A stretch of DNA of 64,000 nucleotides from Candidatus Thorarchaeota archaeon (GTDB taxonomy: Archaea; Asgardarchaeota; Thorarchaeia; Thorarchaeales; Thorarchaeaceae): positions 83,285 through 147,284 of the forward strand of contig SDNP01000002.1 of the NCBI GenBank assembly GCA_004524445.1, in the 5' to 3' direction. Positions within the stretch are counted from its first letter, which is position 1, and each line of letters starts with the position of its first letter. Below are positions 1-64,000 of the stretch, in pieces. Below the pieces are notes generated by a model, which ran no database searches, was not told the DNA's origin, and saw only the letters and a program-made list of their open reading frames with translations. The position numbers and the translations under genes were made by a program.

Positions 1-619
1 CTTCGGAGAATGCAATTTCTCTACTTGCTTCTGTAAGAAAGAGAGCGTCCGACTCATGTGTGATCTTAGATATAGACTTCAGGGGGTTGCGTCTGTCGGT
101 TCCAGGCACCCATTCAGATACGGCTACGATTCCTGTTCTATTGTTTGTGATTCTGTCAAGTTCCTGGATATCTAGAACTCCGTTCTCATCCGTCTGGATG
201 ATGTGCACGTCAATATTTAGAATCTCAGCTACTCGTCTTAAGGGAATCATAACCGAATTGTGTTCTGCCTCTGATACAATTATCGAGTCCTTTTTTCCTG
301 ATTCCCAATTATAACCTAGGGCTACTGACGTGATTGCTGATGGTAGACTTCCGTGAAATGATATTTGGTTGTTATTACTACCAAGCATAGAGGCCAGTTG
401 TTTCCTAGCGTCTTCAGCTATCTGTCCACCCTTAGCTGCAAGCTGGTATGCGCCTCTTCTGGACGAAACAGTGATTTTGCGCAAAAATTCTGACGATGCA
501 GTGATAACAGTTTCGGGAACCAGTGTTGTACTGGAAGAGTCAAGATATACCAATTCTGGATTAGCTTGGAATATCGGAAAGTCTTCTCGTATATCTAGTT
601 CGGGCATAATCTTATTCAT
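1..619 (-). CDS. SufS/cysteine desulfurase-like PLP-dependent class V aminotransferase, 3' end outside window
   Basis: Own minus-strand translation from ATG 619: MNKIMPELDIREDFPIFQANPELVYLDSSSTT...IIVSEAEHNSV. The IREDFP, VYLD and EHNS motifs are typical of SufS-type enzymes. Not in the ORF track because it is truncated. Confidence 0.8.
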   Translation of the reverse strand, partial: MNKIMPELDIREDFPIFQANPELVYLDSSSTTLVPETVITASSEFLRKITVSSRRGAYQLAAKGGQIAEDARKQLASMLGSNNNQISFHGSLPSAITSVALGYNWESGKKDSIIVSEAEHNSVMIPLRRVAEILNIDVHIIQTDENGVLDIQELDRITNNRTGIVAVSEWVPGTDRRNPLKSISKITHESDALFLTEASREIAFSE

Positions 620-666
620 TACCGGGCTGTCTTAACTCTGATGATTTAGCTTGGAGTTAGAGATGA

Positions 667-1677
667 ATGCATGGGAATATAATTGAAGGTGACTTTCTCG
701 AGGTGCATAATGGAGATATATTTGAAGTAAGAGGCTTAGTTCATCCTTCTGACGGGTACACTGCTTATGCGAGATATGTGAGAAGCACATATGGAGATAG
801 GGTGTCAGTAGATGGGCGTACCTATAGGAAGTTATCGACACTACAGGAAAAAATGAGTTATGCCCAAAGGAGGACTCCATCCTACCTGCATTTTGACCCC
901 CGCAAAGATAGAGTTGTTCAGGTTGTTCCAAAGAAGGATATTGTGCACATTCTAAGTCCGGCTGAACGTCTGAGAGAAATTAGTGAATGCAGTACGGTAT
1001 CAGATTTAGAAAAAGATGTGATTGATTTTTCAGCTAAATTGTCTACAAAAACGGGAATAAGCTTTGATAATATGGGGGTCATAGGATCGCCATTAGCTGG
1101 CCTAGCGCACTCGTCTTCCGATATTGATCTTATTATCTATGGTTATAAGACCGGGAGGAGGTTCTATACAAAAATGCGTGAGATTCTTTCTAATGAGGAT
1201 GATGAATTAGAGAGGTATTCAGGAAAAGGATTAGCTGAGCATACGCAATCTCGATGGGGAGAAAGGAGTAGTATGCCTGACCTTGAGAGGATTGAAGGAA
1301 CAAAAGTCCTGCAGGGACGATTTCGCTCTAGAGATTTTTTTATCCGTTTAGTTCCGAACAAATCGGAAGTTGGACATACATATGAAGATTATATCACAAA
1401 GTCATCAGGGCTTGTATATAGAACTTGTAATATTGTTGACGATTACAAGGCAATCTTCACGCCCTGTGAATATTCTGTTGCCTGTGAAGAGGATCCGTTT
1501 TTGACCAAAATAGTAGGGTACCAGAGTAGATTTGCTGAATGCGCAAGTGAAGGAATGAGGGTGAAAGTATTTGGAAAGTTGGAATCTGTGATAAGTCAAT
1601 TTTCTGGATTTCATAAACAAATTGTCTTGGGAGGATATTCTCTGAACTCTTTCCTGCCAATTCGAGAGATGGACTAG
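667..1677 (+). CDS. Archaeal Pol-beta-superfamily nucleotidyltransferase (COG1665-like)
   Basis: GVIGS...SDIDLIIYG (GS-x-DxD motif). The N-terminal EGDFLE and C-terminal OB-like GKLE segments are typical of this archaeal family. Confidence 0.75.
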   Translation: MHGNIIEGDFLEVHNGDIFEVRGLVHPSDGYTAYARYVRSTYGDRVSVDGRTYRKLSTLQEKMSYAQRRTPSYLHFDPRKDRVVQVVPKKDIVHILSPAERLREISECSTVSDLEKDVIDFSAKLSTKTGISFDNMGVIGSPLAGLAHSSSDIDLIIYGYKTGRRFYTKMREILSNEDDELERYSGKGLAEHTQSRWGERSSMPDLERIEGTKVLQGRFRSRDFFIRLVPNKSEVGHTYEDYITKSSGLVYRTCNIVDDYKAIFTPCEYSVACEEDPFLTKIVGYQSRFAECASEGMRVKVFGKLESVISQFSGFHKQIVLGGYSLNSFLPIREMD

Positions 1678-1700
1678 TTGGATACGGCCATCTTTCAATC

Positions 1701-2177
1701 ATTCACTTTATCAACACGGTTTCACAGTCACTATCTGTGAATGGCGCCATTTTTGTGAATATAATATGGCATAAGAACCCCATTTGTCTTTTTTTCATAA
1801 TAGCAGCCCTCATAACTCCGTTCATACATGTGAATAAAGACACCCCTTCGTTTCCACTGGAGATTAGTAATTAGAGATATGAATAACACTAGACCGTATT
1901 CACAAGGGTAATAACCATGTGAATAGCACTTAAATTGGAGAAATATCCTTAAAACACCAAATAAGAGTTATGAGCGCTTTATATTTTTAAATAATATCAA
2001 AGAGGGGCAAAAATCTTCTAAATAATAGTTTAGAAGCTAATAAAGCTGTATCAGGTAATATCTTGACCTTATGTGTATATAGTGGATTCACATACTCACA
2101 CTTATTTGGATTCTAACGCTTCCAAATGTGAATCGGGTGCGCAGTACCCTTGGGTTTGAGTACCGATCATGGTGAAT
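1701..2177. repeat. Dispersed TGTGAAT/ATTCACA heptamer array in an AT-rich intergenic region
   Basis: Exact copies at 1736, 1754, 1829, 1898, 1918, 2086 and 2127. One-mismatch copies at 1701, 1720, 1878, 2072, 2094 and 2171. Confidence 0.8.
1841..1862 (-). promoter_or_regulatory. Origin recognition box (ORB) with G-string
   Basis: Reverse complement CTCCAGTGGAAACGAAGGGGTG matches the archaeal ORB consensus TCCAGTGGAAAC-AAAGGGG. Confidence 0.85.
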
Positions 2178-2181
2178 CACA

Positions 2182-2808
2182 GTGAGCGAAGAAATTCGAA
2201 CAAATTACATCTACGAGTTCACCTATGGATCCGGACCAGGGATGAAAGAAATTTTTCGGTGCAAATATGTTTCGCCAGATGAAGCTCTAAAGCGTTTCAA
2301 AAAGATAGTATCAGTTACAGAATCTCCCTTTGATTTCAAGATAGTAATATCTTCAGAAACTACTGGAGAAGAGTCTAGCTTTCAGGTCAAAGGCGATATC
2401 GATGAGATGATTCAAAAATTCAAAGTATTTCTAGAAACAAGCACGGGATATAGCTTTCCCGAAACCAAAATCGATGCATCATCGACAAGTTCGCCTGAGC
2501 TGGATTTCGAAGCTATGAGCAATTATGAGAAGATGCAGGTTGTAATCTATGCATCATTTAAGCATGGGAAATTCTCTTCTCTTGATGTAGCTGAAATTTA
2601 TGAAAGCACTTTCAATGAGTCACTTCCAAAGAGTACAGCATCCACTTATCTTGCTAGGATGTGGGATGAGGGAGAAGGGCATCTGGAGAGATATGGAAAT
2701 CGCTCGGGCTATACATATCGACTGAAGACCGAATTGAAAGAAACTCAAAGGGAAGTGGAGAGGTCTGAAGAAATTCTTTCAATGATTCACTTGCAAGTAG
2801 GCAAATAG
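2182..2808 (+). CDS. Hypothetical protein with C-terminal winged helix-turn-helix
   Basis: FSSLDVAEIY...LPKSTASTYLARMWDEG...LERYG...YTYRL fits the wHTH helix2-helix3-wing pattern. Confidence 0.7.
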   Translation: MSEEIRTNYIYEFTYGSGPGMKEIFRCKYVSPDEALKRFKKIVSVTESPFDFKIVISSETTGEESSFQVKGDIDEMIQKFKVFLETSTGYSFPETKIDASSTSSPELDFEAMSNYEKMQVVIYASFKHGKFSSLDVAEIYESTFNESLPKSTASTYLARMWDEGEGHLERYGNRSGYTYRLKTELKETQREVERSEEILSMIHLQVGK

Positions 2809-2848
2809 ACTCGACTTCAGTTCTCTGCTCAGCTTTTATCTCCATATA

Positions 2849-4162
2849 CTACAGTTCTGTTGTTCTTTCTTTGAGTTCAATCCCAAGTTCTTTAAGCTCC
2901 GATAGAATTGGCTCGTAGATTTGTGGAAGAATGGGTCGATGTACTCCCCTAGCCTCGATTTCGCCCTGTAGAATTAGTCTAGTTGCAATAGCCACTGGCA
3001 ATGCTACGGTTCTAGACATAGAGGTATCACCGTCGGGGATGCCATAATCAATCAAGGTAGATGTTATCTTCTCTTTCTTATCTGGGTACTGAGCTACGAA
3101 CTCATGATGCATCACAATCATATCTCGTTCACCACTAGCATACTGCAGTTTCTCTTCGAATAAATTGCATAGAGCATCAAGGTATGTATTCCGTTCATCA
3201 GGTACTATTTCTTGAGAAAATAATCCAAGCCAATCAAGTCGTTCGATAACTGGATCCGAGGGTTCTAGATCCAATTTCTTGGCAACAGCGTTTCTTGGAG
3301 TTCTGTCCTGAGGAAGCATTTGCTGAATCATCTCACTGTATGTTATGCCAGATAATTCTCGTTCAGTCAGGTCTAGAAGACCCAGATCAGCAATTGCTTG
3401 AATCGTATTACACCAGCCAGGATATCTCAATGTACCCCTCAACATTGTTTCCACTTCGTTAATATCGTAGATATCAATGTAGGAGAGGCTATCTCGATTG
3501 GGATAACCTTCGAATTCACCCATTTCGGGAATCTCCATGGTTTTGCAATTATTGAACAACTCTGAACCAGGAATGGTTACCTCTTCGCCATCCTGCAAGA
3601 ATTGAGCATCATTTCGCCCGGCAAGTAGGACACCGCGAGGACTCCATGATAGCTTGTAGCCAAATGGATTATCATTTGCTTCTGGAGCGGGCAGGCCACC
3701 AGTAAAGGAAGTGAAACTGATTATCCTGCCATCCTGGTCATGAATTTCATCGATGATTTTTTGTGCACTCATATGGTCAATGCCAGGATCTACACCGCAC
3801 TCATTAAGAAGAATAACATCAGCTTCCTTTGCGGTTTTATCCAGCTCCTGCATCTCGTCCGAAATATAAGAAGTGGTACAGAAGTGTTTGTTGTTCTCAA
3901 TTGCCACTTTTGCTGCCTTAACATGATAGGTATATGGAAGAAGAGAGCATACCAAATCAGATTTGTTTACGAGTTCTTGAAGAAGCTCATCATTATCTTT
4001 TATATTGAATTGAACAGCCTCTGCACTCTGGCAGCCCTGAATTAGTCCTTCAGCCTTCTCTTTTGTCCGACTAGCAACAATGACATGATATCCTCTTTTA
4101 CATAGATATTGAACATAGGGCCGGGCAACGAGACCCGCGCCCAAACATAGAACAGTCTTCAT
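2849..4162 (-). CDS. Saccharopine dehydrogenase (glutamate-forming, Lys9/AASS SDH-domain type)
   Basis: Motifs LGAGLV, SLLPY, NECGVDPGIDHM, YKLSWSPRG, YPNRDS, RGTLRYPG and MSRTV. Confidence 0.9.
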   Translation of the reverse strand: MKTVLCLGAGLVARPYVQYLCKRGYHVIVASRTKEKAEGLIQGCQSAEAVQFNIKDNDELLQELVNKSDLVCSLLPYTYHVKAAKVAIENNKHFCTTSYISDEMQELDKTAKEADVILLNECGVDPGIDHMSAQKIIDEIHDQDGRIISFTSFTGGLPAPEANDNPFGYKLSWSPRGVLLAGRNDAQFLQDGEEVTIPGSELFNNCKTMEIPEMGEFEGYPNRDSLSYIDIYDINEVETMLRGTLRYPGWCNTIQAIADLGLLDLTERELSGITYSEMIQQMLPQDRTPRNAVAKKLDLEPSDPVIERLDWLGLFSQEIVPDERNTYLDALCNLFEEKLQYASGERDMIVMHHEFVAQYPDKKEKITSTLIDYGIPDGDTSMSRTVALPVAIATRLILQGEIEARGVHRPILPQIYEPILSELKELGIELKERTTEL

Positions 4163-4169
4163 AGTTTAT

Positions 4170-5477
4170 TCACCTGTTGAGGTATTTGTTTAGATACGTG
4201 TATTGTTCAGTGAGAGAGCCTCGGTAGACAATTATTGCGTCTTTTAGCTCTCTGCAGAGATCAAGTTTGTTGAATTCGACAGTAAAATCTGTTTCTGCCA
4301 AAGGCGGAATAAAATCCAATAGGGTTTCACTGAATGAGGTTGATGACTCTATCGGCAATTCACATGGCAGGTTATCAACCGCCATGATTACAGGCCCCTC
4401 TGTTGTGATACTCGGGTCTGCTGTTTTTGTTTCTATATTGTACGTGAAGGCAGGTTCATCGGGCTTGGTGCATTTGACAGTGAATTCAATGGCACCTTCA
4501 ATGTCACATGAGATGTCGCCAAGTACAATGAGCTTATGTTTTGTCTTCGACCAGTAATTCTCAATGAAGTCCTTGGTTAACAAGCGGGGGTATTTCGGAG
4601 ACCAATAGATGCAGTTCATCAACACGGTAAGGTATTTCGCATGTTCATGAAATATTCCATGATATTTGTCGAGTCCATGAGCGTAGTAATCTTGAAGATC
4701 GAAATCTCCCCCATCATTAGAGACCACCATGTCTTTCTCCTTGAAAACACATTTGTACAATATGTCGAATCTTTCCGGCAGAGATGGCAAATCCTCTGGT
4801 GATACTACCTCATGGGGCAAGATATCAAAAATCCTCTGAGCTCCTTGTGATACATTACCGTAGCCTGCAAATCCGACAATGAAAGGAGCAATCTCTTTGG
4901 GAAGACCTTTTTCTTGAATTCGTTTCGCTATTTTTCTGAATTCCGTTTCTATACCTGAAACTCCATCAGACTCCAATGTAGGTTTCAATCCGTGAAATGG
5001 ATTAGGATGAATGTCTTCCATCTTGAGTCGTTTGCCAAGTACCCTGAATGTATCTGAAATGCCAGCCATTCCAGCCCAATTTCCGAAGTATACTAGTCTC
5101 CTACCCTCATCGTTCACTATAAGTTCATAATCAAGAAGAGTTGCACCTTCATCAAGTAATCTCGCAAGCATGGGCATATTATGACTCTGACCTTTGATTG
5201 TATGACTGAAGAAAAGGTGTACCTTGTTAGGTTGAAAGAAATTTTCTGGCATCTCTTTTATACCAAGTATTATTTTCGGTTCCTCACCATCTAAGGGCCC
5301 TATCTCCGCTCCGGCTTCGAGATACATCTGTTCATCGAACACCCTCAGATTACTAGGTTCAACTATGAAGTCAATGCCGTGATTTTGGTGTAGCTGTTTT
5401 GCATGACCGGGTATAAGAGGTGCCCGAGCCTCAAAGGCCTTTTCTTCTTTTCTGATCCCAATTTTGTTCACAAACAA
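4170..5477 (-). CDS. Lysine-ketoglutarate reductase / saccharopine dehydrogenase (lysine-forming, AASS LKR-domain type)
   Basis: Motifs IGIRKE, ARAPL, GIKE, FFSHTIKGQ, DYE, GYGNVSQGA, DISCD and MAVDNLPCELP. Confidence 0.88.
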   Translation of the reverse strand: MFVNKIGIRKEEKAFEARAPLIPGHAKQLHQNHGIDFIVEPSNLRVFDEQMYLEAGAEIGPLDGEEPKIILGIKEMPENFFQPNKVHLFFSHTIKGQSHNMPMLARLLDEGATLLDYELIVNDEGRRLVYFGNWAGMAGISDTFRVLGKRLKMEDIHPNPFHGLKPTLESDGVSGIETEFRKIAKRIQEKGLPKEIAPFIVGFAGYGNVSQGAQRIFDILPHEVVSPEDLPSLPERFDILYKCVFKEKDMVVSNDGGDFDLQDYYAHGLDKYHGIFHEHAKYLTVLMNCIYWSPKYPRLLTKDFIENYWSKTKHKLIVLGDISCDIEGAIEFTVKCTKPDEPAFTYNIETKTADPSITTEGPVIMAVDNLPCELPIESSTSFSETLLDFIPPLAETDFTVEFNKLDLCRELKDAIIVYRGSLTEQYTYLNKYLNR

Positions 5478-5575
5478 GCCTCCTGAATAGAAGTTTTCCT
5501 CGGTCCGAACGGGTGAGCGACCCTACTTGTCCTTTAAGCTTTCCATCGAGGAGTCATATTACAAACTAAGAAATT

Positions 5576-5591
5576 GAGAACATGTGTTCTA
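5576..5591. promoter_or_regulatory. Degenerate copy of the 16-bp palindrome (GAGAACATGTGTTCTA) upstream of the Cas2-like gene
   Basis: 14/16 identical to TAGAACACGTGTTCTA and 17 bp upstream of the TTG start at 5609. Confidence 0.65.
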
Positions 5592-5608
5592 GTTTCTAGT
5601 GAAAGTTC

Positions 5609-5899
5609 TTGGCATATTTGTACATCTATGATTGTGTTGCGGCCAGAGAGAGCAACGCCAGAAGAGTGTCCTTCACAAAGGAGCTCTACGGATTCACCTA
5701 TTCCTGGAAGACCAAATCAGGTATGAAGACGAAAAGAAAGATTGGACTCATTGAGGAGTGTATGGGAGCTGAGCCAGTCACAGACTCTGCCATTCTAGTC
5801 CCCGATAGCTGCAAGGATCAATTTGACGAACTCTTTGTATATTATCGGGATATACTAAAAATCAAAATCTTCAAAGTGGAGTCAGAAGTATATTTGTAA
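5609..5899 (+). CDS. Small Cas2/VapD-like ferredoxin-fold protein adjacent to the putative origin
   Basis: YLYIYD beta strand, RRVSFTKELYG helix and a later DSAILVP strand resemble the Cas2 layout (YD...RR..K.L..YG...QxSVF). 96 aa. Confidence 0.5.
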   Translation: MAYLYIYDCVAARESNARRVSFTKELYGFTYSWKTKSGMKTKRKIGLIEECMGAEPVTDSAILVPDSCKDQFDELFVYYRDILKIKIFKVESEVYL

Positions 5900-5927
5900 T
5901 ACAAATAATACATTTTTGTAGGAACAA

Positions 5928-5943
5928 TAGAACACGTGTTCTA
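5928..5943. promoter_or_regulatory. Perfect 16-bp palindrome TAGAACACGTGTTCTA (left of origin)
   Basis: Read directly and identical to 6142-6157. Confidence 0.8.
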
Positions 5944-5953
5944 AATCTAACCA

Positions 5954-5976
5954 GACCCCATTATTTCCAGTGGAAG
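5954..5976 (-). promoter_or_regulatory. ORB element
   Basis: Reverse complement CTTCCACTGGAAATAATGGGGTC. Confidence 0.85.
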
Positions 5977-6097
5977 ACAATATAAATTACAAAGAAGATA
6001 ATTAGTAAAGTATAAATAGTAGTATATGTACCCCGATATTATCTCCATTTCTATATATATCATACAACGGGTTCCTGGATCCTCATCCATTTCTATA

Positions 6098-6120
6098 CTT
6101 CCAGTGGAAACGAGGGGGTA
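6098..6120 (+). promoter_or_regulatory. ORB element
   Basis: CTTCCAGTGGAAACGAGGGGGTA, near-consensus with G-string. Confidence 0.9.
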
Positions 6121-6141
6121 TATTAGCCAGCGAATATTAAC

Positions 6142-6157
6142 TAGAACACGTGTTCTA
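6142..6157. promoter_or_regulatory. Perfect 16-bp palindrome TAGAACACGTGTTCTA (right of origin)
   Basis: Read directly and identical to 5928-5943. Confidence 0.8.
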
Positions 6158-6242
6158 AGTACTATTCCAGTACCACAACACTGATAGACGATATGAGTGT
6201 CGCTGAAATTGTTGGCATGATATGCCTTTGGAGAATTAGGTC

Positions 6243-8138
6243 ATGACAAAACCGAAGGACTTGTTGGAAGATAATCCTGGTAAGAGTATTCTATTATTGG
6301 CAAACGAAGCCATTGCAAGGGGAACTCTTGAGGCTGGAGTTAGACTAGTCGCATTGTATCCTGGGACGCCCAGTAGTGAAATTGGAAATAATCTCACCTT
6401 CATGGCGCCACATATCCCGAACTTCTACTTTGAATTCAGCACGAACGAAAAGGTGGCTATGGAGGTTGCTGGTTCTGCTGCAGTAGCCGGGGTTCGCTCA
6501 ATGATGGTCTGCAAGGGACCGGGTCTCAATGTAGCAGCAGACCCGTTTTTCTCCTTGGCCTATGTTGGTGTCCGAGGGGGAATGGTTATCGTTGTTGCAG
6601 ACGACCCCAGTATGTGGAGTTCACAGAATGAAAATGACAGTCGGTATTATGCACTGATGGGTAATATGCCCATGATGGAACCCTCAGATCCTGCAGAGGC
6701 AAAATCAATGCTTCTTGAAGCCTACAAATTTTCAGAGAGTCTAGAGCTTCCGGTATTATTTAGGACCACAACTCGTGTAAATCATACTCGTGCCCCTGTA
6801 GTATTGGGGCCCATTGAGGATCGGCCAGATAAAGTGGAATTCGAAAAAGAACCAACTCGATTTGTTCCAGTTCCCTCTGTTGCACGACAACGTCATCCCT
6901 GGTTGTTGAAACAAATAGACGCCGCAAGAGAATTGTCGGAACAAAGCGAACTGAATTTCGCCGTCGGCGAGGGTGACCTCGGAATCATTACTAGCGGGGT
7001 CTCGTACAATTATGTAATGGAATCACTTACCCGACTAAATACTAAAGCAGAAATTCTCAAACTTGGCATTACTCATCCTGTACCCGAACGGAAGATCATC
7101 GAGTTTCTGAAGCGCCATGAGAGCGTTGCTGTGGTGGAAGAGTTAGAACCCTTCATCGAGACTCATGCTCGTCGACTGTCTAATCTACATGACCTATCCA
7201 ATGTTGAAATTCTAGGAAAGGAACAAGGATACTTCCCAAGAGTGTATGAATACACTCCCAAAATAGTTACCGAAGGACTAGCAAAAATACTAGACAAAGA
7301 ATTACCCGTAGATTGGAAGCATTTAGATACACTCAGCGAAGAGATTCCTGATCTCCCTCCGCGACCACCTCTGTTGTGTGCCGGCTGTCCGCACCGAGCG
7401 TCATATTTTGCTATCAGAACCGCCACTCGCGGAAAAGCAATCTATCCATCTGACATAGGATGCTATACACTTAGCATTGCACCACCATTAGAAACCGCCG
7501 ACATATTGTTTGACATGGGGTCTTCTATCAGCACAGCATGTGGATTATCTCAAGTGACTGGACAAGAAGTTGTTGCGAGTATTGGAGATAGTACTTTCTT
7601 TGCTTCAGGTCTGCCTGGCATCGTCAATGCCGTATATAATGGCCATCCGATTAGCCTAGTAGTCCTTGATAACCGAACGACAGCCATGACTGGTCATCAA
7701 CCACACCCGGGGACAGGAGTCACCGGTATGCAGGAGAAGGTTGAACCACTAGACATTGAAGGAGTCTGCAAGGGACTGGGTGTCAAATACACCAAAACAG
7801 TGGACCCCTTTGAGCCACTTGCCGATCTTGTGGCTGAAGTACGTAAAATGGTTGAATGGGTCAGGGAGAATAAGGCACCGGCTGTCCTAGTATCCAAAGC
7901 ACCATGTGCTTTACTCACGGCTGCAGAACGACGTCGAACCCAAGAGCAACCAGAGCCATACTTTGTGGATTCGGAGATGTGTACAGGATGCAAACGATGT
8001 CTCAACAGATTTGCCTGTCCTGCTATGTATTGGGACTCAGAAACAGAGAAGGCTGCCATTGATGAAACACTCTGTAATCTATGTGGGAGTTGTGTATCTG
8101 TCTGTCCTCAAGGGGCCATAGTACAGAAGGAGGAATGA
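6243..8138 (+). CDS. iorA: Indolepyruvate ferredoxin oxidoreductase alpha subunit
   Basis: NEAIARG, YPGTPSSEI, NEKVAME, SSQNEND, RPPLLCAGCPHR, SDIGCY and GDSTF motifs, plus two C-terminal CxxCxxC ferredoxin motifs. Confidence 0.93.
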   Translation: MTKPKDLLEDNPGKSILLLANEAIARGTLEAGVRLVALYPGTPSSEIGNNLTFMAPHIPNFYFEFSTNEKVAMEVAGSAAVAGVRSMMVCKGPGLNVAADPFFSLAYVGVRGGMVIVVADDPSMWSSQNENDSRYYALMGNMPMMEPSDPAEAKSMLLEAYKFSESLELPVLFRTTTRVNHTRAPVVLGPIEDRPDKVEFEKEPTRFVPVPSVARQRHPWLLKQIDAARELSEQSELNFAVGEGDLGIITSGVSYNYVMESLTRLNTKAEILKLGITHPVPERKIIEFLKRHESVAVVEELEPFIETHARRLSNLHDLSNVEILGKEQGYFPRVYEYTPKIVTEGLAKILDKELPVDWKHLDTLSEEIPDLPPRPPLLCAGCPHRASYFAIRTATRGKAIYPSDIGCYTLSIAPPLETADILFDMGSSISTACGLSQVTGQEVVASIGDSTFFASGLPGIVNAVYNGHPISLVVLDNRTTAMTGHQPHPGTGVTGMQEKVEPLDIEGVCKGLGVKYTKTVDPFEPLADLVAEVRKMVEWVRENKAPAVLVSKAPCALLTAAERRRTQEQPEPYFVDSEMCTGCKRCLNRFACPAMYWDSETEKAAIDETLCNLCGSCVSVCPQGAIVQKEE

Positions 8139-8141
8139 AAA

Positions 8142-8753
8142 ATGAGTGGTAATACTAGTAATACAGACACTGTTGATATTGTAATCTCTGGCGTTGGAGG
8201 ACAGGGAGTCTTGACCCTGGCAGAAATCTTGGCGAAGGCAGCACTAGCCGAGTCCAAAAATGTTAGAGTTGGAGAAATACATGGGATGGCTCAACGTGGG
8301 GGTCACGTCATCTGTACAGTTCGTATCGGACCTGATGTAAGTGGACCTATTGTTGATCCCGGTACAGCAGACATCTTAGTTGGTTTCGAACCAATTGAAA
8401 CGCTGCGAGAGATAGAAAGCATAAGTAAGGACGGCAAAGTACTCATGAACTCAAATGTCCTTCATCCCGTAGCAGTATCAATGGGCAAAGCTGAATATCC
8501 AAAACATGCTGACATTGTAGAATCGATTAAACCATTCACCAAGAATCTCATACAATTTAATGCAATGAACCTTGCAAAGGAAGCGGGTAGTGATAGGGCA
8601 ATGAATATGGTCATGTTTGGTGCAGTCATTGCACTTAACCTCACAGGCATATCAACAAACACAGCAAAGAAGACCATTAGAAACACATTCCCCGGGCGCT
8701 ATGAGGACATCAACATCCGCGCTTTCGAATCTGGAATGAAGCAAATCAATTAA
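8142..8753 (+). CDS. iorB: Indolepyruvate ferredoxin oxidoreductase beta subunit
   Basis: GVGGQG and EIHGMAQRGG motifs; follows iorA. Confidence 0.92.
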   Translation: MSGNTSNTDTVDIVISGVGGQGVLTLAEILAKAALAESKNVRVGEIHGMAQRGGHVICTVRIGPDVSGPIVDPGTADILVGFEPIETLREIESISKDGKVLMNSNVLHPVAVSMGKAEYPKHADIVESIKPFTKNLIQFNAMNLAKEAGSDRAMNMVMFGAVIALNLTGISTNTAKKTIRNTFPGRYEDINIRAFESGMKQIN

Positions 8754-8804
8754 TAGCACCAAACATCTGTTCAGGACCAGATAATTTTTGTATTATTTGT
8801 AATA

Positions 8805-11171
8805 CTATCTTGTAAGTCTGCTTGCTGCAACTGCCACTTGCCCAACTGAAATACCACCATCTCCAGGGGGAATTGAGTCTTGAAGGAGAGGCTCAAGCCC
8901 ATGACGATTCAATTCGGCTATTATTGCTCTTGTGATAATTCTATTCAAGGCAACTCCACCAGAAAATCCAACCTGTCGTATGCCATGATTATCAGCCGCT
9001 TGAGCTGCAATTCTGGCAAGCCCCCTTCCTACTGCTTGTTGTACTGCCATGGCCAGGTGTGATCTCTTTTCTCCTTGTTCTTTCATTTCAAGGAGTCGAA
9101 GAAGAAGATGCTCTGTGTCAAGCTGAGGACTTCCATTTGGTGATACTATATGTGGCTCAATTGATAGCTTTGTTGGCACAGCAACTGCTTCCAGTTTCAT
9201 TGGACACTCCCCATCATAGCTATTCTGGAAACATACTCCAAGAGCAAATGCAGCTGCATCTAGCACACGACCGGTACTGCTACTCTCAATCGTGTTTATA
9301 TTTTTGTCAAGGGCAATGAGCATCTGCTCGAAGGATTCCTCATTCATGCATATATCAGCTGCAACTTCTACATCTCGGACGTACCCAAACAACTCCTCTC
9401 TGCTTAACGAACCTCCTACGATTCCCATAAACGGTCGTGCCGCATATTTTGCTGATAGATCTCCACCAACATACAACTGAGGAGTCAAACCTCCAAACTT
9501 GGAGAAATGCCTCCCATTCCCAACTAGGACTTCTCCTCCCCATGCTTCGCCATTAGGCCCGTAGCCATAACCATCGGCTGTAATACAGATAATACTTGTA
9601 TCAGTCGTTAGTTTGTTATCAACTAGGATGGAAGCCAAATGAGCATGGTGATGCTGAACTTGGACCAAGGGAATATCCTTCTCTTGGGAGATGCGCCTTG
9701 CAAGATCAGTACTGAGAAACTCAGGATGTAAATCACAAGCAATACCATCAAGTTTCTCGACGCCAATGAGACTCATCAGATGTTGATACGCATCCCTAAG
9801 AAATTGAATATTCTCTAATTGGTCCGTATCACCAATGTATTGAGTAGGATATATGCTAGTTGCCTTCAGAATTGACGCGGTAGCTTTTTCTTCTGGACCC
9901 GTAGCAACAAGATTAAGACCATCACCAGGATAAGAAATTGGAATTGGTTCTGGCACATAACCTCTCGATCGTCTTATGAAGACAGAATTTTCATTAGTTA
10001 CGTACTTGATTACAGAATCATCAGCTCTTTGCCATATTCTTCTATCATGTACCAAGAAGTAGTCTGCAATCCCAGAGAGGTCTTTTCGCATTTTCTTTGG
10101 ATCGATGTACATCGGTATGCCAGTAGGGTTGGCACTTGTCAAAACAATGGCAGGTTCATCCATATAATGAAAGAGGAGATGATGAGAAGGAGCGTAGGGG
10201 AGCATAACACCTACGGTGTCCAGTCCGGGAGCTATGCTATCCAATGAATCTCGTGGTATTATATTCAACGCATTTTGTGACTCTCTTTTTCTAACAAGGA
10301 CAATAGGACGTCTCCACGAAAGAAGATCGTCTAATTCGTTCTCCGACGGATTGAAAGCAGACTCAACAATTGACTTGTTTCTGGCCATAATTGCGAACGG
10401 CCGCTGCTCTCTCATCTTCAATAAACGAAGTCTATTGATTGGCCTCGAGTTTCTAACCGCAGTGGCTAGATGAGTACCGGATATGCCTTGTACTGCCACG
10501 ATTGACCCCGACTCTATTAGCTCTGCCGCACTTTTCACTGCATTTTCTTTGGCAATATTGTTGCCCCTATCATTGAAAAGCTGGTATGTAGGACCACACT
10601 CCTCACATGCTGTTGTCTGTGCATGATATCTTCTATCCAACGGGTCTGTATAACCGGTATTACAAGTATTACATAACGGAAAATCAACCATGGTTGTGTG
10701 AGGTCTATCGTATGGAAGATCAGTGATAGTAGAGTATCTTGGTCCGCAAGCTGCACACGAAATGAATGGATAGAGATACCATCTCGATTGAGGATCGAAT
10801 AGCTCTTCAACACAAGTGTCACAGATCGAAATGTCGGGTGGAATCACTGGTTCCGCGTTACCAGTTTTTTTTGCAGAGGATTTGATTATGGAAAAATCGT
10901 CGAATGAGTTCTGCTTTGGCAACCATTCTGTGTCCAGTTGTTCAATTCTTGAAATGGATGGAGGGTTCTCTTTCAACTCATTAAGCAAAGACTTGATTCT
11001 TGTCTTCTTTCCTTCGACAACAATCTCAACACCTGCATCTCCTAGATTCAAAACATATCCTTTCAAGGATAGTCCCTTTGCCACTCGATATACAAATGGT
11101 CTAAATCCCACACCTTGTACAATTCCATTGATGTGGATTTTAGCTCTGACACTCAGTTTATGAAACCTCAC
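8805..11171 (-). CDS. hypF: Hydrogenase maturation carbamoyltransferase HypF
   Basis: Acylphosphatase GIVQGVGFRPFVY, two zinc fingers, RRSRGY, VQHHHAH and GDGGISVGQ. Confidence 0.95.
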   Translation of the reverse strand: MRFHKLSVRAKIHINGIVQGVGFRPFVYRVAKGLSLKGYVLNLGDAGVEIVVEGKKTRIKSLLNELKENPPSISRIEQLDTEWLPKQNSFDDFSIIKSSAKKTGNAEPVIPPDISICDTCVEELFDPQSRWYLYPFISCAACGPRYSTITDLPYDRPHTTMVDFPLCNTCNTGYTDPLDRRYHAQTTACEECGPTYQLFNDRGNNIAKENAVKSAAELIESGSIVAVQGISGTHLATAVRNSRPINRLRLLKMREQRPFAIMARNKSIVESAFNPSENELDDLLSWRRPIVLVRKRESQNALNIIPRDSLDSIAPGLDTVGVMLPYAPSHHLLFHYMDEPAIVLTSANPTGIPMYIDPKKMRKDLSGIADYFLVHDRRIWQRADDSVIKYVTNENSVFIRRSRGYVPEPIPISYPGDGLNLVATGPEEKATASILKATSIYPTQYIGDTDQLENIQFLRDAYQHLMSLIGVEKLDGIACDLHPEFLSTDLARRISQEKDIPLVQVQHHHAHLASILVDNKLTTDTSIICITADGYGYGPNGEAWGGEVLVGNGRHFSKFGGLTPQLYVGGDLSAKYAARPFMGIVGGSLSREELFGYVRDVEVAADICMNEESFEQMLIALDKNINTIESSSTGRVLDAAAFALGVCFQNSYDGECPMKLEAVAVPTKLSIEPHIVSPNGSPQLDTEHLLLRLLEMKEQGEKRSHLAMAVQQAVGRGLARIAAQAADNHGIRQVGFSGGVALNRIITRAIIAELNRHGLEPLLQDSIPPGDGGISVGQVAVAASRLTR

Positions 11172-11314
11172 TGTTCTGAATTCGTGTTATCGATATTAAT
11201 ACCATGAAGTGGCAAATAATCTCTGTATCGATATAATTGTATTACAAGTATTACAATTAGCAATCGACACTCACAGGTAGGTTTTCTTAAGGCATGGCAC
11301 ATACCCAATTGTGA

Positions 11315-11737
11315 ATGACATTGACTTCCTCAAGGACACCTCATCCGAAACCGGGGAGAGAACCCATAGCTACCCCCTCAATCCTCGCAAACATTCCCGA
11401 CTGTCTTCGGCAAATACTTGTCGAGGCCGCTGATAACTCAAAGAAGAGAAAGAAATCAATTCTGATATCTAGTAATAGTTTGGCTAATAGATTCATTCTA
11501 GAACGATGGGGAATACGACCATCTCAGCGCAGGAAATTCAGAAATCTATTTTCACAAATTCGCAAACACTGTAGGAAGATATTCGATCATCTTCTCAATA
11601 GGAAAAGAATGGAATTCGATATGAATTTGAATCGTTATTTGTTTGGAATCTACAAGTTCGATGAAATCCGCGGAAACACAATCCTTGCTTTTGTACAAGT
11701 TCCTGAGAGAGAAGGATGGACACTTCCCTGCAAGTAA
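11315..11737 (+). CDS. Hypothetical basic protein (140 aa)
   Basis: ATG-started and Arg/Lys-rich, fills the gap divergent from hypF, and is flanked on both sides by 9-bp tandem arrays. Confidence 0.6.
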   Translation: MTLTSSRTPHPKPGREPIATPSILANIPDCLRQILVEAADNSKKRKKSILISSNSLANRFILERWGIRPSQRRKFRNLFSQIRKHCRKIFDHLLNRKRMEFDMNLNRYLFGIYKFDEIRGNTILAFVQVPEREGWTLPCK

Positions 11738-11914
11738 TATGTGTAATACAGTGAAACCTAAGCAAAATCTTTATCCACTATTCGGCGTATACAAAAACGT
11801 ATCCGTAGAGAGTAACAGAAAACCGATTTGACAAAGTCCTCTCATAACTCTTTAAAATAGAAAATAGAGGATTATGAGCCCTTTTCAAAAAACCTCGTTC
11901 TCTCCAAAAATCAG

Positions 11915-12463
11915 GTGGAGATTATGACTCAAGGCACCAACGACGTGAATTTCGAGAAGATAAGGAAGGCTTCCCAGGGCACCAAGAGAGTGCTAAGGGA
12001 ACCAATCATGAAGTCATTACTACAAAATTCCCTCCTCACGGAAACGCAACTAGAAACGCTCCTAATTGATTTGCTTGTCGAAGACAATTTCGGTAAGCAC
12101 ATTCCGTATGATACGAAGGCCTCACTGCGTACAACTGAAAATGGCAAGGGTGTTTCTAGAGGAGCATTCAATAGGACACTTCAACAAGCTCGCGAAAATA
12201 TTACAAAAAGCATCTACACCATGCTTCTGTTAGGATACCTTGGTCTATTTGAAATTGCCATATTTCGGCCATTTGAAGAAGTTGCAGCCAAGATAGGCGA
12301 CTATAGACATATCAGGGAGGTATTGGCAGGAAGAGAAAAGTTAACAGAAGAGGATCTTGAGAGTCATAGGGCCGCAGAAGAAACAATCATTTCTGCACTC
12401 CATGAGCTGGCATCGCCACTGAATCTTAAAACTGAACTATCAAAAGAGACTGGATCTGAATAG
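11915..12463 (+). CDS. Archaeal hypothetical protein with HTH-like segment
   Basis: SLLTETQLETL...GVSRGAFNRTLQQARENI resembles a sigma-region-4/LuxR-like HTH and is followed by a hydrophobic helix. Start may be ATG 11924. Confidence 0.65.
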   Translation: MEIMTQGTNDVNFEKIRKASQGTKRVLREPIMKSLLQNSLLTETQLETLLIDLLVEDNFGKHIPYDTKASLRTTENGKGVSRGAFNRTLQQARENITKSIYTMLLLGYLGLFEIAIFRPFEEVAAKIGDYRHIREVLAGREKLTEEDLESHRAAEETIISALHELASPLNLKTELSKETGSE

Positions 12464-12929
12464 AGTCTCCGTGCAAGCTTCTTCCGTATTATTCCAGGAA
12501 TCAATGATTGCGAAGTAAAAAAATTGGCACGAATGTGTCGTGTTTTATGACTGAACTCGTAAGCGACGAGTAGTTCCGCACAGTCCTACCTACACTGTAT
12601 CTACTTGGAGGTATATTTGTATGAGGAGATAGAGATAGCAATGCAAGTTGAGATCTGTGACTTATGAAACAAACCTCGAAACCAGCATTCAATCATTACT
12701 CCACAACACACTCACTCTATATAGGAATACATTGATACATAGTTCTAATCATAGAACAAGCATTTTTGGCACTATTATTCGTATTTTTAATAGTAATAAA
12801 TTATTTACAGAAAAATTTGCACGAATCATATTATTATTTGTAATACAAATAATACGTCACCCCCTCATTTTGAAAAGTAATCTTGTTTTAATACAAAATG
12901 AACACATGAACAGTGGTAGTGAATAGAGA

Positions 12930-14144
12930 TTGGATTACAGTAAGGCACGAAAACGATTACGGGAACAAGTGAGGAAGAAAATCCAGCAGCTATCGGAAAT
13001 CGAGCTCAGTAAAGCAATAACTAATGCCATTGGCGAGAGGCGGATTAGGGATTTAATTGATTATCTTATTGGTATTGAATTAGAGGAGGGTTGGAACCAA
13101 TCTCTAGACTATTTGGGGGATTCACTAAATCGAGAGTATGAAATCCCTCCACTGACCGGAAGGAAGACAAGAAGAATGGAACCCCTCAAATTTCGGGAAG
13201 TCCTTTTTTCTATCTTCGATTGCCAAGGGCTAGAAGCAATCAATATAGACACCATGACCATAATCTCAAAACTCCATAATGCACAATCAATCACAAATGC
13301 AGAGATATTCTTTAAAGAAATAGTTAATGAAAAACTTCAGTGTCATTTGAAGGATTCCAACCTTCTCTTCATTAATATCGATGGTGTGAAATCTTACCTT
13401 GACACCAACCTGATAAATCAGATCCATGAAAAGATGGAGGAAAACCTGTTGTCAGTTTCACTGAAGAGCAATTCCGAGTCGGTTGACATATCACCATTAT
13501 GGTACACAGAGTATGGTCGGACAGCTCTGTGCAGACTTGGGATACAGGGAAGCCATATCGACAAACAAACACTCGACATGGTATTATCCGTATTACCAGT
13601 ATCACAAACTGTTCGGGGCAATATTACTAATAATATGCATGCAAGACGCCTGAATCCTCCCCTGAATGATGAATATCAATCTCTGCTTAGAGCAATGATT
13701 GAGCAAGATATTATGACTCTTGCAAAACTTGGTAGTCGAAATGCGATTCCTCTCATGAACTACTTGCTTGAAGAATCTGTTGACACTTTTAATTCAGAAT
13801 ACACCTCCCAAAAATATTCCAAAATAGCAGAGCAGTTATCCAATCATTTGTTTATCCGGTCAATCGATTCTATCCTGTCGTTTGAAAAGATGACAAGGGC
13901 CGATGATCATCGCATCTCAAGTCTAGCAATTATTGCTCTAGGCAACTACTACCACGAATCCGCAGTTATCATCTTGGCAGAAATACTGTGCAGAACAAAA
14001 AACAGTGATCTTGTAAACTACGCATCACAATCACTTAGACGGATCAAGAGCAAATTTCCTGAAACCAAACCTATACTCAAGAAATTGATGGATACTATGC
14101 ACAATAATTGCAAGCCGCTCAGACAATTTTTGGAGAGTTACTAA
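12930..14144 (+). CDS. Hypothetical alpha-helical protein with C-terminal HEAT-like repeats
   Basis: 404-aa ORF with HEAT-like pattern ISSLAIIALGNY...AVIILAEIL...VNYASQSLRRI. Confidence 0.6.
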   Translation: MDYSKARKRLREQVRKKIQQLSEIELSKAITNAIGERRIRDLIDYLIGIELEEGWNQSLDYLGDSLNREYEIPPLTGRKTRRMEPLKFREVLFSIFDCQGLEAINIDTMTIISKLHNAQSITNAEIFFKEIVNEKLQCHLKDSNLLFINIDGVKSYLDTNLINQIHEKMEENLLSVSLKSNSESVDISPLWYTEYGRTALCRLGIQGSHIDKQTLDMVLSVLPVSQTVRGNITNNMHARRLNPPLNDEYQSLLRAMIEQDIMTLAKLGSRNAIPLMNYLLEESVDTFNSEYTSQKYSKIAEQLSNHLFIRSIDSILSFEKMTRADDHRISSLAIIALGNYYHESAVIILAEILCRTKNSDLVNYASQSLRRIKSKFPETKPILKKLMDTMHNNCKPLRQFLESY

Positions 14145-14231
14145 CCAACTCAACACAGAAATCATGTATTATATGTAATACAAAGCTAAATCACAACAGA
14201 ATTAAAACTGTAGTGGTAGTGAACCAGTCCC

Positions 14232-15620
14232 ATGAGCGGTACATTAGATTCCAATGCAATGCAGATTGGCAAATTTTTCAATCCAAATAGTGTTGCCTTG
14301 GTCGGAGCTTCGGCTGATTATAGAAAACTGGGAAATTCAATTCTCATGAACTTACTTGCGTCAGAGGTAGAAGTATATCCTGTCACTCGAAGTAGAACCC
14401 AGGTTCTGGGAGTAAAGGCATATCCCAGTCTCATAGATTTGCCGAAGAGAGTTGATCTCGTTATCATTGCAGTTGCCGCCAAATATTGTCCCAATCTGAT
14501 GCAAGATGTAAGGCAGGCAGGTGCTCACCATGCTGTGATAATCTCTGGAGGTTTCAGTGAAACTGGTGATGAAGGAGCTAAACTGGAAGAGCTTCTTGTG
14601 GAAGAAGCCAAGAAGAATGAAGTACGGATTATTGGTCCAAATTGCGTTGGGGTTTCCAACAGTCGTTTATTCAATGGCACATTTACGATGATGCCCGAAA
14701 GAGGTAATATCGCCTTAATTTCGCAAAGTGGTGCTCTTGGTGGAATGCTGATATACACGACACGGTCGAAACGAATAGGGATGAGTAAGTTCGCAAGTAT
14801 TGGAAATGCAGCTGATGTTGAATTTACCGAGCTACTCGATTATTTCAGTAAGGACCCAAAGACATCTGTTATCGCTGTCTATATTGAGGGTGTCGAACAT
14901 GGCCGTGCACTTTACGAGTCATTAAGAACTGCATCGCGGAAAAAACCCGTAGTGGTTCTTAAGGGTGGAAAAAGCAAAGCGGGAAGCAAAGCAACGCTGA
15001 GCCACACAGGGTCTCTTGCCGGGTCACCTCGATTGTTTGATGGGATGATTAAACAAGCAGGTTGTGTTTGTGCACCCACCTTTGACTCGTTCTTGGAAGT
15101 CTGCAAGTTATTTGACTATCAGCCTCTGCCACAAGGTCGTAATATTGGTATTATCAGTAATACAGGGGGTGCCGCAGTCTTAGCAACTGACGCTGCATCC
15201 GCATTGGGGCTCAAGATACCTACACTTGAAGAATCCACAATGAAAGAAATGAGACAAGCAATGTCACCAATGGCATCCGTTGAAAATCCTGTTGATGTTG
15301 TGGCAAGCGGGGGTAGAAGAGAATACAAACTGGCAACAAAGTTAATGCTGGAAGATAACCATGTTGACATGCTATTGGTAATCTGTGGAGTCCCAACTTT
15401 TGCGGGAATGACTCAGACAGAGCATGCTGCTGGTACGTTGGAGGGAATTAGGACTGCAAATAACAACAAACCCGTTGTTGGTGTTTGGCTTTCAGGAGAT
15501 GTGGGTAAACCTGGAAAGGATCTACTTGAGATGAATCGAATTCCTTGTTATGACGATCCTTCACTGGCGGCGTTATGCATGGAACGAGTTGCTTCATATT
15601 CACTTCATGAACAGAGGTAG
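14232..15620 (+). CDS. acdA: Acyl/acetyl-CoA synthetase (ADP-forming) alpha subunit
   Basis: FFNPNSVALVGAS, IIGPNCVG, SQSGALG, SHTGSLAG (phospho-His) and ENPVD. Confidence 0.9.
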   Translation: MSGTLDSNAMQIGKFFNPNSVALVGASADYRKLGNSILMNLLASEVEVYPVTRSRTQVLGVKAYPSLIDLPKRVDLVIIAVAAKYCPNLMQDVRQAGAHHAVIISGGFSETGDEGAKLEELLVEEAKKNEVRIIGPNCVGVSNSRLFNGTFTMMPERGNIALISQSGALGGMLIYTTRSKRIGMSKFASIGNAADVEFTELLDYFSKDPKTSVIAVYIEGVEHGRALYESLRTASRKKPVVVLKGGKSKAGSKATLSHTGSLAGSPRLFDGMIKQAGCVCAPTFDSFLEVCKLFDYQPLPQGRNIGIISNTGGAAVLATDAASALGLKIPTLEESTMKEMRQAMSPMASVENPVDVVASGGRREYKLATKLMLEDNHVDMLLVICGVPTFAGMTQTEHAAGTLEGIRTANNNKPVVGVWLSGDVGKPGKDLLEMNRIPCYDDPSLAALCMERVASYSLHEQR

Positions 15621-15647
15621 ATATGTTTCTGTAATACAATTATTACC

Positions 15648-15938
15648 TTAGCTTTCAAGATGAACTCCAGCGATATTTGGAAATTCTTCCTGAACTGCAT
15701 CTCTCAGCTTGCGTTCTACCCACATGCTCAGATTAATTGCCCGTTCTGTTCTTACAGCCTGGAGGCAGGACCTCAGGTCTGTACTAACGCTAAAAGACAT
15801 GATTGGACTATTCCTTTCTTTATTTGGAACGGCTACACTTTCTTGTTGCTTAGCTTCTGCAGTGGTTTCAATTTCTTCCTCTGTTGTATCCTTGTCGCGT
15901 TTCTCCTCTTCTTTCCTATATTTTCCTAAGAGACTCAA
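15648..15938 (-). CDS. Ribbon-helix-helix DNA-binding protein with charged disordered N-terminal tail (SegB/ParG-like architecture)
   Basis: Beta strand IMSFSVS, helix TDLRSCLQAVRTE, turn AINLS and helix MWVERKLRDAVQEE. The TTG start abuts the upstream stop and is preceded by GGAGGT. Confidence 0.7.
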   Translation of the reverse strand: MSLLGKYRKEEEKRDKDTTEEEIETTAEAKQQESVAVPNKERNSPIMSFSVSTDLRSCLQAVRTERAINLSMWVERKLRDAVQEEFPNIAGVHLES

Positions 15939-16913
15939 CTATCTTACCTCCTTCAATATACTTGCATACGCCTCTGAAACCAATCTGGCAATTTCCACAT
16001 TTATTTCAGGGCTACCACTCTCCCGAAGGTTTTCAGCTGCAACCTGCTGGCACCCTCGAGCCAGCATACGAATATCCCGTGGATTTCCTCCTGCAGCATC
16101 ATTGATCACCTCAATTGCTTCTTCATGGAATGGATAAACATCAAAATCTGTAGGATCAAAGCTATCGATTTCCCCTTTAGCATACGCTATTCTTCTGCCA
16201 ATGAATTCTTTCGCTTTGCCGTCTTCGAGCTTCGGAATGTCCAACGGTTCTGTCCTATCAGCTATTTGAGGGAGAAAATTAAGCATTGCATTCCAATACT
16301 CTGCAGTTCCACTCATCACGAGTGTAACTATTGGTTCATCCAAGGTTCTGGGATACTCATCTTTCATTTCTTCCGTAGGAAGATCGGCAAGGTATCTGAG
16401 TTTGTGAAAGGCAGCCTCTTGATTATCTGCAACATCCTCGATGAAAAGAGCAGTTCTACTCTGTTCCTCTATGTAGCGACGTACACACTCCTTTGCAACC
16501 GCCTCTATAATTTGAGAAGACTCCCAAGAGCGTCTATACTTGATTCTCAACGAGTCGGCAATGGCAGCAGCCATTTGTTTCTCATATAGACCAGTCATTC
16601 CAACGTACCCTGTGACAAATTTATTTCCCCTTCTATCGGCCAATGTGGGAAGGTCTCTCAATGCCAATAACATTAGAGTACTCTTTCCCGAACCTACAGG
16701 GCCTCTAAGGAAAATATGACGTTCATTGGTTATTATTAGATCCACAATACTATCAAGAAAATCAGGGTGCTCCACATAGAGCCTCGAGTCCGGCATTTTG
16801 AATCCTCGAAATGGTGAGAATCTTGCGCCTATCTTCTCCTCCCACGCTCGAAGTGTTTCTTTTCGAGTATTGAAATGACGAATCAATGCGGATTCGTGAA
16901 CTGCAATTGTCAT
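15939..16913 (-). CDS. AAA+ ATPase of ExeA/TnsC-like (AAA_22) type
   Basis: Walker A GPVGSGKST, variant Walker B LFIED, sensor-I LVMSGT, arginine finger IADR and sensor-II GNPRDI. N-terminal SPF motif as in ExeA-like proteins. Confidence 0.85.
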   Translation of the reverse strand: MTIAVHESALIRHFNTRKETLRAWEEKIGARFSPFRGFKMPDSRLYVEHPDFLDSIVDLIITNERHIFLRGPVGSGKSTLMLLALRDLPTLADRRGNKFVTGYVGMTGLYEKQMAAAIADSLRIKYRRSWESSQIIEAVAKECVRRYIEEQSRTALFIEDVADNQEAAFHKLRYLADLPTEEMKDEYPRTLDEPIVTLVMSGTAEYWNAMLNFLPQIADRTEPLDIPKLEDGKAKEFIGRRIAYAKGEIDSFDPTDFDVYPFHEEAIEVINDAAGGNPRDIRMLARGCQQVAAENLRESGSPEINVEIARLVSEAYASILKEVR

Positions 16914-17106
16914 TGTTTCAATTCCTTTGTATCACAAGTAGTGTTTGTATTACAATATTTCGATGGCTTTTCCTACATAAATATTGCGAGAGAAGTCAGC
17001 TTCTGTATCATGGTCGTTTCCATACGGAACCTTTTTGAGCAACTACAAACTGCCAGAGAGCTAGCAGAGATAGAAACCTGTTTCTAACCTCTGGGAGGAA
17101 TAAGAA

Positions 17107-17385
17107 GTGAATCTAGATAGAATTCGACGAGTCCTTAATTCAATGATGATTTTTACTTTCCTAATTTTTGGAGCGCTCGTTGGGATAATATTCCTCTTAG
17201 ATACTCCTCTCACTAAATCCGTTGCCGCTCTCCCGTTCGCCTTTCTGTTTATATCTGCAATGACTCTCATCACAACCGGTCAGATTAAAGAGAAACCAAA
17301 GGCCGCAATGAAATATGTACAAGAGTGGCTTGCCATATGCATATTTGTCGTACTAATTGCAGCCGCAGTTTATCTCGTTTCCTAA
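17107..17385 (+). CDS. Small membrane protein (3 predicted TM helices)
   Basis: Three hydrophobic stretches. GGAGG lies upstream of the GTG start. Divergent from the AAA+/RHH operon. Confidence 0.7.
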   Translation: MNLDRIRRVLNSMMIFTFLIFGALVGIIFLLDTPLTKSVAALPFAFLFISAMTLITTGQIKEKPKAAMKYVQEWLAICIFVVLIAAAVYLVS

Positions 17386-17458
17386 TACAATAGTTTTAGC
17401 ACTTCATCTACCTCAACGATTTGCCTCAGCAACTAGTCAGTTATACAAAGAGAGAACT

Positions 17459-18096
17459 ATGAGTAAAATCCTGCCTGGAACAAAGACCACAAGGATGTAA
17501 TTACTTCGAATTAAGAACAGGAAAGAGCTTGGAGAACGAGGTCATAATCTGCTAAAAGAAAAGCGTGATGCATTGATTATGGAATTCTTCAATACCACAG
17601 CCGAAATAAAAAAGGCAAGACAGGGTGTGGAAGCTGCTCTCTTAGAAGCCTACTCTGACTTAACACAAGCCAAGATGATGATGGGCCCAGCTCGAGTAAA
17701 AGCATTCATCTATGCAAGCATGATGAAGAACAGGTTGAATATCAAAACCAGATTGCTTATGGGTGTTCGAGTACCTGTCTTGTCAGTTGAATAGGAAATA
17801 CCTGAATTGCCCATGCTTTAGCTGGCTCCAGTACCAAACTTGATATTATGGCTAAAAGATTCCAAGAGGCTTTGATTGCCATATTGGGACTAGCTGAAAT
17901 TGAATGGACCCTGAAGCGACTAGCACTTGAGATTGAACGAACTAAGCGACGAGTATCTGCTCTGGAAACCATTGTTTTACCTCGCTTGGAAGCAACCGCA
18001 CGGTTTGTCAGGCTGGCATTAGAGGATCGGGAAAGAGAAGAATCCATTCGCCTTAAGATAATCAGAAACCGGATGCAAGAAGAGAAGTCTGCTTAG
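17459..18096 (+). pseudogene. atpD: A/V-type ATP synthase subunit D pseudogene
   Basis: MSKILPGTKTTRM*LLRIK...RGHNLLKEKRDAL...MGVRVP...*...EIERTKRRVSALE. In-frame TAA at 17498-17500, TAG at 17792-17794 and a frameshift before 17848. Confidence 0.88.
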
Positions 18097-18470
18097 CTCT
18101 TTCTCAATTTCAATATTGCAGCGGCTAAATCGCCTTTTGTTTCTTCAAGAGTTTGCTTTGCCGTTTGAATATCTGTTCCAGTCTGTTCAGCAACCAGTGC
18201 TGCATCTTCCATGGGTATCTCAACTTTCTTCTCTTCAATCGGAGCTGCCTTGCCACCCTTTGTAATATCTCTCTCAGTTTTGGATCCGCTGATTTGATAG
18301 GACTCATTGCCAGCTTGTTTCACAAGCGCTACTTGTGGGTCTTCTATCACCCATTCCTTGTCAGCAAATCGAATGATCACTTCATTTACTCCATCAATGT
18401 CTTTTTGTTCTATGCCCATCTTCTTCATCATTCTAGCAAGTTGCTTAGGTGACAGTCCTCTGAAACCCAT
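18093..18470 (-). CDS. nac: Nascent polypeptide-associated complex protein
   Basis: LSPKQLARMMKKMGI...VNEVII and C-terminal UBA ...GDLAAAIL. Start trimmed to ATG 18470 (18485 also possible). Confidence 0.9.
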   Translation of the reverse strand: MGFRGLSPKQLARMMKKMGIEQKDIDGVNEVIIRFADKEWVIEDPQVALVKQAGNESYQISGSKTERDITKGGKAAPIEEKKVEIPMEDAALVAEQTGTDIQTAKQTLEETKGDLAAAILKLRKS

Positions 18471-18546
18471 TGTTTTTTTCCTCATGATATATTCGTGTTT
18501 ACATACTACACTAGGTTCAATTCTATCAAACGATAAAACAATTACG

Positions 18547-19392
18547 TTATCTGTTAGAATCAAGGTTGATATCAAAGACCATATGACTAACGCCCGGTGA
18601 ATACTTCTTAATCGGTCTGGAAGAAATTTTGGCCATGAATCCATATTCTGAAGATTCAGTAATAATTGTATTACGGATTTTCCTCTCATCATTTCCATGT
18701 ACTAAGCTGTGCATATGGATAATCCCGCCCCGGAATCGTAATCCATTCAACGCATGTGGCAAATAATCAACTGTATCATGTAGATATCCCATCACAATTC
18801 TATCCGCATCCCTAAATGTCACATCTCTGCAGTCTCCTAATACTGCCGTCATATTCTCATGAACCTCATTCATTCTGATGTTCTGACATAGGAAATCGTA
18901 TGCCAAGTCATTAATATCAATGGCCAAGACATTTGCCCCTGAATGAAAAGCTATTGGCAATGAAAACTGGCCGACACAAGCAAACATGTCAACAACATGC
19001 TCATCTGAACTAACCTGCTGAGAGAGAAAAATTCTCTCATTCACATTGCCTCGAGAAAATGTAATTCGCATCGGATTGAGTTTGAATTCTATCCCGTTCT
19101 CGGTATGAGTTGTTGTTGTGTTCTTACTACCAGCCACTAGTTTGTAGTTCGGAATTCGTTTTTGACCACGTGTTGGCCCCATTCTTACTCCAACGGATTT
19201 GGATCTAGACTCAAATTCTAATGTGAGCTCTCCAATAACATCTGCCAAAGGTAGTAGATCGGGGTGAATACTCAATAGCACCACGTGACCGATTAATTGA
19301 TACCCCTTGGGAAGCTTAGCAGGGTCCTCTATAGAATTGCCAATCGCATTCACTAAGAAATCATAATATTTCATGCTCTCAACTTCAATCAA
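18547..19392 (-). CDS. taw2: Trm5/Tyw2-family SAM-dependent tRNA-modifying enzyme (Taw2-like)
   Basis: YQLIGHV, HTENG, FSRGNVNER, VVDMFACVGQFS and ADRIVMGY. Confidence 0.75.
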   Translation of the reverse strand: MIEVESMKYYDFLVNAIGNSIEDPAKLPKGYQLIGHVVLLSIHPDLLPLADVIGELTLEFESRSKSVGVRMGPTRGQKRIPNYKLVAGSKNTTTTHTENGIEFKLNPMRITFSRGNVNERIFLSQQVSSDEHVVDMFACVGQFSLPIAFHSGANVLAIDINDLAYDFLCQNIRMNEVHENMTAVLGDCRDVTFRDADRIVMGYLHDTVDYLPHALNGLRFRGGIIHMHSLVHGNDERKIRNTIITESSEYGFMAKISSRPIKKYSPGVSHMVFDINLDSNR

Positions 19393-19410
19393 GGAAAACG
19401 ATTGCTGATT

Positions 19411-20622
19411 TTAGCCGTACATATGCGATTTAATCTCGTTAGCTCTTCCTCTATTCCTGACTTTCTCTATGGCCATTCTAAAGTCAGTCTGAGTGACATA
19501 TCCGCGTTCAGCTCGAATTGCAAACATACCTGCTTCAGTGACAATTGCCTTCAAATCAGCTCCAGTAGTTCCCCGAGTCGCTGAAACAAGCTGATTATAA
19601 TCGACATCAGAATCTACAGTTAGTGGCCTAGTATGAATCTTGAAGATTTCTTTTCGACCCTTTTCATCAGGTTTTGGAAAGTCTATGATTCTGTCGAATC
19701 TCCCAGGACGGAGCAAAGCCGGATCCAAAATGTCGGGTCTATTTGTGGCACCCAAAATTGCAACTTGACCTCGACTTTCAAATCCATCTAATTCGCTCAG
19801 AAGCTGCATCAAGGTTCTCTGAACCTCTCGGTCTCCAGATGTTGCTATGTCCAGCCTTTGTGAACCTACAGCATCGAGCTCATCAATAAACACTATTGCT
19901 GGAGATTTCTCTTTGGCCAACATGAATATCTCTCGCACCAAACGAGCACCTTCTCCAATGAACTTCTGAACAAGTTCCGATCCAATGACACGAATAAATG
20001 TCGCATTTGTCTGATGCGCAACTGCTCTCGCACTCAATGTCTTGCCTGTTCCTGGCGGGCCTGTAAGTAAGACACCTCTGGGAGGCTCAATTCCAATTTG
20101 TTCAAACAACTCGGGTTTCAGCAGGGGATACTCGACAGTTTCTTGTATCTCTCTGAGCTGCTCCTCTAGGCCACCAATATCTACATATGACACTTGAGGT
20201 TTCTCTTCAATCTCCATCGCACGAATGAGTGGATCTCTCGAAGGAGGGAGTTCTTGTGTTACTGCAAACGATCTTTGATTGAGGGCAACACGCGTTCCAG
20301 ATTGTAACTTCTCACTCGATATAGAAGATGAAACATGAACAACAAAATTTGGTCCAGTTGAGCTTTTCACTATTGCTCGACCATCTTCAAGCATTTCGAC
20401 AATGGTAGCCGTAATCAATGGCGATTGTCTTAGCTTCTCCAGTTCTGTCCTAAGAGTTTGAGTCTCCTTCTCAAGCCTACTACATTCGGCGTGGAGGATT
20501 TGCTTCTCTGTTTCCAGTGCTCTAAGACGTCTCTCCAAATGTCGAGCATAGCTCTGTGAATATGAAGAGTCCTCGACGCCACCATCTTCTTTTGCATCAG
20601 TACTACCTGGCAATCGATGCAC
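19411..20622 (-). CDS. pan: Proteasome-activating nucleotidase
   Basis: Coiled coil, [30 protein letters not shown] and C-terminal HbYX (MYG). Confidence 0.95.
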
Positions 20623-20782
20623 CTCGACCTCACTTTCTATAGTATCGATTTAAGGATATCCTTAACGTTCACCATTTTTTGTATCAGGGTTTCAATTCTC
20701 TACATAATGTTATTTTCACATTCCATTTTCGTAATACCAGTATTACAATACAGGGGAGAAATGTTTTACAAAAGGAATGAGA

Positions 20783-20878
20783 TGGAGCCCCAGGCGAGAG
20801 TTGAACTCGCGATCTCCTGATTACAAGTCAGGCGCAGTTTCGACCTGCATAAGCAGTAGGCCGCTTTGCTACTGGGGC
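20783..20878 (-). tRNA. tRNA-Thr(UGU) with about 17-nt D-loop intron, CCA encoded
   Basis: Acceptor GCCCCAG/CTGGGGC, anticodon loop CTTGTAA and BHB GGCC/GGTC with TAC and GAA bulges. Confidence 0.9.
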
Positions 20879-21195
20879 ACAATTGCTCTCCTCATGGTAT
20901 GTGTTATAGAGTTTTCGTAGTATCAAATAACTCGCTTCAGAATACCACTGGAATTAAGGATATTGAGGATAAAAAGGAATATTCGGGACGGATTTTCTGA
21001 TTCTATGAGATTACTAGTGGTATATTAGGCACATGTTTATGAAGCCCTAAGCTTCAGTAAGTAATAGAAAGAAGTATCATTGAGTCCGATGAGTGTGACA
21101 TCAGGGTCATACAAACCCTCAATGCCTATAAGAAATCTAAAATAGTATACATAGGATTCCATCTTCTGTGGATATGTACTAGTAGGTGACGCCAA

Positions 21196-22215
21196 TTGCA
21201 AACCCCTTACAGCGAATTTACGAGGTTCATCTTTGAATTATTTCAGAATCTAACTGATATCTTCCAACCACTTGGAATTCCTTTTGGCCCAATTGCATGG
21301 TTCTATATAATCACAGTTGCACCCTTATTTGTAATCATACTAGTACTGGTTGTGCGGAAACGTGGTGCTGCAAAAGACGATGTGACACAAGGTATTCAAA
21401 GAATTATTGCATCAACTGGTGACGTTTCCAGCGGCATATCAGGGACAAAGAAACTAGGATTTATCACAAGCCCCTCTGACGCCCTTGTTTTCCTAAAAAT
21501 AGAAGAAAATGCAATCAAGCAAGCTCTATCTGCAGCTGAATACTACTCAAATCAAGGCGATCTTGACTCCGAGATTGCGGATAAAATCGCCACTGTCTAC
21601 AACAATAGACTTGCTGCTGTGCAAACAGCAATCGCTAAGGACCAAGACCTAAAGGATATTGTCGATGCAGATACAGCTATTGACAAAGCAAGATCTGACT
21701 ATTTACAGAAGCTGGCAGCGATGTCTGGAACTGCTGTGGAATCAGATACGGAAGAAGCAGGCCCACCAAGTGTTGGCCCTCCAACTTCAGCAGCTGAACC
21801 TACCTCACCAGTAGAACCAGCGGAAGCCGGTCCTCCATCAGGCGGTCCCCCAGGCGGTGCCGCACCAAGTGCAGGCCCACCAGGTGGTGCACCTAGCGGA
21901 GGCCCGCCGAGTGGCGGCCCACCCAGCGGAGGTCCCCCAACTGGAGGTCCACCTACTGGCAGTGCCCCTTCCAGTGGAGTCCCGCCGGGCGGGGACACTC
22001 CTAGTGCTGAACCCCCAAGCGGTGCCGCACCAAGTGCAGGCCCACCAGGTGGTGTACCAAGCAGTGCTCCACCGACTGCAGAAGCCGCACCGGCTGAAAT
22101 GGCTGCTGCCCCAGATACGGTCGCCAAACCTTCTACCAGTGGAAGTAAAAGCTCACTACAATCTGAGATGCTAGCTGAAATGGAACGTCTTAAGGCCCTT
22201 ATGAGTGGCGATTAA
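21196..22215 (+). CDS. Single-pass membrane protein with long Pro/Gly-rich repeat region and C-terminal amphipathic helix
   Basis: TM WFYIITVAPLFVIILVLVV followed by RKR, a helical domain, (GGPPS)n repeats and C-terminal SLQSEMLAEMERLKALM. Confidence 0.8.
   Translation: MQTPYSEFTRFIFELFQNLTDIFQPLGIPFGPIAWFYIITVAPLFVIILVLVVRKRGAAKDDVTQGIQRIIASTGDVSSGISGTKKLGFITSPSDALVFLKIEENAIKQALSAAEYYSNQGDLDSEIADKIATVYNNRLAAVQTAIAKDQDLKDIVDADTAIDKARSDYLQKLAAMSGTAVESDTEEAGPPSVGPPTSAAEPTSPVEPAEAGPPSGGPPGGAAPSAGPPGGAPSGGPPSGGPPSGGPPTGGPPTGSAPSSGVPPGGDTPSAEPPSGAAPSAGPPGGVPSSAPPTAEAAPAEMAAAPDTVAKPSTSGSKSSLQSEMLAEMERLKALMSGD
21854..22054 (+). repeat. Intragenic exact 36-bp direct repeat plus 15-bp GGPPS units
   Basis: GCGGTGCCGCACCAAGTGCAGGCCCACCAGGTGGTG at 21854-21889 and 22019-22054. 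Confidence 0.8.
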
Positions 22216-22315
22216 ACAAAAACAGAATGATGGACAATTTTCCCGATATAGGAACATGATATCCAGAAAATCTCCCAAGTGGTAGTTATTAGCAATTGCA
22301 TGACCAAGGTAATGT

Positions 22316-22522
22316 ATGGAGCCAGCTCAACGTCGAATCATAGGCGATAATGTCTATCATCTTGCCAAAATATTTGAGCATGGTACTGAAGCCGTTCGAC
22401 TTGCAAGACATCTCAAAAAAAGGAATCATGTGATTCTGTCGAGAACGTCAAACGGGGAGTGGGCAGTATATCACAGGCCCAAATCCAAAAGCAAAGAAAT
22501 ATCCTTGGAGTCCATGCATTAG
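22316..22522 (+). CDS. Hypothetical small basic protein
   Basis: 68-aa ATG ORF filling the gap, co-oriented with its neighbours. Confidence 0.55.
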   Translation: MEPAQRRIIGDNVYHLAKIFEHGTEAVRLARHLKKRNHVILSRTSNGEWAVYHRPKSKSKEISLESMH

Positions 22523-22590
22523 TTTTTATTCCACTCATTGGTTCAATTCTTGAACACGGATAGCATTGACTAATGGTTTAGGGAGAAAGA

Positions 22591-23274
22591 ATGATGTCGA
22601 AAGCAAAACAGGAAGCTGCAATGAGTGCATTAAATGTGGTTCCAGATAGTGGAGCTATTGGTCTTGGTAGTGGCTCTACAGTGGCAATATTCGCGAAAGA
22701 GCTTGGAAAAAAAATTGGTCAAGGCCAAGTTGACATCAAAGTTGTTCCCAGCTCCTATCAAGCATATCAGCTTGCGATTAGACACTCCATCCCCCTTACA
22801 AATCTAGATTTAAATCCCCTTCTTTCAATCACAGTGGATGGTGCTGATGAAGTAGACAAAAATCTGAACTTGACAAAAGGCGGTGGAGGAGCTCTTTTTC
22901 AAGAGAAAATAGTGGCTTCTGCTTCTGATGAACTACATATTATAGTCGACGAATCAAAATTGGTAGATAACTTATCAACTAAATTACCAATTCCCATAGA
23001 AGTACTTCCTTTCTCTCTTGGAGTAGTCAAAAGAAAAATCGAAGCAATGAGTATTCAAGTGAAAGTTAGAGAAGCAAAGAGGAAAATGGGGCCTGTTATA
23101 ACTGATAATGGAAACTTCATTCTCGATTTGAAATTCGCCAAACCAATAGAAGAACCCGGAGAAATTGCTACACAACTAAAGATGATCCCTGGGGTTATTG
23201 AAACAGGTTTGTTTATGGGAATGACCACCCAAGTTCATGTCGGCACAGAAACACAATCATACATTTTGGAATGA
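22591..23274 (+). CDS. rpiA: Ribose-5-phosphate isomerase A
   Basis: GLGSGST, DGADEVD, KGGGGA, EKIVA and TDNGN. Confidence 0.95.
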   Translation: MMSKAKQEAAMSALNVVPDSGAIGLGSGSTVAIFAKELGKKIGQGQVDIKVVPSSYQAYQLAIRHSIPLTNLDLNPLLSITVDGADEVDKNLNLTKGGGGALFQEKIVASASDELHIIVDESKLVDNLSTKLPIPIEVLPFSLGVVKRKIEAMSIQVKVREAKRKMGPVITDNGNFILDLKFAKPIEEPGEIATQLKMIPGVIETGLFMGMTTQVHVGTETQSYILE

Positions 23275-23287
23275 ATCAAACTGTAGA

Positions 23288-23395
23288 TGGCGGGCCCGCC
23301 CGGATTCGAACCGGGGAAAACTTGCTTAGGAGGCAAGTGCCCTATGGGCCGACATAGGGAACAAACCCTAACATTCCCGGCTAGGCCACGGGCCC
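23288..23395 (-). tRNA. tRNA-Arg(CCU) with 30-nt D-loop intron, CCA encoded
   Basis: Acceptor GGGCCCG/CGGGCCC, loop CTCCTAA and BHB GCCG/CGGC. Splicing restores GCCTAGCCGGGATAGGGC. Confidence 0.9.
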
Positions 23396-23444
23396 TTCGA
23401 TGCGTCGAAATCCCAAGTTGCTGTTAAACGTTTTGCGCTCTCGC

Positions 23445-24725
23445 TTATTGCGCTACCTTTGCAGATATTTCAGCACCTTCTTCCATGGCGTCAACTAACA
23501 TGCTACCCTGCCTAGTCTTAATGCGTATTGAACTCTCACCATTTTTCCCAATCACAGTGGTAAAGAGATAGATGTCATCTGCATAAATCTCCAACCGCTG
23601 TTTAGCGTATTTTCTACCAGCATACACCTTTACTTTCTTTTTTGAGTAACTGACAGAAACTGGCACGGTCTGTCCAGGAACCCCTCTGTACCTTGATCTG
23701 TCTTGTTTACCTGTTCTTGGACTACCACCTTTCACAGGCACAACTACCTTCTCGCCGCCAAAGGTAAAAATCTCATATTCTAGCCATCCTTGCTCAAAAT
23801 CTCTTACCTCAATGACGGGTCTAGCGAGGTCTCTTTTGGAACTACTCATACCCGTTGGCAATTTTACCTTAAGGGAAAGCGAAACCACTTTGGCAACCAA
23901 CCCCGCCTCGATATGAATGACGGTATCTACTGTACTAGGTAGTTGACCGAGTTCAACACGTCCTCCCAACATCAATCTCTGAATCGCGTCTATTGGTGAG
24001 CCCGCATGAACTACACCAACCATACCAACTCCAGCTGATCTCAAATCAGAGTACGCCTGAAAATCTGCATCCTTTCTTAGCTCGTCATATATTACATAAT
24101 CAGGACGCACTAGTAGCAAGATGTCAGCTGCCTTTTCCATACTTCCGTCAAGCGGTGAATACTGCACTATCTCATCATCCACTTGCAAATCTCTTGGCTG
24201 TTCAAGTGTTTTTACGATGTTATCTTTGGAACTATAGAATTCTGCCAATGCAGCAGAAAAAGTACTCTTTCCCGAGCCTGGTGACCCTGTTACGAGTATT
24301 CCTTCTGCTCGTGTTTCAAGTCGCTTCATAAGTTTAGTACTGAGATGGTAGTCTTCCATAGACAATTTAGTGATGGGCCTGATTGCTGAAATCTCATATT
24401 TATCAGCAAAGGGCGGCATTGCAATTGCTATACGCAAGTTTCTCAACTGCACAACTGCCGCACCATCTTCTTCAATTTCAATGAATGACTCTCTATCATA
24501 CGTGGCAGTTTCAATTATTGCTGTGGCAAGTGTGTCCAGCTCTTCGTGTGTAAGCAGCCTTTCAGAGAGCTTCACGAGACTCCAATCACCCGGTGAACCA
24601 CGTTTTGCGCGAGGCGGATTATTTTCCACAAGATGTACACTCATCGTATGGTCATCAAAAAACGCGTTTAGAGTGAGTATCTCTTCTTCATAATTATCAT
24701 CATCGATCCAATCATTTCTCATCAT
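23445..24725 (-). CDS. PINA-like (VirB11/PilT-type) ATPase lacking the N-terminal PIN domain
   Basis: [48 protein letters not shown] and [10 protein letters not shown]. Confidence 0.85.
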
Positions 24726-25351
24726 TCATAATCTCCTATTTTCTGCAATTCCATTCTCGCTACAGTGTAATAGTTGACCTCTCCATTTTGGTCAACCAGA
24801 GCAAAAACAAGTTCTTTTCTGGAGGTAGCAGCTGTTTCCGTTACCAAATCTAGCTCGTTCAGGGATATGGGATTACCTTCCTTCAAGACGTATACCAACT
24901 GATTTGCAACTGAGTTCCCAGGCTTGTCGCCTCTCTCATATACTCTAAACCCAATCCCTGACCCAAACCCTGACCTAACAGCATAACCCCGACTCCTGAG
25001 GTCACGAAATACAAGATATTTACTCCAGAGATTTTTGTCGGTTTGGGAAACTTGACTCACAATATCTTCCGCGTCCATGACATTTCCAGCAGGGGTTTCA
25101 ACTACGATGCGACTTCGTTCAATCAGATGAAGCATTTCAATGGGAGACAATTCCAACTCTGCATTTGGTAGCCTCTCACCATAGAATCCTTGCTGTGAAA
25201 TTCTATCAGCATCTTCTTTGCCAACTATTGCTTTTTTCCCACTAAAAATTGCTTTTGATGGTTCTTCATCCTCTGATTCTTCTTGATTCACCTCATGATT
25301 TGACTCATTTTCCGTTTCATCGAAATCATACTTGTCAGACACAATACACAC
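24722..25351 (-). CDS. endA: tRNA-splicing endonuclease subunit (probably structural beta subunit)
   Basis: LSPIEMLHL, YLVFRDLRSRGY.VRSG, FRVY and RKELVFALVD. The catalytic His after FRVY is not seen. Confidence 0.85.
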   Translation of the reverse strand: MCIVSDKYDFDETENESNHEVNQEESEDEEPSKAIFSGKKAIVGKEDADRISQQGFYGERLPNAELELSPIEMLHLIERSRIVVETPAGNVMDAEDIVSQVSQTDKNLWSKYLVFRDLRSRGYAVRSGFGSGIGFRVYERGDKPGNSVANQLVYVLKEGNPISLNELDLVTETAATSRKELVFALVDQNGEVNYYTVARMELQKIGDYE

Positions 25352-25399
25352 ACATACTTGGGCGGCGTAATTAATGTGAAAAACTCTTCGACATGACAG

Positions 25400-25927
25400 A
25401 TGGTAAGAACTATAGCATATAGAAGATATTCACTTTCTGTGATCGACCCTAAATTGACTGAACAACTCATGCAATTCTTATCGAATAGCAAAAGAGTAGC
25501 AATCTTAGGTATTGGGAACGACCTCAGAACAGACGACGGAATTGGCCCCTTTGTAGTTGAGAATCTGCAGACCAATAATGATAACGTATTGATTGAAGAC
25601 GTTGGTTCCGTACCCGAGGCATTTACAAAAAGAGTCTCCGAATTTGGGGCTGATAGAGTCATCCTTATCGACGCTGCAGATATGAGAAAACCTGTGGGAC
25701 ATATCGAGCTCGTGACAAAGGATCGAATTGGAGGCATCGCCATTAGCACACATAGTATGCCTCTCTCACTTTTGATGGAATATCTTGAGCAACAAACTGA
25801 TGCCCAAACAATTCTGATAGGAATTCAGCCTCAAAATATCCAATTTGGGGACCGCATGACTCCAGAATTGAAGCTCATCGGTAAGAAGCTTATTAGCATG
25901 ATCGACTCTATCTTGAAAACATACTAG
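25400..25927 (+). CDS. hycI: Hydrogenase maturation protease, HycI type
   Basis: LGIGNDLRTDDGIGP, VPE, IDAA, STHSMP and IGIQP. True start is probably somewhat downstream. Confidence 0.88.
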   Translation: MVRTIAYRRYSLSVIDPKLTEQLMQFLSNSKRVAILGIGNDLRTDDGIGPFVVENLQTNNDNVLIEDVGSVPEAFTKRVSEFGADRVILIDAADMRKPVGHIELVTKDRIGGIAISTHSMPLSLLMEYLEQQTDAQTILIGIQPQNIQFGDRMTPELKLIGKKLISMIDSILKTY

Positions 25928-25940
25928 AGAGGTAAGTACA

Positions 25941-26978
25941 ATGTACCGGACAATAGAATGGTTGGATGAAAAAAATCAGGTGCGACTAGTAGACCAAACA
26001 AAACTGCCACTGACCAAGGCATTCATCGTAACTGGAAGCCATGAGCGCATAGCGGAATCTATCAAAGTCATGGAAATCCGAGGTGCTCCCGCCATAGGTG
26101 CAGCTGCAGCGATGGGAATGGCACTGGCTGCTTTGGAAAGTAACGCAGAAACCAAGAAGCAGCTAATTTCAGACTTGGAAGCTGCTGCTGAAACCCTGAA
26201 CACTCGTCCCACTGCTGTGAACTTGACATGGGCGACTAATCGAATACTGCAAGTTGCAAATGCAACTGAGGGTGATGTTGAATCTATTATTGACCGACTT
26301 ATTGAAGAAGCAAAGGAAGTTGCTGAAGAAGATGTACGTATGTGCAGGGCTATTGGCGAAAACGCTTTGCCCTTCATTGAATCTGGCGCCACAATCCAGA
26401 CAATCTGCAATGCCGGTTCTCTGGCAACAGTCCATCTTGGCACAGTAGGTGCAGTGGTCAGAGTAGCCCATGAAGAGCATGCTGGTAATATTAGCGTATT
26501 TGCTGCAGAAACTCGTCCCCGTCAACAAGGCGCCAGATTAACGGTTTATGAATTCATGGAGGATGATATAGACACGACACTGATTACGGATGGTATGATT
26601 GGGACCGTTTTCAAACAAGGGATGGTTGACTGTTGTGTAGTTGGCAGTGACAGAGTTCTTGGAACTGGACACGTCACCAATAAGATAGGAACCTATACTA
26701 TGGCCATTACCGCGAAGCATCATGATATTCCCTTCTATGTCGTTGCTCCTACTAGTACAGTCGATATCGACAACGGACCCGAAAGCGTTGAAATCGAAGA
26801 ACGTGATCCAGATGAGATACGCATCATCAATGGAGAGTACGTGACCCGACCCGATGCCAAGGTCTACAACCCTGCATTTGACATAACGCCCCCTGAACTC
26901 ATCACGGCAATCATCACTGAGAAGGGAGTTGTAGAGAATCCCACTAGAGCAAAGATGAGGGAGATGTACGAGAAATAG
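25941..26978 (+). CDS. mtnA: Methylthioribose-1-phosphate isomerase
   Basis: DQTKLP, MEIRGAPAIG, TRPTAVNL, CNAGSLAT, ETRPRQQGARLT, NKIGTY and NPAFDITP. Confidence 0.92.
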   Translation: MYRTIEWLDEKNQVRLVDQTKLPLTKAFIVTGSHERIAESIKVMEIRGAPAIGAAAAMGMALAALESNAETKKQLISDLEAAAETLNTRPTAVNLTWATNRILQVANATEGDVESIIDRLIEEAKEVAEEDVRMCRAIGENALPFIESGATIQTICNAGSLATVHLGTVGAVVRVAHEEHAGNISVFAAETRPRQQGARLTVYEFMEDDIDTTLITDGMIGTVFKQGMVDCCVVGSDRVLGTGHVTNKIGTYTMAITAKHHDIPFYVVAPTSTVDIDNGPESVEIEERDPDEIRIINGEYVTRPDAKVYNPAFDITPPELITAIITEKGVVENPTRAKMREMYEK

Positions 26979-27105
26979 CAGACGCTATCGCTTCATCTAG
27001 TTAGTCGATTTCATATCTAGTGAAGAATCGATCTTTCCATGCTATTCTCTGAACCGTCATTCATCAATCCCCGGGCTCTTGATTTCATGTAGTCACTAAG
27101 AAAGA

Positions 27106-27183
27106 TGGTGGGCCGCGGCGGATTTGAACCACCGATCTTCTCGGTGTAAGCGAGACATCATAGCCGGGCTAGACTAGCGGCCC
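27106..27183 (-). tRNA. tRNA-Val(UAC), no intron, CCA encoded
   Basis: Acceptor GGGCCGC/GCGGCCC, loop CTTACAC and T-loop GTTCAAATC. Confidence 0.93.
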
Positions 27184-27220
27184 TAAAATCAGTGCCGGTT
27201 TGTCCGCATAAAAGAATTAC

Positions 27221-27898
27221 CTATTGTCTATTTCCTACTAGATGGATTTCTTGAGTCGATTCGTCCAGAACCGCTGCCTTCAAACTATGAAATCCCATGC
27301 TTTGGACTTGTTTCACTAGCTGTTTTTGATTATCGCTTGTTGTCTGAAACTTGAAGGCAGCAATCAGTATTCCTCCCGATTTCAAGACGGAACGATAAGA
27401 TGCAATGAGTTCCAACGTTCCTTGCACGTCCGTGGTCACATCAATCAACAACACATCAAACTGCTCCTCCTCAAAGATTCTCTTAGGTTCCAGTTCAAAT
27501 GCATTGCCAACAATGAGTGACAACGTTTCGTTTTTCTGGATAATGGGTATCAGCATTTCCACAAATTGCTCGGAAATCTCGATGGCGGTAACTCTCAGAC
27601 CTCTGTCTTTCAAATAATGTAGAAAGCCACCTGCAGAGCTACCGATATCAATGGCATTTGTGTCTCGATTAAACTGAACTTGCGGAAATAACTCATCCAA
27701 CTTCTTGAGCTTGAAATAACCCTCAGGATAGTCCTTTGCCTCGGGCGAAACCACGACGTTTTCTTTTCCGGTGACTCTTTTGGAAGGTTTTACTTTTTCC
27801 CCATTTACCGTCACTAACCCTTGTTTGATTGCTCTCTTAGCCATCTGTCTTGATGAGAACCGACCAGTTTCAACCAGCCAGACATCGAAACGTGGCAT
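27221..27898 (-). CDS. TlyA-like S4-domain/FtsJ-type RNA methyltransferase
   Basis: S4 motif RFDVWL...SRQMAKRAIKQGLVTVNG, GYFKL and DIGSSAGGF. Start trimmed to ATG 27898. Confidence 0.85.
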   Translation of the reverse strand: MPRFDVWLVETGRFSSRQMAKRAIKQGLVTVNGEKVKPSKRVTGKENVVVSPEAKDYPEGYFKLKKLDELFPQVQFNRDTNAIDIGSSAGGFLHYLKDRGLRVTAIEISEQFVEMLIPIIQKNETLSLIVGNAFELEPKRIFEEEQFDVLLIDVTTDVQGTLELIASYRSVLKSGGILIAAFKFQTTSDNQKQLVKQVQSMGFHSLKAAVLDESTQEIHLVGNRQ

Positions 27899-27902
27899 AC
27901 AA

Positions 27903-28655
27903 CTAGTCACCTATTTCTCGAGGTATGAAGAGATGCATAGGAACTCCCCTTAATACTGGACCTATAGCAGCGATTATGCCTGTTGCTCGTGTTGACCGTT
28001 TGCATCTCAGGGAAAACTCGAATGGTCCTAGTCTCTCAATCTCATAGATATCCTGTCTATGATTTGTCCTTTCAAGTGCACCATCAATCATATCGCGATT
28101 GGCGCCAAATACTAAGAGACGCTGATGGTCGTCATTGCTCCAAGTATCTAATTGGCCAATGAAATCGGATGTAAATTCAGCCTCGATCTCAACACTTCTT
28201 TCATCTTTATGTACAACTTCTACTGTCACAGGAAGATTATCTACAAGTACAAACGAACCTGCAATACTCCGTACTGATGCATTCATCTCAAACTGAGAAC
28301 GAAGCTTGTGTAATGGTACTAATGCATCACTCATGGATGGGTTGGTAATACCAACATCAACATAGACTCCATAGCCCACCTTTCCCACATCTCGAAGTTG
28401 TCCGGAATATACATCTCCTGTTGACAGAGACCTCAAGGATGTGGTTGTGCCATATTCCCCCGCTAGAGTATTGCTGACAAATTCTTCATCGTCACCATCT
28501 AAAGATACGATAATATGACCTCTCTCATCAATGGAAACCTTCTCAATCCGTATATCAAGCTCGGAGGTTCGCTCATGAAGGTCTGTTTCAAAATCACGAA
28601 TAAGCCTATTCTGGTAATCCCCATATACTCGCGCCAGTAAGGTTAACTCCATCAT
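27903..28655 (-). CDS. DUF2110-like archaeal OB-fold protein
   Basis: LARVYGD and GKVGYGVYVD motifs, in its usual position downstream of tfe. Confidence 0.75.
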   Translation of the reverse strand: MMELTLLARVYGDYQNRLIRDFETDLHERTSELDIRIEKVSIDERGHIIVSLDGDDEEFVSNTLAGEYGTTTSLRSLSTGDVYSGQLRDVGKVGYGVYVDVGITNPSMSDALVPLHKLRSQFEMNASVRSIAGSFVLVDNLPVTVEVVHKDERSVEIEAEFTSDFIGQLDTWSNDDHQRLLVFGANRDMIDGALERTNHRQDIYEIERLGPFEFSLRCKRSTRATGIIAAIGPVLRGVPMHLFIPREIGD

Positions 28656-28710
28656 TTCACAAACTCCTTCTGTTCATCTGACTACAAGTGCTTCCTAAAA
28701 TGAATTTGTA

Positions 28711-29235
28711 CTATGTGGAGGCTGTTTCCAAATCCGCCCTCAGTTCCTCTACACGTTTCTTTAGAAAACTCACGGCCTTGGTATTATCAACATACTCAAG
28801 GGGTTCATTACAGTTCGGACATCGAAATGATAGACTCATTGCCTCTTCAAAAGGAACAGGCGATGAATCACGATTTACACAGACATAGAGGTCATTATTA
28901 CTCTCATGTTTCAATCTTTGTTCAAGAAGATTCAGTACCATTTTCTTCTTCCTATTTACAAGTGCCTGGGCTTTCTTTGGATCGATTCGCCAATAATAGA
29001 GAAACCATCCGGTATTGCTGTCACGAATTCTACGATATGATGCCAGATGATTATCATGCAAATTATAGAGGATTTTCCTCACAACATTAAGCTTCAAATC
29101 AGTCTTGGTGGCTATCTCCTCATCGGTTGTTTCATCCGAATTTACTAGTACAGTAGCAACGTCCACCCCTTCCTTTCCGGCTATCTCTTCCACTACAAGT
29201 CTGAATAGGTCATTGTTAAAGGTTGATTGGGACAT
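28711..29235 (-). CDS. tfe: Transcription factor E (alpha)
   Basis: TDEEIA..VRKILY.L, TGWFLYYW and zinc ribbon FEEAM...FRCPNC. Confidence 0.95.
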   Translation of the reverse strand: MSQSTFNNDLFRLVVEEIAGKEGVDVATVLVNSDETTDEEIATKTDLKLNVVRKILYNLHDNHLASYRRIRDSNTGWFLYYWRIDPKKAQALVNRKKKMVLNLLEQRLKHESNNDLYVCVNRDSSPVPFEEAMSLSFRCPNCNEPLEYVDNTKAVSFLKKRVEELRADLETAST

Positions 29236-29390
29236 TTGCTGATTTCACCTAAGTTGCTATATTTGGCTATATGACTGGACCTGTATCAGTTTCAGAAGTT
29301 CAAGCCCAAAGCTGTGCATCTACTATATTATTTAGTTACATGATATATAAGAGCTATTCTTTACCCGTTAGAAACTCTCATCTAGATGAT

Positions 29391-30005
29391 TCAATCACTC
29401 TTTTGCGACTTCTTTCTTTTCACTTTCACGACGTCTCCAAGTGTGGGCCCACCTGCTTTCTTCCCTCGTAATTTCTTTAGAGGAACTGTTCCAATCGATT
29501 CTAATAATGAAATTTCAAGTTCCCTCTCTAGACCCCGAATTACCTTTTGAGTGGGTTTGAGTTTTCCAGCTTCAATGGACTGTAGAGTGGTAATTCGCTC
29601 TCCGATAGCCTGCGCCAGTTCTTCCTGATTCAGTCCCTTCTTTTGTCTGGCCGAGCGAATTTTTTCCGCATAGTCCTTTATTAACACCATTTCATCTAGA
29701 TGCGGTCCACCCCTGCGTTTAGTGGACGTCGCTGCTGGTCTGCTTTTTTGCTTACTGCTTGATGATTTGGAGGGCGAAGACCGTGCGTATGAAGAGCGAC
29801 CTGACCAAGCAGGCCGACGTCCCACTGAGGCGGAACTTTGTTTCTTTTCTTTTTTCTGTGCACCTCCACCGAATTTCGATGCACATTGTGGACAGACATT
29901 CATCTCAACACCATCGATTGTGATATCTCGTCCTCGTCCCTTCATCTGTCTGCCGCAAAGCTCACAGCTAGGCAACTGCCTTACCTCTATGAGTTCCTTG
30001 CTCAA
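29391..30005 (-). CDS. mbf1: Archaeal multiprotein bridging factor 1 (Zn ribbon + HTH)
   Basis: CELCG..VCPQCA, DYAEKIRSAR..GLNQEELA and C-terminal TLGD. Confidence 0.9.
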   Translation of the reverse strand: MSKELIEVRQLPSCELCGRQMKGRGRDITIDGVEMNVCPQCASKFGGGAQKKEKKQSSASVGRRPAWSGRSSYARSSPSKSSSSKQKSRPAATSTKRRGGPHLDEMVLIKDYAEKIRSARQKKGLNQEELAQAIGERITTLQSIEAGKLKPTQKVIRGLERELEISLLESIGTVPLKKLRGKKAGGPTLGDVVKVKRKKSQKSD

Positions 30006-30039
30006 GGCATAGATAAAGATTGACGTTGGTGAAAGACAA

Positions 30040-31254
30040 TCATTTCTTTTCCATGCGTTCTGCAGCCTTTTCCAACGCCTGAACTACTTCGAGTTTCTTT
30101 CCCGTTAGGAAATTGATAGTAGATCCACCGCCGGTGCTAATATGGGATACTTTGTTCTCTAGTTTCATTTCTCTTGCCATCGCTCCTAGATGCCCGCCTC
30201 CCACAACCGTAACACCGTCAACAGTGGCAATGGCACGAAGAATCTTCTCTGTTCCCAAGGCAAATGGTTCCTTTTCAAAGAGTCCCATCGGACCATTTGC
30301 AAAGACAACTGCAGAGCCTTCTACAATCTCTTTGAATGCCTGTATTGTTCTAGTCCCAATATCATAGAAGGGGTCTTCATTCATTTCATCAAAGGAGCAG
30401 TCTACCCGAGACCCATCTCTCTCGACTGCTGCATCAATTGGAAGCACTATGCTGTCAGCATACTCCTCTAATAGCATCCTAGCTGAATCGCGAATTGAAT
30501 CGAAGCCGCTAATAGGCTTAGAATATTTCTCGTCTATTTCTCCGCTTGAAACCAATAGGGCAGTGGCTACAAGGCCACCAAGCAAAGCATGGTCCACTCT
30601 TCCTGTCTTCAGCAGTTTCTCTAGCGTCTTTACTTTGTCTTCTACTTTTGCGCCACCCAACACAAGAGTCCACGGGTGCTTCTCTGTGCCAACTGCCTTT
30701 GTAAGAGTACGGATTTCCTTTTCCATAAGCCTCCCTGCTACTGAAGGTAGATAAGGTGTGAATCCCACTAGGGACGCCTGTGACCTGTGAGCCGCGCCAA
30801 ATGCATCATTTACAAATAAATCGAATAGAGGATATAGCTCCTGAACCAACGGTTCTTTGGCTACCTCTTCAACGGGCGCCTTCTTTAACTCACCATCAAA
30901 ATATCTGACATTTTGAAGGACAAGGACCTCTCCTAGTTCTAAGTCCTTTATAGATGACTTGGCCTCGTCCCCGAAGATATCATCAACAAAACTGGCACGT
31001 ATCCCGTGTTTTTGTAGTATCTCCGTATGTGGTCTAAGTGAAATGAAATCATCACTCCCAGGCCTCCCCTGGTGTGCCATTAGTACAACAGTGCTCTTGG
31101 ACAGATCCTCAAGCGTTGGAAGGATGGCCTCTATCCTAGAGCTATCCGTTATTTCCTTTGTTTCAGAATCGACAGAGCAATTCATGTCAGCTCGCATGAT
31201 GATTCTCTTACCTGCATACTCCACATCATCCAAAGTCTTGAAGGGCAAACTCAT
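30040..31254 (-). CDS. pgk: Phosphoglycerate kinase
   Basis: RADMN, AHQGRPG, NDAFGAAHR, GGAKV, NGPMG and HISTGGG. Confidence 0.95.
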   Translation of the reverse strand: MSLPFKTLDDVEYAGKRIIMRADMNCSVDSETKEITDSSRIEAILPTLEDLSKSTVVLMAHQGRPGSDDFISLRPHTEILQKHGIRASFVDDIFGDEAKSSIKDLELGEVLVLQNVRYFDGELKKAPVEEVAKEPLVQELYPLFDLFVNDAFGAAHRSQASLVGFTPYLPSVAGRLMEKEIRTLTKAVGTEKHPWTLVLGGAKVEDKVKTLEKLLKTGRVDHALLGGLVATALLVSSGEIDEKYSKPISGFDSIRDSARMLLEEYADSIVLPIDAAVERDGSRVDCSFDEMNEDPFYDIGTRTIQAFKEIVEGSAVVFANGPMGLFEKEPFALGTEKILRAIATVDGVTVVGGGHLGAMAREMKLENKVSHISTGGGSTINFLTGKKLEVVQALEKAAERMEKK

Positions 31255-31391
31255 CTCTTTTCACCAAAATCATGTTTCCATTAATCGAGGATGGCTAGTT
31301 CACAATGCAACCTATCCACAACTACTCTGTCCTGCGTTTACTCAAAAATGTGTCTGCACACAACGCAGTGACCTAACAACGAACGACCGAT

Positions 31392-31529
31392 TGGTGCCGC
31401 AGGAGGGCTTTGATCCCTCGATTTCAAGATTTCCCATCTTGAGGCGCTTTACTCAATGACCCCAAATTCATCTCCCGAAATGGGAGGAGATTATGAGTCT
31501 TGCGCCCCACCAGTCTAGGCTACTGCGGC
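31392..31529 (-). tRNA. tRNA-Met(CAU), elongator type, with 61-nt intron at 37/38 (31431-31491)
   Basis: Acceptor GCCGCAG/CTGCGGC, CAAGA CTCATA intron A TCTTG, and BHB CTCA/TGGG. T-loop is ATCAAAG. Confidence 0.88.
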
Positions 31530-31616
31530 ACGCGGTTAGTTAGAAAGGAGCGAGGTCCTCTCATCGGTGCCCACCGCTTGATTTCTCTATTAAAGTTACG
31601 CTTCATACTACAATGG

Positions 31617-33569
31617 TCACTCAGATGTTATCTTCTGAATCTCTTCCATGAGTAATTCTCTTACCTGTTTTCCGTCTGCCTTTCCATGAAGATCCTTCAT
31701 AGCAACTCCCATGAGTCCGCCTATTGCTCGCATTCCCTCTTTCTCGACAAAGTCCCTACGTTCATTCACCAGGTTCCTGACATAACGCGAAATCTCTTTC
31801 TCCTCAATCTTTTGAAAGCCCGTCGTTGATAATGCCTCTTCAAAGTCTGCCTGTGGATTGTTAGCAAAAAAGGTCAACATATCAGGAATCGCTTCGGAAG
31901 ATATACCACCTGATGAAACTTCTTTAAAAATAGCAATAATCTGGTTCTCCGGAATATTTTCTGTAGGCACACCATCCCTGTTGAGACTAATCATAGTATT
32001 CTCCAATGCAACAGCTACAAGCGTTGGAGAAATATCAACATTCTCAACGATTTCCTCGTACAAATCAATATTCAGTGATTTAGTAATCTGACCCGCCAGC
32101 TCTTCACTCAGCCCATGCTCTCGAATAAAACGGATTCTCCTCTCTTCAAGTTTTTCTGGTAGATTCTTCTCTATTTCTCTGATGCGTTTCTCGTCGATAA
32201 CAACAGCTCTCACATCGGTTTCTGGATACATCCTCTCCGCCCCTGGTCGAGGTCTTGCGTATTTGGTTGTACCATCAGGAAGAGGAGTGCGTGTTTCAGC
32301 TGGAACTCCTAGAATCGCCTCTCGTGCACGGTTCAAGACCGCCTTAAGCGCATCATTACAGTTCTTTTCAGGGGCTGCAACGATTATGACTGCATCATTT
32401 TCATCTGCCAAAACCGCTTTCTTGAGTTCATCCACACCGTGTTGTGTGATTCCATATTTGGGAAGCTCATCTGTATGGAATATCCCTCCGACATCACCCC
32501 AGAATTTCGCATAGTCGGAAAGCTCACTTCCTAACCTTCGGTTGGGCTGTATCTCTCTTCCCACCAATTTTGCAAATGCAGGAAGCTTTACAGCTTTGAC
32601 TCGACCGCCTTTTTCGATAGCACTCTTGATAACCTTCGAATCGGATTTATCAAATATGTCTGTCACATCATAGATTTGATCTTCTATTGTTCCAATTGTG
32701 ACACTTCGCTTCTCTAATTCCTCTTTTATTTGTAGGAGACTCTTCTGTCGTAGTGCTTCTAGCTCTACAACTGTTGATAGTAATGCGAGCTGCTGCAATC
32801 CCTTTATCTCAATTATCCCCCCACCTTCAATTGATACATTCACGTCCTGACGTATAGTTCCCAGCCCTCGTTTTACTTTTCCCGTGGACCGCAGCAATAT
32901 GCCCAAAGCCAATGCGACCTCCTCTGCCTCTCTAGGCGTACTAATATCAGGCGCAGTAGCAACCTCTATCAATGGAATTCCAAGTCTATCCAATCTATAA
33001 GTCGTAACATTTCCTGTAGGGTCATCAGCGATTTTCCTTGCGGCGTCTTCTTCAAGACAAATGGTCTGAATGCCTATTTCTTTCTCTCCAACTCGAATTT
33101 TTCCACCACCTGCAATAATACATGTTCTCTGAAAGCCGGTCGTATTGCTCCCATCTATGACTATCTTTCTCATGGGATGAATTTCGTCAACAGGCGTTGA
33201 TTCCAGAAAGCTCGCCATTGTGAGACAAATGTCTATCGATTCCTCATCAATGCTGTGTGGGGGCTCTTCATCTGCTTCTACTAGACAGGTTGTATCATTA
33301 TAAAACTCGTAACAGAATCTCTTATTCCTCTGAAATTCAAATAATGCCGCCGGGTCTACCTGTCCCATCTCACTCTGGGTAGGGCGAAGTCGTCTCATGA
33401 ACCTTCCATGTGGTTGATCATCTCGAATTACAGTCGGGCAGTGACAGTATAATTTTCTCTCGGTATCTAACTGCTGATGAAGTTCCAAACCAACCATCAA
33501 ACCCAGTTCATCATAATCCAGATTGGGCGGCAATTCATTTCGCCTCTTGTCTATCCAAGTATTCCGCAT
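31617..33569 (-). CDS. gatE: Glu-tRNA(Gln) amidotransferase subunit E
   Basis: GLELHQQL, RLRPTQSEMG, DGSNTTGFQRT, LEEDAAR, LDRLGIPL and RPGAERMYPETD. Confidence 0.96.
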   Translation of the reverse strand: MRNTWIDKRRNELPPNLDYDELGLMVGLELHQQLDTERKLYCHCPTVIRDDQPHGRFMRRLRPTQSEMGQVDPAALFEFQRNKRFCYEFYNDTTCLVEADEEPPHSIDEESIDICLTMASFLESTPVDEIHPMRKIVIDGSNTTGFQRTCIIAGGGKIRVGEKEIGIQTICLEEDAARKIADDPTGNVTTYRLDRLGIPLIEVATAPDISTPREAEEVALALGILLRSTGKVKRGLGTIRQDVNVSIEGGGIIEIKGLQQLALLSTVVELEALRQKSLLQIKEELEKRSVTIGTIEDQIYDVTDIFDKSDSKVIKSAIEKGGRVKAVKLPAFAKLVGREIQPNRRLGSELSDYAKFWGDVGGIFHTDELPKYGITQHGVDELKKAVLADENDAVIIVAAPEKNCNDALKAVLNRAREAILGVPAETRTPLPDGTTKYARPRPGAERMYPETDVRAVVIDEKRIREIEKNLPEKLEERRIRFIREHGLSEELAGQITKSLNIDLYEEIVENVDISPTLVAVALENTMISLNRDGVPTENIPENQIIAIFKEVSSGGISSEAIPDMLTFFANNPQADFEEALSTTGFQKIEEKEISRYVRNLVNERRDFVEKEGMRAIGGLMGVAMKDLHGKADGKQVRELLMEEIQKITSE

Positions 33570-34890
33570 ATTCCGTCCTCATTTCCATCTCTCCTACTAT
33601 CGGTTTTGTCAATTCAGACTTGACCTGATCCAGTTCCTTGCGATTAGCCAGCAACCACATTAGTTTTACAAGAGCTGTTTCAGGGAGCATATCTTCACAT
33701 GGAATAACACCGAGATCCAGAAGCTCCACACCAGATCGGTACACATTCATATCAACTCGACCGAAAATACATTGACTAGTCATTGCAACTACCAATTCCG
33801 ATTTGATTGCACGCTCAATGGCACCATTAATCCGAGTGGGTGCATGTCCTAGACCTGAACCTTCTATGACTATACCTCGATAATCTGTATCGACAAGATG
33901 GTCTATAATATCTGAAGACATACCTGGATATGTTTTGACCAGACCAACTCGCCCCTCAAATCTCGGTTTCACATGTAATTTTCTTTTAGGGCTACGACGC
34001 AAGAGAGGAGCACCTATCTCAAGAATTTCATCTTCTTCTCTCTTCAGAATGGGATAATCATTCACTGTCCTGAACGCATCTCGCCTACTAGTATGTAACT
34101 TTCTGACTCTCGTACCTCTATGTGCATATACATAGGAATCATCAGTTTCTCCGTGCATAACCACCAAGATCTCTGCGATATCTGCCCTGCCTACAAGTTC
34201 TATTGCACCAATAAGATTCATCGAGGCATCTGAAGAAGGTCGATCCGAGGAACGTTGGGAACCAACCAACGCCACTGGTACGGGAAGATTCTGAAGAGCA
34301 AAGGACAGAGCTGCCGACGTTAAACCTAAGGTATCAGTTCCATGAGCGACTACGACGCCATCCACTCCCTTTCGTATTTCCTTTGCAACCGCACGGGCAA
34401 TTTTTGACCAATGTTTTGGCTCAATGTTCTCTGACAACTCACTAAGTAATACTCTTGCGTCAATCTGAGCATGCTGCCTTAATTCAGGAACTGACTCGTA
34501 GAGGTCTTGTGCCGTGAGGGCAGGATTTACAGCTCCTGTAAGATAGTCGACTTTGCTGGCTATAGTTCCTCCTGTACTGAGAATTGAAACACGTGGAAGA
34601 CTCGAGTCCTTACTCTCTGGAATATCTGCTTTTGATGAAACAGATTTCTTCTCTTTGCGCTTGAGCTTCTGTAGAATTGTGCTCTCGTTCACTCTTAGAC
34701 CCAAATTGTATCCACTATCCAGTTTGAGAACCAAATGGTGTGAATCAGCTCCTATCTGACTACGGGGCATGATTATCCCTTCAATTTCCTTTTCATCATC
34801 TTTGAAGCGTACTTTATCACCCATCTGAATGCCTGCAGATGCGAGTTTCTTCAGGAGAGTACCCTTGTAGCCAGAGTCTTCTAGGCTCAT
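33535..34890 (-). CDS. gatD: Glu-tRNA(Gln) amidotransferase subunit D
   Basis: KLDSGYN, STGGTIAS, HGTDT, GSQRSSDRPSSD and HTSRRDAF. Confidence 0.96.
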   Translation of the reverse strand: MSLEDSGYKGTLLKKLASAGIQMGDKVRFKDDEKEIEGIIMPRSQIGADSHHLVLKLDSGYNLGLRVNESTILQKLKRKEKKSVSSKADIPESKDSSLPRVSILSTGGTIASKVDYLTGAVNPALTAQDLYESVPELRQHAQIDARVLLSELSENIEPKHWSKIARAVAKEIRKGVDGVVVAHGTDTLGLTSAALSFALQNLPVPVALVGSQRSSDRPSSDASMNLIGAIELVGRADIAEILVVMHGETDDSYVYAHRGTRVRKLHTSRRDAFRTVNDYPILKREEDEILEIGAPLLRRSPKRKLHVKPRFEGRVGLVKTYPGMSSDIIDHLVDTDYRGIVIEGSGLGHAPTRINGAIERAIKSELVVAMTSQCIFGRVDMNVYRSGVELLDLGVIPCEDMLPETALVKLMWLLANRKELDQVKSELTKPIVGEMEMRTEYAEYLDRQEAK

Positions 34891-34951
34891 AATATCAACA
34901 CCTTTCAATCATTTTCGAGGTGCTCATTATCAGAATAAAACCTTCGTATTC

Positions 34952-35512
34952 CTAGAGAATCGAAAATAGAATCAAAATACCGAATGCTATGAATATGAAA
35001 CCTGTAGATATTCTAATCCCTCTCATAGGTAATTTTTCTGATATCTTATCACCAACGGCAACCCCGATTGCATTGACTATTACGAATCCTACAATAGCTC
35101 CTACAAATACCCAGATTGGGAATAGCGATTGTACTGCTAGTGCAAGGATTGCCAGCTGACTCTTGTCCCCCAGCTCGGAAAATAGAATCAGCGTAAACAT
35201 GCTGACTAGGGTTCCAGGCTTTTCACAGCTCTGTTCCTCCTCCTCAAAACCCACGAAAGAATACACACCAAGCCCAATGAATAAAAATCCCGAGATGTAG
35301 ATTATTATGTCAAGAGGCAATGCAGTCGATAGGAAGGTGCCCAGTAAAACTGCCATAATGGAAGAAACCGCCAAGGCGGTAAGCGACACTATCAGGACAT
35401 ACCAAGGTTTCCTGTATTGTGCACTAAGACACATGGTGGTCAGCATGGTCTTGTCACCTATCTCCATTAGAAGAATCAGTGTTGTTGCAGATAGTAGAAC
35501 CGCGAAACTCAT
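34952..35512 (-). CDS. TMEM165/GDT1 (UPF0016) Mn2+/Ca2+ transporter
   Basis: Two EXGDK(T/S) motifs, EIGDKT and ELGDKS. Start trimmed to ATG 35512. Confidence 0.9.
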   Translation of the reverse strand: MSFAVLLSATTLILLMEIGDKTMLTTMCLSAQYRKPWYVLIVSLTALAVSSIMAVLLGTFLSTALPLDIIIYISGFLFIGLGVYSFVGFEEEEQSCEKPGTLVSMFTLILFSELGDKSQLAILALAVQSLFPIWVFVGAIVGFVIVNAIGVAVGDKISEKLPMRGIRISTGFIFIAFGILILFSIL

Positions 35513-35519
35513 TACTATC

Positions 35520-36833
35520 CTAGTCCAGTAGATACTTCTCTTGAATGTCTTCGGTAAGTGCATTCTGCTCTATTATCCCTTTGAACATGTATGCACTTTC
35601 CCTTGGTTTTCTCTCCAAAGTTTCATAATCTACTTCAACTAGACCAAAATGGCTACTGAATCCCTGAGCCCATTCAAAATTATCTGTGAGTGACCAGACA
35701 AGATATCCAAGTACCTCGACCCCATCTTGGATTGCACGATGAACCTCTTGGAGGTGGTTGATGATATAACGCTGGCGCACTTCATCATCACTCGTCCCTA
35801 TCCCGTTCTCCGTTAGAAAAATAGGTTTGTCATATTTTTTCCCAAAGGATTGCAATACCTGATAATACCCCTCAGGATAGACCTCCCAATCTAGGCCCTC
35901 GCATCGTTCCAGTTCTGGGTCTTTTGGTGGCATGTCACCTGCCATGAAATCGAGTTCAGATGACACCACCATCCGACTATAGTAATTGAGGCCAATGAAG
36001 TCTACCGAGTTATCAAGCGGTGGATATCTACTCCCATCACCCGCAGGTTCCGGAAGTATCCCCTCAATAGCACCTCTGATCCAAACATGATTGTATAACT
36101 CATCAAGATAGTCAACCAACTCCAAATCATCGTCATTTTCGGAATCGGCTGGCATAAAATGTGAAACACTGATGACTGGAGCAATCTGTGGTTGTTCTCT
36201 GCCAATTTCATCATAGACTTGTCTGACTTGTGTTGCAGCCTGTCCATGCGCCATTAGCAAATGCTTTGCAACAGTCAACCCCTTTCCAAAGTCCTTCTCT
36301 TCAGGGGGAAATTCGCCAAAGACATAGCCCATCGTTGTTACTACCATAGGTTCGTTAATGGTGTTCCATATGATGTCAAAATCTGAGTATGCTTCAGCCA
36401 CCTTTCTGCAATATGGCGCGAAAATCTCAGGAGATTTCGGATTTAACCAAGAACCCAAATCTCTGAACCAGACTGGTTCTGTAAAATGGTGTAATGTGAC
36501 CATAGGCTGGATATCTCTGTCAACAAGAGCTTGGAGCACCGACCTATAATGGTCAATCTCGCTTTCATCCCACTTGCCCTGCTCTGGTTCAAGCCTACTC
36601 CAAGCAATTGAAAATCGGTGTACCTGATGGCCAAGTTTCTTGGCCAAATCAAAATCATCTTCATACCTATTATAGTGGTCGCAGGCGATACTCGAATTAC
36701 TACCGTCTTTGATTTTGCTAGGAATCTTTTCCCATTCGGTCCAGTTGTTGAAATTTCCGCCCTCTGTTTGGTGGGCAGCAGCTGCACTGCCCCAGAGGAA
36801 ATTCTCTGGAAATTCTAAATCACGATATGCCAT
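35520..36833 (-). CDS. Glycoside hydrolase family 1 (beta-glucosidase/galactosidase)
   Basis: FLWGSA..AHQTEG, RFSIAWSR, TINEP, TENG and DNFEW. Confidence 0.93.
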   Translation of the reverse strand: MAYRDLEFPENFLWGSAAAAHQTEGGNFNNWTEWEKIPSKIKDGSNSSIACDHYNRYEDDFDLAKKLGHQVHRFSIAWSRLEPEQGKWDESEIDHYRSVLQALVDRDIQPMVTLHHFTEPVWFRDLGSWLNPKSPEIFAPYCRKVAEAYSDFDIIWNTINEPMVVTTMGYVFGEFPPEEKDFGKGLTVAKHLLMAHGQAATQVRQVYDEIGREQPQIAPVISVSHFMPADSENDDDLELVDYLDELYNHVWIRGAIEGILPEPAGDGSRYPPLDNSVDFIGLNYYSRMVVSSELDFMAGDMPPKDPELERCEGLDWEVYPEGYYQVLQSFGKKYDKPIFLTENGIGTSDDEVRQRYIINHLQEVHRAIQDGVEVLGYLVWSLTDNFEWAQGFSSHFGLVEVDYETLERKPRESAYMFKGIIEQNALTEDIQEKYLLD

Positions 36834-36895
36834 TTTGATACAATCCCTATGACCGGCAAAGTGTCCATAAAATTGCCGTATTAGTCGAAAAAGAA

Positions 36896-37015
36896 TGGTG
36901 CGGGAGGAGGGATTCGAACCCTCGGACTCCTACGAGAGCGGATGTCTCATTGATGACCCCATTTTTTCATCTGATCTTAAGTCCGCCGCCTTTGGCCTGT
37001 CTTGGCAACTCCCGC
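36896..37015 (-). tRNA. tRNA-Leu(UAA) with 32-nt intron at 37/38 (36944-36975)
   Basis: Acceptor GCGGGAG/CTCCCGC, long variable arm and BHB CTTA/TGAG. Confidence 0.92.
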
Positions 37016-37134
37016 AGTTCTTTTATGATTCAACTCCAATTGGTTTTCTTTTATAACCTTGAGGCAACGCCGATGTAAGTCAGTCTGTAGTCAATACAGA
37101 AGTGCTTAAGAACAGTTCCTTGATTGTATGCCTA

Positions 37135-37244
37135 GGGCGCGTAGTCTAGTATGGACTCCTTATAGCTTCTGCTGCAGGAGATACGCATAAGGCACCAGCC
37201 TTCGGAGCTGGGCATCCCAGGTTCGAATCCTGGCGCGCCCGCCA
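37135..37244 (+). tRNA. tRNA-Arg(UCG) with 32-nt D-loop intron (37155-37186)
   Basis: Acceptor GGGCGCG/CGCGCCC, anticodon arm CCAGC CTTCGGA GCTGG and BHB GTAT/ATAC. Confidence 0.9.
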
Positions 37245-37256
37245 CTTCAAGACCAT

Positions 37257-37475
37257 TTATGCCTTGCCCAGTTTCTTATTCCAGACTTCCAAAAAGTACT
37301 CAAGGGATCGGTCGAAAGTCTTCTCTGCTTCTGGCGGAAATAAGCATCCGGGCAATTCTTGATGCTTCCAGTGGTATTGTAAGCAATCACAACAATACCC
37401 TTTTCGTGGACATCCCGGGTAAGTACAACCGCATCTTTCCTTATTCTTTTCAACATTGCATATTCTACCAGTCAT
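37257..37475 (-). CDS. Small Cys-rich protein (DUF6485-like)
   Basis: CGCTYPGCPRKGYCCDC..YH...ELPGCLFP.EAEKTFDRS pattern. Confidence 0.75.
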   Translation of the reverse strand: MTGRICNVEKNKERCGCTYPGCPRKGYCCDCLQYHWKHQELPGCLFPPEAEKTFDRSLEYFLEVWNKKLGKA

Positions 37476-37567
37476 CTTTAGTTCAGCCTCTTGTCTTGAC
37501 TGAGTCATTAAAACCTCTATGGTGCAGTCGGCAGGCTAATAGCGAAAACCTACAATTTAGTATCGAA

Positions 37568-38365
37568 ATGAGCTTCATTCAGGAATTTGACATAGATACT
37601 ACCGGCATAGATGGGAGGCGGCTTGACTCTACATTGGCTTCCGATTTTGAAAATCTCCTTTTTCAATACTATGGGCCTGAAACAAGAATCGAGTCCGCAA
37701 AAAGGATGCGAAGCAAAAAGAATGTCACTCTTGATCTGATTATCGATGTCGGGAAAGATACTCTCTCTCATGTTGTTGCGAAACTCTTCATCGAAGATGG
37801 ATATCTAATTGAGAGAAGGGTCTTGGCAGAAAGCACTCATAATGACCTAGCAGTGCCAAGGATTCTCGCCACCGTTCCCAATGTCATTCTGATGGAGTAT
37901 ATTTCGGGGATTCCTCTCATTGAAAGAATACACGAAACATACAGCATGGAAGAGATCGACAAATTAGCATCTTGGTACCACAGATTCCATGACATTCACA
38001 ATCTCATCAAGGGGGATGCAAGACTACGAAACTTCATTATGAAGGACAACTCTACCCTATATGGTGTTGACTTTGAAGAAGCTCGCCCCGGAGAGTGGAT
38101 TATTGATATTGGTGGCGCCGCAGCAAGTCTTCTTGATACAGATCCGATTTTTGATATAAGAAAACAGAAACTAGCATGGAGGCTACTGGACCAGTACCTC
38201 TTGCTTATTGGCACCAATCGGACAAAGAACCAGGAAACTGAATTCATACAATCAGTTGCTAATGCCCTCCAACAGACTGCTATCTGGAGGAATGACAAGG
38301 AGTTACAACGGCTCTCTCAACAAGTCAGAACCGATGGCATCCCCAATAACAAAACATGTAGCTAA
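37568..38365 (+). CDS. Atypical protein-kinase-like phosphotransferase (RIO/Bud32/APH-like)
   Basis: VVAKLF, VPRI, LMEYISG, KGDARLRNF and VDFEE. Start trimmed to ATG 37568. Confidence 0.8.
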   Translation: MSFIQEFDIDTTGIDGRRLDSTLASDFENLLFQYYGPETRIESAKRMRSKKNVTLDLIIDVGKDTLSHVVAKLFIEDGYLIERRVLAESTHNDLAVPRILATVPNVILMEYISGIPLIERIHETYSMEEIDKLASWYHRFHDIHNLIKGDARLRNFIMKDNSTLYGVDFEEARPGEWIIDIGGAAASLLDTDPIFDIRKQKLAWRLLDQYLLLIGTNRTKNQETEFIQSVANALQQTAIWRNDKELQRLSQQVRTDGIPNNKTCS

Positions 38366-38487
38366 ACCATTTCTTGATGTTCCCGAAACTTCTTATTCAC
38401 TTCGCCTAGTGATATGCACGCTCAAACATATCAATCAGACAAAGGTGGAGATTCACAATAGCACCCTCAAGAAAAGTCAAAGCAGCC

Positions 38488-40014
38488 ATGCTCCTAGCTA
38501 TCATAGCTGCGAGTACCTTTATTGTATATTCTATCATTCAACTGCAGACTACTCCTCCCTCCACTATTGCTGTATACGGTGGACATGTTCGTGAACATAA
38601 TGACGAGCTTGTTATGGTGCGTGCACTTGGATTTTCATTGAATATATCGCTATTATGGTCTGACTCTCTGTCATTGGGTCCTTACTCGGTACTCCTACAG
38701 AATCTAATTCCAGACAATACTACCATTGCTTCCAACAATGACATTTCCTCGACCATAGAAGACAGTCTAGTATTGAGGATTGAGTTTATTCCAAATCATC
38801 ATAGAGTCTGGATAAATGTCAGCTCTGATAACGATGATTCCAATCTTGAATTTTTGGTCTTAGGAGACAGCCAAGGATACCAGGGCGGAATCCAAGAAAC
38901 AACAACAGCTTTGAGTTCATTTTCACCTGATTTTCTCTTCCATTGTGGTGATCTTACTCCGTTTGGGCTGGATACTCAATACAGCGAGGTTTCGGGAGCG
39001 CTTGACAACTCATCTGTCCCAGTTTTCACTACCGCAGGGAATCATGACGTGAGGATGGACGGCGGATTAAGATACAAGGATTGGTTTGGCCCCTCTACCT
39101 ATTCGTTCGAATCAAATTCGGCTCATTTTGCGATATTAAATACATCCAAGACTACGGTTTCTGAAAACGAATTTCAATGGCTACTTGATGATCTAAATAC
39201 CACCTCCAAGAATTTGAAAATAGTCTTTACGCATATTCCTTCTTTTGATCCTCGACCCGGCAAGAATCATACTTTGCCCCAGAAAATAGCCAATAGACTC
39301 ATGACTCTGTTCGAACAGACGGGTGTGGATTACGTCTTTTCCGGCCACATTCACATGTTCAACAAGACAATAATCAATGGAGTCACTTACATCATTACGG
39401 GTGGCGCAGGCATGTCACTGGCTGCACCAGAGGAAATAGGTGGAATACACCATTTTGTTCATGCAAAGCTACAGGAAGACTCGCTTCTAATAGAACCAAT
39501 CCAACTAAATGAACCAGATATTCCTCGCGATACGGTCGAAGTCAAAGGTATCGAATCATCTATTCTTCTCTCTTTGAATGACTTGAAGCAGCTTCCCTAC
39601 CTCGAGGCATTTTCTTCGTTTCAGAACCAATTTGGAAATTGGCGTGGACAGGGAGTATACAGAGGCGTAAAGATCTCCGATTTGATTGGCTTGGTTGGGG
39701 GCATGACCGTGACAGACACACTAACTGCACGTGCATATGATGGTTACTCTCAGTCATATTGTTATTACAATGTATATCCGAACGGAAGTTGGCAAGAGTT
39801 GCAGGGCGATATGATATTGGCATATCAATACAATGGAACAGAGATTCCTGAGTGGGATTCCGGCCTTAGGATAGTGATGCTTGCACCTGATGGCGCATAT
39901 AGCAATGCAGATTGCCTTGCCACGTCAGCTCCAGGAATGGGGTGTAATATGTACTATTCTGGTGGGGCTCGATGGGCTCGATATGTAGCGCGAATTGAGG
40001 TGACAGTCGATTGA
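38488..40014 (+). CDS. Exported calcineurin-like metallophosphoesterase with C-terminal molybdopterin-oxidoreductase-like domain
   Basis: N-terminal anchor; GDSQ, GDLT, GNHD, HIP and GHIH motifs; C-terminal YRGVKISDL...AYDGY...ILAY..NG..LRIV...WARYV..IEV. Confidence 0.8.
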   Translation: MLLAIIAASTFIVYSIIQLQTTPPSTIAVYGGHVREHNDELVMVRALGFSLNISLLWSDSLSLGPYSVLLQNLIPDNTTIASNNDISSTIEDSLVLRIEFIPNHHRVWINVSSDNDDSNLEFLVLGDSQGYQGGIQETTTALSSFSPDFLFHCGDLTPFGLDTQYSEVSGALDNSSVPVFTTAGNHDVRMDGGLRYKDWFGPSTYSFESNSAHFAILNTSKTTVSENEFQWLLDDLNTTSKNLKIVFTHIPSFDPRPGKNHTLPQKIANRLMTLFEQTGVDYVFSGHIHMFNKTIINGVTYIITGGAGMSLAAPEEIGGIHHFVHAKLQEDSLLIEPIQLNEPDIPRDTVEVKGIESSILLSLNDLKQLPYLEAFSSFQNQFGNWRGQGVYRGVKISDLIGLVGGMTVTDTLTARAYDGYSQSYCYYNVYPNGSWQELQGDMILAYQYNGTEIPEWDSGLRIVMLAPDGAYSNADCLATSAPGMGCNMYYSGGARWARYVARIEVTVD

Positions 40015-41081
40015 GTAGTGAGGAGGGACACTATGCAGAAATAAAAGAAATAATCACTATCGCCCTCTTGAGCTCTCTCGGAGGGACTCTAAGTACTTTT
40101 GTTGGTTACTTAGGCAATCTTGTGAATCTGACATTAGGTGTTCCATTCGGTGCCGGTCAATTCATGGCTGGTCTTCATGTCTTTTGGTTGGTGTTGATTC
40201 AAGCAATCATCAGAAAGAGAGGCGCTGGCGCATTTGGAGGTCTCTTGAAAGGCATAGTTGAGCTATTCACAGGCAGTACCCATGGGTTCGTGATAGTCTT
40301 GGTCTCTCTCGTTCAAGGTATTTTGGTGGATGGATTCGCAGCATTTGGGGATGACCTGCAAGATGTGGATTTGAGCAAGAAACTAGTCTGGTGGATCGGT
40401 GCAGGAATTTCAGCAGCATCTAATGTAATCGTCTTCCAGCTGTTTTATTTCTCAGGAGCTCCAATCATTTACATTGGTGTCATTGTGGTTCTTGCCTTTT
40501 GCTCGGGAATCATCTTTGGAGGCTACTTCGGTTGGGAAACCTTAGATTTTCTTAATGATGCAGGCATATTGAACAATAAGACGCAGATACAGAGTCGAGA
40601 TGTTCATAGCACATCGCGTAGTACGATTATAAAGAGAAATATTCCAGCTATCGCTTTTGTAGTATTTCTCATCCTTGGCTCCTCTTATTATGTCACGGCA
40701 GTTGCTGACTTTGGGTCCGACCCATATTCATGCGAAGTGACCGGTCTTGTAGAGGATCCCTATGTATTTCATTATTCGACCTTCCCCAGAGATACGATTA
40801 CGATTGAAGCAGAGTTGGAGGGCGCCTACACTCATTTACCACCCGCAAACTACACTGGCTACCTAGTAAGTTCGATTATTGACCATGCCAATCCCCAACC
40901 CGAGGCCAGTACTCTCAAAGTAGTCGCCACCGACGGATACACAATAATCTTTGATTTGAATGAAGTCATGAAGGATGACAGATTCATTCTTAGCAAGAAT
41001 GAAAATGGCCTATGGTTGATTGCGGCAGAATATGATGGCTCACAATGGGTTCAACAAGTAACAACACTAGAGATTGGTTAA
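40011..41081 (+). CDS. ECF transporter S component fused to an extracellular molybdopterin-oxidoreductase-like domain
   Basis: About 6-7 TM helices with RKRGAG motif, then YTGYLVSSII...ATDGY...WVQQV..LEI. Upstream of EcfA and EcfT. Confidence 0.75.
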   Translation: MSSEEGHYAEIKEIITIALLSSLGGTLSTFVGYLGNLVNLTLGVPFGAGQFMAGLHVFWLVLIQAIIRKRGAGAFGGLLKGIVELFTGSTHGFVIVLVSLVQGILVDGFAAFGDDLQDVDLSKKLVWWIGAGISAASNVIVFQLFYFSGAPIIYIGVIVVLAFCSGIIFGGYFGWETLDFLNDAGILNNKTQIQSRDVHSTSRSTIIKRNIPAIAFVVFLILGSSYYVTAVADFGSDPYSCEVTGLVEDPYVFHYSTFPRDTITIEAELEGAYTHLPPANYTGYLVSSIIDHANPQPEASTLKVVATDGYTIIFDLNEVMKDDRFILSKNENGLWLIAAEYDGSQWVQQVTTLEIG

Positions 41082-41086
41082 GAGGA

Positions 41087-42544
41087 ATGGAATTGTTACA
41101 AACACGTGATATCACATTCTCATATGACGAAGAAAAGGTGATATTGCAGTCTTTGGATTTCTCCCTCTCACAGGGAGAAATTGTCATCCTTGGAGGTCCA
41201 ACCGGCTCTGGAAAGTCCACCTTGGCAAAGATACTGGCCGGCTATATACCTCATCGAATAGAAGGACAACTAACTGGCATTGTGTATGTTAACGGCGAAA
41301 ACAGTCAAGAACTCACTATTCCTCAAATTTCCAAGAGAGTTTCACTCGTTCAACAGGACGTAGAGAGCCAGCTCTGCACACTGAGAGTAGCTGACGAAGT
41401 AGCGTTTGGTCCTGAGAACTTTCGCGAAGACGAAGAGGAAATTATTGAACGGGTTAATCAAAGCCTAGATTCGGTAGGCATTTTGCACTTGAAGAATCGT
41501 TCAACAGTGGCATTGTCCGGGGGAGAGAAACAAAGGCTTGCAGTTGCATCAATACTCTCCATCCAGCCTAACTACCTAATTCTTGATGAGCCAAGTTCAA
41601 GTCTAGATCCTCAAGGCGTAACCAAGCTAAAGCAGACTCTTGTAGATTTGAAGCAAAATGGTTTGGGGCTACTGATAATCGAACACCAAGTTAAACCCTT
41701 CTTGCCCATTGCTGATAGAACTCTGAAACTCGATAACAAGAAAATTACTAGTATAGAATTGTCTAGTTCAACCCAAATTCAGAGGAAGTCACATGCAAAC
41801 TATCCTCCATCAAAGGCACCTCTTTTCCGATGTAATGACCTGTCTTTTTCTTATGATAACTCTAAGGTGATATCTAATCTGTCTGTGGAGTTTCACAGAG
41901 ATGAAGTAGTTGCATTGATGGGGAACAATGGTTCAGGCAAAACCACCTTCATCTCCTTACTGGCTGGGATACTTGAGCCCACTGGCGGTGATATACTCCT
42001 TAGTGGTATTCCAATTAACAAGACCCCTCGAAATGATATTGTCCAAAATCTCGCAATGGTCTTCCAAAACCCGAATCATCAAATTTTCGAGAGAACTGTC
42101 TGGGATGAACAGAACATCATATTAGATGTGCTTGGAACGCTTGAGAATGGCCAATCAGAATCAAAGCAGCTTCTCTCTGATGCTAATTTATACTCCATGA
42201 GAGAGAGAAACCCATTCTCGTTGAGCTACGGTCAGAAAAGGCGACTCAATGTTACTTCTACAACCGTTCATGAACCCCGAATACTGCTTTTAGATGAGCC
42301 GTTCATTGGTCAAGACAAAAGCGGCAGGGAATTCATTCTTGAGAGAATCAATGATATAAAGAAAGGAGGTCTAGCCATTGTGATAACACACGACTCACAA
42401 TTTGCCGTAAATCACTGTGATAGGCTCGTTTTCATGGATCAAGGGACTATTCTGTTAGATGGGCCGCCGGCACAGACTCTGGACCGACTTGCATCATTGG
42501 GTTTCCCAGAATATAGTGATATAGGGGGAGTTGTTGATGATTAA
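41087..42544 (+). CDS. ECF transporter duplicated ATPase (EcfA1-A2 fusion)
   Basis: Two Walker A motifs (GPTGSGKST, GNNGSGKTT), LSGGEKQR / LSYGQKRR and LDEP twice. Confidence 0.92.
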   Translation: MELLQTRDITFSYDEEKVILQSLDFSLSQGEIVILGGPTGSGKSTLAKILAGYIPHRIEGQLTGIVYVNGENSQELTIPQISKRVSLVQQDVESQLCTLRVADEVAFGPENFREDEEEIIERVNQSLDSVGILHLKNRSTVALSGGEKQRLAVASILSIQPNYLILDEPSSSLDPQGVTKLKQTLVDLKQNGLGLLIIEHQVKPFLPIADRTLKLDNKKITSIELSSSTQIQRKSHANYPPSKAPLFRCNDLSFSYDNSKVISNLSVEFHRDEVVALMGNNGSGKTTFISLLAGILEPTGGDILLSGIPINKTPRNDIVQNLAMVFQNPNHQIFERTVWDEQNIILDVLGTLENGQSESKQLLSDANLYSMRERNPFSLSYGQKRRLNVTSTTVHEPRILLLDEPFIGQDKSGREFILERINDIKKGGLAIVITHDSQFAVNHCDRLVFMDQGTILLDGPPAQTLDRLASLGFPEYSDIGGVVDD

Positions 42545-43343
42545 GGAGCCTGAAACCAAATCCGAAACATCTCCGAACTCATCGAATCCCCTCGCTAACC
42601 TATTTTGCATTCTTGCTGTTCTGATTAGCAATATGATCTATCCGAGTATACTCCTCAGTTTGCTAATACTTAGCCTAATACTCATAGCTGTTGCTATATC
42701 GGGAGCAGCTCTCAAGTTCTCATCAAATAGAATTAAGTTCATTCTATCGTTTTCAGTCATATTGCTGCTAGTTCAGATATTGGTTACTCCAAATGGCATT
42801 GTTTTACTATACTTATTTCCAAGGCTTGGAGAGCTGGGCCCATCATTTCCTGTCACCAATTTTGGACTAGAGAAGGGGCTATCAATTGCTTTGCGATTTC
42901 TTGTAGTAGTTATCTCCAGCATGTTCTTTGTTTCCGTTACTGACCCTACTCTGTTGGCGCATGCACTTTCTTCTCTAGGAATTCCATATCGCTATAATTT
43001 TGCGTTGGTAATTGCTCTGCGGTTCATTCCTCTCTTTGATATAGAGAATCAAGTTGTCCGTATGGCTCAGAAGTCACGAGGCATATCCATTGAAGTAGGT
43101 GGATTAAGCAAGTTGAAGCGTTCTCTGCGCTACACCTTCTTTCCCTTAATTATATCTGCACTCCAGAGGGCGGAAACTCTTGCGCTCTCAATGGAGGGAC
43201 GCGGTTTCGGATATGATCGAAAACGGGCATATTTGCGCAAAACCCAATGGCGCTTTTCCGATATGCTTGTGATTATAGCCTCGACATTATTACTCACAAT
43301 ATCGGTGTTATTTCAGCTTCAGTTACTTCCATCCCTACTCTGA
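42531..43343 (+). CDS. ecfT: ECF transporter T component
   Basis: ALRFIP, AQKSRG and SMEGRGF motifs. Confidence 0.9.
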   Translation: MLMIKEPETKSETSPNSSNPLANLFCILAVLISNMIYPSILLSLLILSLILIAVAISGAALKFSSNRIKFILSFSVILLLVQILVTPNGIVLLYLFPRLGELGPSFPVTNFGLEKGLSIALRFLVVVISSMFFVSVTDPTLLAHALSSLGIPYRYNFALVIALRFIPLFDIENQVVRMAQKSRGISIEVGGLSKLKRSLRYTFFPLIISALQRAETLALSMEGRGFGYDRKRAYLRKTQWRFSDMLVIIASTLLLTISVLFQLQLLPSLL

Positions 43344-44111
43344 AGGAATCTTTCCTACTGGAGCCAAGTACACAGTAAACTCCTTTTCTCCGTCTACTCC
43401 GATTATCGAATCTATGACTTCTTGATTGTAGTTGGCAATAGCACAAGTTCCAGCATCAATGGCCTCGCAGGAGAGATAGAGATTCTGGCAGATATGACCG
43501 GCTTCCAGTGCAATATCTTTGTGTGCTACAATACTGTATCTCCATTCAGTTCTATATGGTATAGCGGCCCATACAAATGTCACAGCAGCTCGTGAGAGTT
43601 GTCGCTGACCGTTAGTCGCTTCTATTAATCTGTCAGACTCAGGAAGTCTCTGTGTAACACGGCATAGCCTGTGCTGAAGGGGTAGATATCGGTATATGCC
43701 CTTATCCAAGCCCTCTACCCTATCAACGATTAGATATGTTTCAAATGGGTGCCTTGCACCACCCGAAGGCACTACTCGCTTGGACCAGCCGCCTCTATCT
43801 TGTACTTCTTTTACTCCTTGAGTTGACCACAATAAGAAGGACAATTCCTGCAAAGTGAGTGCCGCATCTGAGTATTTTCTGTGAGTTGAGCGATTCTTTA
43901 TTGCCTTGGTTAACAATACCGATTTAATCTTGATATCCTCAAGTGGTACCAATTCAAATTTTTCTTGGCTCTCCAAACAAGGTTTTTCCATAGGCGGTGC
44001 GGGGATATTTTGCTTCTCATCTGGCTTATAGTTTTCCTTGGTTCTGAATTCCTTTCGGCTGTCAGCTCTGAGAAATTTACGCCCTTGCTGAATCTTCTGT
44101 TCTTTACTCAT
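43335..44111 (-). CDS. SagB/ThcOx-family nitroreductase
   Basis: AIKNRSTHRKY, LSFLLW.TQG, PSGGARHPFETY and EAGHICQNLYL. Confidence 0.88.
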   Translation of the reverse strand: MSKEQKIQQGRKFLRADSRKEFRTKENYKPDEKQNIPAPPMEKPCLESQEKFELVPLEDIKIKSVLLTKAIKNRSTHRKYSDAALTLQELSFLLWSTQGVKEVQDRGGWSKRVVPSGGARHPFETYLIVDRVEGLDKGIYRYLPLQHRLCRVTQRLPESDRLIEATNGQRQLSRAAVTFVWAAIPYRTEWRYSIVAHKDIALEAGHICQNLYLSCEAIDAGTCAIANYNQEVIDSIIGVDGEKEFTVYLAPVGKIPSE

Positions 44112-44321
44112 ACAATATTAGTTCAGGGCGTCTGCAATCAAGTTTTCGGATGCACTCTACTTCTGGGAATTAACCGGTTGAAAATATGGTGCAATAAATT
44201 GTTATGTTCAATTATTTGCTAGCTTGCTCATTCCCCTGGATTAATGCCAATTTTGCTTCGAAAAGATGCTTAATTAGAGAAATGGCCATCATAAAGAAAC
44301 GGCAGTTTGAGGTTCATCATA

Positions 44322-44459
44322 ATGGAAATAGATGGTTTTAGAAACTATTTACAAGAAAGAGGACTAGAGGAGGGCGAGATTAACGAATCAATTTCTACGA
44401 TTCATAATTTGGAAACTCTTCTCAAGGAGAAAACTGCTGGTCGGGACGGCCGGATTTGA
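44322..44459 (+). pseudogene. 45-codon gene stub running into the 3' end of tRNA-Tyr
   Basis: MEIDGFRNYLQERGLEEGEINESISTIHNLETLLKEKTAGRDGRI*, with GAGGT upstream. The last codons are antisense tRNA sequence. Confidence 0.4.
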
Positions 44460-44514
44460 ACCGGCAACCGATGGATCTACAGTCCATTGCTCTGCCAGGT
44501 TGAGCTACGTCCCG
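44438..44514 (-). tRNA. tRNA-Tyr(GUA), no intron, C1-G72, CCA encoded
   Basis: Acceptor CGGGACG/CGTCCCG and loop CTGTAGA. Confidence 0.93.
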
Positions 44515-44717
44515 TTCCAGACCCGTCTGCATAAAGATGCGAATAAAAGGATTGCTGCATCAACAAATTTGTATGTAGTCAGCTCGCAGAATTTCAGCTT
44601 GGCAGGATAACGAATCTCAATATTGTTCATCTTTCTTTCGGAATATGTTAGTAATACTCTGATAGTACCCGTGTTCAAGTATACACACTATCCATCAATT
44701 CTTGGTGTTCCCACAAA

Positions 44718-45005
44718 ATGCGACGCATGACGTCAAAAATTCGATCGAGTCTCAAAGAAAAAGGAATTGAATGTCACTCTGTTTACGAACTACCAAATGC
44801 AGAGGAAACTCGAGTTCTGCTAGCCTTCAACTCTCAAAAGAACCCTCGATTATCTACTAAGAAGATAAGAAAGATTCTGAATAAGATGGGTGTTGGCAAA
44901 TTTGACGTACCTCGGGAATTCAGCCGACTCAGTGCATCATTTTTGCATTTAGAAGTTATAACAGGTGCAAGAACAGAAAAGACACCGCAGAAAGCCGCTC
45001 AATAA
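44718..45005 (+). CDS. Hypothetical basic protein
   Basis: 95-aa ATG ORF with protein-like composition. Confidence 0.5.
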   Translation: MRRMTSKIRSSLKEKGIECHSVYELPNAEETRVLLAFNSQKNPRLSTKKIRKILNKMGVGKFDVPREFSRLSASFLHLEVITGARTEKTPQKAAQ

Positions 45006-45057
45006 GCTGCTTCACAGAAGTAAAATAGCTTTTTGCGTATGCAAAATAGTGACTCTC

Positions 45058-45822
45058 ATGGATTTAGAGCTCAAAGACAAATTTTTCTTGGTCACGGCTG
45101 CCTCTCGGGGCTTAGGTTTTGGTGTTGCAAAGGCTCTTGTTGAGGAAGGCGCCAAGGTTACTATCTGTGGCAGGACAAAAGAGGACCTCGAAGCCGCACA
45201 AAATTCCCTTGGTGAAAGGGCAAGATATGTGATTGCGGATGTTTCAAAAGAGGCTGATATTAAGAAGTTAATTGATGATGTTGAAAATGTCTATGGTCGC
45301 CTTGATGGACTTTATGTAAATGCAGGAGGTCCTCCTCCAGGCACTTTCAACAAAACATCTGACGAGGAATGGAGAAGCTCTATTGATTTAAATTTGATGA
45401 GTGCGGTATGGCTCACAAGAGAGGCACAACCTCTGTTGAAGAAATCAGAGCACTCAAGTATCCTCTACAGCACCTCGATATCTGTCAAACAACCACTGGA
45501 CAATCTCCTCTTATCAAATTCCATTCGTGCAGCAGTCATTGGGATGATGCGTACCATCTCCACAGAATTCGGGCTCATCGGTATACGTGTTAATGCAATT
45601 TGTCCAGGTTATATCTACACTGAAAGAGTAGAACAACTCATCCAAGACACGGACGATAAGACGGCGGCAAAGCAGGAAATAATTGAAAGAATTCCCATTG
45701 GTAGAATGGGCACTCCGGATGAGTTTGGAAGAATCTGTACATTTCTACTGAGTCCGATTGCAGGATATATCCATGGAGCACTCCTGCTAGTGGATGGTGG
45801 AATGTATCAAGGTATGATGTGA
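45058..45822 (+). CDS. Short-chain dehydrogenase/reductase (FabG-like)
   Basis: TAASRGLG, NAGGPPPG, LSNSIR, NAICPG and VDGG. Start trimmed to ATG 45058. Confidence 0.9.
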   Translation: MDLELKDKFFLVTAASRGLGFGVAKALVEEGAKVTICGRTKEDLEAAQNSLGERARYVIADVSKEADIKKLIDDVENVYGRLDGLYVNAGGPPPGTFNKTSDEEWRSSIDLNLMSAVWLTREAQPLLKKSEHSSILYSTSISVKQPLDNLLLSNSIRAAVIGMMRTISTEFGLIGIRVNAICPGYIYTERVEQLIQDTDDKTAAKQEIIERIPIGRMGTPDEFGRICTFLLSPIAGYIHGALLLVDGGMYQGMM

Positions 45823-45825
45823 ACT

Positions 45826-46800
45826 TCAAAGGATAAAGCCGAGGTCGGTTGGATCTACCTGACCTAGCCTTGCAAGTGCTTTCTTTGCATACATACGTAC
45901 CTGTCTATCGTCATCATCTAGAAGCCTCTCTAATGCTCCTGCTGCTGGAGGATATGGTGACACACCCATAGCCCAGGCCGCCTGCCTTCTCACCCTGCTA
46001 TGAGTTGATTCTAGCAGTTCTGCAATGGCCCGAAGAATGATTTCGGAGCGTCGTTCTATTAATAGGCGGATCATTCGCACTTGCTCGTTTGGAGGGCAGT
46101 TTGCTAGTGCGTCAGCCAAGCCCTGCAAGGCTCTAGTATCATCCATATCTCTGAGAGCACGTATCGCCCAATCACGAACATCTGTTTCTGGGTCCTCAAG
46201 AGCAGCCAACAAGCAAGGTATCGTTTCAGGAGAACCGATTTTGCTTAGGGCCCATGCTGATGAATGTCTAATTTTCGAGATTGGGTCACCAAGAAGGGCA
46301 CAGAGAGCACCTAAATTCTTGTCACTGGCATCATTAGTGAGGGAGAATATCGCCTCGCTCCTCAATTGGATATTTTCACGGGATGTCCGTGCTAAATTCC
46401 TTAGAGTCTTCCCAAAGGCATCCGGGTCAATACTCCCCAAAATATGAATCGCCCATTTTCTAGCCTCAAAATCCTCATTTTTATCATTCAAAATGCCTAG
46501 AACTTCTGGAATCAGAGGATCCATCTGTCTTCTATATGCCGCCTTCAAACCTCGAATGCGGGTCTTTTCCGCTGAGTCTCCAAGTGCTCTGCCAACTACT
46601 TCTATGGCTGATTTTGGTTCAATATAATCGACAACATCTAGCAGGCGATGCTTATACACCTCGCACTCCTCGGACCTTTCATCAAAAGCCTGTTCCAAGA
46701 TTTGCCGAAATTCACTTGGGTGATTATTGATATACTCCGCAGTTTTGCGCCAAGTTGTTTCGTTTGGTCTTTCTAACAAGTCCTCGAGCACCATATCCAC
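45826..46800 (-). CDS. HEAT-repeat (PBS lyase-like) protein
   Basis: Repeated L.D....VR..A..AL units. Confidence 0.88.
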   Translation of the reverse strand: MDMVLEDLLERPNETTWRKTAEYINNHPSEFRQILEQAFDERSEECEVYKHRLLDVVDYIEPKSAIEVVGRALGDSAEKTRIRGLKAAYRRQMDPLIPEVLGILNDKNEDFEARKWAIHILGSIDPDAFGKTLRNLARTSRENIQLRSEAIFSLTNDASDKNLGALCALLGDPISKIRHSSAWALSKIGSPETIPCLLAALEDPETDVRDWAIRALRDMDDTRALQGLADALANCPPNEQVRMIRLLIERRSEIILRAIAELLESTHSRVRRQAAWAMGVSPYPPAAGALERLLDDDDRQVRMYAKKALARLGQVDPTDLGFIL

Positions 46801-46851
46801 AAGCTCTCTATATTTCTAGTCATGTCAAGTTTTCCGATATCGCATTCTATA

Positions 46852-47862
46852 CTAGTAGATTCTGAAGGCTTTTGCATTCGGTAATTTGAACCATCCCATA
46901 TCGGGGTTGTGTGCTAATGCCAGTTGATATGCTGCCACTTGAAGTGCAATAGTATTTGCTATTGCCTGCGCTGAAGAGGATAGCAAATTGGGACTCTCCG
47001 GAGCCGAAAGCAGATAAGATGGTACCTCAAGGGGTTCGTTAAGTATACTCATGTATTTCTCATCACTCTCTGTAGTTGGACTATCAGCTACCAAGACAGC
47101 TCTGTTCCCTTCTTGAAGAGATAGGTTGAAATGATGTTGAAACTCTTCTCGGAGGGAAACTATGGTTCTTTGAAGAGAGAATTCATTGAACTTCATCATC
47201 CCTATGTGAGCAGCCACATAGTTAGGCCCCTCGGATATCAAATAGAGGGCGTTATCCACATCTATGAAGTCAGCGATAATCTTTCCCTCTGCTACGGCCC
47301 AATCAATAATCTTTGGCATCTTCTTCTGTAAAGTTCTACAATCTTTGCATATGCCCTCATTTGGAAGGGCAAGCATAAGGGCAGCTGTCTGAAGGAGATA
47401 TGCCATCGCAGCAGTTGTTGGTGCGGTCGGGGCTATATCGAAGGTATCGACACCCGATTTCGTAATCCACTTGAAATCTGCAATATGAATAGACTCACTT
47501 TTTGGATTGTCTGTTAGAATGAGAGTCTGTGCACCTTCATCTTGAGCATGTTTCAGTGCGTTTATGGTGGATACACTGCGACCCGATGCGGTAATCCCAA
47601 TCACAAGACAGTCCTTATCCAAGGAATATCTCTCAATCTCCGGGGGTGACACAGCCACTGCAACACATCTCGCATTTGCGAGGGCCCACTGTCCATATTG
47701 CGCCACTGCATACGAATCTCCTGCCCCCGTAAGCAAAACCATTCGTCTGTCGATGAGTGGCATAATGTCTTCATTTGAGATTTCTCCCAATGTGTCTGGT
47801 ATGCCTGTTTTCTGTTTCATGATGCCATCATGATTTTTCTGAAGAAACTCTGACATGTTCAT
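46852..47862 (-). CDS. Double SIS-domain sugar-phosphate isomerase/deaminase (GlmS/AgaS-like)
   Basis: LTGAGDSY, ITASGRS.ST, MKFNE and EEFQH. Confidence 0.82.
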   Translation of the reverse strand: MNMSEFLQKNHDGIMKQKTGIPDTLGEISNEDIMPLIDRRMVLLTGAGDSYAVAQYGQWALANARCVAVAVSPPEIERYSLDKDCLVIGITASGRSVSTINALKHAQDEGAQTLILTDNPKSESIHIADFKWITKSGVDTFDIAPTAPTTAAMAYLLQTAALMLALPNEGICKDCRTLQKKMPKIIDWAVAEGKIIADFIDVDNALYLISEGPNYVAAHIGMMKFNEFSLQRTIVSLREEFQHHFNLSLQEGNRAVLVADSPTTESDEKYMSILNEPLEVPSYLLSAPESPNLLSSSAQAIANTIALQVAAYQLALAHNPDMGWFKLPNAKAFRIY

Positions 47863-47872
47863 CAATCTTCCT

Positions 47873-48337
47873 TCAAAGCATATTGACATTTGGAGGCTTA
47901 TATCCGAGTTGTCTAAGCAAACCAACCAATAGACCGCGATGATGAATTTCGTGAGTTGCCATATGAATCAATGCTTTGGCTACTGTAAAACTAACGGTTT
48001 CCTCGCCCCATGTCACACTTTCAACATGGTTCAAATCCGTATCGGTCAAGTCTTTGACTAAATCACGAGTATCCTTCTCGGATTTCTTCCATTCCCTCTT
48101 TATGGCATCAAAATCAGGACAATCTTGGATTTCAAGGAAATCTCGTTCTTCTCCTCTCACAATCCCAACCCAGTATCTCTCTGTATTGACAAGATGTAGA
48201 AGAACACTCCTGATTGAACCTCTCCCGATACCCCAATCCCTTGTGAATTCCTCATTCGAGAGTTCTTCAAACGCGTCTAGAAGAGGATCTCGACACATGA
48301 AGTTATGTTCCAAGAGGGTTTCGACGCAGTATTTCAT
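47873..48337 (-). CDS. DinB-family protein
   Basis: SIRSVLLHLVNTERYW and HMATHEIHHRG. Start uncertain. Confidence 0.85.
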   Translation of the reverse strand: MKYCVETLLEHNFMCRDPLLDAFEELSNEEFTRDWGIGRGSIRSVLLHLVNTERYWVGIVRGEERDFLEIQDCPDFDAIKREWKKSEKDTRDLVKDLTDTDLNHVESVTWGEETVSFTVAKALIHMATHEIHHRGLLVGLLRQLGYKPPNVNML

Positions 48338-48444
48338 GACATCAAGAGTAGCTGAGTCCTCCCTTAAGTGAACATTGATGTGGTGCTTATCAGAAACTCT
48401 CATTCTAATCCATTAGCTAATCGAGTGAGTGGGTACAATGAAAA

Positions 48445-48551
48445 TGGCGCCCCCGCCGGGATTTGAACCCGGATCCCAAGAGCTCTGCATCGAGACGCAA
48501 CGCGTATCGCCTTGACAGTCTTGGATGCTAGCCGGGCTACACTACAGGGGC
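48445..48551 (-). tRNA. tRNA-Asp(GUC) with 30-nt intron at 37/38 (48483-48512)
   Basis: Acceptor GCCCCTG/CGGGGGC, CAAGA CTGTCA intron C TCTTG, and BHB CTGT/GCAG. Confidence 0.92.
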
Positions 48552-48911
48552 CCAAGGCGAGGACACAGTCAAATGAATTTAAAGATGTCGAAGGGTAAGC
48601 TCCTGTTTTGCCCCGAACGAATCCGAAGTGCGGCTCTTTTGATATCAGTGATTCACACATCTGTAGTACTATCTACAAAATGCTTTTTACTAACGACAGC
48701 TTATACTATATTGCTCGAAGCCACGTAGCAGCCCTAGTGGATATGCCATCTCCTTGTTCTAAAGAAAACCTTTTATGTCCACAGAATTGCTGGCAGGTGC
48801 TCAGGCAGCACAGCTTCCCATTCATGCATGACCATATGTAATGCTTTGTACAAGCCATTATACTGTATGACAATTCGTACAGAGCGTCTTATGTGTCAAA
48901 ACCTATGTAAG

Positions 48912-49018
48912 GGGCTCGTGGCGCAGATAGGTAGCGCAGCAGGCTTTTAACCTGATGGCCGCGGGTTCAAAAAACCCCTTGACTCACAGGGGGTGTGAGA
49001 CTCCCGCCGAGCCCGCCA
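48912..49018 (+). tRNA. tRNA-Lys(UUU) with 30-nt T-loop intron (48972-49001)
   Basis: Acceptor GGGCTCG/CGAGCCC, loop CTTTTAA, GTTCAAA intron TCCCGC, and BHB TTCA/TGAG. Confidence 0.9.
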
Positions 49019-49042
49019 CGAGCCTTTACACAGTTTGGATGG

Positions 49043-49161
49043 GATGAGGTCAGGCTGAGTAAACACAACGGGGCGGCTATTACGGCAAACGAGCAACTCG
49101 GATTCTCTGGGTTATGCTATGGGAAGTGCTTTGCAGTGATAGTTCCCCCGTCCTAATCATC
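49043..49161 (+). ncRNA. Candidate structured RNA leader of the rpoB operon
   Basis: Long stem ACGGGGCGGCTATTACGGCAAA / TTTGCAGTGATAGTTCCCCCGT (49068-49151) with G-U pairs on the plus strand, two inner hairpins and outer GATGA/TCATC pairing. Confidence 0.5.
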
Positions 49162-49177
49162 AAGGGTGTAGCTCCAC

Positions 49178-52100
49178 ATGTCAGATATAGAAGAGAGGCA
49201 AAAATTCTGGCCGGTCATAGAGGCTTATTTCGACGAGAAAGGCCTTGTAGGTCAGCATTTAGACTCATTCAACCGATTCGTCGAAGAGGAATTGCAGGAA
49301 GTAGTAGATAGTATCGGCCAGCTCAATCCAAAGGTCGAGGGCTATCACGTTGATTTGGGAAAGATTGAGGTTCGTCCACCCTCAGTTCGAGAGGCGGATG
49401 GCAGTGAACATGATCTATATCCCAATGAAGCACGAATTCGAAACCTCACATATGCCAGCAAGCTATTCCTAGAGATGACACCGGTCCGTCAGGAGGGGAC
49501 TGTTACAACCCGCATGGAAACCATGTCAATCTATGTGGGCAATTTGCCCATTATGCTTAGGAGCAAATATTGCCTCCTTCATGGCTTATCAGACGAAGGA
49601 CTCATTGAGCGTGGAGAAGATCCAAAGGACCCTGGTGGTTATTTCATTATAAACGGTTCAGAACGAGTATTAGTCACCCAAGAGGACTTGGCGCCAAATA
49701 GAATTTTGATTGAGGAAGCAAGTAAGAGTTCCAGTTACACCCATGTTGGGAAAGTCTTCTCCACATCGCGTGGCTTTCGTGCGCCTGTTACAATCGAAAG
49801 AAAGCGGACTGGAGAGCTCCGTGCATCCTTCCCGTCGGTGCCTGGCAAGATTCCATTGGCAATCCTGATGAAGGCTCTTGGCCTGGAATCCGATCGAGAA
49901 ATTGCCGAAGTCATTTCTGATGACGAAGAGGTTAGAAACGAACTGATTGTCACTATTGAACAGGCTGCCCCAATTAATGTCACTCAGGGTCAAGAAGGTA
50001 GAAAGAAACGTAAGAATGAAGACGAAGACGAAACCGAAGAAGAGGCTGAACAGGAGCCCACTTCAACCAAAGAGAATGCACTTGATTTCATTGGAAAGCG
50101 AGTAGCAGTTGGTCAAACACGAGAATACAGACTTGCCCGGGCGGAGAAAGTCCTTGATAGATACCTCTTGCCTCATGTTGGCACAGAAGAGGACCATCGG
50201 CTCAAAAAAGCCTATTATCTTGGACAGATGGTCGAGAGGCTCTTAGAACTGGTGCTAAGCAAGCGAACTGCTGATGATAAAGATCACTACGCTAATAAAC
50301 GTCTGAAACTATCTGGTGACCTTCTCATGTCACTCTTCAGAGTGGCACTTTACTCACTAACGCGGGATATAAAGTATCAACTTGAACGAACTGCAGTCCG
50401 TGGCAGGAAGCCAAATATTCGCACAGCAGTAAGGGCTGATGTCATTACCCAACGACTGAAACACGCACTTGCAACTGGAAACTGGGTAGGTGGCAAGGCG
50501 GGAGTATCACAACTACTCGATCGTACTAATTATATCTCATCATTATCTCACCTGAGACGTGTTGTGTCTCCACTATCCCGTTCACAACCACACTTTGAAG
50601 CAAGAGACCTTCATTCCACACATTGGGGCAAAATTTGTCCTAATGAAACACCTGAGGGTCCTAACTGTGGTCTTGTGAAGAATATCGCCATGATGGCATA
50701 CATCTCCGTTGGAACCAACGAAGATGCAGTTGAGCGAATTACTCTAAAAGCAGAAGTAGAGCCAATTGAAAAGCTAGAAGGCAAACGGGGCAAGAAATGG
50801 GCTGATGTATTTCTAAACGGACGTCTTCTTGGAGTGCATCCTGCCCCACAAGTACTGGCAAAAACGATTCGTCAAAAGCGTCGTGCGGGCGAATTGGACC
50901 CAGAAACTAATGTCGCCTATTATTCCGGAACCAATGAGGTTCAAATTAATTGTGATGCTGGTCGAGTTAGACGCCCCTTAATCATAGTTGAAAACGGTAA
51001 GAGCCGTCTTACAGATGAACATCTTAGAATGGTCAATGATGGTGAGTGGGGCTTTGCAGACCTTATGCGGAACGGAATTATCGAGTTCCTTGATGCAGAA
51101 GAAGAAGAAAATGCCCTAATCGCTATGGGCCCGGAAGAAATTGGTCCAAAGACCACCCATATGGAGATTGTTCCCGCTACTGTATTAGGAATCAGTGCAG
51201 CTCTCATTCCATTCCCTGAAAGAAATCAGTCCCCAAGGAATGTTTACATGGCTGGAATGGCTAAGCAGTCTGTTGGTGTTCCTGCATCCAACTTCAAGTA
51301 CCGGGCAGATACTCGATCTCATTTCTTCCACTATCCACAAGTACCCCTTGTCAAGACAAGGGCAATGGATTCTATCGGATATGAGAAAAGACCTGCTGGA
51401 CAGAACTTTGTCGTAGCAATCCTCTCTTTCGAGGGCTATAACATAGAAGACGCACTGATTATGAACAAGGCCTCAATAGAGAGAGGTCTTGCCAGAAGCA
51501 CATTCGCGCGAGTCTACGAGAGCGAGGAGCGAAAATACCCTGGTGGACAGGAAGACCGATTTGAGATTCCAGATCGCAGCGTACGAGGATACCGTGCCTC
51601 CGAGTCCTATCGAAACCTTGGTGAAGATGGTGTCATAGAAAGTGAGGTAGAGGTTCAAGGCGGAGATGTTCTCATTGGTAGAACTTCACCCCCACGATTC
51701 CTCGAGGAATATTCTGAATTTGAAATCGCATCACCAAACCGTCGGGAAACTTCCGTAGCTGTTCGACATGGAGAATCGGGTGTTGTTGATAGCGTTATTC
51801 TCACAGAAACTATTGACGGTAACCGTCTTGTCAAAGTGAAGGTACGCGATCTAAGAATCCCTGAGCTTGGTGATAAATATGCATCTCGCCATGGTCAGAA
51901 GGGAGTCATTGGATACATCGTACCACAACAGGACTGTCCCTTTACTGAGGATGGTGTTGTCCCTGACCTAATCATTAATCCACACGCGATTCCAAGCCGG
52001 ATGACCATTGGTCAGATACTGGAGATGATTGCAGGCAAGGCATCAGGTGTATCTGGGATGCAGCAAGACGCAACACCGTTCTCCGGTGTGACGGAAGATG

Positions 52101-52606
52101 AGTTATTCAGTCTACTCAATAAACACGGTTTCAAGTATAACGGTCGTGAAACCATGTACTCTGGAATAACTGGAGAGAAGCTCAAGACTGATGTCTTTGT
52201 TGGCGTTATTTACTACCAGAAGCTTCACCACATGGTTGCAGACAAGATACACGCTCGTGCGCGCGGACCCGTGCAGATTCTCACTCGCCAACCTACTGAA
52301 GGTCGAGCTCGTGAAGGAGGTCTTCGTTTTGGAGAGATGGAGCGCGATGTGCTTATCGGGCACGGAGCAGCAATCCTGCTGAAAGGACGACTCTTAGACG
52401 AGTCTGACAAGAGCAGCATGCTGGTTTGTGAAGAGTGTGGATTAATTGGCGTATATGACAGAAACAAGGACCAATACTATTGTCCCATTTGCGGCACTGG
52501 CGCCAAGATTAGCAATATTACAGTGTCTTATGCCTTCAAATTGCTCATTCAAGAGATGATGTCGCTTGGTCTGGCTGCCAGACTACGACTCAAGGAGATG
52601 ATCTAA
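49178..52606 (+). CDS. rpoB: RNA polymerase subunit Rpo2 (B, undivided)
   Basis: GGYFIINGSERV, ETPEGPNCGLVKN, GDKYASRHGQKG, GGLRFGEMERD and C-terminal zinc motif. Confidence 0.98.
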   Translation: MSDIEERQKFWPVIEAYFDEKGLVGQHLDSFNRFVEEELQEVVDSIGQLNPKVEGYHVDLGKIEVRPPSVREADGSEHDLYPNEARIRNLTYASKLFLEMTPVRQEGTVTTRMETMSIYVGNLPIMLRSKYCLLHGLSDEGLIERGEDPKDPGGYFIINGSERVLVTQEDLAPNRILIEEASKSSSYTHVGKVFSTSRGFRAPVTIERKRTGELRASFPSVPGKIPLAILMKALGLESDREIAEVISDDEEVRNELIVTIEQAAPINVTQGQEGRKKRKNEDEDETEEEAEQEPTSTKENALDFIGKRVAVGQTREYRLARAEKVLDRYLLPHVGTEEDHRLKKAYYLGQMVERLLELVLSKRTADDKDHYANKRLKLSGDLLMSLFRVALYSLTRDIKYQLERTAVRGRKPNIRTAVRADVITQRLKHALATGNWVGGKAGVSQLLDRTNYISSLSHLRRVVSPLSRSQPHFEARDLHSTHWGKICPNETPEGPNCGLVKNIAMMAYISVGTNEDAVERITLKAEVEPIEKLEGKRGKKWADVFLNGRLLGVHPAPQVLAKTIRQKRRAGELDPETNVAYYSGTNEVQINCDAGRVRRPLIIVENGKSRLTDEHLRMVNDGEWGFADLMRNGIIEFLDAEEEENALIAMGPEEIGPKTTHMEIVPATVLGISAALIPFPERNQSPRNVYMAGMAKQSVGVPASNFKYRADTRSHFFHYPQVPLVKTRAMDSIGYEKRPAGQNFVVAILSFEGYNIEDALIMNKASIERGLARSTFARVYESEERKYPGGQEDRFEIPDRSVRGYRASESYRNLGEDGVIESEVEVQGGDVLIGRTSPPRFLEEYSEFEIASPNRRETSVAVRHGESGVVDSVILTETIDGNRLVKVKVRDLRIPELGDKYASRHGQKGVIGYIVPQQDCPFTEDGVVPDLIINPHAIPSRMTIGQILEMIAGKASGVSGMQQDATPFSGVTEDELFSLLNKHGFKYNGRETMYSGITGEKLKTDVFVGVIYYQKLHHMVADKIHARARGPVQILTRQPTEGRAREGGLRFGEMERDVLIGHGAAILLKGRLLDESDKSSMLVCEECGLIGVYDRNKDQYYCPICGTGAKISNITVSYAFKLLIQEMMSLGLAARLRLKEMI

Positions 52607-52607
52607 G

Positions 52608-56458
<3,851 letters not shown>

Positions 56459-56565
56459 TGGAAACTGAGGTACTACTACGGAAGTGTTAAAATGGCAATG
56501 AGAGAGCTCCAAAACGGCTTTTGGTACACCACAAGCCCACTAATAATCGAAACGAGGTTACGAAT

Positions 56566-56859
56566 TTGAGCCTGAATCAATCTATTGAGAGCGCAGTAAG
56601 TACAGGTAAATGCAAACTTGGCGCGGCATCGTCCATTAAGGCTGTCACAGATGGTGAGGCTAAACTAGTTGTGGTTGCAGCCAACTGTCCCGAAGAACAA
56701 CTGGCAGACATCGAACGCTTTTCAGAACTTGCTGATGTCCCCATTCAAGTCTTTCCGGGCACATCTTGGGATCTGGGAGAAACCGTCAACAAACCATTTA
56801 TGGTCTCCGCTATTGCTGTGATAGAACCCGGTGACTCAAACATCCTAGAGTCACTCTGA
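56566..56859 (+). CDS. rpl30e: 50S ribosomal protein eL30
   Basis: AVSTGK..LG, AKLVVVAANCP, KPFMVS and PGDSNIL. TTG start at 56566 after GAGGT. Confidence 0.93.
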   Translation: MSLNQSIESAVSTGKCKLGAASSIKAVTDGEAKLVVVAANCPEEQLADIERFSELADVPIQVFPGTSWDLGETVNKPFMVSAIAVIEPGDSNILESL

Positions 56860-56869
56860 GGCGGCTATT

Positions 56870-57304
56870 GTGAGCAAAGTCAAGATCTCCATGGACGATA
56901 TGAAACTCATTGCATCATTTGAGCGTGTCACTGGAGCCTCAGCTGTAGATGTTGTAAAAGACGAAGACAGTGATAGGATTATTTTTGTCGTACCAAGCAA
57001 GCAACTGGGACGGGCCATCGGAAAAGGTGGCAGTAATGTCAAGGCTGCCGCCAAGAAGTTTGGGCAACCGGTGGATATTGTAGAGATGGCTGATACCCCC
57101 AAGGAGTTCATCTCCAGCGCACTTGCCCCTGCCCGGGTCAAGGAAGTCAATATCTCCGAACACAAGAATGGTGACAAAGTGGCCCATGTTAGTGTCGAAG
57201 AAGATGACAGAGGCATTGCTATTGGCAAAGATGGCAGGAATGTTGCACGAGCGCGTATCCTGGTTAGACGCCATTTTGACGTAGACAACGTCGTAATCGA
57301 GTGA
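56870..57304 (+). CDS. nusA: Archaeal NusA (two KH domains)
   Basis: AIGKGG and AIGKDG KH motifs in the conserved operon position. Confidence 0.93.
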   Translation: MSKVKISMDDMKLIASFERVTGASAVDVVKDEDSDRIIFVVPSKQLGRAIGKGGSNVKAAAKKFGQPVDIVEMADTPKEFISSALAPARVKEVNISEHKNGDKVAHVSVEEDDRGIAIGKDGRNVARARILVRRHFDVDNVVIE

Positions 57305-57427
57305 TTAGAACCGCTCCGTTTCATAACGCTTTTAAGCATACAGGAGCCGCGGAGCCTGACTAAGCGCAGAGCTAACACCACATGGAGCGCTCCACATTAT
57401 TTCACCCAAACTACGAGGAAGATTAAG

Positions 57428-57871
57428 TTGACCGGTTCAAAAAGCCCACTTGGCGAATTCGCAGGACGCGACCTTAAGCGTAAACGCCAGAAGTTCCGCT
57501 GGAAGAAAGCCAGCTACAAGCGTCAGGTCCTCAAACTTAGAAAGAAGACCGACCCCATTGAAGGCGCTCCGCAGGCGAGAGGTATCGTATTAGAGATTGT
57601 GGGAATAGAGTCTAAACAGCCTAATTCTGCGATTCGCAAGTGTGTAAGGATTCAGTTATCGAAAAACGGCAAGCAGGTGACTGCTTTCATCCCAGGGGAC
57701 GGTGGGCTGAAGTATATCGACGAACACGACGAAGTCATCATTGAAGGAATCGGGGGAGCCACAGGCGGAGCAATGGGTGACCTTCCGGGCGTGCGTTTCA
57801 AAGTGGTGAAGGTGAACGGCGTCGGTCTTGACTCTCTGATCTATGGGCGGGCCGAAAAGCCCATCCGATAA
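57428..57871 (+). CDS. rps12: 30S ribosomal protein uS12
   Basis: [15 protein letters not shown] and [13 protein letters not shown]. Confidence 0.97.
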
Positions 57872-57899
57872 GAAACTTGAGCATTCAACAGCAGACTGA

Positions 57900-58205
57900 T
57901 TATAATCTTTCATAATCTGTTGCATCGACTATGATTGCCCTTACAGTTGTTGGCAGAGGTTCCTCAGAATCTGGATGCTGGTACATCATCGACCGTCTTG
58001 GTACACACGACAGATAGTCCTCCAGCTCCTCCTCATTGAATAGACCAATGCCGACTGCTCTCTTGGTACTTCTCTCAGTCAAATCAAGCAGTACGTTCTC
58101 GCCATTCTTACGCATCTCTTCGACACGCTTGACCGCCTCTCGGATTTCTTCCCAGGTAGTATACACCTTACCATCAATCGCCTCCTCCACGTTCATGTTG
58201 CTCAC
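57900..58205 (-). CDS. Hypothetical protein (101 aa)
   Basis: Clean ORF at the edge of the insert between rps12 and rps7. Its 5' end is duplicated at about 61090-61160. Confidence 0.6.
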   Translation of the reverse strand: MSNMNVEEAIDGKVYTTWEEIREAVKRVEEMRKNGENVLLDLTERSTKRAVGIGLFNEEELEDYLSCVPRRSMMYQHPDSEEPLPTTVRAIIVDATDYERL

Positions 58206-58431
58206 CCTGTAACATTTACAGATAAGTGAATAGTCTTTTTGCCTCTCTCTTGAAACGAAAGAAAATTCTTCAATCTCAAGTCGTTAAGAGGTTGCCTCAT
58301 GTGCTTTTATTCACTCAACAGGATTTAAGCTCATACTAATTACTCCGAGCAAAAAAGATGCAAATCGACTATGGGATGTTATCCTTTTCGCTATGAAAGA
58401 CTCAACCACATCGAAATCCAGAGCATCATAG

Positions 58432-58809
58432 ATTTCTAGGCATAATGAGCCTCCAGATTATATCTATGCTACAGATATAACAAACGTACCTAATAGGTAC
58501 CTAGTATATCTCCTACATTGTTATTCAGCTTGGTCATCGTCAGGTGATGAAGAGGATTGTATTGCGTACCAATTTCTATGGAACTCTAAACAAACTACTA
58601 TGGATGAATTCACAGTTTACCAGAGTGCCGTAATCGGTTTCGATGAGGCTATAAATGTGGCTGATGGTGTTTCCTTCACAGAAGCATTTTGGGATGCTCT
58701 TGATGATGGCGATACGGTTGCCCAAGCCTTCAGTGATGCAGATACTGAAAAGCCGGATATTGGAGATGCAACTGTTATTCTAGGTAGTACAAGTGTCACA
58801 CTGACCTAA
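58432..58809 (+). pseudogene. C-terminal remnant of a clan CD (caspase/gingipain/CHAT-like) peptidase-fold protein
   Basis: Open frame after TAG 58429-58431: LVYLLHCYSA...AVIGF...FTEAFWDALDDGDTVAQAF...ILG. Confidence 0.5.
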
Positions 58810-58872
58810 GTTCAGTTTAGAACATAGAAACTTGAATAAGAAGACGTCCATCATATGACACAAGTGGTGTAG

Positions 58873-60900
58873 GTGATGTTTGGAATATTCAAACCAAGAA
58901 ACCATGTGTTAATTGTCATCGCAATCGTGATGATTATTAGCACTTCTCCTCCTTCTTCATCCTTAGATTATCTACCAGATAACACCATCTTTGGTGAGAG
59001 AGATCACTTTTCATCATCTTATGAAATAGGTAGTCCAATTTTCCATTCATCGTCTATTGGGGGTTCTGATCGAGATAAACTTGTAGATATTTCTGTAGGA
59101 GAAGATGGATTATATTATGCTTTAGGCATGACATGGTCGGACGATTTTCCAGGGATGGAAAGTGGGGGCTATCAGAATAGTGGTGCATCTGACTGCATTA
59201 TAATCAAACTATTCAAGAATGGAACTCAATCGAGTGTAGTATCTATGGTAGGAGGTAATGATACCGATGTGCCAATTGCATTAGATATCGATAGTGATGG
59301 AAATATATTCATCACTGGATATAGTTTCTCACATGATTTTCCAATCGTAAACGCAACAGAAACAACAGTATATGGGCAAAAGGCAGATTGTTTTCTCACT
59401 GTCATATCGTCTAATGGTACAATCCTATATTCAACAGTGTTTGGAGGAATATCTTCTGACAGTCCAAATGACATCATAATACTTCCAAATAGTACAGTAG
59501 TTGTCTCTGGTACAACATCATCTCATGATTTTCCAACAATTCCGAGTGTTGCCAATAGTCATCAAGGAAGTTCTGATATCTTTATCACGGTTATTGATTG
59601 GCAGAATGACTCGATAGAACATTCTAGTCTTGTTGGTGGTTCAGGAACTGACCAATGCCGTGATTCCTTAATCGAACCTGATGGAGGTCTTCTCATATGC
59701 GGGGTTTCATCCTCATCTGACCTACCTCTTCAATCAGTAAGCATTGGTCCTAGAGGTTCCTTTGATAGTATCATTATGGATTTCAACCTTGATTTTGACC
59801 TCCAATCCACACTCACAATAGGAGGACAAGGAGATGACATTCCCTCTAAGGCTGTTCTTACTGATACAGAATTAATCATCGGAGGGTCTACAACATCTCA
59901 AGATTTCCCAATTACCCTTGATGGTATATTTCAGGAATTGAATGGTACTTCAGATGGTTTTCTAACAAGACTTAGTCTGGAAAATTATAGTGTGATATAT
60001 TCTTCCTATTTTGGTGCTGAGGGTGAAGATAGTATTGTATCCCTGTCAGTCGACTCAGCAAATGAGATATACCTCATAGGCAATACGGATTCAACATCAT
60101 TCCCAACCTCAGGTTATCTTAACTCATCTCACTCAGGTCAAGAAGATATCTTCGCATCCAAAATTAGTGTGACAGGAACAATTCTATTCTCCAATCTGAT
60201 AGGTGGGTCAAATATCGAAATACCAAACTGTTTGGTTCAGGACAATAATGGTACAGTAACGATAGGTGGAATCACAACTTCGAACGATTTTCCTTCAGTT
60301 AACGGACAAAACTCTATTGGAGGATATTCTGATGGTTTCATTTACATCCTTGGAGATTGCGGTGATTCAGATGGAGATGCACTTCCAGATTTTATGGAGA
60401 ATTTCTTAGGAACTGATAGATACCTAATAGATTCTGACAATGACAATCTTACAGATTACGACGAGGTCCATCTCTATGATACAGATCCAACAAACCCAGA
60501 CACGGACTCTGATCAGTTGCCTGACGGCTGGGAAATTCAATACGGATTCAACCCGAATCTAAGCGATTCCTATTTGGACCCGGATGAGGATGGACTTTCA
60601 AACCTACTCGAATACAATATTGGAACAAATCCTTTAGACTCAGACTCAGATCGGGATGGATTCCCTGATGGATGGGAATATGAACAAGGATGGAATCCCC
60701 TTGATTCCAATGTTCCATTTCTTGAATATATTGACTATTATTCCCTATGGATTATAGGGGGTTCGCTAGTTATTATTGGAACTGTTTCAATCCTTTACCT
60801 TCGTCATAAATACATTCTGAGGAGTTTAGATATTCAAGAAGATAACAATAAAGATGATATTTCTCATATCATGAAGGCATTAGTTGAGGAGTCTGATTGA
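58873..60900 (+). CDS. Cell-surface protein: SBBP-like beta-propeller repeats, Ca-binding DxDxDG (TSP3-like) repeats and C-terminal TM anchor
   Basis: Repeated GG...D....I..D..G.I.I.G.T.S.DFP blades, five D(S/T/P)DxDxLxD-type repeats, a signal peptide and a TM helix. Confidence 0.85.
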   Translation: MMFGIFKPRNHVLIVIAIVMIISTSPPSSSLDYLPDNTIFGERDHFSSSYEIGSPIFHSSSIGGSDRDKLVDISVGEDGLYYALGMTWSDDFPGMESGGYQNSGASDCIIIKLFKNGTQSSVVSMVGGNDTDVPIALDIDSDGNIFITGYSFSHDFPIVNATETTVYGQKADCFLTVISSNGTILYSTVFGGISSDSPNDIIILPNSTVVVSGTTSSHDFPTIPSVANSHQGSSDIFITVIDWQNDSIEHSSLVGGSGTDQCRDSLIEPDGGLLICGVSSSSDLPLQSVSIGPRGSFDSIIMDFNLDFDLQSTLTIGGQGDDIPSKAVLTDTELIIGGSTTSQDFPITLDGIFQELNGTSDGFLTRLSLENYSVIYSSYFGAEGEDSIVSLSVDSANEIYLIGNTDSTSFPTSGYLNSSHSGQEDIFASKISVTGTILFSNLIGGSNIEIPNCLVQDNNGTVTIGGITTSNDFPSVNGQNSIGGYSDGFIYILGDCGDSDGDALPDFMENFLGTDRYLIDSDNDNLTDYDEVHLYDTDPTNPDTDSDQLPDGWEIQYGFNPNLSDSYLDPDEDGLSNLLEYNIGTNPLDSDSDRDGFPDGWEYEQGWNPLDSNVPFLEYIDYYSLWIIGGSLVIIGTVSILYLRHKYILRSLDIQEDNNKDDISHIMKALVEESD

Positions 60901-61340
60901 TTATTCAGATTACGATATCCAATACAGCAAGCAAAGACCACATTCTTGAATAATTTCTGGAATATGATATCTCTTCATTAGCTGTGCGAAATTTAATCTA
61001 TTTAGCTTCACGTCCAAAGCTCACACCAGTCATTTTCAACTCCTGAAATATTACTCCTTTATCAGGAATATCAGGTAGACAACTTAATCCACCTCTTCCA
61101 CGTTCATGTTGCTCACCCTGTAACATTTCCAGCTGAGTGAATAATCTTTTTTCCATCTCTCTTTTTTCTAGCTAAGAAATCAACCCATGTTGTTATGAAC
61201 TCCAATGATGTCAAGAGAGTTTTAGCCAAACGTATGGTTTCGACTTTGGCGCAATACAAGCAAGATTGCAGGCTGAATAGGGAATTGATGACTGGTGGTG
61301 AATTTGAAAAGTCAGGAGGTCTGATTTCGAACCAGCTCCT

Positions 61341-61847
61341 TCACGACCTGTCAGCTCTTTGTGTGTGTATAACCCTTAGACCAAGTAGGTAGAGAACTCC
61401 CGGGCTCATCATAACTACTCCTGGAACCCATAGTATTGGCCTAGGATATGGGGGACTAACCATCCAGTGGATTCGGATTTGTGATTCATTAGATTGAGTG
61501 ATGAGAATAGTGTACAGTCCAGGAGAGGGTATCACCACCATTCCGTCCCACTCAGTTATGTTCTCTAATCTTAAGGTGGGACTTATGGTCCGTAACGATC
61601 CCTGTTCAAAAACATTCAAAGTATCGTTGTAATCAAGGATATACAAGGAGTAGTGCTCTCCATTGTCAGAGTTTGTCCAGAAGTAGAAACTCTCCTGAAC
61701 AACGAATGACTCAATCTTCCATTCTCCATCGTCAACAAGTCTGCCATCTATGTCCCCACCAAGAAGCAGGAAAGAGAGGGCAATGAATGTGACTCCAATA
61801 AGAATAAGCGCCTTAAGGGGGCGTTCAATAGCACCTTTCAACCTCAA
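61341..61847 (-). CDS. Membrane-anchored hypothetical protein
   Basis: N- and C-terminal hydrophobic helices; start overlaps the permease stop. Confidence 0.65.
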   Translation of the reverse strand: MRLKGAIERPLKALILIGVTFIALSFLLLGGDIDGRLVDDGEWKIESFVVQESFYFWTNSDNGEHYSLYILDYNDTLNVFEQGSLRTISPTLRLENITEWDGMVVIPSPGLYTILITQSNESQIRIHWMVSPPYPRPILWVPGVVMMSPGVLYLLGLRVIHTQRADRS

Positions 61848-62653
61848 ACCTCCTTTTGTTTGAACAAAACAATAATGAAGATCAGAGCAATCACGATAAG
61901 AAACGCTGCTGTCCCGAGTGAGAAGAGCACATCACTATACTGCAATGCGTCATCAAGACCCATAACAAAATCGTAGCTTGTCTGCATAGGATTAAGAATC
62001 CTTGCAAAGTCAATTTGAAAGAGAGGATTTGTTGCCAATAGTAATAGTATATTCCAGAGAGCAATCCCGCCCACTGCTGTAACAGCACTTCGACCTGATA
62101 TGACAGCGATGAGCATCACTGATGAAGTGATAAGTGCCAAGGAGGTCCAGAAGGAAACAGTTAGGAGCAGTACTGACCACCCTATTGGGAAGAATGGCAC
62201 GAAGACTGCCATGGCACCAAGCGCAGCCAGGAATCCTCCCCCACCGATGATCATGATTGCCAGCAGAAATTGGGCAATCATATAGGCACCCCTTCTTATG
62301 GGATACGAAAGAAACACTCGTATTGTGCCATCCTCAAAGGCTTTTGCAGTTGTAAAGCCTATCAAGAGAGGGATTAAGGAGTAAAAGAGGATGTTTAACT
62401 GATTCAGTATGTTTCCATAGACGGTGGGCGCTATTGCGGTTCGTATATCTCTCAGCCATGCCACCCACTCCGTTCCATCCCACCCCTCACCAGGATAGAG
62501 ATTGATATGCCATTGCTGAGCAAGAAGACTATTGGTTGTCCATAGAGATAACACGAGGAAGAAGATCAGGATTGTTTCAATGATTGGAAACCGATAGGAA
62601 TTTGCATATTCAAGTCGTATTGTAGCAAGCAACTCCTTGCCCTCTTCCTTCAC
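61844..62653 (-). CDS. ABC-2 type exporter permease
   Basis: Six TM helices and the FEDGTIRVFLSYPIRR motif. Confidence 0.85.
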   Translation of the reverse strand: MKEEGKELLATIRLEYANSYRFPIIETILIFFLVLSLWTTNSLLAQQWHINLYPGEGWDGTEWVAWLRDIRTAIAPTVYGNILNQLNILFYSLIPLLIGFTTAKAFEDGTIRVFLSYPIRRGAYMIAQFLLAIMIIGGGGFLAALGAMAVFVPFFPIGWSVLLLTVSFWTSLALITSSVMLIAVISGRSAVTAVGGIALWNILLLLATNPLFQIDFARILNPMQTSYDFVMGLDDALQYSDVLFSLGTAAFLIVIALIFIIVLFKQKEV

Positions 62654-63579
62654 TGCATGACCTCCCTATACGCATCCTCCAACGTGCTGGCTTGGTTAAC
62701 AGCATAGATTTCGATATTCAGTCCCTTTGCCACGGCTTTAACATCAGATTCAACCTTCTCTCTATTGCCTTGTTGAATTTCCACTGTTATTGTATTAGTG
62801 CCACTTAGCACGCAATCGTGTACACCCCTCATATTCCGCACCGCATTCAATAGCGCACGAGGATCAGAGGTGACTATTCGATACGAGTGTGCAGTACGTT
62901 TCCTGACGATGTCCAACATTTTACCCTTTTCAATCACCCTCCCATCTTTAATGAAGGCCACATCATGGCAGGCACGTTCAAGTTCAGAGAGAATATGCGA
63001 TGAGATGAAGAATGATGTTCCCCTTTCATGATTCAACTCCATCACTAGTTGTAGAATCTCACTTCTTCCTGTTACATCCAAGTTTGAGGTTGGTTCATCG
63101 AGAAACACCAGTTCGGGATTGCCAAGGAGAGCTTGGGCAATGCCCAAACGTTGATGCATGCCAGCTGAAAGCGCCCCAATTTTTCTGTTTCCTTCTTGAT
63201 CTAAGCCAACTGCTACAAGAAGGTCCTTGGGCGCCTGGGGGTTCTTAAACAGCCTCTTGATATGAATCAAGAACCCAAGAGCGGTCATATGTTTTGGGAA
63301 TGACGGGTTCTCATGTAATATGCCTATTCTTCGACGAATTTCAATGCTCTTCTCAGATACGTCCAATCCGAAAACTTCAGCAGTCCCAGAATCAGCTTTA
63401 AGGAGACCCAAAAGGATTCGTAGGAGTGTCGTTTTCCCTGCTCCATTTGGGCCCACGAGTCCAAAGATGCCCGGATTCACTTCAATGCTAAACCCCTCAA
63501 GAGCTTGAGTTCCATTGAATTCTTTATTCAAATTCTCGGTCATAATTAATGGCAGTCCCATCTCTCTGAAATCTCCCAC
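62650..63579 (-). CDS. ABC exporter ATP-binding protein
   Basis: GPNGAGKTT, LSAGMHQR, LDEPT and SSHIL. Confidence 0.93.
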   Translation of the reverse strand: MGDFREMGLPLIMTENLNKEFNGTQALEGFSIEVNPGIFGLVGPNGAGKTTLLRILLGLLKADSGTAEVFGLDVSEKSIEIRRRIGILHENPSFPKHMTALGFLIHIKRLFKNPQAPKDLLVAVGLDQEGNRKIGALSAGMHQRLGIAQALLGNPELVFLDEPTSNLDVTGRSEILQLVMELNHERGTSFFISSHILSELERACHDVAFIKDGRVIEKGKMLDIVRKRTAHSYRIVTSDPRALLNAVRNMRGVHDCVLSGTNTITVEIQQGNREKVESDVKAVAKGLNIEIYAVNQASTLEDAYREVMQ

Positions 63580-63811
63580 TAATATACACTGGTATTGTCG
63601 TGTTTAAATTCTTCTTCAATTTCAAAGCCGACGATTGGTTTTCCAGTTCATTCCAAAAGCTTTAAACAATGATAGCACCGTGCCGAATTGATACGCTTTG
63701 AAATGGAGTACCGAGCTTAACAGTGCAAATGCGGTTGTCATAGCAAATGACACCAAATTAGAATTGTTGATTTACGGCAGAGCCGAGAAGCCAATCAGAT
63801 AGGTGTTAGAG

Positions 63812-64000
63812 ATGTCAGAAGACGAGAAGACAGAGGCGGAGAACGAGGCTGCTGAGGAAGAAGATGCCGTTGAGGAAGAGAAAGAACCTGAGAAACCACA
63901 CATTCCCCCTGACTTATTATTATTCAACAAATGGGACTCTACTGCAGTAGAATTGAAAGACCCCGGGCTTGTGAGATACATCTCTCTAAAACCAGTGATA
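63812..64000 (+). CDS. rps7: 30S ribosomal protein uS7 (5' part, with acidic N-terminal extension)
   Basis: Own translation MSEDEKTEAENEAAEEEDAVEEEKEPEKPHIPPDLLLFNKWDSTAVELKDPGLVRYISLKPV. LF.KW..V...DPGL..YI.L is the archaeal/eukaryotic uS7 N-terminus. Confidence 0.9.
   Translation, partial: MSEDEKTEAENEAAEEEDAVEEEKEPEKPHIPPDLLLFNKWDSTAVELKDPGLVRYISLKPVI

Follow-up and report, generated by a model that had tools for sequence, protein, structure and literature searches.

A genome-unique field of tandem palindromes beside the predicted replication origin of a Thorarchaeota archaeon: a possible centromere-like domain with an ORC-like AAA+ ATPase

Beside the predicted replication origin (oriC) of this Thorarchaeota genome lies a field of 15 arrays of a 9-bp palindrome, TGTAWTACA, which is the only such cluster in the genome and is under selection at the DNA level. 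We read the field, at a probability of roughly 0.45, as a centromere-like, origin-proximal nucleoprotein domain set by an ORC-like AAA+ ATPase, a tailed, putative ribbon-helix-helix (RHH) protein, and probably a helical protein. We found no published description of the field or of this gene module.

The site field and the predicted origin

We investigated the 64-kb window, i.e., the whole stretch of DNA analyzed, for which a sequence-only reading had listed 15 arrays of a 9-bp tandem unit NGTAWTACA. Every array was found at its position (Table 1), and the unit proved to be palindromic as well (TGTA-W-TACA), with head-to-tail copies recurring every 9 bp exactly. GTAWTACANGTAWTACA (≤2 mismatches) had 26 matches in the window versus 0.07 expected from shuffles, and 0 of 100 shuffles approached this count. 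In the whole 2.79-Mb assembly, 26 of the 27 doublets lay inside window positions 5895–20747. Within the field, pairs of TGTAWTACA cores (≤1 mismatch) were spaced only 9 bp (17 pairs) or 18 bp (4 pairs) apart, and the other 43 kb of the window contained no core pair spaced 9 bp, in line with the earlier statement that comparable arrays are missing from 21–64 kb. In addition, the spacing from array to array was more even than random (CV 0.55 vs 0.94, P = 0.011).

Table 1. Features of the field (window coordinates)
Feature	Position	Strand	Remark
Array 1, 2 units	5895..5912		covers stop codon of 96-aa gene adjoining origin
Origin recognition box (ORB)	5955..5985	-	left arm of inverted pair
Origin recognition box (ORB)	6096..6122	+	right arm of inverted pair
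Array 2, 2 units	8148..8165		junction of two oxidoreductase genes (IOR/POR type); position kept in relatives
Array 3, 2 units	8789..8806		convergent 3' ends of POR-gamma-like gene and HypF
Array 4, 3 units	9579..9605		within hypF; synonymous positions conserved
Array 5, 3 units	10647..10673		within hypF
Array 6, 2 units	11238..11255		one unit exact, one with a single mismatch; divergent intergenic, hypF/140-aa gene
Array 7, 2 units	11733..11750		covers stop codon of 140-aa gene; 165 nt upstream of 182-aa gene
Helical protein, 182 aa	11915..12463	+	UPF0251/DUF134-like HTH segment
Array 8, 2 units	12839..12856		extra single units at 12887 and 12931
Array 9, 3 units	13576..13606 (13576/13590)		within 404-aa HEAT-like gene
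Array 10, 2 units	14165..14182		intergenic
Array 11, 3 units	15138..15164		within CoA-ligase gene
Array 12, 2 units	15630..15647		convergent 3' ends; abuts RHH stop codon; in 8/11 genomes
Putative tailed RHH protein, 96 aa	15648..15938	-	MSLLGKYRK tip, charged linker, C-terminal beta-alpha-alpha
AAA+ ATPase, 324 aa	15939..16913	-	ORC/Cdc6/TnsC-like fold, without winged helix
Array 13, 3 units	16928..16954		middle unit degenerate; 14 nt upstream of AAA+ ATG; putative operator; in 11/11 genomes
Array 14, 2 units	18658..18675		Trm5 3' end and NAC 5' region
Array 15, 2 units	20730..20747		plus single unit at 20762; upstream of PAN gene

The field adjoins a predicted oriC, an assignment that draws on an AT-rich core flanked by the inverted ORB pair (~5965 and ~6100), a GC-skew sign change coinciding with that pair, and linkage of ORBs, cdc6, and the module in relatives. 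In this genome, the field extends on one side only of the ORBs. PF09079 matched two other genes on the contig, which are bona fide Orc1/Cdc6 genes.

The field was found in 38 of the 41 family genomes, where the doublets formed one cluster that always enclosed a single-copy AAA+/RHH operon, whereas reversed-pattern controls gave approximately no matches. Site positions relative to the operon were orthologous across 11 genomes (10 genera), including the triple site upstream of the ATPase gene and, in most of them, the doublet downstream of the RHH stop codon. Third-codon conservation was 0.83 inside sites versus 0.50 outside (p = 4e-17), and in the 12-kb alignment of the 11 genomes, the 18-nt stretch with the highest conservation falls in array 11. 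Lineages L042 and L047 have very few sites, so the system does not depend on a large field.

The AAA+/RHH operon and its relatives

The ATPase (P0001) is the most conserved gene product of the neighbourhood (83% vs 79% for PAN). It carries a classical P-loop (Walker A, GPVGSGKST), Walker B LFIEDV, the sensor-2 motif GNPR, and invariant R220 and R279. Its structure model (pLDDT 91) has the two helices between beta2 and beta3 of the initiator-clade AAA+ module, and its best PDB matches are Orc1/Cdc6, ORC, and TnsC: the best Foldseek matches were 1w5t, 1w5s, 1fnn, and 2qby (E down to 3.6e-10, TM 0.51–0.59), and the model reached TM 0.69 on the target 7plh, a TnsC/MuB/IstB-type regulator. The chain ends after the lid domain, with no C-terminal winged helix (PF09079). 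Membership of the Orc1/Cdc6 family TIGR02928 was rejected on the missing winged helix and a score of 14 bits (cut-off, 181.3). PF13401 (AAA_22/ExeA-like) gave 24.2 bits against a gathering score of 27, and some orthologs carry a precomputed PF13401 match. A ParA/SopA-type ATPase was likewise rejected, the Walker A motif not being KGGxGK[ST] and the fold being AAA+; the placement of the proposed motor outside the ParA, actin-like, and tubulin-like classes was upheld. A search for AAA_31/CbiA domains gave no match within the field.

The sequence-only reading had described a translationally coupled operon inside the field with arrays at both ends, and this description stands. The AAA+ stop codon TAG directly abuts the RHH start codon TTG, the two codons overlap as ATAATG in relatives, and each of the 11 genomes inspected (10 genera) has the RHH gene directly adjoining the AAA+ stop codon. 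The triple site lies just before the operon start and the doublet directly follows its last stop codon, that of the RHH gene; the array at the promoter is conserved. The small protein (P0002) falls below the RHH_1 (PF01402) cut-off on its own, but it aligns with its Gerdarchaeota ortholog P0148, which scores 23.2 against a cut-off of 20.5, over the RHH_1 region, and it is thus a putative RHH protein. Its N-terminal tip, MSLLGKYRK, is invariant, and the same peptide occurs in three copies on a KaiC-like ATPase, a different partner, beside a Bathyarchaeota homolog. RNA-library contigs were 100% identical to parts of the ATPase and RHH genes, a weak hint that both are expressed.

In five other Asgard families, the AAA+, RHH, and helical genes are separated from ORBs and cdc6 by 1–10 kb, and haloarchaeal plasmid pNG100 carries an AAA+/RHH pair with its own repeats adjoining ORBs and orc1/cdc6; none of its six frames contains a ParA-type Walker A motif. 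Origin linkage of orthologous operons was seen in every lineage examined, as was anticipated. The module was found in 57 of the 201 Asgard genomes sampled and in neither of the two largest families sampled, so it is not a general Asgard solution. In Freyr-type lineages, GATATC replaces TGTAWTACA with sites at the same places, and a closed 3.58-Mb genome has 10 GATATC doublets, of which 9 fall inside 11.4 kb at oriC. The co-varying motif expected of related genomes was found, and it tracks the outward beta-strand residues of the RHH protein, which are N-N-R in Freyr-type genomes and S-S/T-S in Thor and Gerd. The HTH-like segment of the helical protein is invariant across lineages with different motifs, which favours the RHH protein over the helical protein as the reader of the lineage-specific motif.

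Known systems and competing readings

RHH proteins such as MetJ, omega, ParG, and CopG bind short tandem palindromes spaced 7–13 bp. In type Ib partition (ParF-ParG-parH of TP228; delta-omega of pSM19035), as here, an NTPase gene precedes that of a small tailed RHH protein, and short tandem repeats flank the operon and occupy its promoter; the pNG100 version is likewise a plasmid cassette, adjoining a replication origin. Conversely, type Ib systems use a deviant-Walker-A ParA, not an ORC/Cdc6/TnsC-type AAA+ protein with a classical P-loop, and their centromere is one compact block, whereas the present sites are scattered along 15 kb of chromosome and lie also inside genes. Bacterial ParB-parS also involves a genome-unique palindrome that clusters within 10–40 kb of the origin, at orthologous positions and partly within genes, but it has a ParB_N/CTPase protein; we looked for one here and found none, and the probable reader is the RHH protein. 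Unlike ParB, RHH proteins cannot slide on DNA, and a large number of nucleation sites may take the place of ParB spreading. SegAB-segS of Sulfolobales is another archaeal chromosomal operon of an ATPase and a site-specific RHH-type protein, with one site beside the operon and further dispersed sites (PMC8682754, PMC12139799). However, SegA is ParA-like, and P0002 reads NKERNSPIMSFSVS, lacking the W-S signature of SegB (..P-K/R-I-G/T-V/L-W-S..; PMC12139799); SegAB membership was rejected on both counts. SegB homologs have been reported only in Thermoproteota and Euryarchaeota (PMC12139799).

With Orc1/Cdc6 and ORBs, the system shares the initiator-clade AAA+ fold, a sensor 2 (GNPR, cf. GDAR), and the location at oriC; it differs in the missing winged helix, the score far under the family cut-off, and sites that are not ORBs, and its DNA specificity is proposed to come from the RHH protein in trans. 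TnsC, MuB, and IstB are small AAA+ proteins that form polymers on DNA, with partner proteins steering them via short peptides. Their fold is similar (7plh), but the present ATPase is a single-copy core gene without a transposase or mobile-element context; its neighbours are housekeeping genes in conserved synteny and PADLOC gave no match, and a mobile-element regulator was rejected.

The proposal of a partition system was partly supported: the cassette architecture fits such a device, but because the ATPase fold is that of Orc1/Cdc6 initiators and of TnsC DNA-filament regulators, a role in origin control or packaging appears about as plausible. To our knowledge, no AAA+ protein of the initiator clade has been described as a partition motor; the related proteins do not move DNA but load, mark, or remodel it. 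The absence of parA that had been expected cannot be claimed, since 5–6 ParA/MinD-like genes, along with two SMC genes, are located elsewhere in the genome and could perform segregation. The one-sided field, the scarcity of sites in L042 and L047, and the restricted distribution of the module also weigh against a centromere, as does the motif common to Thor and Gerd, whose RHH proteins are only ~30% identical. In one alternative, which we consider possible although on the doubtful side, the ATPase is a split, retargeted Orc1/Cdc6-like factor for which the RHH protein replaces the winged helix in trans, controlling initiation from an oriC-flanking zone; variants might sequester or package a fired origin, create a zone of helicase loading or exclusion, or serve as a licensing switch. 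This aligns with the structural matches to Orc1/Cdc6 and ORC, with a C-terminal wHTH retained, as in Cdc6, by the distant homologs P0137 and P0144, and with the constant position of the module beside ORBs and cdc6, pNG100 included. Freyr-type sites lie between and next to ORBs, and the Bathyarchaeota homolog, paired with a KaiC/DnaB_C-like ATPase beside a D5-type primase, recalls a loader-helicase pair. However, the sites run through unrelated genes as far as 15 kb from the origin, the genome already has two bona fide Orc1/Cdc6 genes, the ATPase scores only 14 bits for TIGR02928, and an operon that combines an RHH adaptor, a tail, and flanking operator sites is the hallmark of partition cassettes, not of initiators.

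The remaining alternatives concern what reads the sites, and to what end. It is improbable that the UPF0251-like helical protein or an unlinked factor binds them, leaving the RHH protein as a local autorepressor only. The helical gene does accompany the module in every Asgard lineage examined, and Freyr genomes show translational coupling between it and the RHH gene; it also has a site 165 nt upstream and encodes a weak DUF134 HTH match (E = 0.005). Its HTH-like segment nevertheless stays constant while the RHH beta-strand varies along with the motif, a fold search with the protein returned no DNA-binding match, and a 9-bp palindrome whose half-sites are 5 bp apart suits one RHH dimer in one major groove rather than an HTH dimer. 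Less probable still, the sites form an ordinary transcriptional regulon: RHH proteins are common repressors, and this one would repress a set of neighbouring promoters. Arrays at 11238, 14165, 16928, and 20730 do lie in promoter-like intergenic regions, but six arrays lie in coding sequences, held at synonymous positions, and others at convergent 3' ends; the neighbouring genes have functionally unrelated housekeeping roles; nearly all genome doublets are confined to the field; and the dedicated, extremely conserved AAA+ partner would be left unexplained. The sequence-only reading had also found the site positions at odds with a regulon.

Proposed mechanism and meaning

In the centromere-like reading, each 9-bp palindrome would be bound by an RHH dimer, with neighbouring dimers cooperating on the 9-bp-phased doublets and triplets, and binding at the promoter triple site would autoregulate the operon. 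The MSLLGKYRK tip, on its flexible charged linker, would dock to the ATPase and regulate its activity. The ATPase, apparently without a DNA-reading domain of its own and with the conserved arginine finger and sensor 2 of oligomerising AAA+ proteins, would assemble on DNA between ~15 nucleation sites ~0.5–2 kb apart, so that ~15 kb beside oriC would become a single higher-order complex. Through this complex, the cell might hold, position, or separate origin regions that have just been replicated.

Somewhat more tentatively, the module may represent an unrecognised class of segregation or origin-handling machine in several Asgard lineages and some haloarchaeal plasmids, in which a sequence-specific RHH adaptor nucleates an ORC/Cdc6-like AAA+ protein on a phased field beside oriC. 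In eukaryotes, the ORC-family proteins Orc1/Sir3 build a chromatin-like domain after recruitment by adaptors. If true, the present system would add a fourth NTPase class for partition and would provide a prokaryotic precedent for adaptor-recruited ORC-family proteins building such a domain.

Tandem sites and the predicted origin

We examined the field of tandem sites across the window and the whole 2.79-Mb assembly (64 contigs), in which the window corresponds to C33:83285–147284. The names carried by its homologs assign the genome to Thorarchaeota, an Asgard group. The unit is a 9-bp palindrome, TGTAWTACA, repeated head-to-tail. The sequence-only reading had claimed 15 tandem arrays of 9-bp units and none comparable in 21–64 kb; all 15 were recovered where it had placed them (2–3 units each, gaps of 0.5–2.3 kb), and a doublet pattern allowing up to two mismatches gave 26 matches in the window, all between 5895 and 20747, far above the frequency in shuffles (0.07 expected). 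The enrichment beside the origin that it had proposed was also borne out genome-wide, with 26 of the 27 doublet matches in the assembly lying inside this same stretch, next to the candidate oriC. Taken alone, the core GTAWTAC has just 212 occurrences genome-wide. Inside the field, core pairs stood 9 bp (17 pairs) or 18 bp (4 pairs) apart and at no other distance, and the remaining 43 kb of the window contained no core pair at 9 bp. The arrays were spaced more regularly than random points (CV 0.55 vs 0.94, P = 0.011); nine of the 15 were intergenic or at the edge of a gene, and six lay inside hypF, the CoA-ligase gene, the HEAT-like gene, and other coding sequences.

The adjacent ORB pair is a credible predicted oriC, because two ORBs, each extended by a G-string, face one another across an AT-rich core, the GC skew of the contig switches sign there, and relatives with more compact layouts carry cdc6 and the PolD small-subunit gene directly at the homologous pair. 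The contig also carries two Orc1/Cdc6 genes, at distances of 25 and 63 kb from the pair. Elsewhere in the window, GC skew was strongly negative over ~28000–36000, and cumulative skew turned again near ~48000. Upstream of a 208-aa gene (2182–2808), at a distance of 4.1 kb from the pair, is a third full ORB that includes the G-string (CTCCAGTGGAAACGAAGGGGTG), and relatives also have a second ORB at about such a distance.

The ORB pair is bracketed by a palindrome, AGAACAyGTGTTCT (14–18 bp as (TT)AGAACAnnTGTTCT(AA)), a third copy of which stands just upstream of the origin-adjacent 96-aa gene. ORBs of Freyr-type and sister-family genomes (loci L033, L042, and L044) are flanked by this palindrome as well, which is therefore a second conserved origin element. 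The origin-adjacent gene had no family match, and is kept at 39–42% identity, adjoining ORBs, in five other Asgard families (Freyr-type f7/f19, Odin, and the Thor sister family among them); its product may be a factor associated with the origin and could be what reads the AGAACA palindrome.

Coordinates of origin elements, side features, and related loci (window positions unless a locus or contig is named)
Feature	Position	Strand	Remark
Third ORB with G-string	1852–1861	−	upstream of 208-aa gene
AGAACA palindrome, copy	5577–5590		just upstream of origin-adjacent 96-aa gene
Origin-adjacent 96-aa gene	5609–5899	+	
AGAACA palindrome, copy	5929–5942		brackets ORB pair
ORB with G-string extension	~5965	−	faces partner across AT-rich core
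ORB with G-string extension	~6100	+	faces partner across AT-rich core
AGAACA palindrome, copy	6143–6156		brackets ORB pair
92-aa ORF	12648–12926	+	precedes HEAT-like gene
404-aa HEAT-like protein	12930–14144	+	
AGAACA palindromes, L033	8906–8923, 9617–9634		beside ORBs
AGAACA palindromes, L042	~2645, ~2850		beside ORBs
AGAACA palindromes, L044	~11440–11470		beside ORBs
ATPase copy in family f12	G129:C249:2–955		contig start
Bathyarchaeota ATPase homologs	L032:1576–2472, L041:4089–5021		followed by coupled KaiC/DnaB_C-like ATPase
pNG100 AAA+/RHH-like pair	L048 17495–18825 and 19280–19553		both annotated hypothetical

Conservation of the field and its operon

Doublets with at most one mismatch were found in 38 of the 41 genomes of the family, with a reversed-pattern control giving ~0. 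In each genome, nearly all of them fell within one 10–40 kb stretch of a single contig, and this stretch always contained the single-copy AAA+/RHH operon, itself detected in 38 of the 41. We compared 40 kb around the operon in ten further genomes together with the window genome (11 genomes, 10 genera). Relative to the ATPase start, cores recurred at +1.3, 1.8, 2.8, 3.3, 4.1, 5.2, 5.7, 6.2, 7.3, 8.1, and 8.7 kb, and the ORB followed beyond them at ~+10–11 kb. In all 11 genomes a triple array immediately preceded the ATPase start, and in eight of the 11 a doublet lay directly 3′ of the RHH stop codon.

The most conserved 18-nt window of the 12-kb, 11-genome alignment was an array inside the CoA-ligase gene. 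At third-codon positions of the same genes, conservation was 0.83 in arrays vs 0.50 elsewhere (39 vs 1822 positions, p = 4e-17), so the DNA itself is under selection. Across genera, identity of the 404-aa HEAT-like protein is only ~31% inside this otherwise well-conserved block, and the preceding 92-aa ORF is confined to the genus; arrays persist across this region (12648–14144) despite both.

Three genomes (G014, G037, and G044) lacked both sites and operon. We dropped this co-absence as a natural knock-out, since hypF and the orthologous CoA ligase were absent too and the whole syntenic block is missing from these assemblies, leaving the comparison uninformative. An integrated plasmid was likewise rejected as the nature of the field, because the genes it contains are housekeeping genes, conserved and stably syntenic from genus to genus.

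The ATPase and the candidate site reader

In the ATPase (324 aa), Walker A reads GPVGSGKST and Walker B reads LFIEDV, and residues G74, G76, K77, R220, and R279 are invariant across distant homologs. Its mean identity across genera (83%) was the highest of the neighborhood (PAN, 79%; HypF, 54%), and the family is tiny: a search of 1.84 billion cluster representatives yielded only 26 proteins at E ≤ 1e-3. The AlphaFold model (pLDDT 91) best matched archaeal Orc1/Cdc6, eukaryotic ORC/Cdc6, and TnsC; the protein scored 14 bits against the Orc1/Cdc6 family model, for which the cut-off is 181. It ends after the lid domain and thus has no winged helix; two remote homologs retain a C-terminal wHTH. 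A defense or toxin–antitoxin identity was rejected, with no PADLOC match and a gene that is single-copy, syntenic, and the most conserved of the region. One family f12 genome has, at a contig start, a gene copy 84% identical to the Thor ATPase, likely because the contig is mis-binned; 18 other f12 members lack the ATPase.

The RHH protein (96 aa) begins right at the ATPase stop codon. Its MSLLGKYRK tip is invariant, its charged linker varies, and its C-terminal beta-alpha-alpha region is conserved; in Gerdarchaeota, the ortholog passes the cut-off of Pfam RHH_1. In a six-frame genome scan, SLLGKYRK-like tips were found in the RHH gene alone, with no further clients. The predicted AAA+/RHH complex, computed with both proteins as alignments, scored 0.00, which speaks neither for nor against binding. 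Expression of both operon genes is weakly hinted at by metatranscriptome contigs that match parts of them identically; cover was partial, and the uncovered parts are uninformative.

Two candidate readers of the sites are linked to the field, the RHH protein and the 182-aa helical protein, whose gene occupies 11915–12463. MetJ, omega, and ParG place a single RHH dimer on each unit, with the dimers touching one another, and the site geometry (9-bp palindrome, half-sites 5 bp apart, 9-bp period) fits this arrangement, so we favor the RHH protein as the putative reader. Its outward beta-strand residues, read from the alternation pattern, are S-S/T-S in Thor/Gerd lineages (GTAWTAC sites) vs N-N-R in Freyr-type lineages (GATATC sites). 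In the helical protein, the HTH-like segment does not vary among Thor, Gerd, and Freyr-type lineages; a fold search with this protein (pLDDT 83) gave nothing below E = 0.5 and no DNA-binding match. Searching PDB sequences with the AAA+ protein, the RHH profile, and the helical-protein profile gave nothing usable.

Related modules and possible function

The ATPase occurred in 57 of 201 Asgard genomes, comprising 40 of the 43 in the Thor family plus members of the sister family and four other families, and in none of the two largest Asgard families sampled. The sequence-only reading had anticipated co-occurrence of the operon with ORBs in relatives and a co-varying motif, and both were seen. In every other lineage inspected (Gerd/Heimdall, Freyr-type f7/f19, Odin, and the Thor sister family), a small RHH-type gene and a helical-gene homolog occurred together with the ATPase, 1–10 kb from ORBs and cdc6 and usually beside hypF. 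In Gerdarchaeota, the GTAWTAC core is packed into ~1 kb after the operon, including an array of roughly seven units, with further sites at the promoter and between the ATPase and RHH genes. In Freyr-type lineages both the RHH protein and the site differ: the site is GATATC, and copies occupy the promoter, the junction of the two genes, the stretch following the RHH gene, and positions next to the ORBs; in a closed 3.58-Mb Freyr-type genome, an 11.4-kb stretch around oriC and the module contained nine of the ten GATATC-N5-9-GATATC sites. GTAWTAC formed no cluster in the Freyr and Odin loci; the Odin candidate motif consists of GGAATACA-like 9-bp tandems at a few sites only.

More remotely, the 33-kb plasmid pNG100 of Haloarcula marismortui (NC_006389.1) carries an AAA+ homolog and a 101-aa RHH-like gene, with TAAGAC-type repeats before, between, and after them, ORB-like inverted repeats and orc1/cdc6 directly after the pair, and no ParA-type Walker A in any frame. 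Reaching haloarchaeal plasmids required the Odin homolog as query; the Thor ATPase gave one weak bacterial match only, and the Bathyarchaeota homolog three weak matches. In Bathyarchaeota, the ATPase homolog precedes a coupled KaiC/DnaB_C-like ATPase, whose N-terminus bears three copies of a (S)VLSKY(R/K)K peptide. Because the tail of the RHH protein is invariant and recurs on this unrelated partner, it is a candidate ATPase-docking element. A D5-type primase gene lies close by, so the Bathyarchaeota locus may be a mobile replicon using the same docking peptide for another client.

Type Ib and SegAB-like partition cassettes share the cis/trans layout of the Thor module, and this layout, together with the plasmid version, supports a role in replicon maintenance. 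A serious rival is that the ATPase controls or packages the origin rather than segregating it, since it belongs to a class of initiators and DNA-filament regulators and is always located at oriC. The absence of parAB considered in the sequence-only reading stood in part: no ParB_N gene was found in the genome, but ParA/MinD-like genes, as well as SMC genes, are present elsewhere in it. Reviews merely record ParA/ParB-like genes as present (PMC7617429), and we found no description of the module in full-text literature covering archaeal cell-cycle reviews, an Asgard replisome survey, and SegAB papers.

The module is a concrete, testable cis/trans system: a defined motif with ~15 conserved sites, candidates for the reader and the ATPase, and a candidate docking peptide. 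It has independent replicates that use another motif, and its small plasmid version occurs in a cultured haloarchaeon. The field also offers a practical marker for finding the origin-proximal region in fragmented metagenome-assembled Thorarchaeota genomes. If the ATPase is the working engine, it would be a new motor class for partition systems, and ORC-family ATPases would gain a non-initiation function in a lineage relevant to eukaryogenesis.

Follow-up and report, generated by a model that had tools for sequence, protein, structure and literature searches.

An ExeA/Orc-type AAA+ ATPase and an RHH-like partner beside a candidate replication origin in Thorarchaeota: a candidate partition or origin-organising gene set

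We describe an AAA+ ATPase gene that heads a conserved operon near a candidate replication origin (oriC) in a Thorarchaeota genome. The second gene of the operon encodes a small RHH-like protein, and the pair is accompanied by a helical protein (p182) and by a field of phased repeats that occurs once in the genome. We see about an even chance that the ATPase is the NTPase of an origin-proximal partition or origin-domain-organising system, in which an AAA+ protein stands in place of ParA. A role in partition or origin organisation ranks first because the gene set has a layout like that of type Ib partition cassettes and because there is a precedent in TnsC and MuB, compact AAA+ proteins that coat DNA and are released by a terminal peptide of a partner protein. 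We know of no AAA+ protein that drives partition, the types known to us being ParA, ParM, TubZ and StbA. If the ATPase is a motor or switch, it would thus represent a new NTPase class for partition systems. It would also mean that an ORC-like module acts on origin-flanking chromatin, in chromosome handling rather than initiation, among the archaea most closely related to eukaryotes.

The gene lies in a 64-kb stretch of DNA, the whole of which we call the window (Table 1). A first-pass annotation, made from the sequence of the window alone, had offered two alternatives for the ATPase: a DNA-coating partition motor of the MuB/TnsC kind, or a split initiator or helicase-loader cofactor. The context favours the first of these, since a genome-unique repeat field surrounds the operon beside oriC and since a ParA-ParB pair fills the corresponding slot in another family (f13). 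Coating of DNA by the ATPase is our proposal, and the initiator-cofactor alternative seems to us unlikely. A search of the literature on segregation and origins, which yielded papers on SegAB in Sulfolobales and one on the replisome of Asgard archaea, turned up no description of the ATPase/RHH/p182 gene set in published work on Asgard segregation and origins, and no Asgard system in the reviews and SegAB papers on segregation. The gene set is a concrete and testable candidate, with three proteins, a defined word, a defined origin and natural variants that carry another word.

Table 1. Features of the window (positions are those of the window)
Feature	Position	Strand	Description
AAA+ ATPase gene	15939..16913	-	324 aa; ExeA-like sequence; Cdc6/Orc1/TnsC/MuB-like fold; winged helix absent; ED in Walker B
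RHH-like partner gene	15648..15938	-	96 aa; N-terminal MSLLGKYRK, low-complexity linker, C-terminal strand-helix-helix
Candidate operator	16929..16953		three 9-bp-phased units GTATCAC / GTAGTGT / GTATTAC; located 16-40 bp before the ATPase ATG
p182 gene	11915..12463	+	all-helical, no known family; invariant segment GV(S/T)(R/K)GAF.R.L.QA..N
p140 gene	11315..11737	+	basic, 140 aa; Thor family only; one array about 60 bp upstream and another over the stop
oriC candidate	5928..6157		inverted ORBs around an AT-rich core; 16-bp palindrome TAGAACACGTGTTCTA at 5928 and 6142
ORBs of the oriC candidate	5956-5975; 6099-6118	-; +	with G-strings
Repeat field	5896..20746		14 tandem arrays of 2-3 units GTAWTAC with a 9-bp period; sole such cluster in the 2.79-Mb genome; contig C33, 89180-104015
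Array starts	5896, 8149, 8790, 9580, 10648, 11239, 11734, 12840, 13581, 14166, 15139, 15631, 18659, 20731

The ATPase resembles ExeA in sequence and the initiators in fold

The open reading frame starts with ATG and is a real gene; over 100 homologues match it along the full length, with 76-98% identity. Sequence comparison connects it to ExeA-like AAA+ proteins (COG3267, Pfam AAA_22, TIGR03015). The AAA_22 model gives the window protein 24.2 bits, under its 27-bit cut-off, and orthologues 34-53 bits, above it, while the NCBIfam model TIGR03015 (ExeA-like PEP-CTERM ATPase) matches residues 62-285 weakly (E 2e-5). Profile alignment with hhalign pairs the ATPase family with a bacterial protein that has AAA_22 and PG_binding_1 domains at a probability of 98.5% (E 2.8e-15, 254 columns), against 11.6% for an Asgard Cdc6, and the Orc1/Cdc6 model TIGR02928 yields only E 0.017 and 14 bits with a cut-off of 181. 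The bacterial alignment takes in an N-terminal G-x-x-x-x-PF motif: G29 and F35, conserved among orthologues, pair with FGFEIPPF in the bacterial sequence, giving a G(F/L/W)-x3-PF motif before the P-loop. The ATPase thus combines an AAA_22-type P-loop domain with ExeA homology, and the elements that align with ExeA/GspA-like ATPases are the G(F/W)...PF motif, the P-loop, the (D/E)(E/D)..N Walker B region and the G.PR sensor 2.

Fold comparison leads to the initiators. With an AF2 model of the ATPase (pLDDT 91, pTM 0.85), Foldseek ranks Cdc6/Orc1 proteins first, followed by ShCAST TnsC and MuB (E 3e-10 to 1e-7, the former value for Aeropyrum ORC2). VIA superposes the AAA+ base and lid best on Cdc6/Orc1 among solved folds, with Z scores of 18.6-19.4 (Cdc6 19.4, rmsd 3.0 over 251 residues; Sso Cdc6/Orc1 18.7), then on TnsC (17.6) and MuB (17.3), for which TMt is 0.63-0.70; generic AAA+ proteins reach about 15. 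ORC1 is also the best match of the family profile in the PDB (residues 63-301, E 1.5e-7), and the secondary structure, on which alone this reading is based, places two helices after strand 2 and before the Walker B strand, as would be expected of an initiator-specific motif. The model thus has a base and lid of the Orc1/Cdc6 type. The lid helices close its chain at residue 324, and all orthologues likewise stop after the lid, where Cdc6/Orc1 chains run on into the winged helix; the first-pass claim that a C-terminal winged helix is missing therefore holds. One distant relative, P0135, has a C-terminal extension that resembles a winged helix, as judged from its sequence only.

Taken together, the ExeA-like profile, the Cdc6/Orc1-like fold and the missing winged helix place the ATPase in the initiator-type AAA+ group as a protein with an ExeA-like sequence, neither an ExeA/GspA orthologue nor Orc1/Cdc6, and the earlier placement among ExeA/TnsC/Orc-like proteins is borne out by both kinds of comparison. 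It is not Orc1/Cdc6 proper, as it has no winged helix and falls outside the sequence profile, nor ExeA/GspA proper, since it lacks the C-terminal domain for peptidoglycan binding, the ExeB/GspB partner and the neighbouring secretion genes that would be expected. TnsC, MuB and TniB are alike in fold, but no transposase adjoins any orthologue examined. ParA is excluded by an AAA+ rather than SIMIBI fold and by the missing deviant Walker A motif KGGxGK[ST].

The nucleotide-binding motifs named at first pass are present in the translation, and we placed them by alignment to ORC1, a bacterial ExeA-type protein and orthologues. Walker A is GPVGSGKST (residues 72-80), a classical form without the extra lysine that marks the deviant motif of ParA. 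In Walker B, ALFIED (155-160), the order is ED instead of DE, with E159 and D160 under the D-E of ORC1 and ExeA. Sensor 1 (SGT, 201-203) puts T203 under the sensor 1 of ORC1, IADR puts R220 under its S-R-L arginine finger, and GNPR puts R279 under its GDAR sensor 2. Residues G74, G76, K77, D160, G202, T203, R220 and R279 are invariant among orthologues. The order of the Walker B acidic residues differs by clade, being ED in the Thor family, f2 and f27, DD in Frey-type families, and DE, as in bacterial ExeA, in Odin-, Hod- and f21-type orthologues, which retain it; the orthologue alignments thus indicate that ED in the Thor/f2/f27 clade is a derived state.

The ATPase is a single-copy core gene of its family and has orthologues in other Asgard families

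A census of sampled genomes (E <= 1e-5; f12 by profile) recovered the ATPase in single copy in 69 of 76 genomes of its own family, f1, and orthologues in seven further families. These are the sister family f2 (69% identity), f27 (8 of 11 genomes, 46-48% identity; labelled Heimdall/Gerd-archaeota at source), f19 (5 of 6), f7 (5 of 5), f3 (4 of 4; Odinarchaeia), f21 (3 of 3) and f12 (Hodarchaeota), where the protein is a longer form of 434 aa. P0127, an orthologue cluster of the f7/f19 type, carries the source label Freyarchaeota. At the same threshold the ATPase was not found in f9 (68 genomes), f5 (28) or f22 (21), and a set of 1.84 billion cluster representatives contains only a handful of related full-length clusters. 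The ATPase keeps 81.8% identity from one genus to another, compared with 78.8% for PAN, 75% for an acyl-CoA synthetase and 57% for HypF. The ATPase is a vertically inherited, syntenic core gene.

The ATPase is encoded with an RHH-like protein and travels with p182

The TAG stop of the ATPase gene is followed without a gap by the TTG start of the 96-aa partner, and the two genes form an operon that is kept at all orthologous loci whose flanks are long enough to show it. One metagenomic locus has the order reversed, with the RHH gene upstream of the ATPase, and one f6 locus has an RHH-like gene with no ATPase nearby. The ATPase had been described as stand-alone; this is right as to fused domains, of which it has none, and wrong as to the operon, of which it is the first gene.

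The RHH-like protein begins with a short segment in which L4, K6, Y7 and R8 are invariant, continues through a variable charged linker and ends in a strand-helix-helix region that closes with EFP.IA. Pfam RHH_1 matches 2 of 21 orthologues weakly (best E 6.2e-5); the window's own protein has no match in Pfam, NCBIfam or PHROG, and the family profile has no significant match among PDB sequences. From the sequence pattern and the two weak orthologue matches, we infer that the partner has an RHH fold. A complex prediction for the ATPase and the RHH-like protein scored 0.00, which speaks neither for nor against binding.

The third protein, p182, accompanies the pair in all families that have it and is linked to ORBs across Asgard families. 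In Odin-type genomes its gene is directly upstream, in one operon with the pair, in Frey-type genomes directly downstream, and elsewhere a few kb off; families f13 and f6 have an ORB-linked p182 without the pair, in f13 beside ParAB. A model of p182 is helical (pLDDT 82), with nothing significant in the PDB by Foldseek and a best VIA-align Z of 7.3 that reflects a helical hairpin only. Weak leads to its identity are matches to cyclin C and TFIIB and a cluster of the Atlas in which Sigma70_r4 accounts for 14% (score 0.78). An in-frame TAG suspected in the Odin-type p182 gene proved to lie upstream of its coding part. Whether the Thor-only protein p140 is part of the system is uncertain.

The operon is linked to a candidate replication origin

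The cumulative GC skew of the contig peaks at the ORB pair of the oriC candidate, and a long ORB pattern has four matches genome-wide, all of them on the contig with the ATPase operon. The 16-bp palindrome at the candidate is not origin-specific, with 13 sites in the genome. Linkage of the operon to an ORB cluster extends across families, at distances of 0.9-10 kb in f1, f2, f3, f7, f19 and f21: about 1 kb in G006 and G076 (f7), 2.2 kb in G038 (f19), 5.3-5.5 kb in two Odin-type genomes (f3), where these are the sole two ORB matches in the genome, 7 kb in G112 (f2) and G053 (f21), and 9.6 kb in G242 (f1). The distance is 3.6 kb in f12. In f27 the nearest ORB is 16.5 kb from the operon in G262, and there is none on the ATPase contig of G238, which ends 8 kb past the operon. 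Conserved synteny had also suggested a link to HypF, a hydrogenase maturation protein. This is not our primary reading, because the link is absent in f3 and f21 and HypF is another origin-proximal gene.

The AAA+/RHH pair was not found in f13. There p182 is separated from the ORBs by a bona fide ParA-ParB pair (ParA with AAA_31, E 5e-55; ParB with ParB_N and HTH_ParB), which is encoded on the strand of p182 and takes the place that the AAA+/RHH pair has in the other families. ParB_N occurs in 26 of 28 genomes of f5 and 3 of 3 of f13, both families without the AAA+ pair, and in 0-1 genomes of each of f2, f3, f7, f12, f19 and f27 and 8 of 76 of f1. Family f21 is an exception with both systems (ParB_N in 2 of 3), and in the large families f9 and f22 both are mostly missing. 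The shared slot and this complementarity come from few, kindred sampled genomes, so we regard the latter as a pattern, not a statistic.

Proximity to the origin fits a replication role equally well. The ATPase might be a replication-origin regulator, an ORC-like protein without a winged helix that the RHH protein or p182 brings to sites flanking oriC and that controls initiation and moves no DNA; sequestering or titrating Cdc6/MCM, helping to load the helicase and silencing the origin are examples. We regard this reading as a whole as unlikely. The best structural matches (Cdc6/Orc1), the best PDB profile match (ORC1) and the persistence of ORB linkage across families speak for it, whereas the sequence is far closer to ExeA than to Cdc6 and the substitute for the pair in f13 is ParAB, not an initiator. 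The cdc6 genes bear on it in both directions: that none adjoins the oriC candidate, the two canonical ones lying 24 and 64 kb away, speaks for it, and that the genome has canonical cdc6 genes speaks against it. So does the repeat field, which abuts oriC on one side only but, with 14 arrays over 15 kb, many of them inside genes, is unlike known initiator sites.

A genome-unique repeat field begins at oriC and encloses the operon

The tandem GTAWTAC-NN-GTAWTAC, with up to two mismatches, occurs 18 times in the window, where shuffles predict 0.47. With at most one mismatch, all 16 sites in the genome fall within the field. Nine control palindromes of the same composition have 0-17 genome sites each and at most 1 per 15 kb, and exact heptamers reach 1.27 per kb in the field versus 0.076 per kb genome-wide. 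The field begins at oriC, encloses the ATPase-RHH operon and extends to one side of oriC.

Clusters of GTAWTAC sites on the ATPase contig recur in seven further f1 genomes, from other genera and one congener, and in one f27 genome. The sites near the operon, out of the genome total, number 14 of 14 (G143), 8 of 9 (G242), 12 of 12 (G075), 17 of 18 (G005), 10 of 12 (G103), 13 of 14 (G027) and 9 of 10 (G046) in f1 and 11 of 12 in the f27 genome (G238), where the 11 occupy 3.5 kb from the promoter to just past p182. The operator arrangement at the ATPase promoter is also found in G242 and in f27. Families f2 and f7 have a GTAWTAC pair with an 11-bp period about 90-100 bp upstream of the ATPase, and f21 has GTAWTAC-like units at wider spacing upstream of the gene. 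Family f19 lacks this word and has the same layout with another, GATATC-N6-7-GATATC, with 8 of 9, 4 of 4 and 3 of 3 genome-wide matches located around the operon and oriC.

Other genomes gave no such clusters with these words. The 9-bp GTAWTAC tandem is not clustered in G112 (f2) or G038 (f19), nor the GATATC tandem in G043 (f12), and the one GATATC match in G006 (f7) is inside the ATPase gene. In k-mer scans, f2, f3, f7, f12 and f21 had no clear multi-site array field, some of them having promoter-proximal units. Because several families have promoter-proximal sites only, the ancestral role in these five could be purely regulatory.

The lineage-specific words bear on which protein reads the arrays. 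The strand of the RHH-like protein differs with the array word (SFSVS and SATVS versus NFNVRMP), whereas the conserved p182 segment is the same across groups with different words. Since the RHH strand varies with the word and the p182 segment does not, the comparison favours the RHH protein as the probable array reader; p182 and p140 are the other candidates. The first-pass suggestion that DNA specificity is supplied in trans by the RHH protein is consistent with the conserved operon, the promoter operator and the lineage-specific words, and a direct contact between the RHH protein and the ATPase is proposed.

An autoregulated transcription module would be another way to account for such sites. 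The RHH protein would then act in the manner of aCcr1 or CdrS, as a repressor or a regulator of the cell cycle, with the ATPase as co-regulator and the arrays as operators of local genes. This strikes us as less probable again than a replication regulator. Sites at the operon's own promoter in the families examined for them (f1, f27, f2, f7 and f21), the families with promoter-proximal sites only, and the repeat core GTATTA, which is the seed of the AGTATTA box bound by the Sulfolobales RHH cell-cycle regulator aCcr1 (PMC9976892), are what such a module would have. Yet 7 of the 14 arrays are inside coding sequence and two intergenic ones lie between convergent 3' ends, which are not promoters, and the sites are confined to one region with no dispersed regulon. 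A plain repressor, moreover, needs no oligomerising AAA+ partner that is conserved better than PAN.

A proposed mechanism and its relation to known systems

For the partition or origin-organising role that we prefer, we propose the following mechanism. RHH dimers would bind the phased GTAWTAC arrays cooperatively, both at the operator of their own promoter, giving autoregulation, and at 13 further arrays over 15 kb from the edge of oriC. The ATP-bound ATPase would oligomerise on DNA through the trans arginine finger R220, in the manner of Orc/Cdc6, TnsC and MuB, and contact with the basic N-terminal peptide of the RHH protein would bring about hydrolysis or disassembly. The resulting switch or ratchet could position or compact the origin region, and the ED Walker B suggests that hydrolysis may be slow and switch-like. 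As a third component, p182 might serve as an adaptor or second DNA binder.

Layout provides the closest parallel to known partition systems. In type Ib cassettes (ParF-ParG of TP228, delta-omega of pSM19035) and in SegA-SegB/segS (PMC8682754, PMC12139799, PMC12284271), an NTPase gene precedes that of a small protein which recognises specific DNA sites and has a flexible tail at its N-terminus, and short repeats occur at and near the promoter of the operon. The Thor locus, as read from its genes alone, likewise joins an NTPase gene and a small tailed RHH gene (RHH_1 in 2 of 21 orthologues) in one operon, with a cluster of repeated sites beside it and at its own promoter. It is chromosomal and origin-proximal, like bacterial parABS. 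Unlike type Ib and SegAB systems, it has an ExeA/Orc-type AAA+ protein, not a deviant-Walker-A ParA, arrays that spread over 15 kb and are often intragenic, and a conserved third protein, p182.

The other relatives share parts of this arrangement. Like TnsC and MuB, the Thor ATPase is a compact AAA+ protein that lacks a dedicated DNA-binding domain; in those systems a terminal peptide of the partner triggers ATP hydrolysis and release from DNA, and by analogy the same may apply here. Unlike them, it is accompanied by no transposase, TniQ or transposon ends. It shares with Orc1/Cdc6 the aligned sensor 1, arginine finger and sensor 2 and a position near ORB elements, and differs in domain content, in profile and in having canonical Cdc6 encoded elsewhere in the genome. 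From ExeA/GspA it differs in the swapped Walker B of its clade and in its context of oriC, an RHH gene and repeat arrays.

More broadly, and with rather less than even confidence, we suggest that the gene set represents a further DNA-segregation class beside ParA, ParM and TubZ. An ORC/ExeA-like AAA+ ATPase would here act with a tailed RHH centromere-binding protein on origin-flanking arrays, in a system native to several Asgard lineages, including one labelled Hodarchaeales, and interchangeable in position with ParAB.

The remaining alternative, in which the ATPase would serve secretion assembly as ExeA/GspA does or belong to a mobile element, a defence system or a toxin-antitoxin pair, is very improbable: the kinship with ExeA-type proteins, orthologue labels such as 'ExeA family protein' and 'type II secretory pathway predicted ATPase ExeA', and the TnsC and MuB fold matches are outweighed by a protein with no peptidoglycan-binding or membrane segment, a single-copy, vertically inherited and syntenic gene, the lack of significant matches in PADLOC or PHROGs, and the absence of secretion, transposase and integrase genes nearby in every family examined. 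The first-pass annotation had likewise noted no transposase or secretion neighbours, and this is so both in the 64-kb window and around relatives, with no orthologue examined in a secretion or transposon context. On the rival readings too, the gene set marks the origin of replication and a repeat field of an unusual kind, embedded in housekeeping genes. Metatranscriptome libraries, in which DNA carry-over is possible, contain parts of the operon, among them one contig that runs over the ATPase/RHH junction; the gaps in this coverage carry no meaning, and the parts covered give a weak hint that the operon is expressed.

Palindromes and additional ORBs around the oriC candidate

The inverted ORB pair that constitutes the oriC candidate is bracketed by copies of the palindrome TAGAACACGTGTTCTA. 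With up to two mismatches allowed, a genome-wide search identified 13 sites, 3 of which lie around this pair. Resembling palindromes flank the ORBs of Asgard families f1 (the window's own), f2, f7, f19 and f21, and TAGAACACGTGTTCTA is probably the target of a separate, conserved DNA-binding protein. Additional ORBs, including one upstream of orc1/cdc6, may represent a second origin or function in cdc6 autoregulation.

Coordinates of features in the window, elsewhere on its contig (C33) and in related loci (L-numbers)
Feature	Location	Remarks
16-bp palindrome TAGAACACGTGTTCTA	window 5576-5591, 5928-5943, 6142-6157	three copies bracketing ORB pair
Additional ORB	window 1843-1862	
ORB with G-string	C33:24859	immediately 5' of canonical orc1/cdc6; 64 kb from ORB pair
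Canonical orc1/cdc6	C33:25003-26118	ORB directly upstream
Second cdc6	C33:64365-65456	
hypF	window 8805-11171	array-bearing coding sequence
Other array-bearing coding sequences	window 8142-8753, 12930-14144, 14232-15620, 18547-19392	
p182	window 11915-12463	
GTTAACA clusters (f7)	L035:11834-13198; L038:13001-13323	9 and 14 copies, respectively
ParA-ParB pair (f13)	L042:8152-9751	adjoins ORBs, upstream of p182 homologue
ParA-ParB pair (f13)	L039:6885-8478	adjoins ORBs, upstream of p182 homologue
P0135	L044:5355-6455	distant relative; 30% identity to ATPase
RHH gene / ATPase gene	L008:477-686 / L008:683-1579	metagenomic orthologue; 41% identity

Arrays, p182 and variation among relatives

Within the window, arrays of the GTAWTAC repeat sit inside the coding sequences of housekeeping genes, and hypF carries two of them, one covering its CxxC region. 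The synteny of hypF with the gene for the all-helical protein p182 is retained in f1, f2, f7, f12, f19 and f27. Family f7 (Frey-type genomes) contains GTTAACA clusters that adjoin ORBs 5' of the ATPase gene, and GTTAACA may serve as the array word proper to that family. Because Atlas look-alikes of p182 include Bathyarchaeota-labelled clusters (score 0.94), the p182 family may extend outside Asgard archaea.

Family f13 provides a bona fide ParA-ParB pair in an Asgard family, and at one of its two loci (L039) a TnpB-like insertion lies between ParB and p182. The ATPase relative P0135 has a C-terminal extension that, judged by sequence only, resembles a winged helix, and its architecture thus looks Orc1/Cdc6-like. 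At the locus of the metagenomic orthologue (L008), the gene for a classical RHH protein of 66-69 aa comes first and shares its last bases with the 5' end of the ATPase gene, an order opposite to the usual one.
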